This document shows positions 1 to 64,000 of a DNA stretch of 64,000 nt, one piece after another. The stretch is from contig BFEA01000011.1 of NCBI GenBank assembly GCA_003427395.1, forward strand, positions 314,915 through 378,914. Direction: 5' to 3'. The notes under the pieces are model-generated. The model worked only from the letters and a program-made list of their open reading frames with translations, had not been told where the DNA came from and searched no databases. The stretch comes from Chara braunii (Eukaryota > Plantae > Charophyceae). Positions within the stretch are counted from its first letter, which is position 1. Each line of letters starts with the position of its first letter. Position numbers and translations under genes: made by a program.

Positions 1-233
1 GCCGGGGCCGGGAGGGTGCGGGGACCGGGGGTCCGGGGCCAGGGTCGGTGGGGGTCCCGGGGGCGGGGCCGGGTTGCTGGGTGCCGAGGCCGGGGTCCCG
101 CAGGGGTGCCGGGGGTCGGGCGGGCACGGGGGTCTTCAGCGGGGTCCGGGGGTCGGCGCCCCCGCGGGAGGGGGTCTGGGGGTGAAATCCCGGCCCCGAC
201 TTTGCCCCCGGGGGTCGCCGGGTGACAACCCTG
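1..233. mobile_element. Right end of a GC-rich TIR DNA transposon/MITE (left part outside window)
   Basis: GC-rich tract of CCGGGG/GGGTC motifs ending abruptly in GTGACAACCCTG (reverse complement CAGGGTTGTCAC, a hAT-like terminus), then a switch to AT-rich DNA. The other TIR and the TSD are not visible. Confidence 0.55.
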
Positions 234-426
234 ACCACAACAATGTTGAATAATAAAAAAAACAGGCAAAAAAAGTAAAGAAAAATAAAATAAAATTTGA
301 CCCTCAAACCACCTATAACTCCTGAAATGGCATGAAATGTCTTCAGGTCATTCCAGTGATTTCAGACCTCTCCTAACAGACTTTAGGTTCTTTCATTCTA
401 AAATTTCAGGAGGTCGTTAACCACTT
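234..426. mobile_element. Right part of an AT-rich MITE-like insertion
   Basis: Ends CGTTAACCACTT, like the end of the 20892-21145 insertion (CGTTAACCTCTT). Retroelement homology to 43128 onward resumes at 427. Confidence 0.45.
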
Positions 427-2027
427 GTGACCCACTTGACATAAAAATAGTTGGGGATTCATCCCCTACTTTTCTGTGGCAAGTAGTAGCCGCTTCCCTT
501 ATAGACCATGGCCTAACAAGACTCAAACACTTTCTTCCTATTTAATAGTAATGTAGTAATTTTATCATAAGGGATACAACAACAACACCCCACTATGGAC
601 CAGGAACGTAGTTCCGGCGTGGGTCTCACTACTAGTTACAAGACAAGATTATAACTTCTTCAAAGTCATCTCTCAAGGGAATGATAACATAAGATTGCAT
701 CCTTCCTTAGGGTAGACCTTACACATTGACCACTTCCTAAGAAGTACTTATCTCAAGAATGCGGTCACTCCATTCACCTCTGAATCCGCATCAGACATGA
801 ATTCTGCATAATATTCTTACCCGTCTTTGAGGAGCAATCCAAACAAAAACTTAATAGATAGTCATAGGTTGATAATAAGACTTGAGACGCTTTTATAATT
901 CCTTGCAGACTGATAAGTTCAAATACACACTCCAGATACATAACCTATGTAAATATTTCAGACAAGGATAACCATTAAAAGAATATAATCGCTAAGCACT
1001 TAGCCTTACATAATGAGACATTAGGCAAGCTTATTCAGATAAGATCTAGCATACATGGATGAGTTCAACACATGACTCAGGAGAGATGCCCTTAAAAGAA
1101 AATAGTCTCAAGTCCTTAGCTTCAACCCCATAGATTCAAGTGGATGGTCCAAACCAGGAAAGGTTCAAGCAAAGGTCTAACAACAATTACAACTCATTGC
1201 CCCATCAAAAATCAACAAAATAGTGTAAGTGTTAACTCCTTCACTGTTGCTCCAACTACCTCTAGGATCAGATATCCCCTTTTCCGAAAAGATGCCATAC
1301 AGAAATACTACTTCCCGTACTCCTCTCCTTTGAGGTCATAACACGATGCTCACTACTCCTATCCACCGTTTTACACGCCCAGTTAAAACACATTGCGCTT
1401 GGCAGACCTCACATTTTCATGGCTATATAATCCGAACAACCACTTAGAACCCAGACTCAAGGATCCCGACCCATGCTCATAAAGACTTTCAACATCATTA
1501 GCCTAGCCCTCATCGAAGTCTTTCCATGACTTCTGACATGATAGGCTCCCTTACTCATCCTCTGCCTCATTCTAAAGCCAAAGTACCCCATCGCTCTCAT
1601 GACTACTCATGTAACTCTTATAACTGTGATAAGTACCTTATAGGGTTTACTTCCACGAGAATCACACTTAGCCGTGCTGATACTTCCTCATCTCACCTTA
1701 GCCATATCAATCACCCAAGGCATCGTCCAGAACTCACAAACTTTTAAAGTCAGAAGAGGGTATCAACTTCATTTACTACCATGCTAGTAAGAGTACTTGA
1801 TCACATAGTCAAAACGTCTATCGTTCTTGCGCCATCGTTATTGCCCTAGCCACAACCATCTCACACAATCAACCCTCACTCGTTCTACATCCAATACCAT
1901 GAATCGACTAACCATAAAGAGTTCAACCAAAACGTCTCATTTTGCCTAATCCTCACAATCCCGTACCCGAATGTCGTTCCACCAGGGACAACGACAAACA
2001 ACCGTTATCCCCGGCGACGGCGCCACC
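427..2027 (-). mobile_element. 5' internal region of an older, more diverged family-1 element (copy x)
   Basis: Collinear with 43128-44412 but clearly more diverged. Retains a ~315-bp stretch (about 460-775) that is missing in the three younger internal regions. Confidence 0.8.
2008..2025 (-). promoter_or_regulatory. Primer binding site (tRNA-Asp), copy x
   Basis: Minus strand reads CGACA-GG-TGGCGCCGTCGCCGGGGA, 17/18 to TGGCGCCGTTGCCGGGGA, the complement of the plant tRNA-Asp 3' end (Athila-type PBS). Confidence 0.85.
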
Positions 2028-2361
2028 TGTCGAGCGCATCGGTCCAGCACCGCACAAGGTAGCGTGGGACCCTCTCGGCCGCGTCACGCAGGAGTTGGTC
2101 TAAATCCTCATCGTGCATATACATGAAGCTTCCGCAAGCCGCTCCGACCGAGTGCGCCAACCATACCTCCCGCGAGCCCCTACGACGAGATAGGGCCTAC
2201 GTGCGGCACGACTTACCTTCACCTTACAGGAGCTGTCACCTCCCCTCGATGGCCGTATCCCCGCCGAGCTACCAGTCCACAATACGAAAGCTGATCAGTT
2301 GCAATCGCAGAGGTGGACCAGCCGAGGACATTTCTCGTTCGCTGTAGCATAGGGGGTACGC
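2028..2361 (-). repeat. 3' end of the 5' LTR of copy x, interrupted at 2361
   Basis: Near-duplicate of 2386-2720. Abuts the PBS. Homology stops after GGGGGTACGC. Confidence 0.85.
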
Positions 2362-2385
2362 TGTCGCACGTTTTTCTAGTCGCGC
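2362..2385 (-). repeat. Terminal 24 bp of a third LTR-like element (family 3), continued at 51506
   Basis: Begins TGTCG like the other LTR termini. Joined to 51506 onward it restores the hairpin TTTCTAGTCGC...GCGACCAGAAA (10/11 pairs). The last 4 bp are the GCGC TSD. Confidence 0.7.
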
Positions 2386-2853
2386 TGTCGAGCGCATCGG
2401 TCCAGCACCACACAAGGCAGCGCGGGACCCTCCCGGCCACGTCACGCAGGAGTTGGTCTATTCCTTCGTCGCGAATACACATGGAGCTTCCGCAAGCTGC
2501 TCCGACCGAGTGCGTCAGCCGTACCTCCCACGAACCCCTACGACAGGATAGGGCCTATGCGAGGCACGACTTACCTCCACCTTATGGGAGTTGTCACCTC
2601 CCTTCGGTGGGCGTATCCCCGCCGAGCTACCAGTCCACAATATGAAAGCTGATCAGTTGCAATCACAGTGGTGGACCAGCCGAGGGCGTTTCTCGTTCGT
2701 TGTAGCATAGGGGGTACGCGAGGTAGTATGCCTCTATCGGACCCACACGCGAACTGGCATCTTGGGGGGCTGAAGTCCCAAGCGCGGCCCGTCGTCGATC
2801 GACTAGGACGTATCTCACTCACCACCCGCATACCACACTACGAACACTACAAA

Positions 2854-2889
<36 letters not shown>

Positions 2890-5800
2890 CACACATCAAA
2901 CAACGCGACAACACTCTTAGTCCCTTCAGTAACCATCCAATAACTTTCCGATGCGGAAATCGGATAGGCGTCTCGTGCGAGACTTAGTATAAAATCGCGC
3001 GGACGTAGGGCTAACTCATATCGACTCACAATGCAAGCGTACGCAAATGGTCATAATGATGGCGTACTATGTAGTACCCATACTCATGCGGTCCTCGTTA
3101 ACCTGGAGGATCGCACTCGACACTCAAGTGTTGGCTGACACGCGCCTTAATGGTTAATCTCTCGACGCTGGACAACCGTCTAGTGCAGTTGAGAACCACA
3201 CCCTCTTCTGCACCCTGCAGAGAGTGGGTGGTACACAAGTTCATATCTGTGGTGGCAATTGTCTCTTATTGCCCTTGAGACCAACTCCATCATCTGGGGT
3301 CTGGAGAGAAGTCAAGGGGTTTGACTTTGTCAGTTGCCGCGGACAACAACGTCCAACTATAAAAACATTAAAAAGCAAAGGGAAAGAGAGAATCTCCCTT
3401 CTTCCTCAACGCATAATCTGTTTAACCCTTACGCACGGTCACAGTAGGCTGCACGAAACACAGAAGACATATATATACACATACATACATATATATAGAG
3501 GGTTATTAATATAGGACGATCACTTCTCACAGTCACAGTGGGGCTCCTCTCAGCCGTATATATGTGTGTGATCGCAGGTAAATCAAATCTAGTGTCCGAA
3601 CCACAAACATACCTGCAATCACATCAAAGATCCAACAAAAGTCAACGCACTATACGGGGTCAACTTCAACCATTCTCTATGCTCATACCCCTTGCTTTAG
3701 CCATACAAACATCACTCTTGTGCAACTCCCCGAAGAAAATACTCAGTAGTTTTGTTAAATGACCATTCAATAAAGTCCGGGTGAAAACACAATGAAACAG
3801 TTCAAACCACAGGGCCAAAACCTTTTAGGACGAGTGACAAGAGGGAATTAGAGTTGAATCGTAAACCGACGAATCGTCAACCGACCTGTTATTAGTGATA
3901 ACAGAGGATGATCCTTGTAAGATCAAGTTGAAACCAGCTCTAATCCTGAATCAATCGATCAAGAAGACTTGAAACACAAGATAGACCAATTCCAAGTTAA
4001 GTCTATAAGTCTATGGAGAATTAACCTCCATATCACGATCTCACTCAAATCATCCTTATTAACTAAGCCTAAGCCTACCTCCAAACAAGTGCCCAAAGTA
4101 AAGGTACACTAATGGCAGAATCTCCCCTATTCAGGGTGGATCGCCAAAACCGTCACCTGTCAAAATACAATCTATCTTCTTTAAGCTAAAAGAATTTCGG
4201 CAGCGCTTCCCGTAGGAAAAGTGTCTTTCCAGAATTTATATCAACATGAATATGAACGCAGAAATAGTTTTTGACTTTTCAAAGTCCAATTTTTGTAACT
4301 CCATGAATTAACAAAAATTTGGGCAGCACTCCCTTTGGAAAAGAGACTTTCCAAATTTTCACTAAGCCATGTATGAACTTTAGACAAGTTGAACTTTGCA
4401 AAGTCAAAATTTGACTAACTCCTTGGATTTGCAGAAATTTCGGCAGCGCTTCCCGTAGAGAAAGTAGCGTACCAAAATTTATACAAAGCCAAATATCATA
4501 AAAGATCCCAGAAAATACGAGAATTGATCTAAGTAGAATAAAGTTAGCTCAGAAAATGCAGGAATTGAACTAACTTCTAAAGCTCTAGCACGTGGCGAGC
4601 AACTAAAGCAACTACCTGTCAAACTGAAACTCAGACTAAGTAGTGACCCCACCCAGTCACATGCAGGCGAAACCACAAGGGTAAGTACTCTCACCATCAC
4701 AAATCAACTTGTCAAACAATAGTTCATAGTCTTTCAGTGATTCAACCCCTTATCCCCAGCTTACATAAGGCATAAGGTCAGAACACCCAAACTTATGGAA
4801 TGAAGCTTACCTTAGCCAGGCCTAAAGTCAAGCCACCCAAACTTATAGAATGAGCCCAACTTAGCCAATGTATACACAAACACATGACACAACAACTTTT
4901 CTCTTCTTGGGGCGTACGACTAGACCATTCTAGTCGCCCTGAACTGTTTAAGTAGCAAGATTATATATGCCTCTTTGAACTTAATCTTCAAAGCGGGCGT
5001 AGGACTGAGTCATTCATCTTAGAAACAATGCACAGTCGGCCCACGTTACCTTCAATTATACTCTTAATTATACTCTGTTCAGGTTGGAATAAGCTATAGT
5101 CAGACCACCTAAACTTATAGAACAGTCTGATCACCTTGTTCATAAGTAGAATAATAATAAAATATAGTCAAATTATAACCTTGGGTTCCAACGTGTACGG
5201 GCTTAGAGGGTGACCACATGAACTTACAGAACAGTCCGACTCTCTGCCTGATTCATTTCTCTTTGATCTAGCTATGCGTGGCATTGGGCTAGACCACCTG
5301 AACTTACAGAACGGTCTGCCCTTTGTCAAGTTCATTTTCTCAAAGTAAAGCAGGAAGAGGCTAAGCCACCTAAACTTATAGAACGACTCAGACCTCCTCG
5401 TTCAAAACCAAATAAACAGAGAAAAACTCAAGATAACCAAGGCAACCAAGACACCTGAACTTACATAATGCACTTGGCCCCTGAAGAAGTCAATCACAAA
5501 CCGCCCTCGCAAGTCAGAGCAACCAGACCACCTAAACTTATAGAACAATATGGTCCTCAAGGCAATTCCACAACACCGGGTCTCCCCAAACTTTTGGGAC
5601 TTCCCAGCTTCCAGAGCAATCAGACCACCTAAACTTATAGAACGGTCTGACGCTCCACACAATCCAAAATAAAACATAGCACTGGGTCTCCCCAAACTTT
5701 TGGGGACTTCCCAGCCTTACTGACACAGTCAAATTTTAAAGCAATACTGCATTCCTACCAACCTTCCCCCCAGATACAATTCTCTTTTGTTCACAATCTG

Positions 5801-8800
5801 CCTTCAGGCAATCAACAAAACTGAAGCTGAGATTACATAGACATTCTTTATTTAGTCTGATTCATATTCTAAAGGTCAAACAAAAAAGTCAAAGTAGGGG
5901 TGCATGCCATATATTCAGTCAGAACATGCAATGGGTAGTACAGATATGGGTTATAATTGGGGTTTATAGAGGGAAATTGAAGGTTACCTTTCAATTCCCT
6001 ACCTCCAGAACTCCTCATGAGTTCTGGCAGAGCTCACGCAATCAGTGGGGTGACCTCCCACGTACGCCTTGTTGCGGTCGTACGGGTTGCAATTTCGCCT
6101 GCCGCCTTCCTCTCGTAACCAAAGACTAGACTAAGAGTCAGAAAGGCAGAGGAAGAAAGTTTAAGTCTCTCTGATTCAAGAAAGGTGCTCTCAGACTCGC
6201 AGGAGAGGGTCTTGAAACCTTCAGTCGCTTGAGGGCCCCTCAATGATGGGCAATGTGCATAGCAACCTGGTCAACCCGCAATCAAGCTGTTCTGAATACA
6301 GACCGTCCTGACGTACTTCCGGATTGTAGCGGTATCCCCTCTCACCACCACTCCTTTAAGCTACCACAACAACTTTTCCTTTCGGTCCAACCACTTCCCT
6401 CACACATTACTAGAACAACAACTAGACACACATTAAAGACCCAAAAAAAACCCAGTTCGCGAAACAAAATGGTATGACAAGGCTAATTGCACACACACCG
6501 CTCCCGCAAAAAGCCCAGACAAGGCAAGACGCAGGGCGAAAACCAACTGAGGACCACCGGATACTGCAGCACCCAAGACGCACAGTCGGTGCAACAGCGA
6601 ATTCCTCTAACGCAATCCGATCGCTCCCTCGGCTTCACATTTCTTCTTGGCCGCCGTGTAACTGGCGGGGTAATATCCAAGCACCGCCGGTAGGAACACT
6701 GCCCAGTGGCTTATTCCTCGCTACCCACTTTTGATAGTTGAAGAGTACGTTGGCCGACCCGCCTGGTTCGCCTCCCCTGCGGCTGGCCTTGCAGTTGCCT
6801 TACACGGTGGATCGATCAGTACCTCAGTCGGTGGCAGATCTTCTAGCAAGTAACAATCTGCAACAACACCGCAGCTCCCGGACCAGTCTTGGCACTCCGT
6901 TCCTTCTGCTCTATGCACTTCCTTTCCTAACTGCTTCATATACGCAGACTGTTGGGCTGGTCAGCGCACTAGCTGAAACGAGTACGTTTCTAACACTGTG
7001 GCTCGTTGTCCCGCTACTCCGCTCGCTAAAGCCTGCCAATCCTTCCACCAGCATGCAGCCCGCCGATTCTTCCTAAGTGGGCGAAGTACCGGTCAACAGG
7101 TACGTCTCCAAAACCACTGTCTGCCCGCTGCAAGTCCCCTCAGGGATCATGACCGAAATCGAATGAACCTTTCGCCAAAACACGATCGGGTGCATAAGTT
7201 GTCGTACTCGTGCACAGGATGGAGAAAGTGAGCTCCCCATTAACATTAGGATCAACGCACCTGGTAACAGGTAAGACTCCAACTGTACTGCCTGCCTGCA
7301 GCATCCCCACAGAAATGACTGGGAAAATCAAATGAATCTTCTGCTAAAACGCGGGAGTATTCATTGTATATTTGTGAAGCAGTTTTCCCTCTAGACGCAA
7401 CCTACTTCCTTACTAATTTTCTTCTCACTAACCTATTGCCAAAACTAACATTACCATCGAGATCGCCTCGGCCACAAACCTCTATTGTAACCTTTAGCCC
7501 ACTCGATTCCATCAAGAATCGAGTGGTACCTTGATTTCTCTCCTCACTTCGTCCCTCCTTCTGCCATAGCTCCATGCAGCCCCTCTGTCTCGCACCACCT
7601 ATCCTACTAATTCCCTGCTCAAACTAACATCATATTAAGACTCCCTAGGTCTAAGAAACAATGTGTAACATCTCCCCTCGCTCGATTCCGATAAGAATCG
7701 AGCGAGCTATAGTGCCTTGGGTGCACCCAAGCTCGTTACCTGCCACATTTACTATCGAATGAACCGGGCGCGATAGCTGGCCCTGTTTCATTCACCCTAC
7801 ACTGCATCCATGCTTCGCTTCGCCTGCCCACTCCTTCGATCTTCTCTTACCTATGCGTCTGCCGCCCTGGTTTTCTCCAGCTCCATCCCCACTGTGCCTG
7901 ACTCGTCACCCCGCCATCCCTCATTCTCATCGCGCACACACCCGACGCGACACCTCGTTCCGGTTCATCCCCCCCTTGAGTTTCCCTCTTTGCTCCTTCG
8001 CCCTCTGGCACTCCGCTCTCTGGTGCTTAGCGCAGCCCGACCGAACCCGCCGTATCTCGCTTGTCCGCACGATCCCAGCGCCTGGCCACACTACAGCCTG
8101 TCTCCCTTGCCACCTCGCGCTCCTCTCTACTGCTGTCTGTCACCTGCTGAGCTATCAGCTCGTCATTCCTGTTCCGCGTCTCCCCTGTAGCTCCGCTCTC
8201 CCCTTCCTGTGAATGTACCCGGGCGAAGATCCGGGCCAGGTCCACCTGATCCGCCTCTGCCTCCACTATCCGTCGCTCCTCCTCACAGCAGCGTTCCGCT
8301 CCGCCTTACTCCGCCCGCAACTGCTAGCGCAGTCCGATCGGGCCCGCCGCCCACTGCACAGCTTCGGCGGCCCTAGCCCGACTTCAGCCTACAGTCCGAC
8401 GGCAGTCCGTGGGCAAATTTAGTTCCTGCAGCCTAGAGGTATGCCGCTGGTTCCTACGGAGTAGCGTTTGAGCGGAGGCCGTTGATGCTCATAGGGGGGG
8501 GGAAACCGGAAGGGAGGTACAGTGACTGACCCATTGGAGGGGCCCGACCCTGATGGTACCGGCTCACCCCTGGCCGGTATCTTCCCCCCTGCTGTAGCAG
8601 GCATAGCACCCGCTGGTGGGTGTAGCTCCCACATGTTCCCTCGTCGGAGATTTGAACACGGAAGTGGCTGCTACGGGATTCCCCGTACTAGGAAAAAGGG
8701 GGTAACTCCGACGTAGTCACGAAGACAGCCTATAATCGTACCTCAGGCAGTTCCCCGAACACAACACACCCTCATGCGACCCCGCCAGACCCGGAACGTA

Positions 8801-9509
8801 GGTCGTACATAGTCAACATTACCGGCCCCTACACCCGGCGTCACGTCTTAATTCAAAAGATGTCGGGGCATAACAATAAATAACAATGACGATAAATAAT
8901 AAAATATTTAGAACCTCTAATCCGCCTGCATCGTTCCGACGCCGCCACGACAAACCCAAGGGGGATATCCCCGTCGGGCCCTCGACCCCCTCGGTGCCTT
9001 CGCGCCACTCCGATATCCCCGCGTCGTCGCCGCTCGATCTCGATCCTTGAACCTCTCAGATGAAAGAGCAACGCCATAACTAGTAGTGCCAGGCCCGAGT
9101 TTGGGTCTAGCTCTGGCGGGTGCCTAAATAATCGGATACTGCGCGACGCGCCGTGCTACCGAAACGCCTTAAGAAGTCACATTGTTGTCGATGTCATCCT
9201 CCGCACGTACGTACAAGTCATAGGTAAACATACTAATCAACGAGACGTAATCTTTTTAATCCCTATTTATCTAGAAAGAAAAATTATGGCCAGCGATCAC
9301 GCCGACCCTTCAATCATCAACAATTAAAAAAGATCACGCGCGCCTCAAGTCTGCGCGCCCACACACTCTTTATTCTAGTCAACCATCAGCCGCATAAACA
9401 ACGGAGACTGCCGAGACTCACACGATATATTCAAACTCTAAACTAAACTTATTTTCTATCGCTTGCAAAAACCAGGGTGGATACCCTTGTAAGGGTATTC
9501 GCACCGACA
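2386..9509 (-). repeat. LTR d (3'-most LTR), 7124 bp
   Basis: Collinear over its full length with 44413-51501. No PBS follows it. Ends at the GCGC TSD. Confidence 0.9.
2855..2895. repeat. (CA)n microsatellite in LTR
   Basis: Direct. Shorter versions near 18005, 30620 and 44885. Confidence 0.9.
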
Positions 9510-12114
9510 ACTTACTGGACCATATTAAACGACGTCCCCGTTGCTCCGCCAAATCAGAAAGCTATAAACCCATCCTAAACCCCAAATGTTGACGGTAAAG
9601 GAATCAATCCGATTAGCCGACAGACTTAGGTTAGAGGCCTCCAACAACCTGTGCCGACACAACTGTATGCTGCCAAGGTTTCAACCTAGGTCTCCATTGC
9701 CCTGGCATTAGAACGCCGGTGTATTACGCATCAATACTACAGCATAAGTTCCAAAGGCCTCCTGAAACCGTCCTCTCCCCTTCGTCCTAGACAAACGCCG
9801 GCTTCTCGTTGAGTGCCCCTGTTAGACTCTTCCTCGTAAGCAGAGCCCTCCCCAGGGACGCGGGCCTTAAATGTGACCTTAGAAGGCATCATCTCGCCTC
9901 CCTCCCAAAATCCTCACAATCAAACGCATATGTATAAGTATACTTAAATCTCATTTGAGCTCTTTCTGCAGTCTGGTACAGAAATGCTAGGTCTCCATCC
10001 TAGACCACCATAGTCTGGTTGATCGAACCAGATTTACGACCTACCACATTGTTATCTTAACGGCAGTTCCCTCGCTGGTTAAGCAACGATAAATTTTCTC
10101 TTGATAAGCATTCAATCAGGACTTCCAAAAAGACTCGACTCGTATCCCCCACCATCCCATCGGAGTAATTTCCTGAGGTGTGCATAACCCCTTAAACTCT
10201 TACCCTTTTGGTAGACGAGGACCTGCTGCTAGGTTGTGCTGGCAAGCAGCTATCCACTAGGGGTTGCGCCCTAGAGGTGCTATCCTTTACCGTCTAGCTT
10301 GGTCTTCCTTAAAATTCCCTAGGATTAGCACAAGTGTCCGGGTGGTGTGTCGAAACAAACTACAGGCCCACTGCGGGACTACGCAGGGGTCTGTCTCACT
10401 TACATGCGTTTACCAGCTCCCTATGAGACAACATAGAGAGCACGACACCCTTCGCACAATCATAAACAGAACCACCACCAGGTTCACTTAGGTCGTGGCC
10501 CCTTGACTTGATCAGAGACAGTAAACCACACACCCCGATGACATCTACCAAATGCACTGCTTTGCGACACTCTCAATACCATTCAAACAATTTTCATGGT
10601 TCTTCTCGTCAGACTTTATAAGTTCAAACTTGTTTTACCATGCCCTTAAATCCATTAACCACCTTTCACACGAAGGAAGTCTCATCAATGGGTCTCCTCG
10701 CCATCCCTCTCTTTCTAGGATGAACTATCACGCGACCCTTTTTAAAACACCTTCCTTTTGAAGACGGGTTTTCCAATAAACAACACTACCATCTTCCTTA
10801 ATCTGAAGGGGTCTCAACCATAAAACGACTCAAACTGAGGGACCTACTCATGGGTCCTGTCCACAACTCAACCACGAAAGAACTCAAAATGAGGGACCTG
10901 CTTATGGACCCTCTTCGCAACTCAATCGTAAAACATCCAACATAGTAAGTATTCGAGTCTCAGAGACTCACAAAATCCCTTAGGATTCTCACACTTCTGT
11001 CACACAACAACTGCACTACCTTTCCTTATACTCGGCCCTATCACCCACCCGTGGGCAGATCGCACAAGTATACCGGAGAGTAGACAATCCACATCCATCC
11101 ATTCTTCCAATTCCACGACACACAAGGTGCCTCTTATATATTTTTCCACACAAAATCACCATTCATCAGGATAAAATCCACACATGTGAGAGTGATTGTG
11201 ATCGTCATATACAAAGAAATAGTCTCAGACAACGTTCCAACTCAGACACCCTCAAGGGTATAACATCCCAACTTAGGCGAACAAATATACTCTTGAATTA
11301 CTCGTATACACTTAAAGTCGAATACTCTCGACTCAAGTTGGCACCAATATCACAGAAAGGATGCCACCCCCTTCCTGGCCAAAACTTTTAAACTAAAGCA
11401 GGTCCATATGGGGCGTAATCGTACCCCTCACCTGCCGAAAGAATCTGTATAATTCAAGACATACCTAAATTTTGAATGACCCAAGGCCTATCATGCCTCG
11501 ATGGGTTGTAAGTTCACAACAGCCTCGAGTCAAAGCACTGCTCATACTCTTTCCTCATATCCCGTCGCAACACCCTCGAGGCCTTAAGGCCACGAGAATT
11601 CAAGCTCAAATCCTACCAAACCTCCATGCATATCCTATTTACAAGCGCATGGGTACGTATACCTTTATAATTCAGGGTAGTGCGGCCTAGAGCGAATTCA
11701 ACACTGAAGCACAATCATTTTACTTTGAACCTTTGGGTGATATCCTTAAAGTACATGCCTAAGGGAGCCAACTACCATGATCAAACTAAATCAGTGCTCC
11801 TTAACCCAAATCGCATCCTCACACGGTCTCTTAGCACAATGTACTTCCTACACTCATGGCCCACTCTCACATTTTGATCGCGCTATAGCCATCCTACCCC
11901 TAAACAGTCATAAGAACCTGGGAGATACTTACCCCATCTACCTTAAGGTCTCTTTAGGGTCCCACATACACTCACAAAACCTTAGTGTATACCCCCTCTC
12001 CAACTTATTTAGTATACAGTCAGATCCTTGTTGGCTAAAATACGAGGTCGGGGACCATACAATCAACAATCGCGCTAACCTACTTCCACGTTCACATATA
12101 TAAGATTGAATTTA
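9510..12114 (-). mobile_element. 3' part of internal region 3 (very decayed RNase H/integrase-like DNA)
   Basis: Collinear with 36551-39149. Minus-strand translations give only weak motifs (GWHPF...YFFVYDDH; KGMVRQV...) among many stops, so the domain identity is low confidence. Confidence 0.7.
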
Positions 12115-13954
12115 GCAACCACTTTCGTGCTCAAATCTCCAACGGGGGAACATGTGGGAGCTACACCCACCAGCGGGTGCTATGCCTGCTACGGCAGGGG
12201 GGGCGATACCGGCCAAGGGTGAGCTGGTAGCATCAGGGTCGGGCCCCTCCGATAGGCCAGTCACAGTACCTCCCTTCTGGTTCCCCCCCCTCTTATGAGC
12301 ATCAGCGGTCTCCGCTCAAACGCTACTCCGTAGGAACCAACGGCATACCTCTAGGCAGCGGGCACTAAATTTGCCCACGGATTGCCGTCGGACTGTAGGC
12401 TGAAGTCGAGCTAGGGCCGCTTAAGCTGTGCAGTGGGCGGCGGGCCCGGTTGGACTGCGCTAGCAACTGAGGGCGGAGTAAGGCGGAGCGGAACGATGCT
12501 GTTAGTGCTGTGAGGAGGAGCGACGGATAGCGGAGGCAGAGGGGGATCGGGTGGACCTGGCCCAGATCTTCGCCAGGTACATTCACAGGAAGGGGTGAGC
12601 GGAGCTACAGGGGAAACGCCGAACGGGAATGACGAGTTGATAGCTCAGCAGGTGACGGACAACAGTAGAGAGGAGCGCGATGTGGCAAGGGAGACAGGCC
12701 GTAGTGTGGCCAGGCGCTGGGACCGTGCGGACAAGTGAGACACGGCGGGTTCAGCCGGGCTGCGCTAAGCAGCAGAGAGCGGAGTGCCAGAGGGCGAAGG
12801 AGCAAAGAGGGAAAGTCGAGGGGGGGATGAACCGGGACGAGGTGTCGCGCCGGGTGCGCGCGAGATGCGAATTAGAGATGGCGGGGTGACGGGTCGGGCA
12901 CAGTGGGGATGGAGGTGGAGAAATCCAGGGCGGCAAGCGCAGAGGTAAAGGAAGATCGAAGGAGTGGGCAGACGAAGCAAAGCATGGACGCAGTGCAGGG
13001 TGAGTGAACCAGAGCCACCTATTCCGTCCGGTTCGCTCGATAGTAAAAGTGGCAGGTAACGAGCTCAGGCGCACCCAAGGAACTATAGCTCGCTTGATTC
13101 TTATCGAAATCGGGCGAGGGGAGATGTTACACATGGGTTCTTAGACCTGAGGAGTCTGAATATGATGTTTGTCTGAGAAGGGAATTAGTAGGATAGGTGG
13201 TGCGAGACAGAGGGGCTGCGTGGAGCTATGGCGGAAGGAGGGACGAAGTGAGGAGAAAAATCGAGGTACCACTCGATTCTTGATGGAATCGAGTGGGCTA
13301 AAGGTTGGAATGAAGGTTTGTGGCCGAGACGATCTCGATGGTAGTGTTAGTTTTGGCAATAGGTCAGTGAGAAGAAAATTAGTCATGAAATAGGCTGCGT
13401 CTAGGGGGAAAACTACTTCACAAATATACAATGAATACTCCTGCGTTTTAGCGGAAGATTCATTTGATTTTCCCAGTAATTTCCGTGGGGATGCTGCAGG
13501 CAGACAGTAAAGTTGGAGAGTTACCCGTTACCGGGTGTGTTGATCCTACTGTTAACGGGGAGCTCGCTTTCTCCATCCTGTGCAGGAGTGCGACAGCTTG
13601 TGCACCCGACTGTGTTTTGGCGAAAGGTTCATTCGATATCGGTTATCGTCCCTGCGGGGACTTGCAGCGGGAAGAAAGTGATGTTGGAGACTTACCTGTT
13701 GACCGATACTTTGCCCACTTAGGACGAATCGGCGGGCTGCATGCTCGTGGAAGGATTGGTAGACTTTAGCGAGCGGAGTAGCGGGACAGTGAGCCACATT
13801 GTTAGAAAAGTACTGGTATTAGCTAGTGCGCTGACCAGCCCAACGGTCTGGGTATGTGAAGCAGTTAGGAAAGGAAGTGCATAGAGCAGAAGGAACGGAG
13901 TGCCAAGACTGGTCCGGGAGCTGCGGTGCTGTTGCAGATTGTTACTTGCTAGAA

Positions 13955-14014
13955 NNNNNNNNNNNNNNNNNNNNNNNNNNNNNNNNNNNNNNNNNNNNNN
14001 NNNNNNNNNNNNNN
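13955..14014. other. Assembly gap with a 95-bp sequence duplicated on both sides
   Basis: 60 N. 13860-13954 is identical to 14015-14109. Confidence 0.9.
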
Positions 14015-14709
14015 AGCAGTTAGGAAAGGAAGTGCATAGAGCAGAAGGAACGGAGTGCCAAGACTGGTCCGGGAGCTGCGGTGCTGTTGCAGATTGTTAC
14101 TTGCTAGAAGATCTGCCACCAACTGAGGTACTGACCGATCCACCGTGTAAGGCAACTGCAAGGCTAGCTGCAGGGGAGGCGAACCAGGCGTGTCAGCCAA
14201 AGTACTGTTCAGCTATCAAAAGAGGGTAGCGGGGAATAAGCCATTGGGCAGTATACCTACCGGAGGTGCTTGGATATTGCCCGACCAGTTACATGGCGAC
14301 CAAGAAGAAATGTGAACTCGAGGGAGCGATCGGATAGCGTAAGAGGAATTCGCTGTTGCGTCGGCTGTGCGTCTTGGGTGTTGCAGTATCCGGTGGTGCT
14401 CAGTTGGTTTTCGCCCTGCGTCTTGCCTTGCCTGAGCTTTTTGGGGGAGCGGTTGGCGTGCAATTAGCCTTGTCATACCATTTTGCTGCGCGAACTGTTT
14501 TTTTTTTGGGTCTTTAATGTCTGTCTAGCTGCTGTTCTAGTAAGGTGTGAGGGAAGTGGTTGGACCGAAGGGAAAAACTGTTGTCGTAGCTTAAAGGCGT
14601 GGTGGCGAGAGGGGATACCGCTACGATTCGGGAGTACGTAAGGACGGTCTGTATTGAAAACAGCTTGATTGAAGGTCGACCGGGTTGCTACGCACATTGG
14701 CCATCATTG

Positions 14710-14962
14710 AGGGGCCCTCAGGCGACTGAAGGTTTTAAGGCCCTCTCCTGCGAGTCTGAGAGCACCTTTCTTGGATCTGAGAGACTCAAACTTTCTTCCT
14801 CTGCCTTTCTGACTCTCAGTCTAGTCTTTGGTTACGAGAGGAAGGCGGCAGGCGGGATTGCAACCCGTAGGACCGCAGCAAGGCCTACGTGGGAGGTTAC
14901 CCCACCGATTGCGGGAGCTCTGCCGAACTCTGGAGGAATTCTGGAGGCAGGGGACAGAAAGG
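14710..14962 (+). ncRNA. Conserved structured RNA domain in LTR (multi-hairpin, candidate pseudoknot)
   Basis: Best-conserved block between family 1 and family 2 (63457-63710), with compensatory and G-U-preserving changes (see findings). Confidence 0.6.
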
Positions 14963-15234
14963 TAACCTTCCATTTCCCTCTATAAACCCCAGTTATAACC
15001 CATATCTGTACTACCCATTGCATGTTCTGACTGAATATATGGCAGGCACCCCTACTTTGACTTTTTGGTTTGACCTTCAGAATATGAATCAGACTAAATA
15101 AAAGAATGTATGTGTAATCTCAGCTTCAGTTTTGTTGATTGCCTGAACGCAGATTGTGAACAAAAGAGAATTGTATTTGGGGGGGAAGGTTGGGAGGAAT
15201 GCAGTATTGCTTTAAAATTTGACTGGGTCATTAA

Positions 15235-16160
15235 GGTTGGGAAGTCCCCAAATGTTTTGGGAGACCCAGTGCTATGTTTTATTTTGGATTGTGTGGAGCG
15301 TCAGACCGTTCTATAAGTTTAGGTGGTCTGATTGCTCTGGAGGCTGGGAAGTCCCAAAAGTTTGGGGAGACCCGGTGTTGTGGGATTGCCTTGAGGACCA
15401 TATTGTTCTATAAGTTTAGGTGGTCTGGTTGCTCTGACTTGCGAGGGCGGTTTGTGATTGACTTCTTCAGGGGCCAAGTGCATTATGTAAGTTCAGGTGT
15501 CTTGGTTGCCTTGGTTATCTTGAGTTTTTCTCTGTTTATTTGGTTTTGAACGAGGAGGTCTGAGCCGTTCTATAAAGTTAGGTGGCTTAGCCTCTTCCTG
15601 CTTTACTTTGAGAAAATGAACTTGACAAAGGGCAGACCAGACCGTTCTGTAAGTTCAGGTGGTCTAGCCCAATGCCACTCATAGCTGGATCAAAGAGAAA
15701 TGAATCAGGCAGAGAGTCGGACTGTTCTGTAAGTTCAGGTGGTCTGCCTGTAAGCCCATACACGTTGGAACCCAAGGTTATAATTTGACTATATTTTATT
15801 ATTATTCTACTTATGAACAAGCTGATCAGACTGTTCTATAAGTTTAGGTGGTCTGACTATAGCTTATCGCAACCTGAAGAGAATATAATTAAGAGTATAA
15901 TTGAAGGTAACTTGGAACGACTGTGCATTATTTCTAAGATGAATGACTCAGTCCTACGCCCGCTTTGAAGATTAAGTTCAAAGAGGTATATATAATCTCG
16001 TTACTTAAACAGTTCAGGGCGACTAGAATGGTCTAGTCGTACGCCCAAAGAAGAGAAAAGTTGTGCTACATTGGCTAAGTTGGACTCATTCCATAAGTTT
16101 GGGTAACCGGACTTTAGGTCTAGCTAAGGTAAGGTTCATTCCATAAGTTTGGGTGTCCTG
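15235..16160 (+). repeat. Array of about 11 spaced hairpin repeats with a (T/A)AAGTT hexaloop
   Basis: Loops at about 15250, 15314, 15357, 15411, 15488, 15573, 15650, 15730, 15839, 16094 and 16144. Same array at 4780-5715 (-), 29045-29435 (+, truncated) and 46775-47710 (-). Confidence 0.8.
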
Positions 16161-16429
16161 ACCTTATGCATTATGTATGCTGGGTATAAGGGGTTGAATC
16201 ATTGAAAGACTATGAACTATTGCTTGATAAGTGAACTTGGGATGGTGAGAGTACTTACCCTTGTGGTTTGGCCTGCAAATGACTGGGTGAGGCCACTACT
16301 TAGTCTGAGTTTCAGTTTGACAGGTAGTTGCTTTAGTTGCTCGCCACGTGCTGGAGTTATAGGAGTTAGTTCAATTCCTGCATTTTCTGAGCTAACTTTA
16401 TTTTACTTAGATCAATTCTCGTTTTGTAT

Positions 16430-16720
16430 AAATTTTGGTAAGCTACTTTCTCTACGGGAAGCGCTGCCGAAATTTATGCAAATCCAAAGAGTTAGTCAAA
16501 TTTTGACTTTGCAAAGTTCAACTTGTCTAAAGTTCATATATGGCTTAGGAAAAATCTGGAAAGTATTTTTTTCTAAAGGGAGTGCTACCCAATTTTTTGC
16601 TAATTCAGGGAGTTACAAAAATTGGATTTTGAAAAGTCGAAGATTATTTTTGCGTTCATATTAAGGTTGATATAAATTCTGGAAAGACGCTTTTCATACG
16701 GGAAGCGCTGCCAAAATTCT
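16430..16720 (+). repeat. Three ~120-bp-spaced long-hairpin repeats (GGGAAGCGCTGCCGAAATT motif)
   Basis: Units near 16430-16475, 16550-16597 and 16673-16720. Also at 4192-4480 and 46187-46475. Deleted in LTR c. Confidence 0.7.
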
Positions 16721-18300
16721 CTTAGTTTAAAGGAGATACATTATATTTTGACAGGTCGCGGTTCTGGCGATCCACCTTGAATAGGAGAGATTCTGCATAA
16801 GTCTACCTTTGCTTTGGACACTTGTTTGGAGGTAGGCTTAGGCTTAGTTAATTAGGATGATTTGAGTGAGATCATGCTATGGATGTTAATTCTTCATAGA
16901 TTTATAGACTTAGCTTGGGATTGACCTATCTTGTCTTACAGGTCTTCTTGATCGATTGATTCCAAATTTAAGCTAGTTTCAACTTGATCCTATAAGGATC
17001 ATCTTCTGTTATCACTGATAACAGGTCGGTTGCCGATTCGTCGGTGTACGATTTAACTCCAATCCACTCTTGTCACTCAACCTAAAAGACTTTAGCCCTG
17101 TGGTTTGAACTGTTTCATTGTGTTTTCACTCGGACTTTATTGAATGACCATTTAACAAAAGTACTGAGTATTTACTTCGGGGAGTTGCACAAGAGTGAGG
17201 TTTGTATACCTAAAGGAAGGGGTATGAGCATAGAAAATGGTTGAAGTTGACCCCGTGTAGTGCGTTGACTTTTGTTGGATTTTTGATGTGATTGCAGGTA
17301 TGTTTGTGGTTCGGACTCTTGATTTGATTTGCCTGTGATCACATACATATATACAGCTGAAAGGAGCCCCACTGTGACTGTGAGAAGTGATTGTCCTGTA
17401 TTAATAACCCTCTATATATATGTATGTATGTGTATATATACATCTTCAGTGTTTCGTGCGGCGTACTATGACCGTGTGTAAGGGTTGAACAGATTATGCG
17501 TTGAGGAAGAAGGGAGATTCCCTCTTTCCCTTTACATTTTAGAGTTTTTATAGTTGGACGTTGTAGTTCGCGACAGCTGTCAAAGTCAAACCGTTTGACT
17601 TCTCTCCAGACCCCAGATGATGGAGCTGGTCTCCAGGGCAATAAGAGACAATTGCCACCACAGGTATGAACCTGTGTACCACGCACTCTTCGCAGGGTGC
17701 AGAAGAGGGTGTGGTTCTCAACCGCACTTGGTGGTTCTCCAGCATCGAGAGATTAACCCTCAAGGCGCGTGTCAGCCGACACTTGAGTGTCGAGTGCGAT
17801 CCTCGAGGTTAACGAGGACCGCATGAGTATGGGTACTACATAGTACGCCATTATTGCGACCGCTTGCATTACGAGTCGATATGAGTTAGCCCTGCGTCCT
17901 CGCGGTCTTATACTAAGTCTCGCACGTGACGCCTTTCCGATTTCCGCATTGGAAAGTTATGGGATGGCTACTGAAGGGACTAGGAGTGTTGTCGCGTTGT
18001 TTGATGTGTGTGTGTGTGTGTTTTATTTTTTTGTCTTCGTAGTGTTCGTAGTGTGGTGTGCGTGTGGTGTGCGTGTGGTGAGTGGGATACGTCCTAGTCG
18101 ACCGACGACGGGCCTCGCTTCGGACTTCAGGCCCCCAAGATGCCGGTTCGCGTGCGGGTCCGATAGAGGCGTACTACCGCGTGTACCCCTTATGCTACAA
18201 CGAAGGCGAAACGCCCTCGGCTGGTCCACCTCGACGATTGCAACTGATCAGCTTTCGTGCTGTGGACTGGTAACTCGACGGGGATACGCCCACCGAGTGG

Positions 18301-18308
18301 AGGTAAGT
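18301..18308 (+). promoter_or_regulatory. Candidate splice donor AG|GTAAGT about 190 nt before the LTR end
   Basis: Perfect consensus in LTRs b, d and x. AGGCAAGT in c, ACGTAAGT in a. Confidence 0.4.
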
Positions 18309-18493
18309 CGTGCCTTGAGTAGGCCCTATCCTGTCATAGGGGCTCGCGCGAGGTATGGCTAGCGCACTCGGCTAGAGCGGCTTGCAGAAACTCCATGTAT
18401 ATTTGTGACGAAAAAATAGACCAACTCCTACGTGACGAGGCAGGGAAGGTCCCGCGCTGCCTTGTGCGGTCCCGAACCGATGCGCTCGACAGG

Positions 18494-18511
18494 TGGCGCC
18501 GTTGTCGGGGA
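18494..18511 (+). promoter_or_regulatory. Primer binding site (tRNA-Asp)
   Basis: TGGCGCCGTTGTCGGGGA, 2 nt after the LTR-terminal CGACA. Confidence 0.9.
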
Positions 18512-19289
18512 TAACGGTTGTCTGCCGTTGTCCCTGGTGGAACAAAATCGAAGTATGAGAATGTGAGAACTACACAAGGTGAGAAGTTTTTGGGCTTTAT
18601 GGTTAAGTGATTGAAGGTGTTGGATAGAAAGCGAGTGCAGTGAGGGTTGATTGTGTGAGTGGGTTCTCGTTGGTGCAGTGAGGATGGCGTGAGCGGGATA
18701 AGTTTTCACTATGCTCTTACGTACCCTGACTAGCATGATGACAGTTGGAGTTGAGTACGGTTTTAGACCCTGATAGCTGACTGGCTCGGACGATGCTTTG
18801 CCTAGTTGATATGGTTGTGGTGAAATAAGATGATACGAATGTAACTGGGCATGTTGGTTGAGGGATTTTGCCTCATAAGGTACCCATTATGGCTAAGGGG
18901 AGTTATACGAGCGGTTAAGAGTGCAATAGGGTACTTAAGCTTTAGAGCAAGGCATAGGATGAGTAAAGGAACCCTATTATGTTAGAAGTCATCAAGGGAC
19001 TTCGAGGAGAGTTAGACTAAGGATGTTGAAAGCATGTATGAGTATGGATTGGGATCCTAAAGTCTGGGTTCTAAGCAGTTACTCGTGTTGTATAGCCATG
19101 GAAGTCTGAGGTCTGTCTCGCGTGGTATGTTTGAATAAGGTGTATAAGGCAGTAAAGAGATGCAATGAGCACCGTGTTAAGGCCTCAATAAAAAAGGCTA
19201 CGGGGAGTATTGGATTTGCATGACGCCTGTCCCTATAAAGGAGGGTATCTGATCCTAGAGGCAGGAGGAGTAGCAGTAAAGAAGCTATC

Positions 19290-20230
19290 ACCTAGATTAT
19301 TTTGCTTACTTTTGATGGGGCAATGAATTGTAATTGGTGTTTAGACTTTCGCTTGAACCTTTTCAGGTTTGGGCCATCCGCTTGAATCTATGGGGTTGGG
19401 GCTAAGGACTTGAGACTATTCTTGTTTTTAGGGCATTTCTCTTGAGTTCTATATTGAACTCATTCGTATATGCCAGATTTTACCTGAGTAAGCATGCCTG
19501 ACGTCTATTTGTGTGAGACTATGTGCCGGATGATTGTATTCATTCGATAATTATCCTTGTCAGAAATATTCACATACGCCATGTATTTGAAGTATTTATT
19601 TGAACTATTTAGTCTGTAAGAATTTATATGAGTGTCGCAAGTCCAATTATCGGCTTATGGCTATTTGTTAAATGTGGGTGTTTGGACTGCTCCTCAAAGA
19701 AGGGTAGAGGCGCTGCGCAAAATCCACGTCTGATGCAGATTCAGGGGTGAATCCCCAACTATTGTTGTGTCAAGTGGAGTCACCAGCGCAGGACGGGGTG
19801 ACACGACCCTGATCGTGTATGGTGAGGTTGTTTGTTTATTGGCAAGGGGATGCAAGGAACGGACCCCAGAATCAGAAGGAGAAGCAGTGAGGCTTGATCC
19901 TTGAGTGGAACTCTGAGATTTAAGATGCTATCCCTTCTGAAAAGGATTACACTGCCCCTCGCCACAGTACACTTTTGTCAAAGCCTGGGGAGTAAAGTGT
20001 GGTGCTCTCGCCAATATTATGCCTTAGAGTACTAACCGTTGGCAGTTATATCTTTGATCATAATGTCCATATCATGTGTTATGCCTGTTGATATAGGTGT
20101 GTCGTTATGAGGTATTTGTATATGCTTTGAGTAGTTGACTAGCTTGTGTATGATGTATCTGATTACTATGGGTATCATTGTGGTTAGTTATTATGGTAAT
20201 GTATCGTTTTCCATGAGTATTGTATATATG
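19290..20230 (+). pseudogene. Possible protease/RT remnants of pol, extremely decayed
   Basis: ILLTFDGAMNC (compare retropepsin LxDSGA) near 19300 and VMP...LCMMYL (compare VMPFGL...YLDD) near 20078-20165. Order fits gypsy pol, but no catalytic motif is intact. Confidence 0.3.
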
Positions 20231-20466
20231 AATTTTAATATTTATAAATACTATATTATCGAGATATATTACCAGTACTATTGTCATCTAAGCAGGGTGG
20301 TTGTAAACACTGGATAGGAGGCAATTTAGGGAAAGATGATATGAAGCCGAGTCTTCAAGGGTGGGGATTGTATATTGTGATCGTCAGCATGGTAACGGAA
20401 GGCGTATGCTGGGCGTTTTTTTTTGTGTGATGGGCAGAACCCAGACCAGAGCAAAGGCAACTCAGG

Positions 20467-21393
20467 ATGCCTTATGCTAGGGAAGATCTCAGTGTGGCCT
20501 TTCCTGTTAAAAGGGAAGAAGGACTCGAGGAATCCTTGCCGAGGAGAGTCAAGGAAGGAGAGTATATCTCTTCCTGGTGGGGCGCACTGATAGGAAGGGT
20601 ATCTTCATCTGGATCGAGTCTGGGTTTGATGATGATGAAGATTGTGCGATCGTAAGGGTAACCCTGTACGCATCTTCCTCGTTTTGGGGCAAGCATGGGG
20701 TCGAGTTGGCACTTGGACACGGGAGCATGCTTGCAGGGCCACTAAGGGTAGCTGAGGGGGCTACAAAAAAATGGGCAAGGGACAGGGTCCATGAAGGGGA
20801 AGAGCGAGTTGTGACCCATGTAGAAGTCAAACGTGTCGATGAGTTTAGGCTTCCTTCTGCCCCATTACGAATCGGGCTGCTTGAATTTTTGAGAGAAGGT
20901 TAACCAACCACTATTGTTCAGACCCATTTATAACAAAACCAGACAGTCATTTTAACAACACTTCACACCAATCTATAGAGTGCACTTCTTACGACCCCAT
21001 CACAGAAAAAAACCCTAAAAAAAACAATTAAAAATACATAAAACAGCAAGCCAAAGGTGCATTTCTATTAAATTTGGTATAAAAAAAACTCGACCAATTT
21101 CAGAAATTTCTTCAGGCCTGAAAACCGGATGCCCCGTTAACCTCTTAGAGGACTGTTTCGGGGGACAGGAAAGGGTAGAGGTTGCAGCAGAAGCCGCCGT
21201 GAGGGCGCGAGAATGGAGGTACCCAGGATACACGTGCGAGCTGATATATGGGTTGTACTTGGACCAGAGATTTTCGCCCTATAGCCAAAAACTCAGGAAC
21301 GTAGGCAATGTGGTCGACACCTATGCGAGCTCCCATGATCTTGATGGGGTGGTTGTAGACCGGGATGAGGTCCGTGTGGTGGCTGGCCGATAG
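20467..21393 (+). pseudogene. ORF-X copy (unknown protein), disrupted by a frameshift and a MITE
   Basis: Same ATG (MPYARED) and same stop (VVAGR*) as 41792-42466. Confidence 0.65.
20892..21145. mobile_element. ~254-bp MITE-like insertion
   Basis: Absent from the two paralogous sites. Inverted AGGTTAAC/GTTAACCT near the ends. No clear TSD. Confidence 0.7.
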
Positions 21394-21900
21394 AGGGTGG
21401 CCTTGTATCCTACCAGAGTGTGTCCTTTATGGCCTTGTGCACATAGGTGGGTATGAGAGCAGGGTTGGTAGACTAATCGATTGTGTGAACTGAACACCTA
21501 TGTTTTAGTCGGCAGGGTCATGAGGGTATGTCGAATGGGCCGTGAGGCATGTATATATGTATTTTAGTGCATGGGGTGTATGTACCGGATCCTAGGTAGG
21601 CTTGCTCTCGAACCTTGTGTATTCCCAAGGGATAGGTTGGTTAGAGTAGAAGCCGGGATCTCGCCTATGATATGAGTACAGGATCAGTAACGCTTCGATG
21701 ATTGTCCGCCTAAGCCTTACTTTGAGCGCCCTGCCGATGTGAGGTGTATATTGTCTATAATTAAGGTCATATGGCGTGGATGGAAAGAGGGATGGTGTGA
21801 GTTGAGCATTAGTCATCTCTACTAGCCTCATGTTTGAGTTTTTGGCATTACAACCTGATGATCAATTACTTGTCGTGTGTGCCAGGCCGGTACCAGCATC

Positions 21901-23720
21901 ATGGCCGAAGAAAGTGATTTCGCCAAAATCCTACTCTGGAGGAGCGCGTGCCTCAGTAAAGTGCTACTGTGCGAGTCATTGAGCGACTCGATGCTCCCAG
22001 AACTTTGTGCCCTGCTGTTTCAGGAAAGAAATCTGTCTGCCTTCCTGTGTGGCTATCATGACTTCAGTCTCGTGAAGAGGTGAGACAAGAAGGCGATGTG
22101 GAGCATGTTACCAATGTTTGTCTGAAAGAGTTGAGTGAGGAGGTGTATACCCCTGTGTAACCATTTGAACGCTGTAAACGTGCGTTCGCGTTCAAATGTG
22201 CGTTTGAACGCGGATTTAAATTCTCGTTCAAAATTGAACGGCGTTCAATTTTTTTTTAATTTTTTTTTAAATCATTTCGATGTCTAAAAATAACTTTTTT
22301 TTCTGATTTTGTTTTTAGGAGTTCTGTATAATGGCGGTGTCAAATTGTGTTCGCTCACTTATTTCAATTCTTTTTTTTCTACTTTTCTATTTTTTGTTTT
22401 CTATTTTTTTTTTCCAATTTGGTAACGAATTTAGATGTAATGCTCAGGCAAATGTTGTTTATTTTATTTTTCTCCATAACATTTTTTTTTTTCCAGAAGT
22501 TTTTGAGTTTTGTTTTTGTTTTTTTTTCCCCCCCGAGTGGAATTGAACTCCACGTTCGGTCCCGTTCATTGAACGCATGTGCATTCCGTCCAGTTTCTGA
22601 ACGGAAAACCCGCGTTCAATGAACGCGCGATTTCACAGGTATACCCTTATGCTAAAGTCGCAGACCTGGGACGAGCTGGAAAGTTTTCTAAAGTTGAGAT
22701 TTCCAGAGGATGGAGCGGAAGACCAGCTTGGTGAAGGCCTTGAGCAACCAGCTGGGGTTACGTCAACACAAGGTGAGCTGAGTGGTATACAGAGGCAAGT
22801 TGGGATGCTAGAAGAGAGCTTGACGTGATTGGAAGAAGCCAGGCGTGGCAAGAGGAAGGCCTCTGAAGGAGCATCCAGTGGGCCGGCTGGGCAGGATGAG
22901 GCAGAGGCAAGGGGAGATCATCATAAGTTACTCCTCCACAAGGGAACCTCGAAGGGGCGAGCCTGCGCCCCGGAAAGAGGCGAAGGCGAGGGATTCATTG
23001 AGATAAAGGGGGAGCGGGGAGCTAGTGCGGCCCTGCCTGTCATTGCGCCTGATCCGAAGAGAGGGCTCATTAACGTGGAAGCATCCTCAGCTGGGGGGCG
23101 GAGAGAGCAAAAGAGCAGGTGGTGGCGAGAGCACCAGGCGAAGATAGTATGTGATCGTTCTGGAAAAATTGGTCATGCCCCTCGAGGGTGTAAAGGAAAG
23201 GGGGTGACAGGGGTAAGAGGAAAGCCTGAGCCTCCCAAGTTGACGAAGGCTCAGTGGAAGGCGAGGAATCGGGCCTAAGGGAGCCAAGGTATCGGAAAGG
23301 GGCAGGGCCCGCGACAGCAAGGGGCCACCCCGTAAGAGTTGAGAGGCAAACCATCACAGGGAGGGCCCCCGCCAACTGAGCTGGCACTATACGGGCCGTG
23401 GACACCATACGGTCAAGTGGGACCAAGGCCTATTTATAATCAATATCTGCCCTGAATACAAGGCATTTGTTTGGGCCCACAAATAAGTATGATACCGCCT
23501 AGGCCTCCCGCAGTCCAGATTCGGCCAACTCTGCCTATGAGACTGTTGCAGCCATCGACAAAGCGGGTGCCACAAGGCGACATGGCCGGTGCAAAAAGCC
23601 AGAGGCGGGAAGCTGGGAGAGGCCGCGGGGATGGAGGGCGCAACAATAGAGGACGAGGTAGCGGCAGGGGAGGCACTGGAGGGCACGATAGATGCCAGCG
23701 GAACCACAAGGGGGATATGG
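21901..23720 (+). pseudogene. gag: Gag-like ORF copy (stops, MITE insertion, 3' deletion)
   Basis: MAEESDF start, decayed knuckle CDRSGKIGHAPRGC, RGG-rich tail. Confidence 0.7.
22153..22638. mobile_element. 486-bp MITE, 8-bp TSD GTATACCC
   Basis: TSD at 22145-22152 and 22639-22646. Termini CTGTGTAA/TTTCACAG. Many subterminal GAACGC motifs. Empty site at 34491. Confidence 0.9.
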
Positions 23721-25177
23721 CTCTGAGACTTGAATACTTATCATGCGGAAACAACTCAACCACGATTGAATCCATTACCCATAAGCAGGTCCCTCACTTT
23801 GAGTTGTTTCGTGGTTGAGTTGTGGACAGGACCCGTGAGTAGGTCCTTTGGTTTGAGTTATTTTATGGTTGAGACCCCTTCAGATTAAGGAAGATGGTAG
23901 TGTTGTTTATTGAAAGACTCGTCTTCAGAAGGAAGGTGTCTTAAAAAGGGTCGCGTGATAGCTCATCCTAGAAAGAGAGGGATGGCTGGGAGACCCATTG
24001 ATGAGAGACCTCCTTCGTGTGAAGGGTGGTTAATGGATTTAAGGGCATGGTAAGACAAGTTTGAAATGATAAAGTCTGACGAGAACAACCAGAAAAAACA
24101 GTTTAAATGGTATTGAGCGTGTCGCAAAGCAGTACATTTGGTAGATGTCATCGGGATGTGTGGTTTACTGTCTCTGATCAAGTCAAGGGGTCACGGTCCA
24201 AGTGAACCTGGCGGTGGTTCTGTTTATGATTGTGAGAACGGTGTCGTGCTCTCTATGTTGTCTCATAGGGAGCTGGTATACGCCTTAAGGTGAGAGAGAA
24301 CCCTGCGTAGTCTCGCAGTGGGCCTGTAGTTTGTTGCGACACACTGCCCGGACACTTGTGCTAATCCTGGGGCATTTTAAGGAAGACCAAGCTAGACGGT
24401 AGAGGATAGCACCTCTAGGTCGCAACCCCTAGTGGATGGCTGCTTGCCAGCACAACCTGGTAGCGGACGCTCGTCTACCAAAGGGGTACGAGTTTAACGG
24501 GTTATGCACGCCTCACGAAATTACTCCGATGGGATGGCGGGGGATACGAGTCGAGTCTGTTTGGAAGTCCTGATTGAATGCTTATCAGGAGAAAATTTAT
24601 TGTTGCTTAACCAGCGAGGGAACTGTCGTTAAGATAACAATGCGGTAGGTCGTAGATCTGGCTCGATCAACCAGACTATGGTGGGCCAGGATGGAGACCT
24701 AACATTTTTGTAGTAGACTGCAGAAAGAGCTGAGATGAGATTAAGTATACATATACATATGCGTTTGATTGTGAGGATTTTCGGAGGGAAGCGAGATGAT
24801 GCCTTCTAAGGTCACATTTAAGGCCCGCGTCCCTGGGGAGGGCTCTGCTTACGAGGAAGAGCCTAACAGGGGCACTCAACGAGAAGCCGACGTTTGTCTA
24901 GGACGAAAGGGAGAGGACGGTTTGAGAAGGCCTTTGGAACTTATTCTTTAGTATTGATGCGTAATACACCGGTGTCCTAATGCCAGGGCAATGGAAACCC
25001 AGGTTGAAACCTAGCAGCATACAGTTGTGTGGGCACAGGTTGTTGGAGGCCGCTAACCTGAGTCTGTCGGCTAATCGGATTGGTTCCTTTCTCGTCAGCA
25101 TTTGGGGTTTTGGATGGATTTATAGTTTTCTGATTTGGCGGAGCGACGGGGACATCGCTTAATATGGTCCGGTAAGC

Positions 25178-28100
25178 TGTCGGTGCGAATACCCTTACAG
25201 GGGTATCCGCCCTGGTTTTTGCAAGCGGCAGAAAATAAGTTTAGTTTGGAGTTTAAATATAGCGTGCAAGTCGCGGCAGTCTCCGTTGTTTATGCGGCTG
25301 ATGGTTGATTATAATAAAGAGTGTGTGGGCGCGGAGACTTGAGGCGCGCGTGATCTTTTTTAATTGTTGATGATTGAAGAGTCGGCGTGTTCGCCGGCCA
25401 GAATTTTCCTTCTGATTAAATAGGGATAAAAAAGATTACGTCTCGTTGATTAATGTGCTTACCTGTAACTTGTACCTACGTGTGGAGGGCGACATCGACA
25501 ACAATGTGACTTCTGAAGGCGTTTCGGTAGCACGACGCGTCACGCAGTGTCCTATTATTTAGTCATCCGTCAGAGCTAGACCCAGACTCGGGCCTAGCAC
25601 TATTAGTCACGGCGTTGGGATTTCATCTGGGAGGTTCAGGGATCGAGATCGAGCGGCGACCACGCAGGGATATCGGAGTGGCGCGAAGAGACCGAGGGGG
25701 CCGAGGGCCCGACGGGTCGTGGCGGCGTCGGAACGATGCAGGCGGATTAGAGGTTCTAAATATTTTATTATTTATCGCCATTGTTATTTATTGTTATGCC
25801 CCGACGTCTTTTGAATGAAGACGTGACGCCGGGTGTAGGGGCCGGTAATGTTGACTATGTACGACGTACGTTCCGGGTCCGGCGAGGTCGCATGGGGATG
25901 TATTGTGTTCGGGGAACTTCCTGAGGTACGATTATAGGCTGCCTTCGTGACTGCATCGAAGTTAACCCCTTTTTTCGTAGCACGGGGAATCCCGTAGCAG
26001 CCACTTCCGTGCTCAAATCTCCGACGGGGGAACATGTGGGAGCTACACCCACCAGCGGGTCCTATGCCTGCTACGGCAGGGGGGGCGATACTGGCTAGGG
26101 GTGAGCCGGTAGCATCAGGCCTGGACCCCTATGATGGGCCAGTAACAGTAGCTCCCTTCTGGTCCCCCCCCCCATATGAGCATCAACGGCCTCTGCTGAA
26201 ATGCTACTCCGTAGGAACCAGCGGCAAACCTCTAGGCAGCGAGCACTAAATTTGCCCACAGACTGTCGTCGGACTGTAGGCTAAAGTCGGGCTAGGGCCG
26301 CTTAAGCTGTGCAGTGGGCGGCGGGCCCGGTCGGACTGCGCTAGCAGCTGCGGGCGGAGTAAGGTGGAGCGGAACGCTGCTGTGAGGAGGAGCGACGGAT
26401 AGCGGAGGAGGATCGGGTGGACCTGGCTCGGATCTTCGCCCGGGTACATTCACAGGAAGGGGAGACGCGGAACGGGAATGACGAGCTGATAGCTCGGCTG
26501 GTGAAGGACATCAGTAGAGAGGAGCGCGAGGTGGCAAGGGAGACAGGTCATAGTGTAGCCAGGCGCTGGGACCGTGCAAACAAGCGAGACATGGCGGGTT
26601 CAGCTGGGCTGCGCTAAGCAGCAGAGAGCGGAGTGCCAGAGGGCGAAGGAGCAAAGAGGAAAAGTTGAGGGGGGAATGAACCGGGACGAGGTGTCACGCC
26701 GGGTGCGTGCGCGATGAGAATGAGAGATGGTGGGGTGACGAGCCAGGCGCAGTGGGGATGGAGGTGGAGAAAACCAGAACGGCAGGCGCAGAGGTAAGGC
26801 AAGATCGAAGGAGTGGGCAGGCGAAGCAAAGCATGGACGCAGTGCAGGCTGAGTGAACCAAGGCCAGCTATTGCGCCCGGTTCATTCAATAGTAAAAGTG
26901 GCAGGTAACGAGCTCGGGAGCACCCAAGGAACTATAGCTCGCTCGATTCTTACCGGAATCGAGCGAGGGGAGATGTTACACATGGGTTCTTAGACCTAGG
27001 GAGTCTGAATATGATGTTAGTTTGAGCAGGGAATTAGTAGGATAGGTGGTCCGAGACAGAGGGGCTGCGTGGAGCTATGGCGGAAGGAGGGACGAAGTGA
27101 GGAGAGAAATCGAGGTACCATTGATTCTTGATGGAATTGAGTGGGCTAAAGGTTAGAATGGAGGTTTGTGGCCGAGGCGATTTCTATGGTAGTGTAAGTT
27201 TTGGCAATAGGTTAAAGAGAAGAAAATTAGTCAGGAAGTAGGTTGCGTCTAGGGGCAAAACTGCTTTACAAATATACAACGAAAACTCCCCCGTTTTAGT
27301 GGAAGATTGATTTGACTTTCCCAGTCATTTCCGTGGGGATGCTGCAGATAAGCAGTAAAGTTGGAGACTTACCCATTACCGGGTGCATTGATGCTACTAT
27401 TAACGGGGAGCTCGCTCTCTCCATCCTGTGCAGGAGTACGATAGCTTGTGCACCCGACTGAGTTTTGGCGAAAGGTTCATTCGATTTCGGTCATCGTCCC
27501 TGCGGGGACTTGCAGCGGGCAGACAGTGGTGTTGGAGACTTACCTGTTGACCGGTACTTCGCCCACTTAGGAAGAATCGGCGGGCTGCATGCTGGTGGAA
27601 GGATTGGCAGCCTTTAGCGAGCGGCGTAGTTGGACAACAAGCCACAGTGTTAGAAACGTACTCGTTTCAGTTAGTGCGTTGACCAGCCCAACGGTCTGGG
27701 CATGTGCAGCAGTTAGGAAAGGAAGTGCATAGAGCAGAAGGAACGGAGTGCCAAGACTGGTCCGGGAGCTGCGGTGCTGTTGCAGATTGTTACTTGCTAG
27801 AANNNNNNNNNNNNNNNNNNNNAGCAGTTAGGAAAGGAAGTGCATAGAGCAGAAGGAACGGAGTGCCAAGACTGGTCCGGGAGCTGCGGTGCTGTTGCAG
27901 ATTGTTACTTGCTAGAAGATTTGCCACCAACTGAGGTATTGACCGATCCACCGTGTAAGGCAACTGCAAAGCCAGCCGCAGGGGAGGCGGACCAGGCGGG
28001 TCGGCCAACGTATTGTTCAACTATAAAAAGGGGGAGGCAGGGAATAAGCCACTGGGCAGTTTACATGCCGGCGGTGCTTGGATATTGCCCCGCCAGTTAC

Positions 28101-31100
28101 ACGGCGGCCAAGAAGAACTAAGAAGCCGAGGGAGCGATCGGATTGCGTAAGAGGAATTCGTTGTTGCGCCGGCTGTGCATCTTGGGTGCTACAGTATCCG
28201 GTGGTGCTCAGTTGGTTTTCGCTCTGCGTCTTGCCTTGCCTGGGCTTTTTGCGGGAGTGGTCGGCGTGCAATTAGCCTTGTGATACCATTTTGTTGCGCG
28301 AACTGGTTTTGTTTTTCTCTTTAATGTGTGTCTAGATTCTGTTTTGGTAAGGTGTGAGGGAAGTGGTTGGACCGAAGGGAAAAGCTGTTGTCGTAGCTTA
28401 AAGGAGTGGTGGCGAGAGGGGATACCGCTACAGTTCGGGAGTACGTCAGGACAATCTGTATTCAAAACAACTTGACTGCGGGTTGACCAAGTTGCTACTC
28501 ACATTGGTCATCATTGAGGGGCCCTCAGGCGACTGAAGGTTTCAAGGCCCTCTCCTGCGAGTCTGAGAGCACCTTTCTAGGATCTGAGAGCCTCAAACTT
28601 TCTTCCTATGCCTTTCAGACTCTCAGTCTAGTCTTTGGTTACGAGAGAAAGGAGGCAGGCGGGATTGCAACCAGTAGGACCGCAGCAAGGCCTACGTGGG
28701 AGGTTACCCCACCGATTGCGGGAGCTCTGCCAGAACTCAGGAGTAGTTCTGGAGGCAGGGAACTGAAAGGTAACCTTCAATTTCCCTTTATAAACCCCAG
28801 TTATAACCCATGTCTATACTACCCATTACATGTTCTGACTGAATATATGGCATGCACCCCTACTTTGACTTTTTGGTTTGACCTTCAGAATATGAATCAG
28901 ACTAAATAAAATAATGTCTGTATAATCTCAGCTTCAGTTTTGTTGATTGCATGAAGGCAGATTGTGAACAAAAGAAATTTGTATCTAGGGGGAGAAGGTT
29001 GGGAGGAATGCATTATTGCTTTTAAATTTGATAGGGTCATTAAGGCTAGGAAGTCCCCAAAAGTTTGGGGAGACCCGGTGCTGTGGGATTGCCTTGAGGA
29101 CCAAACTGTTGTATAAGTTTACGTGGTCTGGTTGCGCTGACTTGCAAGGGCTGTTTGTGATTGACTTCTTCAGGGGCCAAGTGCATTATGTAAGTTTAGG
29201 TGCCTTGGTTGCCTTGTTTATCTTGGGTTTTTCTCTATTTATTTGGTTTTGAACAAGGAGGTCTGAGCCGTTTCATAAGTTTAGGTGACTTAGCCTGTTC
29301 CTGCTTTATTTTGAGAAAATGAACTTGACAAAGGGCAGACCGTTCTGTAAGTTCAGGTGGTCTAGCCCAATGCCACGCATAGCTAGATCAGAGAGAAACG
29401 AATCAGGCAGAAAGTCGGACTGTTCTGTAAGTTAATTTTCCATAGGCTTAGTTAATCAGGATGATTTGAGTGAGATCATGATATGAAGGTTAATTTTCCA
29501 TAGACTTATAGACTTAGCTTGAGATTGGTCTATCTTGTGTTACAAGTCTTCTTGATCGATTGATTCATGATTTGAGTTAGTTTCAACTTGATCCTACAAG
29601 GATCATCTTCTGTTATCACTGATAACAGGTCGGTAGCCGATTCGTCAGTTTACGATTCAACTCCAATCCCCTCTTGCCACTCATCCTAAAAGACTTTAGC
29701 CCTGTGGTTTGAACTGTTTCATTGTGTTTTCACCGGGACTTTATTGAATGACCATTTAACAAAAGTAATGAATATTTACTTCGGGGAGTTGCACAAAAGT
29801 GAGGTTTGTATGGTTAAAGCAAGGTGTATGAGCATAGAGAATGGTTGAAGTTGATCCCGTGTAGTGCGTGAACTTTTGTTGGATCTTTGATGTGATTGCA
29901 GGTATGTTTGTGGTTCGGACTCTTGATTTGATTTGCCTGTGATCACATACATATATACAGCTGAAAGGAGCCCCACCGTGACTGTGAGAAGTGATCGTCC
30001 TATATTAATAACCCTCTATAGATATGTATGTAGGTGTATACATATGTCTTCAGTGTTTCGTGCAGCCTACTCTGATCATGCGTAAGGGTTAAACGGATTA
30101 TGCGTTGAGAAAGAAGGGAGATTCCCTCTTTCCCTTTTCTTTTTAGAGTTTTTATAGTTGGACGTTGTAGTCCGCGGCAGCTGTCATAGTCAAACCCCTT
30201 GACTTTTTTTCAGACCCCAGATGATGCAGCTGGTATCCAGGGCAATAAGAGACAACTGCCACCACAGGTATGAACCTGTGTACCACCCACTCTCCGCAGG
30301 GTGCAGAAGAGGGTGTGGTTCTCAACCGCACTTGGCGGTTGTCCAGCGTCGAGAGATTAACCCTCAAGGCGCGTGTCAGCCGACACTTGAGTGTCGAGTG
30401 CGATTCTTGAGGTGAACGAGGACCGCATGAGTATGGGTATTGTATCGTACGCCATCATTGCGACCACTTGTGTACGCTTGCATTGCAAGTCGATATGAGT
30501 TAGCCCTGCGTCCGCGCGGTTTTATACTAAGTCTCGCGCACGACGCCTATCCGATTTCCGCATCGGAAAGTTATGGGATGACTACTGAAGGGACTAGGAG
30601 CGTTGTCGCGTTGTTTGATATGTGTTTGTGTGTTTTATTTTTTTGTGTTCGTAGTGTTCGTAGTGTGGTATGCGGGTCGTGAGTGGGATACGTCCTAGTC
30701 GACCAACGACGGGCCGTGCTTGGGACTTCGGCCCCCCAAGATGCCGATTCGTGTGCGTGTCCGATAGAGGAGTACTACCGCCCGTACCCCCTATGCTACA
30801 GCGAACGAGAAACGCCCTCGGCAGGTCCACCTCTGCGATTGCAACTAATCCGCTTTCGTACTGTGGACTGGTAGCTCGGCGGGGATACACCCACCAAAGG
30901 GAGGTGACCGCTCCCGTAAGGTGGAGGCAAGTCGTGCCTCAAGTACGCCCTATCCTGTCGTAGGGGCTCGCGGGAGGTATGGCTGGCGCACTCGGCCGGA
31001 GCGGGTTGCGGAAGCTCCATGTATATTCGCGACGAAGGAATAGACCAACTCTTGCGTGACACGGCCGGGAGGGTCCCGCACTGCCTTGTGCGGTGTCGGA

Positions 31101-31115
31101 CCGATGCGCTCGACA
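25178..31115 (+). repeat. LTR c (~1.1-kb internal deletion at 29433)
   Basis: TGTCGGTGCG...GCGCTCGACA. Preceded by the 3' internal region and followed by a PBS, so it is shared by two units. Confidence 0.9.
27803..27822. other. Assembly gap with the same 95-bp flanking duplication
   Basis: 20 N. 27708-27802 is identical to 27823-27917. Confidence 0.9.
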
Positions 31116-31117
31116 GG

Positions 31118-31135
31118 TGGCGCTGTTACCGAGGA
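31118..31135 (+). promoter_or_regulatory. Primer binding site (tRNA-Asp), decayed
   Basis: TGGCGCTGTTACCGAGGA after CGACA-GG. Confidence 0.8.
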
Positions 31136-33071
31136 TAACGGTTGTCTGCTGTTGTCCCTGCTCGAACGACATCCGGGTATGGGAATGTGAGAACTAGGCA
31201 AGGTGAGAAGTTTTAGGGCTTTATGGTTAATTGATTGAAGGTGTTGGATAGAAAGTGAGTGAGGGTTGATTGTGTGAGTGGGTTCTGGTTGGTGCAGTGA
31301 GGATGGCGCGCGAGGGATAAGTTTTGACTATGCACTTACGTACCCTGACTAGCATGATGGCAGTTGGAGTTGAGTACCATTTTTTACCCTGATAGTTGAC
31401 TGGCTCGGATGATGCTTTGCCTAGTTGATATGGTTGAGGTGAAATGAGATGATGCCAATGTAACTGGGCATGTTGGCTGAGGGAGTTAGCCTCATAAGGT
31501 ACCCATTATGGCTAAGGGGAGTTACCCGAGCGGTCAAGAGTCCAATACGATAAGTAAAGGAACCCTATTATGTTAGAAGTCATCAAGGGACTTCGAGGAG
31601 AGTTAGGCTAAGGATGTTGAAAGCATGTATGAGTATGGATTGGGATCCTTAAGTCTGGGTTTTAAGCAGTTGCTCGAGTTGTATAGCCATGGAAGTCTGA
31701 GGTTTGTCCCGCGTGGTATGTTTGAATTAGGTGTATAAGTCAATAAAGAGATGCAATGAGCACCGTGTTAAGGCCTGAATAGAAAGGGCTACGGGGAGTA
31801 GTAGATTTGCATGACGCCTGTCCCTATAAAGGAGGGTATCTAATCCTAGAGGTAGGCGGAGTAGCAGTAAAGAAGCTATCACCTAGATTATTTTGCTTAC
31901 TTTTGATGGGGCAATGAATTATTATTGGTGTTTAGACTTTCGCTTGAACCTTTCCAGGTTTGGGCCATCCGCTTGAATCTGTGGGGTTGGGGCTAAGGAC
32001 TTGAGACCATTCTTGTCTAAGCGCATTTCTCTTGAGTTATATATGGAACTCATCCGTATATGCCAGATTTTACCTAAGTAAGCTTGTCTGACGTCTATTT
32101 GTGTGCGATTATTTGTTGGATGATTGTATTCCTTCGATAATTATCCTTGTCAGAAATATTTACATAGGCCATGTATTTGAAGTATGTATTTGAAGTATGT
32201 ATTTGAACTATTTAGTTTGTAAGGATTTATATGAGTGTCCCAAGTCCAATTATCGGCTTATGGCTGTTTGTTAAGTGTGGGTGTCTTGACTGCTCCTCAA
32301 AGAAGGGTAGAGGCGTTGCGCAAAACCCACGTCTAATGCGGATTCAGGGGTGAATCCCCAACATTTTTTGTGTCAAGTGGAGTCACCAGCATACGACGGG
32401 GTGACACGACCCGGAGCGTGTATGGTGAGGTTGTTTGTTTTATTGGCAAGGGGATGCAAGGGACGGACGCTAGAATCGGAGGGAGAAGCAGTGAGGCTTG
32501 ATCCTTGAGTGGGACTTTGGGATTTAAGATGTTATCCCTTCTGAAAAGGATTACATTGCCCCTCGCCATAGTACACTTTTGTCAAAGCCTGGGGAGTAAA
32601 GTGTAGTGCTCTCGCCAATATTATGCATGAGAGTACTAACCGCTGACATATATATCTTTGATCATAATGTGCCTATCATGTGTTATGCCTGTTGATATAG
32701 GTCTGTCGTTATAAGGTATTTGTATATGCTTTGAGTAGTTGACTAGCTTGTGTATGATGTATCTGATTACTATGGGTATCTCGGTGGTCAGTTATTATGG
32801 TAATGTATCGTTTCTTATGAGTATTGTATTTATGAATTTTTAATGTTTATAAATACTTTATTATCGAGATATATTACCATTACTATTGTCCTCTAAGCTG
32901 GGTGGTTATAAACACTGGATAGGACACAATTTAAGGAAAGATGATATGAAGCTGAGACTTCAAGGGTTGGGATTGTATATTGTGATCGTCAGCATGGTAA
33001 CGGAAGGCGTATGCTGGGCGTTTTTTTTTTTGTGATGGGCAGAACCCAGACCAGAGCATAGGCAACTCAGG

Positions 33072-33709
33072 ATGCCTTATGCTAGGGAAGATCCTAGTGT
33101 GGCCTTGCATGTTAAAAGGGAAGGACTCGAGGTATCCTTGCCGAGGAGAGTCAAGGAAGGAGAGTATATATCTTCCTGGTGGGGCGCACTTATAGGCAGG
33201 GGTATCTTCATCTGGATCGAGTCTGGTTTTGATGATGATGAAGATTGTGCGATCGTAAGGGTAACCCTGTACGCATCTTCCTCGTTTTGGGTCAAGCATA
33301 GGCTCGAGTTGGCACTTGGATACGGGAGCATGCTTGCGAGGCCACTAAGGGTAGCTGAGGGGGCTACGGAAAAATGGGCAAGGGACAGGGTCCATGAAGG
33401 GGAAGAGCGAGTGGTGGCCCATGTAGAAGTCAAACATGCCGATGAGCTTAGGCTTCTTTCTGCCCCGTTACGAATCGGCCTGCCTGAATTTTTGATAGAG
33501 GAATGTTCCGGGGGACATGAAAGGATAGAGGTTGCAGCAGAAGCCGTCGTGAGGGCGCGAGAAATGGGTTGTACTTGGACCAGAGATTTTTGCCCTATAG
33601 CCAAGAAGTAAGGGACGTAGCCAATGTGGTCGACACCTTTGCGAGCTTCCATGATCCCGATAGGGAGGTTGTAGACTGGAACGAGGTCTGTGCGGTGGCT
33701 GGCCGATAG
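33072..33709 (+). pseudogene. ORF-X copy (open ~165 codons, then a ~35-bp deletion)
   Basis: ORF track 33072..33611. Homologous stop at 33707-33709. Confidence 0.7.
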
Positions 33710-34245
33710 AGTGTGGCTTTGTATCCTTCAAGAGTGTGTCCTTTATGGGCTTGTCCACATAGGTGGGTATGAGAGCAAGGGTTGGTAGACTAATCGATTG
33801 CGTGAACTGAACACCTATGTTTTAGTCGGCGGGGTCATGATGGTATGCCGAATGGGCCGTGAGGCATGTATATATGTATTTTAGTGCATGGGGTGTATGT
33901 ACCGGATCCTAAGAGACTCTAAGTTAGCCTAGGTAGGCTTGCTCTCAAACCTTGTGTCTACCCTAGGGATAGGTTGGTTAGAGTAGAAGGGGGGATATTG
34001 CCTATGATATGAGTACGGGGATCAGTAACGCTTGTGGCCGCGATGACTGTTTGCCTAAGCCTGACTTTGAGGGCCCTGCCGATGTGAGGTGTATATTGTC
34101 TATAATTAAGGTCATATGGCGTGGATGGAAAGAGGGGTGGTGTGAGTTGAGCATTAGTCATCTCTACTAGCCTTTGGTTTGAGTTTCTGGCGTTATAACC
34201 TGATGATCGATTACTTGTCGTGTGTGCCCGTCCGGTACCAGCATC

Positions 34246-35585
34246 ATGGCCGAAAAAAGTGATTTCGTTAAAATCCTACTCTGGAGGAGCGCGTGCCTCA
34301 GTAAAGTGCTACTGTGCGAGTAAGTGAGCGACTCGATGCCCCCAGAACTTCGCGCCCTGCTGTTTCAAGGAAAAAATTTATATGCCTTCCTATGTGGCTA
34401 TCATGACTTCAGTCTCATGAAGAGGTAGGACGAGAAGGCAATGTGGAGCATGTTGCCACTGTTTGTCTACGAAGAGTTGAGTGAGGAGGTGTATACCCTT
34501 ATGCTAAAGTCGCAGACCTGGGACGAGCGGGAAAGTTTTTTGAAGTTGAGATTTCTAGAGGATGAAGCGGAAGACCACCTTGGCGAAGGCCTTGAGCAAC
34601 CAGTTGGGGTTACGTCAACACAAGGAGAGTTGAGAGGTATGCAGAGGCAAATTGCGATGCTAGAAGAGAGGTTGACATGATTGGAAGAAGCCAGGCGTAG
34701 CAAGAGGAAGGTCTCTGAAGGAGCATCGAGTGGGCCGGCTGGGCAGGATGAGGCAGAGGCAAGGGGAGATCATCAGAAGTTACTCCTCCACAAGGGAACC
34801 TCGAAGGGGCGAGCCTGCGCCCCGAAAAGAGGCGAAGGTGAGGGATTCGTTGAGATAAAGGGGGAGCGGGGAGCTAGTGCGGCCCTGCCTGTCATTGCAC
34901 CTGATCCGAAGAGAGGGCTCATTAACGTGGAAGCATCCTCAGCTGCGGGGCGGAGAGAGCAAAAGAGCAGGTGGTGGCGAGAGCACCAGGCGAAAATAGT
35001 ATGTGATCGTTGTGAAAAAATTGGTCATGCCCCTCGAGGGTGTAAAGGAAAGGGGGTGACAGGGGTAAGAGGAGAGCCTGAGCCTCCCAAGTTGACGGCT
35101 CAACGGAAGGCGAGGAATCGGGCCCAAGGGAGCCAAGGTATCGGAAAGGGGCAAGGCCCGTGACAGGAAGAGGCCACCCCGCAAAGGTTGAGAGGCAAAT
35201 TAACACAGGCTGGCCCCCGCCAACTGAGCGGGCACTATACGGGCCGTGGACACCATACGGTCAAGTGGGACCAAGGCCTATATCTAATACATACCTGCCC
35301 CGGATGCAAGGCATTTGTTTGGGCCCACAAATAAGTATGATACCGCCTAGGCCTCGCGCAGTCCAGATTCGGCCAACTCTGCCTATGGGACTGTTGCAGC
35401 CATCCACACAGCGGGTGCCATAAGGCGATATGGCCGGTGCAGAAAGCCAGAGGCGGGAAGCTAGAAGAGGCCGCGGGGATGGAGGGCGGAACAATAGAGG
35501 ACGAGGAAGCGGCAGGGGAGGCACTGGAGGGCGCGATGAACGCCAACGGAACCACAAGGGGGATGTGGGGAAGTAAAAGGCATAA
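34246..35585 (+). pseudogene. gag: Gag-like ORF with CCHC zinc knuckle, several point stops
   Basis: CDRCEKIGHAPRGC = CX2CX4HX4C. N-terminal helical segment (LFQGxNL..FL...WDELE..LKLRF), coiled-coil-like stretch, Pro-rich and RGG-rich C-terminus. Confidence 0.75.
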
Positions 35586-35780
35586 CAAGCAGCAGTTCCA
35601 CGGTAGTCGGGTAGAAAAGGCGGCCAAGGGAATCCAAAAGGGAGAATAGGGTGGATGGAAGGTGTAAAAGGTGATGGAAGGAGGTGGAGTTAGAGAGAAA
35701 ATAGTAGTGTGAGGGAAGGGAAGTGAGCCGAGGAGCAATCAGTCAAGGGATAGTCCTGGACCGCTTTGGGTTGGTTTACA

Positions 35781-36550
35781 TACTACGAAAAAGGGGGTAA
35801 CTCCGAAGCAGTCACGAAGACAACGTGTAATCGTTCCTCAGACAGTTCCCTGAGCAGAACACACCCCCATGCGACCCCGCCGGACCCGGAACGTAGGTCG
35901 TACATAGTCAACATTACCGGCCCCTACACCTGGCGTCACGTCTTAATTCAAAAGACATCGGGACATAACAATAAATAACAATGAAGATAAATAATAAAAT
36001 ATTTAGAACCTCTAAACCGCCTACATCATTTCGACGCCGCCACGACAAACCTAAGGGGGATAGCCCCGCCCGGCCCTCGACCCCCTCGGTCCCTTTGCGC
36101 CACTCCGATATCCCCGTGTCGTCGCCGCTCGATCTCTATCGCTGAACCTCTCAGATGAAAGTCCAACGCCGTAACTAATAGCGCTAGGCCCGGGTCTGGG
36201 TCTAGCTTTGGCGGACACCTAAATAATCGGACACTGTGCGACGCGCCGTGCTACCGAAACGCCTTAAGAAGTCACATTGTTGTCAATGTCGTCCTCCACA
36301 TGTACGTACAGGGCACAGGTAAGCACAGTAATCAACAACACACTGACTCTTCAATCATCAACAATTAAAAAAAATCACTCGCGCCTCAAGTCTGCGCGCC
36401 CACACACTCTTTATTCTGGTCAACCATCAACCGCATAAACAACGGAGTGTGCCGCGACTCACACGGTAAATTCAAACTCTAAACTAAACTTATTTTATGC
36501 CGCTTGCAAAAACCAGGGTGGATACCCTTGTAAGGGTATTCGCACCGACA
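35781..36550 (-). repeat. LTR b, 5' part, separated from 12113-18491 by the inversion
   Basis: Matches 8686-9509 and 50678-51501. Complements the part missing at 12113 to within about 12 bp. Confidence 0.85.
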
Positions 36551-39358
36551 GCTTACCGGACAATATTAAGCGACGTTCCCGTCACTCCGCCAAATCAGAA
36601 AGCTATAAATTCATCCAAAACCTCAAATGCTGACGAGAAAGGAACCAATCCGATTAGCCGACAGACTCAGGTTAGAGGCCTCCAACAACCTGTGTCCACA
36701 CAATTGTATGCTGCCAGGGTTTCAACCTGGGTCTCCATTGCCCTGGCATTCGGACGCCGGTGTATTACGTATCAATACTACAACATAAGTTCCAAAGGCC
36801 TCCTCAAACCATCTTCTCCCCTTCGTCCTGGACAAACGTCGACTTCTCGTTGAGTGCCTCTGTTAGATTTTTCCTCGTAAGCAGAGCCCTTCCCAGGGAT
36901 GCGGGCCTTAAATGTGACCTTAAAAGGCATCATCTTGCCTCCCTCCCAAAATCCTCACAATCAAACGCATATGTATATGTATACTTAAATCTCATCTCAT
37001 CCCTTTCTGCAGTCTAGTACAAAAATGCTAGGTCTCCATCCTGGCCCACCATAGTCTGATTGATCGAGTCAGATCTACGGCCTACCGCATTGTTATCTTA
37101 ACGACAGTTCCCTTGCTGGTTAAGCAACAATAGTTTTTCTCCTGATAAGCATTCAATCAGAACTTCCAAAAAGACTCAACTCGTATCCCCCACCATCCCA
37201 TCGGAGTAATTCCATGGGGCATGCATAACCCCTTAAACTCTTACCCCTTTGGTAGACGAGAGTTCGCTGCCAGGTTCTGCTGGGAAGCAACCATCCACTA
37301 GGGGTTGCGCCCTAGAGGTGTTATCCTTTACCGTCTAGCTTGGTCTTCCTTAAAATGCCCCAGGATTAGCAGAAGTGTCCGGGCGGTGTGTCGAAAAAAA
37401 CTACAGCCCATTGCGGGACTACGCATGGTTCTGTCTCACTTAAAGGCGTATACCTGCTCCGTATGAGAGAACATAGAGAGCACGACACCCTTCTCACAAT
37501 CATAAACAGAACCACCGCCAGGTTCACTTAGGTCGTGACCCCTTGACTTGATCAGAGACCGTAAACCACACATCCCGATGACATCTATCAAATGCACTGC
37601 TTTGCGACACGCTCAATACCATCCAAACAATTTTTCTGGTTCATCTCGTCAGACTTTATCAGTTCAAACTTATCTTACCATGCCCTTAAATCCATTAACC
37701 ACCTTTCACACGAAGGAGGTTTGTCATCCATGGGTGTCCCAACTATCCCTCTCTTTCTAGAATGAGCTATCACGCGACCCTTTTTAAAACATCTTCTTTT
37801 TGAAGACGAGTCTTTCAATAAATAACACTACCATCTTCCTTAATCTAAAGGGGTCTCAACCATAAAACGACGCAAACCGAGGGACCTATTCATGGGTTCT
37901 CTCCACAACTCAACCACGACACAACTCAAACTGAGGGACCAGCTTATGACCCCTCTTCGCAACTCAACCGTAAAACATTCGGCATGGTAAGTATTCGAGT
38001 CTCGCAAAATCCCTTAGGATTCCCACACTTCTGTCACACAACAACTGCACTACCTTTCCTTATAGTCGACCCTATCACCCCCCCGTGGGCAGATCGCATG
38101 AGTATACTGGAGAGTAGACAGTCCACATTCATCAATTCTCCCAATTTCATGGCACACAAAGTGCCTCTTATATATTTTTCCACACAAAATCACCATTTAT
38201 CAGAATAAAATCCACACATGTGAGAGTGATTGTGATCGTCATATACAAAGAAATAGTCTCAGATAACGTTCCAACTCAGACACCCTCAAGGGTATAACAT
38301 CCCGACTTAGGCGAATAAATATAGTCTTGAATTACTCGTATACACTTAAAGTCGAATACTCTCGACAAAAGTTGACACCAATATCACACAAAGGATGCCC
38401 CCCACTTCCTGGCCAAAGCTTTTAAACTAAAGCAGGTCCACATAGGGCGTAATCGTACCCCTCACCTACCGAAAGAATCTGTATAACTCAAGACATACCT
38501 AAATTTTGAATGACCCAAGGCCTATCATGCCTCGACGGGTTGTAAGTTCACAACAACCTCGAGTCAAAAGGCTGCTCATACTCTTTCCTCATATCTCGTC
38601 GCAACACCCTCGAGGTCTTAAGGCCACGAGAATTGAAACTCGAATCCTACCAAACCTCCATGCATACCCTATTTACAAGCGCATGGGTACGTATACCTTT
38701 ATAATTCAGGATAGTGCGGCCAAGAGCAAACTCAACCCCCAAGGACAATCAGTTTACTTTGAACCTTTGGGTGATATCCTTAAAGTACATGCCTAAGGGA
38801 GCCAACTACCATGATCAAACTAAATCAATGCTCCTTAACCCAAATCGTATCCTCACACGGTCTCTTAGCACAGCGTACTTCCTACACTCATGGCCCACTC
38901 TCACATTTTGATCGCGCTATAGCCATCCTACCCCTAAACAGTCATAAGAACCTGAGAGACACTTACCCCATCTACCTTAAGGTCTTTTTAGGGTCCCACA
39001 TACACTCACAACACCTTAGTGTATACACCCTCTCCAACTTATTTAGTATACAGTCAGATCCTTGTAAGCTAAAATACGAGGTCGGGGACCATACAATCAA
39101 CAATCGCGCTAACCTACTTCCACGTTCACATATATAAGATTGAATTTATTATAGTAAACCAACCCAAAGCAGTCAAGGACTATCCTTTGACTGATTGCTC
39201 CTCGGCTCACGGGTTAGAGTCTTCCCTTCCCTCCCACGACTGTATTCTCTCTAACCCCACATCCTTTCATCACCTTTTACACCTTTCATCCACCCTATTC
39301 TCCCTTTTGCATTCCCTTGGCCGCCTTTCCTACCCGACTACCGTTCAACTGCTACTTG

Positions 39359-40705
39359 TCATGCCTTATTCTTCCCCATATCCCCCTTGTGGTTCCGCTG
39401 GCGTCCATCGCGCCCTCCAGTGCCTCCCCTGCCGCTACCTCGGCCTCTATTGTTGCACCCTCCATTCCCGCGGCCTCTCCCAACTTCCCGCCTCTGACTT
39501 TCTGCACCGGCCATATCGCCTTATGACACCCGCTGTGTCGATGGCTGCAACAGTCTCATAGGCAGAGTTGGCCGAATCTGGACTGCGGGAGGCCTAGGCG
39601 GTATCATACTTATTTGTGGGCCCAAACAAATGCCTTGCATCCAGGGCAGATATGAATTATATATAGGCCTTGGTCCGACTTGACCGTATGGTGTCCACGG
39701 CCTGTATAGTGCCCGCTCAGTTAGTGGGGGCCCCGAATGTGCTGGTTTGCCTCTCAACTCTTGCGGGGTGGGCGCTTCCTGTCGCCTGCCCTGCCCCTTT
39801 CCGATACCTTGGCTCCCTTAGGCCCGATTCCTCGCCTTCCGCTGAGCCTTCATCAACTTGGGAGGCTCAGACTCTCCTCTTACCCCTATCACCCCCTTTC
39901 CTTTACACCCTCGAGAGGCATAACCAGTTTTTCCACAGCAATCACATACTATCTTCGCCTGGTGCTCTCGCCACCACCTGCTCTTTTGCTCTCTCCGCCC
40001 TGCAGCTGAGGATGCTTCCACGTTAATGAGCCCTCTCTTGGGATAAGGCGCAATGACAGGCAGGGCCGCACTAGCTCCCCGCTCCCTCTTTATCTCAATT
40101 AATCCCTCGCCTCCGCCTCTTTTCGGGGCGCTGGTTTGCCCCTTCGAGGTTCCCTTGTGGAGGAGTTACTTCTGATGATCTCCCCTTGCTTCTGCCTCAT
40201 CCTGCCCAGCCGGCCCACTCGATGCTCCTTCTGAGGCCTTCCTCTTGCCACGCCTGGCTTCGTCCAATCGCGTCAACCTCTCTTCTACCATCCCATCTTG
40301 CCTCTGTATACCACTCAACTCTCCTTGTGTTAACGTAACCCTAGCTAGTTGCTCAAGGCCTTCACCAAGCTGGTCTTCCGCTCCATCCTCTGGAAATCTC
40401 AACTTTAGAAAACTTTCCAGCTCGTCCCAGGTCTGCGACTTAAGCATAAGGGTATACACCTCCTCACTCAACTCTTCGCAGACAAACAGTGGCAACATGC
40501 TCCACATCGCCTTCTCGTCCCAACTCTTCATGAAACTGAAGTCATGATGGTCGCATAGGAAGAAGGCAGACAAATTTCTTCCCTGAAACAGCAGGGCGCG
40601 AAGTTCTGGGGGCGTCGAGTCGCTCACTGACTCGCACAGTAGCACTTTATTGAGGCACGTGCTCCTCCAGAGTAGGATTTTGGCAAAATCACTTTCTTCG
40701 GCCAT
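39359..40705 (-). pseudogene. gag: Gag-like ORF copy, about 448 codons
   Basis: First ~180 codons open (ORF track 40166..40729), then a frameshift and a few stops. Knuckle CDCCGKTGYASRGC. Confidence 0.75.
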
Positions 40706-40852
40706 GATGCTGGTACCAGCCTGACACACACGACAAGTAATCGATCATCAGGTTGTAACGCCAGAAACTCAAACCAAAGGCTAGTAGAGATGACTAATGC
40801 TCAACTCACACCACCCCTCTTTCCACCCACGCCATATGACCTTAATTATAGA

Positions 40853-41395
40853 CTATGTAGCACGATATACCTGGCTGGATAATCTGGTCGGATTATCTGG
40901 CCGGATTATCGGGGGCTAGGGTTATCCGAAAATCCGGATGATTAAAAAAATGGGCAAAAAAAAGCAAAAAAAAAAAAAAAAAAGTAATATTGCGCATGAA
41001 AAATCCAATAGAACTATGTTCCTTTTTCATAAAAAGCTTGATAAGTCATGGAAGGGTTGAAAGGGGGTAAGATAGGGAATGAAGGTGTTTAGAGGGTGGA
41101 TGCTTGATTCGTTTTATAATTTTTTATCCAAATATTATTTTCTTTTTCGGTTTTCTATTTTTATTTTTTTATCTGTTGAAATATCAACAATGGCCTCAAG
41201 CCAAAAGTTGTTTGTATCGTTGATGTAAACAACATAATTGTTTTCCAGAATTTTTTGAATTAGTTTTTGTTTGGGTAAAAAAAAATGTTTAGCGCAGGGC
41301 CGGATTTTTCCATATCCGGAATTAATCCGCAATTTTGATCCGGATTGAAAATTCTGGATAAAATGATCTGCCGGATATCCGGATTTTCTACATAG
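40853..41395. mobile_element. 543-bp MITE, 8-bp TSD ATTATAGA
   Basis: TIR CTATGTAG/CTACATAG. TSD at 40845-40852 and 41396-41403. Subterminal CCGGAT motifs. Empty sites near 21755 and 34100. Confidence 0.9.
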
Positions 41396-41791
41396 ATTAT
41401 AGACAATATACACCTCACATCAGCAGGGCCCTCAAAGTCAAGCTTAGGTGGACGGTCATCGTGGCCACAAGCGTTACTGATCCCCGTACTCATATCATAG
41501 GCGAGATCCCCCCTTCTACTCTAACCAACCTATCCCTTGGGTAGACACAAGGTTCGAGAGCAAGCCTACCTAGACTCACTTAGAGTCTCTTAGGATCCGG
41601 TACATACACCCCATGCACTAAAATACATATATACATGCCTCACGGCCCATTCGGCATACCGTCATGACCCCGCCGACTAAAACATAGGTGTTCAGTTCAC
41701 GCAATCGATTAGTCTACCAACCCTGCTCTCATACCCATCTATGTGCACAAGCCCATAAAGAACACACTCTGGCAGGATATAAAGCCACCCT

Positions 41792-42466
41792 CTATCGACC
41801 AGCCACCACACAGACCTCGTCCCAGTCTACAACCTCCCCATCAGGATCATGGGAGCTCGCATAGGTGTCGACCACATTGGCTACGTCCCTGAGTTCTTGG
41901 CTATAGGGCAAAAATCTCTGGTCCAAGTACAAACCATATATCAGCTCGCACGTGTATCGTGCGTACCCCCATTCTCGTGCCCTCATGACGGCTTCTGCTA
42001 CAACCTCTACCCTTTCCTGTCCCCCGAAACATTCCTCTACCAAAAATTCAGGCAGACCGATTCGTAATGGGGCAAAAGGAAACTCAAACTCATCGGCATA
42101 TTTGACTTCTACATGGGTCACCACTCACTCTTCCCCTTCATGGACCCTGTCGCTTGCCCATTTTTTCGTAGCCTCCTCAGCTACCCGTAGTGGCCTCGCA
42201 AGCATGTTCCCGTGTCCAAGTGGTAACTCAACCCCATGCTTGACCCAAAACGAGGAAGATGCGTAGAGGGTCACCCTTAGGATCGCACAATCTTCAGCAT
42301 CATCAAAACCAGACTCGATCCAGATGAAGATACCCCTGCCTATCAGTGTGACGCACCAGGAAGAGATATATTCTCCTTCCTTGACTCTCCTCGGCAAGGA
42401 TTCCTCGAGTCCTTTTTCCCTTTTAACACGCAAGGCCACACTAGGATCTTCCCTAGCATAAGGCAT
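41792..42466 (-). pseudogene. ORF-X, best copy: 224 codons with one internal stop
   Basis: ORF-track entries 42125..42466 and 41792..42124 are in frame. The separating TGA is CGA in the other two copies. Confidence 0.75.
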
Positions 42467-44392
42467 CCTGAGTTGCCTTTGCTCTGGTCTGGGTGCTGCC
42501 CATCACAAAAAAAAAAACGCCCAGCATACACCTTCCGTTACCATGCTGACGATCACAATATACAAGCCCTACCCTTGAAGCCTCGGCTTCATATCATCTT
42601 TCCCTAAATTGTCTCCTATCCAGTGTTTACAACCACCCAACTTAGATGACAATAGTAATGGTAATATATCTCGATAATATAGTATTTGTAAATATTAAAA
42701 ATTCATAAATACGATACTTATGGAAAACGATACATTACCATAATAACTGACCACAGAGATATCCATAGTAATCAGATACATCATACACAAGCTAGTCAAC
42801 TACTCAAAGCATATACAAATACCTCATAACGACAGACCTATATCAACAGGCATAACACATGATAGGCACATTATGATCAAAGATATAACTGCTAGCGGTT
42901 AGTACTCTCAGACATAATATTGGCGAGAGCACTACACTTTACTCCCCAGGCTTTGACAAAAGTGTACTGTGGCGAGGGGCAACGTCTTAAATCCCAGAGT
43001 CCCACTTAAGGATCAAGCCTCACTACTTCTCCTTTCGATTCTAGCGTCCGTCCCTTGCATCCCCTTGCCAATAAAACAAACAACCTCACCATACACGCTC
43101 CGGGTGGTGTCACCCCGTCCTGTGTTGGTGACTCCACTTGACACAACAATAGTTGGGGATTCACCCCTGAATCCGCATCACACGTGGATTCTGCGCAGCG
43201 CCTCTACCCTTCTTTGAGGAACAGTCCAAACACCCACATTTAACAAACAGCCATAAGCCGATAATTGGACTTGAGACACTCATATAAATCCTTACATACA
43301 AAACAGTTCAAATACATACTTCAAATACATGGCCTATGTGAATATTTCTGACAAGGATAATTATCGAAGGAATACAATCATCCAACACATAGTCTCACAC
43401 AAATAGACGCCAGGCAAGCTTACTCAGGTAAAATCTTGCATATACGGATGAGTTCAATATAGAACTCAAGAGAAATGCCCTTAGACAAGAATAGTCTCAA
43501 GTCGTTAGCCCCAACCCCATAGATTCAAGCGGATGGCCCAAACCTGAAAAGGTTCAAGCAAAAAATTGAACACCAATTACAATTCATTGCCCCATCAAAA
43601 GTAAGCAAAATAATCTAGGTGATAGCTTCTTTACTGCTACTCCGCCTGCCTCTAGGATCAGATAACCTCCTTTATAGGGACAGGCGTCATGCAAATCCGC
43701 TACTTCCCGTAGCACTTTCTATTGAGGCCTTAACACGGTGTTCACTGCATCTCTTTACTGCCTTATACACCTAATTCAAACATACCACGCGGGACAAACC
43801 TCAGACTTCCATAGCTATACAACTCGAGCAACTGCTTAGAACCCAGACTTAAGGATCTCAATCCATACTATGCAGGCTTTCAACATCCTTAGCCTAACTC
43901 TCCTCGAAGTTCCTTGATGACTTCTAACATAATAGGGTTCCTTTACTCTTTCTATGCCTTGCCCTAAAGCCTAAGTACCCTATTGCACTCTTGACCGCTC
44001 GGGTAACTCCCCTTAGCCATAATGGGTACCTTATGAGGCTAACACCCTTAACCAACATGCCCAGTTACATTGGCATCATCTCATTTCACCTCAATCATAT
44101 CAACTAGGCAAAGCATCGTCCGAGCTAGTCAACTATCAGGGTAAAAAACGATACTCAACTCCAACTGCCATCATGCTAGTCAGGGTACGTAAGTGCATAG
44201 TCAAAACTTATCCCTCTCACGCCATCCTCACTGCGCCAACCAGAATCCACTCACACAATCAACCCTCACTCGCTTTCTATCCAACACCTTCAATCAATTA
44301 ACCATAAAGCGCAAAAACTTCTCGCCTTGCCCACTTCTCACATTTCCATACCCGGATGTCATTCCACCAAGGACAACGGCATACAACCGTTA

Positions 44393-44410
44393 TCCCCAGC
44401 AACGACGTCA
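44393..44410 (-). promoter_or_regulatory. Primer binding site (tRNA-Asp), decayed
   Basis: TGACGTCGTTGCTGGGGA at the homologous position. Confidence 0.75.
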
Positions 44411-44412
44411 CC

Positions 44413-47400
44413 TTTCGAGCGCATCGGTCCGACACCGCACAAGGCAGCGCGGGACCCTCCCGGCCCCGTCACGCAGGAGTTAGTCTATTCCTTCGTCGCA
44501 AATATACATGGAGCTTCCGCAAGCCACTCCGGCCGAGTGTGCCAGCCATACCTCCCGCGAGCCCCTACGACAGGATAGGGTCTACATGAGGCACGACTTA
44601 CGTCCACCTTACGGAAGCTGTCACCGCCCTCCGGTGAGCGTATCCCCGCCGAGCTACCAGTCCACTGTACGAAAGTTGATCAGTTGCAATCGCAGAGGTG
44701 GACCAGCCGCGGGCGTTTCTCGTTCGATGTAGCATTGTGGGTACGAGCGGTAGTACTCCTCTATCGATCCCGCACACGAACCGGCATCTTGGGGGGCTGA
44801 AGTCCCAACCGCGGTCGACTAGGACGTATCCCACTCACCACGAGCACACCACACTACGAACACTACGAACAAAAAAAAATAAAACACACACACACACACA
44901 TCAAACAACGCGGCAACAGTTCTAGTCCCTTTACTAGTCATCCCATAACTTTCCGATGCAGAAATCGAATTGGCGTCCCGTGCGAGACTTAGTAAAGAAC
45001 CGAGCGGACGCAGGGCTAACTCATATCGACTCGCAATGCAAGCGGTCGAAATGATGTTGTACTATGTAGTACCCATACTCATGCGGTCCTCGTTAACCTC
45101 GAGGATCGCACTCGACACTCAAGTGCCGGCTGACACGCGCCTTGAGGGTTAATCTCTCGACGCTTGACAACCGCCAAGTGCGGTTGAGAACCACACCCTC
45201 TTCTGCACCCTGTGAAAAATGGGTAGTACACAAGTTCATATCCGTGGTGGCAATTGTCTCTTATTACCCTGGAGACCAGCTCCGTCATCTGGGGTCTGGA
45301 GAGAAGTCAAAGGGTTTGACTTTGACAGCTGCCGCGGACTACAACGTCCAACTATGAAAACTCTAAAAAGCAAAGGAAAAGAGGGAATCTCCTTTCATCC
45401 TCAACACATAATCTGTTTAACCCTTACGCACGGTCATAGTACGCCGCACGAAACACTGAAGACATATATATACACATACATACATATATATAGAGGGTTA
45501 TTAATATAGGACGATCACTTCTTACAGTCACAGTGGGGCTCCTCTTAGCCGTGTATATGTATGTGATCGCAGACAAATCAAATCCAGAGTCCGAACCACA
45601 AACATACCTGCAATCACATCAAAGATCCAACAAAAGTCAACGCACTACACGGGGTCAACTTCAACCATTCTCTATGCTCATACCTCTTGCTTTAGCCATA
45701 TAAACCTCACTCTTGTGCAACTCCTCGAAGTAAATACTCAGTACTTTTGTTACATGACCATTCAATAAAGTCCGGGTGAAAACACAATGAAACAGTTTAA
45801 ACCAAAGGACTAAAGCCTTTCACGTTGAGTTGCAAGAGTGGATTGAAGTTGAATCGTGAACCGACGAATCGGCAAGCGACCTATTATCAGTAATAACAGA
45901 CAAATATCCTTATAGGATCAAGTTGAAACTAGCTCAAATCCTGAATCAATCGATAAAGAAGACCTCTAACTGAAGATAGATCAATCCCAAGCTAAGTTTA
46001 TAAGTCTATGGAGAATTAACCTTCATATCATGATCTCACTCAAATCATCCTGATTAACTAAGCCTAAGCCTACCTCCAAACAAGTGCCCAAAGCAAAGGT
46101 AGACTAATGGCAGAATCTCCCCTATTCAGGGTGAATCGCCAGAACCGCCACCTATCAAAATATAATCTATCTCCTTTAAACTAAGAGAATTTCAGTAGCA
46201 CTTCCCGTAGGAGAAGTGTCTTTTCAGAATTTATATCAACATGAATATGAACGCAGAAATAGTTTTTGACTTTTCAAAGTCCAATTTTTGTAACTCCATG
46301 AATTAACAAAAATTTGGGCAGCACTCCCTTTGGAAAAGAGACTTTCCAAATTTTCACTAAGCCATGTATGAACTTTAGACAAGTTGAACTTTGCAAAGTC
46401 AAAATTTGACCAACTCCTTGCATTTGCAGAAATTTCGGCAGCGCTTCCCGTAGAGAAAGTAGCTTACCAAAATTTATACAAAGCCAAGTATCATAAAAGA
46501 TCCCAGAAAATGCGAGAATTGATCTAAGTGAAATAAAATTAGCTCAGAAAATGCAGGAATTGAACTAACTTATAAAACTCTAGCACGTGGCGAGCAACTA
46601 AAGCAACTACCTGTCAAACTGAAACTCGGACTAAGTAGTGGCCCCACCCAGTCACATGCAGGCCAAACCACAAGGGTAAGTACTCTCACCATCACAAATC
46701 AACTTGTAAAACAATAGTTTATAGTCTTTCAATGATTCAACCCTTTATCCCCAGCTTACATAAGGCATAAGGTAAGAACATCCAAACTTATGGAATGAAG
46801 CTTACCTTAGCCAGACCTAAAGTCAAGCCACTCAAACTTATAGAATGAGCCCAACTTAGCCAATGTATACACAAACACATGGCACAACAACTTTTCTCTT
46901 CTTTGGGCGTACGACTAGACCATTCTAGTCACCCTAAACTGTTTAAGTAGTCAGATTATATATACCTCTCTGAACTTAATCTTCAAAGCGGGCGTAGGAC
47001 TGAGCCATTCATCTTAGAAACAATGCTCAGTCGGCCCAAGTTACCTTCAGTTATACTCTTAATTGTACTCTCTTCAGGTTGTGATAAGCTATAGTCAGAC
47101 CACCTAAAGTTATAGAACAATCTGATTAGCTTGTTAATAGGTAGAATAATAATAAAATACAGCCAAATTATAACCTTGGGTTCCAACAAGTACGGGCCTT
47201 GAGTCAGACCACCTAAACTTACAGAACAGTCCGACTTTTTGCCTGATTCGTTTCTCTGTGATCTAGCTATGCGTGGCATTGGGCTAGACCACCTGAACTT
47301 ACCGAACGGTTTGCCCTTTGTCAAGTTCATTTTCTCAAAATAAAGCAGGAAGAGGCTAAGCCACCTAAACTTATGGAACGACTCAGACCTCCTTGTTCAA

Positions 47401-50400
47401 AACCAAATAAATAGAGAAAAATCCAAGATAAACAAGGCAACCAAGGCACCTAAACTTACATAATGCACTTGGCCCCTTAAAAAGTCAATCACAAACAACC
47501 CTCGCAAGTCAGAGCAACTAGACCACCTACACTTATAGAATAGTATGGTCCTCAAGGCCATCCCATAGCACCGGGTCTCCCCAAACTTGTGGGGACTTCC
47601 CAGCCTCCAGAGCAATCAGACCACCTAAACTTATAAAATGGTCTGACGCTCCACACAATCCAAAATAAAACATAGCACTGAGTCTCCCCAAACTTTTGGG
47701 GACTTCCTTGCCTTAATGACCCAGTCAAATTTTTAAAAATACTGCATTCCTCCCAACCTTCCCCTCCAGATACAATTTTTTTTTGTTCACAATCTGCGTT
47801 CAGGCAATCAACAAAATTGCAGATGAGATTACACAACCATTCTTTTATTCAGTCTGATTCATATTATGAAGGTCAAACCAAAAAGTAAAAGTAGGGATGC
47901 ATGTCATATATTCAGTCAAAACATGCAATGGGTAGTATAGATATGGGTTATAACTGGGGTTTATAGAGGGAAATGGAAGGTTACCTTTCAATTCCCTGTC
48001 TCCAGAACTCCTCCTTAGTTCCGGCAGAGCTCCCGCAATCAGTGGGGTAACCTCCCACGTAGGCCTTGCTGCGGTCCTATGGGTTGCAATCCCGCCTGCT
48101 GCCTTCCTCTCATAACCAAAGACTAGACTAAGAGTCAGAAAGGCAGAGGAAGAAAGTTTGAGTCTCTCAGATCCAAGGAAGGTGCTCTCAGACTCGCAGG
48201 AGAGGGCCTTGAAACCTTCAGTCGCCTGAGGGCCCCTCAATGATGGCGAATGTGCGTAGCAACTTGGTCAACCCGCAATCAAGTTGTTTTGAATACAGAC
48301 TGTCATGACGTACTCCCGAACTGTAGCGGTATCCCCTCTCGCCACCACTCCTTTAAGCTATGACAACAACTTTTCCCTTCGGTCCAACCACTTTCCTCAC
48401 ACCTTACTAGAACAGCAGCTAGACACACATTAAAGATCCAAAAAAAACCCAGTTCGCGCAGCAAAATGGTATGACAAGGCAAATTGCACGCCAACCGCTC
48501 CCGCAAAAAAAACAGGCAAGGCAAGACGCAGGGTGAAAACCAACTGAGCACCACCAAATACTGTAGCACCCATTCGCACAGCCGGCGCAGCAAGGAATTC
48601 CTCCTACGCAATCCGAACGCTCCCTCGACTTCATAGTTCTTCTTGGCCGCCGTGTAACCGGCGGGGCAATATCCAAGCACCGCCGGTAGGTACACTGCCC
48701 ATTGGCTCCCCGCTACCCCCTTTTGATAGCTGAACAATACGTTGGCCGACCCGCCTGGTTCGCCTCCCCTGCGGATGACCTTTCAGTTGCCTTACACGGT
48801 GGATCGGTTAGTACCTCAGTTGGTGGCAGATCTTCTAGCAAGTAACAATCTGCAACAGCATCGCAGCTCCCGGACCAGTCTTGGCACTCCGTTCCTTCTG
48901 CTCTATGCACTTCCTTTCCTAACTGCTTCACATACCCAGACCGTTGCGCTGGTCAGCGCACTAACTGAAACGAGTACGTTTCTAACACTTCGGCTCGTTG
49001 TCCCGCTACTCCGCTCACTAAAGCCTGCCAATCCTTCCACCAGCATGCAACCCGCCGATTCTTCCTAAGGGGGCGAAGTACCGGTCAACAGGTAAGTGTC
49101 CAACACCACTGTCTGCCCGCTGCAAGTCCCCGAAGGGACGATGACCGAAATCGAATGAACCTTTCACCAAAACACAGTCGGGTGCACAAGTTGTCGTACT
49201 CTTGCAAAGGATGGAGAAAGCGAGCTCCCCGTTAACAGTAGGATCAATGCACCCAGTAACGGGTAAGTCTCCAACTTTACTGCCTGCCTGCAGCATCCCC
49301 ATGGAAATGACTGGGAAAATCAAATGAATCTTCTGCTAAAACGCGAGAGTATTCATTGTATATTTGTGAAGCAGTTTTCCCCCTAGACGCAACCTACTTC
49401 CTTACTAATTATCTTCTTTCTAACCTATTGCCAAAACTAACACTACCATCAAAATCGCCTCGGCCACAAACCTCTATAGTAACCTTTAGCCCACTCGATT
49501 CCATCAAGAATCGAGTGGTACCTCGATTTCTACCCTCACTTTGTCCCTCCTTCTGCCATAGCTCCATGCAGCCCCTCTGTCTCGCACCACCTACCCTACT
49601 AATTCCCTGCTCAAACTAACATCATATTAAGACTCCCTAGGTCTAAGAAACAATGTGTAGCATCTCCCCTCGCCCGATTCTGATAAGAATCGAGCGAGCT
49701 ATAGTGCCTTGGGTGCACCCAAGCTCGTTACCTGCCACATTTACTATCGAATGAACCGGGCACAATACCTGGCCCTGGTTCATTCACCCTGCACTGCGTC
49801 CATGCTTCGCTTCGCCTGCCCACTCCTTCAATCTTCCCGTACCTCTGCTCCTGCCGCCCTAGTTTTCTCCACCTCCATCCCCACTGCGCTTGGCTCGTCA
49901 CCCCGCCATCTCTCATTTTCATTGCACACACACCCGGCGCGACACCTAGTCCCGGTTCATCCCCGCCTCGACTTTCCCTCTTTGTTCCTTCGCCCTCTGG
50001 CATTCCGCTCTCTGCTGCTTAGCGCAGCCCGGTCGAACCTGCCGTGTCTCGCTTGTCCGCACGGTCCTAGCGCCTGGCCACACTACGGCATGTCTCCCTT
50101 GCCACCTCGCGCTCCTCTCTACTGTTGTCCGTCACCCGATGAGCTATCAGCTCGTCATTCCTGTTTCTCGTCTCCCCTGTAGCTCCGCTCTCCCCTTCCT
50201 GTGAATGTACCCGGGCGAAGATCCGGGCCAGGTCCACCCGATCCGCCTCTGCTTCCGCTATCTGTCGCTCCTCCTCACAGCAGCGTTCTGCTGCACCTTA
50301 CTCCGCCCGCAGCTGCTAGCGCAGTCCGACTGGGCCCGCCGCCTACTGCACAGCTTCAGTGGCCCTAGCTTGACTTCAGCCTACAGTCCGACGGCAGTCC

Positions 50401-51501
50401 GTGGGCAAATTTAGTGCCCGCTGCCTAGAGGTATGCCGCTGGTTCCTACGGAGTAGCGTTTGAGCGGAGGTTGCTGATGCTCATAGGGGGGTGGGAACCG
50501 GAAGGGAGGTACAGTGACTGACCCATCGGAGGGGCCCGACCCTGATGCTACCGGCTGACCCCTGGCCTGTATTGCCCCCCCTGGCGTAGCAGGCATAGCA
50601 CCCGCTGGTGGGTGTAGCTCCCACATGTTCCCCCATCGGGGATTTGAGCACATAAGTGGCTGCTACTCGATTCCCCGTACTACGAAAAAGGGGGTAACTC
50701 CGACGCAGTCACGAAGACAACCTATAATCGTACCTCAGGCAGTTCTCCGAACACAACACACCCCCATGTGACCCCGCCAGACCCGGAACGTTGGTCGTAC
50801 ATAGTCAACATTACCGGCCCCTACACCTGGCGTCACATCTTAATTCAAAAGACATCGGGACATAATAATAAATAACAATGACGATAAGTAATAAAATATT
50901 TAGAACCTCTAAACCGCCTGCATCGTTCCGACGCCGCCATGACAAACCCAAGGGGGATAGCCCCGCCGAACCCTCGACCCCCTCGGTCCCTTCGCGCGAC
51001 TCCGATATCCCCACGTCGTCGTCGCTCGATCTCGATCCCTTAACCTCTTTGATGAAAGCCCAACGCCGTAACTAATAGTGCTAGGCCCGAGTCTGGGTCT
51101 AGCTCTAGCGGACGCCTAAATAATCGGACACTTCACGATGTGTCGTGCTACCGAAACGCCTTAAGAAGTCACATTGTTGTCGATGTCGTCCTCCACATGT
51201 ACGTACAAGTCACAAGTAACCACACTAATCAACGAGACGTAATCTTTTTAATGCCTAATTAATCCGAAGGAAAAATTATGGTCGGTGATCACGCCGACTC
51301 TTCAATCATCAACAATTAACAAAGATTACGTGCGCCTCAAGTCTGCGCGCCCACACACTTCTTATTAAAGTCAACCATCAGCCGCATAAACAACGGAGAC
51401 TGTCGCGACTCGCACGATATATTCAAACTCTAAACTAAACTTATTTTCTGTCGATTGCAAAAACCAGGGCGGATACCCTTGTAAGGGTATTCGCATCGAC
51501 A
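44413..51501 (-). repeat. LTR a (5'-most LTR), 7089 bp
   Basis: Starts TGTCGATGCG at 51501 next to GCGC. Followed by the PBS. Confidence 0.9.
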
Positions 51502-51940
51502 GCGCCCCTTCAGGCGACCAGAAAGCCAACAGGTTATCACGCAGGGTTTTGTATTGAGGTGCAATATATAAAATAAATTAAATAAAGCAAATCCCTTCCT
51601 GCTGTGTGCGTCCGGCTTCGAGCGAAACCCTTCAATTGCGGTCTTCGCCGGTCCCCAGTCTTATTAATCTTTTATTATGATTTGGAACAACAGAGAATCA
51701 TGTAGATAATAATCATACAGTTTCAACATATCATGCATGCATCAACTTTGCTAACTTACTTACTTTGAGAACTGTGACAGAATCATCAGAGAAAAGCAAT
51801 CATCAACAAGTATAATGCAAGAAGCAAGATTGACTGACTCGAGCAAAGACAAAGTTGAGCGAGGGAAGAATGATAACTCATAATAGTATCAGAACATACA
51901 CATGTAGAGAGCATGGCCGACACCGATCAAGAGTACTCAC

Positions 51941-52557
51941 TCATCCCTCTGAATCCTCTCACTCCGTTTTTCATTTTGTTGTCCGTGTGTTGTACTTTCG
52001 GCTATGTCTCTGTACTCTCTGAGGTTGTGGCCTTGGGATATAGAGCCACCTGAAGACTGTTAGTTCTGAGCATTTTCATCCAAGTCCCATGATACGGAAA
52101 TCAACCGTGGCACAAAACTCCTCCCATAGTGTAGGAAGATACGACAGAGAAAATATCCCTTGTCTGAGATAAGGGAACTCGGAAGGCTTAGTCACTGACT
52201 CGTAGTTGATTGCTGCAGGTGAAATATACCTCTTTGCTAGATCCACCAGGTCACCCCAATAAGAACCGTCTGTCAGAGTAAAAGGTACCGGAGGTCTGGG
52301 ATAGTCTGAGTAGAGCTTTGGTCCGAAGTTGCGGATCAGCTTAGTACCATTCTCATCAAGCTCCTTCTCCCTCTCCTCAAGATACCTTGTTGATGTGAGT
52401 CAAATTGAATCGAAGTGCTCATGAGCCTCCTTCCCCTTTCTCACATAGAGTCTTAGGTCGTGAATGGTACCACCTGCAAACTTAGTAAGGATAGCATAAA
52501 CTTACAGGTCACCTTGCCTGAAGTCAATGGCGCTGACATATTGGTATTGGAAGGCAT
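51941..52557 (-). pseudogene. Decayed spliced gene of about 190 aa, unknown function
   Basis: MPSNTNMSAPLTSGKVT/CGTIHDLRLYVRKG...YWGDLVDLAKRY...LWEEFCATVDF, in frame across a 32-nt GT-AG intron (52474-52505). All internal stops are TGA, compatible with CGA decay. Confidence 0.55.
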
Positions 52558-52693
52558 CCTTAGAAGAAATCCTGTTGAGACTAGTAAGGATAGTTTCCGG
52601 AACTTAGAATGATTGTATCATACTCATGTGCTGAAGTGGGTGTCGAAACAGATGAGTCTATTGATAGAAACTCAAAAGGATTAGTGTTGATTG

Positions 52694-52781
52694 AATGCTG
52701 ATTAAATGCTGATTAAATGCTGATTAAATGCTGATTAAATGCTGATTAAATGCTGATTAAATGCTGGTTGAATGCTGACTG
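52694..52781. repeat. 11-bp minisatellite (AATGCTGATTA)n
   Basis: Six perfect and two degenerate copies. Confidence 0.9.
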
Positions 52782-53323
52782 ATTGTTGATTGAATCTGAT
52801 CCGATACAAATGAAAGGTGTCGGTGAGTTGTTCAACACTAACTGAAACTTTCTAGTAACCCTAATGATTGTACATTAAATGAACCCTGACTGAGTGCTGA
52901 TTAAATTTTGATTGGTCCTAATTGAAACTTCCATATAATTCGAATAGCTGATTCATAATCATGTATAAGCATAAATGTATGGACCAATCTTCACCGTCTC
53001 CCGCTAAAAGTACTGTCTGATTCGTACGAAACTCATATCCGGTGAAAGACAACTAGAAAGATGATAGACCCTTGTTGATGTCTTATAAAAGCTCCCCAGA
53101 AGATACGTTGTTGTTGTTTTGGCGGAATCACTAAACACTTATTGCTCGGCAGCGTACCGAAAGCTCGTTTGCTTAGTAGGACAACACGGTGTTATTCACT
53201 TGACAAATGCAACACTAAGTGCTGATCACTTGGTATCATGGTACTAAGTACCGTGGTGCGGGGGACTGAACGTTGCTTACTGGTCGGGCATGCCGATGAA
53301 GAGGGAAAAGGGTCTGAACACAC

Positions 53324-53575
53324 TCACGCCCTTTCAATCTCTATCTTGGCCCATTCAATCGCTTCCAGGAACGAGTAGATATTGTTCAGCTTTCCGTTAG
53401 GCCCATAGAAATATATGATGTATTCAATGGTTTTTTGGGTTTTCACCACCGTCAGTGCATGTTCTCTCATTAATCTTATATGGCACTGAAAACTTTCAGG
53501 TGTTTCTTCCCCCAAAGTTTTCACTTTATCTTGGTAAAGTGTGTAGGACACCAATAAGGCGTCTTCACCCCTCAT
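53324..53575 (-). CDS. Hypothetical 83-aa protein
   Basis: ATG-initiated, ordinary globular composition, same strand as the neighbouring pseudogene. Single copy, no motif. Confidence 0.3.
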   Translation of the reverse strand: MRGEDALLVSYTLYQDKVKTLGEETPESFQCHIRLMREHALTVVKTQKTIEYIIYFYGPNGKLNNIYSFLEAIEWAKIEIERA

Positions 53576-56500
53576 GTTTCCTCTATTTTGCAGAGATTCT
53601 CAACCACTGCCCCAAGTAGAGAGCTTGAGAAAACATACTGAAGGAGTTTAACTCCAGTGTCTTTCCACCAGTAATAGGTTGCCGATCTTCGGTCTCGAAC
53701 AAGCATCCTGCGGTCGACTAGAGTTTGGGATCACTAATAACGCTTCACAACCACAATAAATGACTGCCCTAGCCATAAACGCGTTGTAATGGCAAGGGTC
53801 TCTCTGCTTTAGACCGTAGGCGTGGGAGATCGCCTGTCCTCAGGCGATGTACCCATTATGATAGCCGACGGAATTTCCCAAATAGCAGACGTGTTTAGAT
53901 AAGTCCCTAATTAGAACCTTTCACTTGGTCATTAGTCTCTCTAGGCTAGGCACACAGACAATCAGCAGTAGTCCCGTAACCCTCACCAAAAATTAGAAAC
54001 CGAGGAGATTGGCTCACCCGCCTCGCACGTCTGTGAGGAGAGGCTCGTGTCCCCTCAGATAATCCTTGAGAGAAGCAGGTTGTGCGTGCCACTATAGACC
54101 TGAGACTAAGGATTGTTCTCTCTTTTTTTTTTTTTTTTTTTTTTTTTTGCATGCATAGGCTCACATACACATCATTCGACTTTTCACAGCCAAAGTGATC
54201 AAACTGATGCAAAGAACCCTATCCCTTCGGGAGAGGGGCACAACCCTGTCGGAGTTGGACAGTCGGGTCGTGACCAATGATGATCAAGGAAAGGGCCATC
54301 GAATTTTCTCCTTCATCTAGCCACAACTGCTAATACTAGTCTCCGCCTATTAAGAACTTAGCAATCCAATAAGCAACCTTTTTTAACAGTCTTTTCCTTC
54401 CCCCACAACTTATTACTCAGGCTCGGCACGCACGGGGAACTGATCCCAATCATGCTTTTAGAATCAGCAAATGCAAACGTTCATATGCTAGACTAAGTAT
54501 GATCTCACGCTCATGCGGTCACACAAATAATGGTACAAATCCTGCGATCGCACGAGTATCTATGGCTTATAAGATCACACACGCATATGGTTGTACAAGT
54601 TCTATCGCAGGTGTCATACTAGCCAGAGAGATAATTTAAGACTGGTAATGACACCCTTCCTGTTCCATCGTCGATAACCAGTAAAACTGTAGCCTCTGTA
54701 AAACAACAAAACTTTGGAAAAAAATAATAGTAATCGAGTAAAGCATCCCTCTTTTCATGCCCTGGTGACATCATCTCTTTTGACACGCATTATCTTTTCT
54801 CACACGGCTTAAGATCACACTAAGGTCATATTATTTGTATTTGTATTGAAAGGGACCAGCAGTGTCATGCATTTTGCTCGAGGCCAAACCACCTTACGTC
54901 AGCGGAAAGTGTCTAAAGGCCATTTAACTTCTCAGTTTGCTTGCCAGTCATCAACACACCTAGGTTGTCTCAGTACCTAGTACATCTCGTGTAGGGAAAA
55001 ACAGTTTCTCATCTGCTAGTAACTTGTACCTCTGCATCTCTGCTAACTTTCTACTCGCCTTAGTGAGCAAAAGTATGCTCGAAACCATACGGCCCACCGT
55101 GGAATCGGATGCGATCGCCCATGCTATCAGTGTAGGCTTCCTCGCTCGAGTCTCATACAAACAGCCCTCAACAAGGGAACACAGGACGCCTAACGAGCGC
55201 ATCGAAGTAGTTTCCACAGGTTTCTAGGACAAATTTCACCACTCATTTTTTAGCACACTATATGTTCACACACATCCCGCCGGCCACATACAGGTTACAC
55301 AACACGCACACACATAGTCTTCTCACCAACTCATTCAAGGAGAATACAGTGACGACAACCTTCTCAGGTGTTGGCAACCCCGCTTTATGGTGAAGACGAG
55401 ACAAGGGATGATCACCAGACAGAACATATGAGCCAATCATCCGGCGCCCATCATTAGTCGGCGCTTCCAGTGATCTGATCTTGATTAGCCCTCCCAGTTA
55501 CCTATCACACTTCAGTCGTTTGCACATACCACTTGTATCTCTCTCGTCTAACGCCAGATGAGATGCAACTTATCATCCGATGATAGCTGACGCAGGTCAC
55601 ATCAGAGGTACGTGGCGTAAATTATAATGTACGCACTTGCCTCTTTCACGAACACGTCCGGTGTTCTAACTTCACTCGTCTGAGTATAATGCTCTTGCCC
55701 CTCAGTGGCGCATCCACTCGCATTCCGCGGTCTCTGAACCTTCACACGTCACCCAGTTCCTTCGACCTTACCAGCCACCGTCTCTCCCTTTGGTTCGGCT
55801 ACCTCTTGTCACTCCGTGACAGTGGCCGATGGCACGGACCAAAGGGGGGGGGCATGACCGAGGCTCTGCTAGTCAAGCAAGAGTACCTGATGCCCAAGGA
55901 GTTCATTATGCTTCTTCCATACTGCCTCACCTACTCATCATTGCACGCTACACCATGGCACGAACTGGCGCGAAGACGTCAACAGAAGGACTTTCGCTCG
56001 CCATGCTTCAGTTGAACCACGTACACACCCGCATATATACACAAGGAGTCCAACTACTCTCTTCTCTCCCATGACACAGTGCATTATCCATGCACCTCTT
56101 CTCAGTTACGCATATCCTAGAGATGGAAGACAGGTATGAGTCGCATGCTGAAGCTAGTGATATGGACAATATGGATGAGTTGACGTCAACGAGAAACTAA
56201 GAACAAGCTTTTTCGACAACTCTCTTCTCTCTCCTACGAGTGTGCTCACTCACGAGTATGTGCATATCTTCATTAGTCTCATCACACCGACTCTCTGTGT
56301 AGACAATAATTAACACAGTATCACGCTAATCAAACACAGGTAGCACAAAGCAGACGCGCAGGGTCTTCGTCCGCACACTCTGAGAGGCGGCGATGATCGC
56401 CAAGACTCGTGCTCCTGTGTTTGCTTGTCCTGACCGTTGCGAGAGTGAGGTGTGAAGGACAATCACCCGAGTGTCACACACTGAACGTGCTGAGACAAAA

Positions 56501-56786
56501 GAGACAAAAACAAAAGATCACACTCTCCCCATTTTTCCCGCGCAGTCTGACCAGTCTCATGTCACTCGCTCCCTCTCTCCCTGACAGTGACTTACACTCT
56601 CTCTTCTTAGTTCTCACACGTGCCTTTTCGTGTTAGTTTCCAGCGTGCCGAAGTCAAGCTGACGTCAACCTTTTTCAAACATGCACGCTCGTCACGCATA
56701 TACCAGTCCTTCCCTCCCTTTTGATCTGCCCCCTTCTCACGCACGCGCACCCCTCTCTCAATCGTGACCCTCACCCCTTCGTCAGT

Positions 56787-56857
56787 GATGACGTCATCGA
56801 GGGCAGCGTCTATAGTCGAAGCTCACCCAACTAGCCTGCCCGCTGTACCTCTTTATA
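56787..56857 (-). promoter_or_regulatory. Candidate Pol II promoter (CCTATAAAG; TGACGTCA palindromes)
   Basis: TATAAA at 56857-56852. TGACGTCA near 56788, 56660 and 56181. GA-rich DNA downstream. Confidence 0.35.
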
Positions 56858-59134
56858 GGCACACATCGTGAGCTAATCCTGAGCAGTTGAAGTCAGCCAA
56901 GAAGTCACGCCCGCGTTAGTGATCTATTTTCGTGTCACTAGTCATCCCATTCCTGGTCTCTCACCCGCACACCGTTTTCTCTGCAACCCGGTCTCTCCCG
57001 AGTTTACTCTCTCTCTCTCTTTGTGCCCCTCTGGGTTGTGTCACGTGCGAAATGCACGCGTGTAACCACCTTCACGCTTTCCCTCACGGCCTACGGGTGT
57101 CGAGTCTCCGATGGTCCATCCTGAACTGGCTTCACTTTGTGTCGGGCCGAACTGGCCTCAGGCCCCTTTTCCACTGGTTCAGCCAGCGGGTGGTTTCGGC
57201 CGATCTGATCCAGTCCATGCCTGGACTGGACATCCACCTCGCGATCGCTAATCTCTGACTCCCCTTTAGAGTCCCTCTCGTTGTGTTGCACCTCCCTGGT
57301 CGTGGCCCCAATCGACGATTCATCCTCATGGTAGGTGACCGTTACCCGCATGCTCGCAGTCACCCCGTTTCGCCTGCACCTTCGCTTAGCCCTGTTACGA
57401 GACTCGGTAATAGCTGCCTGTAGTCCCTCATCTCTCCTCATCTCCTGTTCCCTGTGACCACAGACATTAATCTTTAACCTCACCTACCCTTCAGGCTTAC
57501 CATAAGACAATATGGTCTCCACTATAGTGCCTTTCTCATCCTCACGCTCCCACATCCAAGAGTACTTCATGTACCTAGGCCTATAGCCACGTAAGCCATA
57601 CCGGTCTACCATAGCCACGCTTAGAATAGCCAGGGTCCCGACTCCAGGTGCCCACACTCAGACGGCTCACGACTACTCCGTTTTTTTGGACTCAGACTAG
57701 TGACGTTAACGCAACGAGATAGCTTGCGAGCACCCACAGATTAGTTGCCCAACAATCAGCCTTTCCCCCCTTTTTGTAGGCCCTCCTTGTACCGCGGCCC
57801 CCGTGCTCGAAACGAGGTGCCCACGCTGCCTTCCAAATTCCTCTTGCTAATAATAAGGCTCCAGGAAACGACAGAAATAAATAATTTAAAGAAAATAAAA
57901 GGATCCCAACGGGCATGGTATAGGCAAAACCCTCTGCTATCGATCCCCAGTTCCCTCGCTCAGTTATGACGTGACTTCAGACCCGTTGAGGTGGTCCCAT
58001 AACGGGATACCAACTGCCAACCTCCTCTTTTCAAAACACGTCATCGGACTGCCCCTGATGGGTACCCGTGTCCGATGGCAAGAAGGGGGCTTATGACCTT
58101 CCACGGAGGGTGATAAGCCTCCTACCAATGCGGCCGCGGGTCGCCCCTGTTTTAGGGTCCTACCGCGCGGAGCTCGGCCGAGCAGGTATGGCGCAGGCGA
58201 TATACGAGGGCACGGGCCAGCCTAGGCCGTAGACCACAGTTTAAGCTCGGAACTTGAACCATTGGCCTTCCCACGAATTGACAGGCCGAAAGGAAAATTG
58301 AGAAAAAATAATAATGATAATGGTAATAATAATAATAATAACACAATAAAACGAAATAAGAAAAGAAGAGAAATCATAACGCCGCCGCGGTCAGAGATCA
58401 CTAGATCGCCCCAAACTAAAGCGAGGGTCCAGATCTGCGCGCGGATCTGACACTTGACTTCCTTTTTTTCTCTTCCTATCCCCCTTTCTCCTTTTTTTCT
58501 TTTTTTTTCACCCTTTTTTTTTTCGTTCGACTGTAACAGCGAGGCTACGCACCTAACCCATAACCCGGTTATAAGGTACTCGGCGGTCCCTCTACCTTTG
58601 CGTCCCTGGGCAAGCCCGACGGCTACCACGGCCACAGGCTGGTAGCGCTCTGCTGTATTGCAGGGCGCCGAGCCTGCGTGGACCAATGGAAAGCCCAGTG
58701 GCGCACCCTTTTGCTGTAGGCAAGCACCAACTGGACAGATGCATTGCAGGATACTACTCGAGTATCCCAGGAGAGTCACAGAGGCTCGGGAACTACCCGG
58801 TGAGCCGCGGGCATCTGAACGAGGCGCGGGCACTGAGTAGGAGCCCGGCACACAGGGGAGGGCCGGGACACCGCGCCCTCCGACATAATACCAAACCCCC
58901 ACCCAACATCCCCGCTGGGTCGAAACCCATTGGCAATCGGTATAAGACGGCTTGTACCGGCAATACATTCATTCTTTTTTCATTGCGACTCGTAGCGAAG
59001 TTTGTGTTACAGCTTTGCGCTAACTAATCTCCCAAGTTTTCACAGCGCTTTCACGTTTTCTTTCTTGCCACCCGTAGCAATTCCGCGCGACCTGCGCAAG
59101 TAATTTTCTCCTCCCTTCTTTTGTAGTTCTCACC

Positions 59135-59399
59135 ATGCCTGAAGCACGTAGGGAACAGGGAAGAGGAAGGGGAGGAAGGGCGTGCAAAGCTCGTGTAGAG
59201 CCGCCGCCTCGCGCAAGGGGTGAGTACAGCTCGGAGGAGGAGGAAGATGAGGGACGAGGTTATGGTCCATACTTTAGACCTTACCTACGCCATCTTCCTT
59301 CTAATTGGCTTGAGAGAATTCCGTCTCCATACATCGGAGGAGGAGAAAGATAAGGAAGATGAGGGACGAGGTTATTTCCAGAGAAAGTTTGAGGCACGC
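59135..59399 (+). pseudogene. ORF start behind a strong splice acceptor, truncated by the family-2 LTR
   Basis: TTCTCCTCCCTTCTTTTGTAG-TTCTCACC-ATG. R/G- and E-rich peptide with a duplicated GAAGATGAGGGACGAGGTTAT. Confidence 0.3.
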
Positions 59400-60433
59400 T
59401 TTCGGCGCGAATACCCTTACAGGGGTATCCGCCCTGGTTTTTGCAAGTGACAGAAGATAAGATTTGTTCTGAATCAAAGTATACCGTGCGAAGGTGCGGT
59501 TGTGTTTGACTCACGTTGACTGAGTGGTTGACGGGAGCAAAATATGTGTGGGCGCGCAATTTTGAGGCGCGCGTGATGATTTTTTCTGTTGATGCTATAG
59601 AGTCGGCGTGTCCGCCGACAACATTTTTTGGGTTTTGAGTAAAGCTAGGAAAAGTTTTGTTATTACTAGGTTGACCATGGTGCACCTGCGTTCATGCGGC
59701 ATGCGCCGTCGGAAGTGGATTTGTTAGGTGGCGGCACACTAGTGCCGCATGCGCGACGGTAGCCAAAGGGGAAATTTTACCCCTTCATACAGCAAGGGCC
59801 GGTGCGTAGGCACCGTAGACGCAAGCGGTGGTCTCCGCGGCGTTATGGGGGCCACAAGTGTGACATACCGAGCAAAACCCGGCCCCTAACCGCATGTGCG
59901 TGCGTACAGGGCCGTGGGTTCGAAAGGGACCAGCAGCAGCCTCGGCACTGCTGCTACAGGCCCGGGCTGGCTGGCTATGCTATTCATATACAGGCCGGCA
60001 CACAACCTATCCAGGTTTGGGCTTAGCGTTATAGGTTATGTCATTGATCTTTCACTAGGCAGATCCTGCGATTGAGGCCAGTAGCGAGCAGCAAAGCAGC
60101 AGAGGAGTATTATGGAGAGAACTGAGGGGTTGAGGGTCCCGCGGGATTATCTCCCTTGGTTTTTGTTGGGGAGTCCGGTGGCGGGCCCATGAGGCAGGAC
60201 CAAGTACCAATGGTCCTCCTCCCCCAGCCGTTTTCTTGTTTATTATTAAAAGTTTTTTTCTCTAGGGTTTTTATTTCTTAATTTTTAAATTTTTTTATTT
60301 TTTTATGTTTTTCAAAATTTTCCTATTTCTTACCTTTTTGGACGAGGTACCGGTACCGGGACCGGCGGTATAGGCCAGCAGCATAGTTCAGTGGATACTT
60401 CCGCGGACTGCTGGGCTATCTCTACGGGGTACA

Positions 60434-60544
60434 GTCCGTCGGGACATCCGTTAACAAGTGGGACGATACAGAGAAAGAGAAGATTAGCATGGCCCCTGCG
60501 CAGGGACGACACCTATAAGTCGGAGGGATCCGACGTTGTCTTTT
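60434..60544 (+). ncRNA. U6: U6 snRNA-derived sequence, full length and diverged
   Basis: GTCC..GGACATCCG...ACGATACAGAGA(AGAGA)AGATTAGCATGGCCCCTGCGCAGGGACGACAC...TTTT matches plant U6 from the 5' stem through the ACAGAGA box, AGC triad and ISL. Confidence 0.85.
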
Positions 60545-63456
60545 GCTATAGTGTGCGAAGGGTCGGCATGCTGCGATGCCAACTACTGGCCCTGCGCTGA
60601 GAGTGTCGGGGGGGCGTCGTTAGTGAAGTTGGCACGACGACAGTAGAAGGCACCTCGAGTTGCTCAGTAGGCTGAAGGCGGATGTACCTGGGCGCAGTTC
60701 CATACCAGATACATCTGAAGGTAGAGGAGAGAGAGAGAGAGAGAGAGTAGACGAGGTGCAACTGTGCACGGTAGAGGGAGGGCTGTCTCGAGGCGCAGAC
60801 ACGAAGCAGCCGGGCAACGAAGTGAAGGCAAGACAGGGAGCGACGGGCTTCCGCTGTAGAAGGTAGTGAGCAGGGGGGTTGAACCAAGGTGGACAGCTGA
60901 GGCGGATGTGTGCGCAGGTGGAGAGGGAGTCGGGCATGGCGAAGTGATGAGGAAAGGCGGAGAAGAAGGTGACGCAGGCAGAGATGGCGGAGAGGAGAAG
61001 CGACGGGCGACGAGGCGGGAAAACGGGGCAGAAAGGGGGAGGAGTGAACCGAGGCTAGGGGTGTGCCAGGTGCGTACAGCGGTGGTGAAGAAACGGGCAA
61101 AGCAGCGGGAGAGGCAGTAGCGCAGGGGGGGCCCGGTGGCGGAATCACTCAGGAGCTGCTGTCAGACCGACGCTAAGACGGGCGTAGGCAGGCAACGGAG
61201 GTACCGCCTACGAAAGAAAGAAGAATCTGGCCGTGCTCTTGGGCCAGATGCAATCGGGGACTGTCGAGGGAGACGAAGGAGAGGGAGTGGGCTATTGCGA
61301 ACGCAGCAGAGAAGTAGGAGGGAAACTACCAGAGTAAGTGAGAGACGGGGTGGGCGCAGAAAGGAGGAGTGAAGAGCCAGAGAAGAAAAAACGGAGCCAG
61401 CAAGAAGGGGGGGCCAGACCTGGATGGGTTTTTGCGCAAGGTGCATGCACGACAGCAGGGGAAATGGCGGGAGGACGGGCTGGGCGCAGTCCAAAAATGG
61501 GAACTCACTCAATCCTTGTTGGAATTGAGTGAGGAAGAAAGCGATTTCGGGGTTTCTACCTCAGGCGAGTAGGATGATAGGCTTAGTTTTGGAGGATAGT
61601 TAGTGGATTAAGAGGCTAGTAGAGAGATTGGTGCGCACGACTATGGCGGAGTGATGGAAGAAGCAGCGGGAAGCGGGTATAGCTCTCTCGTTTGGGACCG
61701 GATTTGAGTGCGTGAAGTCTCGCCTCCGGGGGTTTGGGCCAGGGTGAGTTGAATGGCCATGCCGGGTTCGAGAGAAGGGGAGCCGATTAGTCAGTATAGG
61801 GAGTATAGGCTGCGCCTGAAGTAGTAGTCAAGAAAGGAGTGCACCTGTCCGTGCTTCAGGGACAGATTCATCGGGTTTTTCGTTGCTCCTGTTTGGTGAC
61901 AGTAGTGTGAAACTGGGTGTGGGAGTTAACAGACTTACCAATTCGGGGTGGCCGGTGCGCTGCCCAACTCATCAGCAGAGGAGTCAAGAGGAGGTCGGAC
62001 AAGCCCGAAGGTGGACGTATGTGTCTGTTCAAGGAAGTCCCGACGAGAGGCTTGAGGATGCCGACACAGTAGGAGGCTTCTCCGGGTCGTTGACGCCCTG
62101 CTGCCCCCTCGAGGTGGTCGCTCTGCTTGTAGTCGCGGTGCCCATGAGGGACAATCCGGACCTGGCCGGCGGGATCGGTCAGGTGCGTTAGGATGAGGGA
62201 AAGAGGCTGAAGTGGGGGACAGTACGTGCCTGATCAGTTGCGGGTGGCCTGAAGAGTCTGCAGCTGTACAAGCCCCGGTGGCTGACACGCAGTGGTGGTC
62301 ATTACACAGCCTTGACTGCACTACGGATACTGGCGGCCATTCTGGTGAGGGCGGCTGCTCTCAGTTAGAGGATGCTTGTCTGGGCAGTCCCGTTGGCAGT
62401 CTGAAGGAAAGGACGGAGTTGGTTCTATCACCACTGCTTGACTTGGAGGTCCTTGGCTGTTGTTAGAGGCGGCCTGGCTATTATCTGCCTGGACAGCAGT
62501 GGCTATCGTGTAGCCCTCGGTTATTTACGACTGGTTATAACTTTTGGAGGCTACAGTTTCCTCGGCCGGACTGTTGCCACTGCGGACTGCTGCTACGGAG
62601 GCTGAGCTACTACTACCGTATTTCGGCGGGCGGCTGCCACGGTGAATAGAGTGCTGCTGCTGAAACCGGCTACCATAACGCACGAACTGTACGTTATTGT
62701 GCCTGGCTATGCTCTGCTGTTGAGCAGGGGACTGTGCCCGGCTGTGCACCGCTGTTGCACTGGGAACTGCCCCTTGCTGTGCACTATGGCAATACAGCGT
62801 TACTATCTCCTGTGACGGCGGCGCTGCTGGCTGCTGTATGCAGCCGCACGCTACGGCTGCACTTTGGGGCAGATTGCTACTGCTAGCCACTTCGCACTGT
62901 CGAGTGCTGCAGATCGTGGCAAACGCTGCAGCCAACTGTTGCTGCGGCCGTGGACTGAGCGCGAGCCATTGTTGGTGGCTGGTAGGTGACCGTTGCTGCT
63001 GCCGCGACTGAGAAGGACCTGCTACTATTGGCTGTGAGCAGGTGCTGCCGCCGTTGCTTGTCCACTGCTGATGCGTCTGCGTACGAGCTGTTGCCGCGTC
63101 CGTAGGCAAATTGTATATTGCTACTGGTGATTGCAACTGCTGCTGTTGGCTGCAGCTGTTACTATTGACCGTCGCTGTGTACTGCTGCGGTGTGCGGACG
63201 GTAGCTGCTGTTTGCTGCTGTAGTTGTTGTTGACAAGTTGTTGTTGTTACTGTTGGCCGCCGCTGAGTACTGCGGCTGCTCCTAAGGGCTATGGTGGGTT
63301 GCTGTGCAGTGAGGGTTAAACTGCAAGAGGTTATCTGGTGTTGCAGTGTGGTAGAGTGGTGGCTACAGGAGGTTGACGCTGCGAACTGAAGGTTCATCAA
63401 GAGGGGCTACTTCGGTAGTTTGACTTCGTTGATCTAGCTGTTACATTGGCTGCCAT

Positions 63457-63710
63457 TGCGGGGCCCTCAGCCGCATCAAGGTAACAAGGCCCTCTCCAGT
63501 AAGGCTGAGTGCACCCCTCTTGTATCTGAGAGACTGAACATTTCTACTTCTATCTTTTTCGTTCTAAGTCTAGTCTGGAGTTACGAGAGGAAGGCAGCAG
63601 GCGGGATTGAAACCCGTAGGACCGCGCCAAGGCCTCTGTGGGAGGTTGCCCCACCGATTGCGGGAGCTCTGCCGGAGCCCAGGCGGGGTTCTGGAGGCAG
63701 GGAACTTCAG
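63457..63710 (+). ncRNA. Family-2 copy of the conserved structured LTR domain
   Basis: Aligns almost without gaps to 14710-14962, 28516-28770 and the minus-strand copies near 5985-6240 and 47985-48240. Confidence 0.6.
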
Positions 63711-64000
63711 GTATATTTTCGTATGACGCGTGTGATCCCTTCCCTTACGTATTATCCTTGGGTTATCTTAAGCTAACTAGGTAAGGATACTGCTTTCGTT
63801 TTGTCATGTATGTCAGGACATGCATTGAGAAAGGATAAATAAACCAGTATATATGAGAGTTCAGATAAACTGAATGGTTTCAGACAGAGTGAACCAAGGG
63901 AAGGTGGGATGGAGGTGTATTGCATGCTTTGACTGGGTCAACCCAAGGCTGGGCCCCTCTAAGTTGATGTGGGCTCAGTGCTGTGTTTTCTTAATGTTTG

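Follow-up and report, generated by a model that had tools for sequence, protein, structure and literature searches.

UAAGUU-loop hairpin array in a Chara braunii retrotransposon LTR, downstream of a candidate splice donor: a putative docking site on unspliced RNA

Introduction

Why would the long terminal repeat (LTR) of a retrotransposon hold a dozen hairpins that largely keep one loop on changing stems? This question is raised by a locus of Chara braunii within the 64,000-nt stretch of DNA analysed here (the window). To our knowledge, it is poorly defined how LTR retrotransposons of the plant lineage tell genomic RNA from spliced or host RNA, and how their non-autonomous copies borrow helper proteins. 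In alphaviruses, repeated stem-loops that share one loop act as packaging signals (PMC5869531), and a packaging role has been proposed for the repetitive structural motifs of coronaviruses (PMC8206606; here and below, PMC numbers refer to excerpts of the cited texts). Below, we describe the element that carries the hairpins, the evidence that they are kept as RNA and their position in the transcript, and we weigh the functions that they may serve.

The Host Element

The window consists of eukaryotic repeat DNA. According to self-BLAST, four copies of a long repeat alternate with three internal regions, and the segment 12113-35779 is inverted relative to the rest of the LTR-internal-LTR chain. 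This 23.7-kb inversion within a tandem chain of four LTRs may be a rearrangement or an assembly artefact. The long repeat starts with TGTCG and ends with CGACA (7,124 nt in copy A, 9509-2386). These ends and the TGG-starting primer-binding site behind them identify it as an LTR; the four copies, about 7.1 kb when complete, are direct repeats with TG...CA ends that flank the internal regions. The primer-binding site at 18494 is presumably of the tRNA-Asp type. An earlier note on this DNA had placed the hairpins inside the LTR, and copy B does enclose them (15236-16161). The following features of copy B and the region behind it are used as reference:

12113..18491 (+): LTR copy B, delimited by self-BLAST and end motifs; its 5' part is cut by the inversion breakpoint and it ends in ...CGACA
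18494..18511 (+): primer-binding site, TGG-starting, two bases past the LTR end of copy B, not tRNA-Met
21901..23719 (+): broken gag-like ORF, interrupted by an insertion (22153-22638), with an RGG-rich tail

In copy C, the gag-like ORF retains an undamaged CCHC knuckle at 35002. The protein has no match to a Pfam capsid, and its predicted fold is of low confidence (pLDDT 46.5), too poor for a structure search. We label the knuckle ORF as a putative Gag by its CCHC knuckle and its gene context. All proteins returned by searches with the Gag-like protein (9 of 9 and 19 of 19) are gene models of Chara braunii. Part of these relatives carry protease, reverse transcriptase (RT), RNase H and integrase domains of the Gypsy type, though the models may be chimeric. 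The pol parts of three of these gene models (P0011, P0016, and P0004) have no tblastn match in the window, so that the element is classed as non-autonomous. Thus, the array resides in a decayed, pol-less Gypsy-type element which, having no RT, is not assigned to a lineage within the group. A candidate extra ORF of 191 codons precedes gag (33036-33611, +). Over 169 aa, it shares 69% identity with a Chara gene model; beyond this, neither a relative nor a fold was recognised for it (no Atlas match).

Inventory of the Hairpin Array

The array of copy B comprises 12 hairpin units (window positions 15236-16161), which are given below together with the arrays of the other copies:

15236..15270 (+): unit 1, purine-rich internal loop; loop at 15251 decayed to AATGTT in copy B
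15301..15331 (+): unit 2, main type; loop at 15314
15343..15376 (+): unit 3, purine-rich internal loop; loop AAAGTT at 15357
15398..15428 (+): unit 4, main type; loop at 15411
15475..15505 (+): unit 5, main type; loop at 15488
15560..15590 (+): unit 6, main type; loop at 15573, TAAAGT in copy B only
15637..15667 (+): unit 7, main type; loop at 15650
15717..15747 (+): unit 8, main type; loop at 15730
15826..15856 (+): unit 9, main type; loop at 15839
15919..15953 (+): unit 10, degenerate; loop TAAGAT at 15935
16081..16111 (+): unit 11, main type; loop at 16094
16131..16161 (+): unit 12, main type; loop at 16144
4774..5716 (-): array in LTR copy A, 12 units
46769..47712 (-): array in LTR copy D, 12 units
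29044..29445 (+): array in LTR copy C, 6 units remaining between two deletions
63945..63980 (+): first unit of the related family E; loop TAAGTT at 63960, other inner stem; the window ends thereafter

In total, the window holds 43 hairpin units in copies A-D and family E. The hexamer TAAGTT occurs ten times in the 933 nt of the copy B array, where 0.51 occurrences are expected, and eight of the ten are hairpin loops. The spacers measure 12-145 nt. The earlier note had described about 11 units with unrelated spacers and an invariant UAAGUU loop. The array itself holds, with 12 units instead of 11; the spacers are mostly unrelated (2 of 55 pairs similar at p<0.02), while units 1-2 and 3-4 resemble a duplicated dimer. 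The loop is not invariant in copy B, where 8 of 12 are exact, yet 29 of the 32 main-type loops in the four copies keep it. The closing stems that the note quoted are present in the sequence, as is the change of the outer stem from TCAGACC/GGTCTGA to CTGAGCC/GGCTTAG. The unit at 63951-63976, which had been assigned to a sister LTR, does occupy the homologous position; the LTR is that of a related family instead, 81% identical in an upstream block and 52% behind it. The stem of this unit is not entirely different as had been proposed: the difference is confined to the inner part, the outer stem being homologous. Separately, in unit 4 of copy C (29111-29122, +) a C-G pair of the inner stem has become G-C, a change by two transversions that is private to this copy.

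Structure and Conservation of the Units

A main-type unit begins with an outer stem of some seven pairs, followed inwards by a small internal loop, a U·G pair and three further pairs that close the UAAGUU loop. The internal loop takes the form of RU facing U, or of an R-U pair with a bulged U. For pair counts, we used nine of the 32 main-type units as paralogues; unit 8 was taken from copy B, since its 3' arm is decayed in copy A, and the other eight came from copy A. Units 1, 3, and 10 and the unit of family E are in another register and were excluded. In all nine paralogues, the fixed part exceeds the loop and includes U(-5), U(-4), G(+4), U(+5), and G(+6), hereafter the UU/GUG motif or core. 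No cell deviates in the loop (0 of 54) or the core (0 of 45), whereas the inner stem has 10 deviating cells among 54, the outer stem 46 among 126 and the flanks 36 among 90. The loop is thus better conserved than either stem among the nine paralogues, the reverse of the finding that the earlier note had named as speaking against selection.

The stems of the nine paralogues covary. Of the 12 stem pairs, 7 show double changes, a count that averages 2.8 in shuffles and is matched by one shuffle in 500; 87% of cells are paired, compared with 29-45% when the register is slid. RNAalifold, unaided, returns the same hairpin, in which five of nine predicted pairs are doubly changed. When all 32 rows (26 distinct) are taken, 35 cells carry double changes compared to 14 in shuffles (0 of 500). 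The number of doubly changed pairs is not significant for all 32 units (8 vs. 6.5; 98 of 500 shuffles), and neither is the measure of further pair types (142 of 500 for 32 units, 239 of 500 for the nine paralogues). The outer stem of unit 6 differs from that of unit 2 by four double changes. As the units are relatives, the independent compensatory events perhaps number about four to six.

G·U outnumbers A·C by 95:15 over all cells and by 14:1 at the ten variable pairs, for which composition predicts 1.9:1, pointing to RNA of the sense strand. Moreover, 23 of 25 units are more stable when folded from the sense strand, and z<=-2 is reached by 17 of 25 units on the sense and 8 of 25 on the antisense strand. 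Selection on a displayed loop, as proposed in the earlier note, is therefore supported by paralogue covariation, the fixed loop, the sense-strand G·U excess and RNAalifold, and takes the form of a sense-strand RNA hairpin. We consider it very likely that the array is a selected sense-RNA structure.

The copies in the window appear to be past this selection. Copies A, B, and D are orthologous and share 91-92% identity; variation among them is spread evenly over spacers, stems and loops, with 6 of 72 loop columns and 55 of 557 spacer columns variable (p=0.83). Loops no better conserved than spacers suggest that these copies are not under selection now, as if dead. In predictions of longer context, many apical stems compete with other folds: a pairing probability above 0.5 is reached by only 3, 3, and 6 of 12 apical stems with a 150-nt span, and by 6, 7, and 6 with a 50-nt span. 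Other genomic copies are visible through read and contig tables only. Among the 35 majority read differences listed first for the arrays (1,154 and 229 more lie beyond them, and reads may cross-map between units), 5 fall in loops, 10 at paired stem positions, 1 in unit 10 and 19 in spacers. Of those listed, all five loop differences move to the TAAGTT letter, and all ten at paired positions give a Watson-Crick pair (six from mismatches, four from G·U).

Leader Layout and Transcription

Upstream of the array, the LTR holds the following three features:

14682..14961 (+): conserved AUG-poor block, likely first exon or R region, from homology, ATG count and read depth
14959..14967 (+): candidate 5' splice site AAG|GTAACC, cut 14961|14962, at which homology ends; its use is presumed
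15097..15102 (+): AATAAA, a candidate poly(A) signal present in each of the five LTR copies

Between families B and E, identity amounts to 81% over 14694-14961 (63443-63710 in E) and to 52% behind. The array follows a candidate splice donor at which the homology between families stops, an arrangement that is new here. In family E the block ends in CAG|GTATAT, and the consensus of loose ends in RNA run X6 supplies a third donor-like ending. AATAAA lies 136 nt downstream of the donor, and the array starts about 275 nt past the donor and 135 nt past AATAAA. The block has no ATG in copy B, where about four are expected, and 0-2 per copy, compared with 147 ATGs from the donor to gag in copy B. TATAAA at 14981 was rejected as a promoter since sense reads are already found over the 300 nt that precede it. 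Within the LTR, expression is highest in the block (14682-14961, 63443-63710), which seems hairpin-rich, although B and E fold differently according to single-sequence predictions.

RNA reads were placed on copy D and come from two stranded poly(A) runs (X5 and X7), whose read strand follows the usual library convention, and from the unstranded run X6. They are mostly <95% alike and hence derive from related copies (one study, 6-13% of each run). The sense reads of X5 and X7 begin near the 5' edge of the conserved block. Sense depth is 39 (X5) and 84 (X7) over the block and 1.3 and 3.8 over the array, where antisense depth is 0.2 and 0.1. The stranded RNA-seq check suggested by the earlier note thus shows the array to be transcribed in sense, from related copies. 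The ratio of block to array depth is 30 in X5, 22 in X7, 4.8 in X6 and about 5-8 in DNA contigs; the drop at the donor fits splicing, and family divergence or cleavage at AATAAA could also lower depth. Two bases past the donor, 11 and 25 reads depart from the reference into one shared continuation that is not donor-like and was not found in the window. The RNA read tables list no spliced joint, and no RNA run is listed among the indexed runs as carrying the sequence.

Summed contig depth, which is not copy number, amounts to 15,000-24,000 over the array and to 95-188 over the upstream LTR part, with most of the internal region likewise low. This suggests that the array is a cassette common to many families. 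The 3' end of the LTR (17678-18343, +) has the highest summed DNA depth (~370,000-400,000) and RNA reads on both strands.

Possible Functions of the Array

Based on sequence and position, we propose that unspliced genomic RNA would offer the array as a multivalent docking site to a protein, most probably Gag in packaging. We assign this reading a probability of about 0.45 and rank it ahead of a role in export or stabilisation. Transcription would start at the conserved block near 14682, and most transcripts would be spliced at 14961, or end at the AATAAA at 15097, and so lose the array. As the array lies behind the candidate donor and the upstream block is covered 22-30-fold more deeply, unspliced genomic RNA is likely the only species to carry the array, as would suit a signal for packaging or export; such RNA would retain it probably once, at the 5' end only. 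The ~150 AUGs between donor and gag suggest that gag is probably translated from spliced RNA. One protein might then read the loop and the internal loop together on any stem, bind many times and select the RNA as genome. Such a protein would explain the conservation pattern. Of the multivalent platform for Gag packaging or export suggested in the earlier note, the position behind the candidate donor thus fits and the role stays putative.

The array might instead be an export or stabilising element for intron-retaining RNA, comparable to CTE, RRE, or RexRE and bound by a host factor or an accessory protein of the element rather than by Gag. The structural and positional evidence for packaging applies here equally. 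Unspliced retroviral RNA needs such elements, and CTE, RRE, RexRE, and RmRE are, like the array, structured cis-elements that serve unspliced RNA, with RexRE located in the LTR (PMC12789967). In addition, the Chara element has an extra ORF upstream of gag (33036-33611). However, this ORF has no recognised relative or fold, and a search of Rfam (ribozymes, IRE, CTE, and others) gave nothing at the gathering threshold within the array. The array has no sequence similarity to the export elements, which in the excerpts of PMC12789967 are not arrays of 12 separate hairpins. A lattice-forming protein such as Gag would suit twelve spaced copies at least equally well. We therefore regard export or stabilisation as unlikely and keep packaging as the preferred reading.

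More improbable still is that the array controls how the donor and the AATAAA close to it are used in splicing and polyadenylation, with the units serving, for example, as U1 decoys or silencer sites. The array lies about 275 nt past the donor and 135 nt past AATAAA, and three units read GTAAGT. In foamy virus, U1 bound at the donor upstream of the poly(A) signal blocks cleavage in the 5' LTR (PMC3694450); in Chara, however, the upstream candidate donor would already do this job, and the array occurs in both LTRs. The U1 decoy that the earlier note offered as an alternative is poorly supported. A G precedes the loop in 3 of 12 units, where it is paired, and this position switches between A-U, G-C, and C-G together with its partner; the other nine units are devoid of this +1 G, which behaves as one of the paired bases of the stem. 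Predicted U1 duplexes reach -5.4 kcal/mol at best among the units, with the rest at -2.6 or weaker, compared to -6.5 and -7.2 kcal/mol for the upstream candidate donors. Missing donor G, covariation of the G as a stem base and duplexes weaker than those of the donors together make a U1 decoy unlikely.

The units could also act as DNA, either as repeated protein sites in the LTR, in the manner of the gypsy Su(Hw) insulator, or as hairpins of single-stranded DNA while reverse transcription proceeds. A fixed motif that recurs some 12 times, with spacers, close to the LTR promoter resembles insulator or enhancer arrays; furthermore, the 8 of 25 units with z<=-2 on the antisense strand fold well there too. 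Double-stranded sites would not need base-pair covariation, however, and the G·U excess is confined to the sense strand, so that we give a DNA function little chance.

Template switching at inverted repeats keeps arms complementary, and a neutral tandem expansion maintained in this manner would accord with the neutral decay of the window copies and with the four double changes of unit 6, which could be one event. Tandem arrays are also frequent in non-coding regions of large plant non-chromoviruses (PMC6317226), yet neutral expansion has an equally small chance because template switching gives perfect palindromes, whereas wobble pairs and an asymmetric internal loop persist here, and because it would not hold an unpaired loop fixed while spacers diverge past recognition and a related family changes the inner stem.

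Comparison With Known Systems

The array is a well-supported new RNA motif array, a variant of repeated same-loop signals with a putative partner. It would work, by analogy, like the repeats of alphaviruses and coronaviruses without being related to them. The alphavirus nsP1 signal has about eight stem-loops with one loop motif, its structure, motif and number matter, and it is found on genomic RNA only; it differs in belonging to an RNA virus, in lying in a coding region and in its GGG motif (excerpts of PMC5869531). The Chara array has 12 units with UAAGUU and an internal-loop motif in a non-coding LTR, and its function is putative. The gUUYCGUc hexaloops of coronavirus SL5 are likewise repeated and conserved on variable stems in a 5' untranslated region, unlike the Chara loops in being present in 2-4 copies on a multiway junction, in sequence and in the unrelated virus that carries them (excerpts of PMC8206606, PMC12513883).

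With respect to layout, the foamy virus LTR resembles the Chara LTR in that its major splice donor precedes the poly(A) signal, just as the Chara candidate donor lies 136 nt before AATAAA; a hairpin array is not described in the excerpts of PMC3694450, and the use of donor and poly(A) signal in Chara is presumed. The plant non-chromoviruses Athila, Tat, and Ogre share very long LTRs, a non-Met primer-binding site, an extra ORF and non-coding repeats with the Chara element (PMC6317226). In contrast to the 7.1 kb found here, their LTRs reach up to ~5 kb as reported in these excerpts, which describe tandem repeats rather than covarying hairpins with unrelated spacers (PMC6317226).

Taken further, Gypsy-type elements of Chara might possess a retrovirus-like leader within a 7-kb LTR (first exon, donor before the poly(A) signal, twelve-fold packaging code) that is shared by many families and their non-autonomous parasites. 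We regard this as a tentative extension, somewhat doubtful at present. If the packaging reading is true, the array would be a sequence-defined multivalent packaging signal in an LTR retrotransposon of the green lineage. The unit of ~31 nt comes with natural variants, making loop, internal loop, stem and copy number separately testable for Gag binding or export. In addition, the array suggests that the LTRs of an abundant Chara repeat have a splice-donor layout which is missing from the annotation.

Searches Beyond the Array

A covariance model built from the 32 main-type units finds these 32; the next match on both strands of the window scores 11.7 bits and the family E unit 9.1. The search with such a model that the earlier note had recommended did not extend the motif, as the 44 contig loci gave seven partial matches confined to the searched core. 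A two-unit pattern matched 41 stretches (40 loci) in metagenome contigs, all of them unrelated satellites or chance matches, and a one-unit pattern gave four single matches in viral contigs, in which a Gag profile search found no locus. Tandem Repeats Finder does not report the array. The literature searched, mostly open-access texts without supplements, contains no account of the Chara array or of a UAAGUU hairpin loop. Loop-loop kissing was rejected: UAAGUU is not self-complementary, and the sense strand of the element has no complement array.

Other Features of the Window

Just downstream of the array, three longer hairpins follow at a spacing of about 122 nt (16425-16480, 16546-16602, and 16674-16720, +) and share a GG-RA...CU-R-CC internal-loop pattern. 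Only one of their 17 RNAalifold pairs is doubly changed, and hence we make no claim of covariation for them. The upstream part of the family E LTR contains a U6 snRNA-like sequence (60434-60540, +; Rfam 49.1 bits, gathering threshold 44), which is probably a captured pseudogene. At 27718-27907, about 85 bases are repeated on either side of the N gap 27803-27822, likely an assembly overlap. Finally, an 11-bp tandem repeat in 10 copies is located at 52688-52800.
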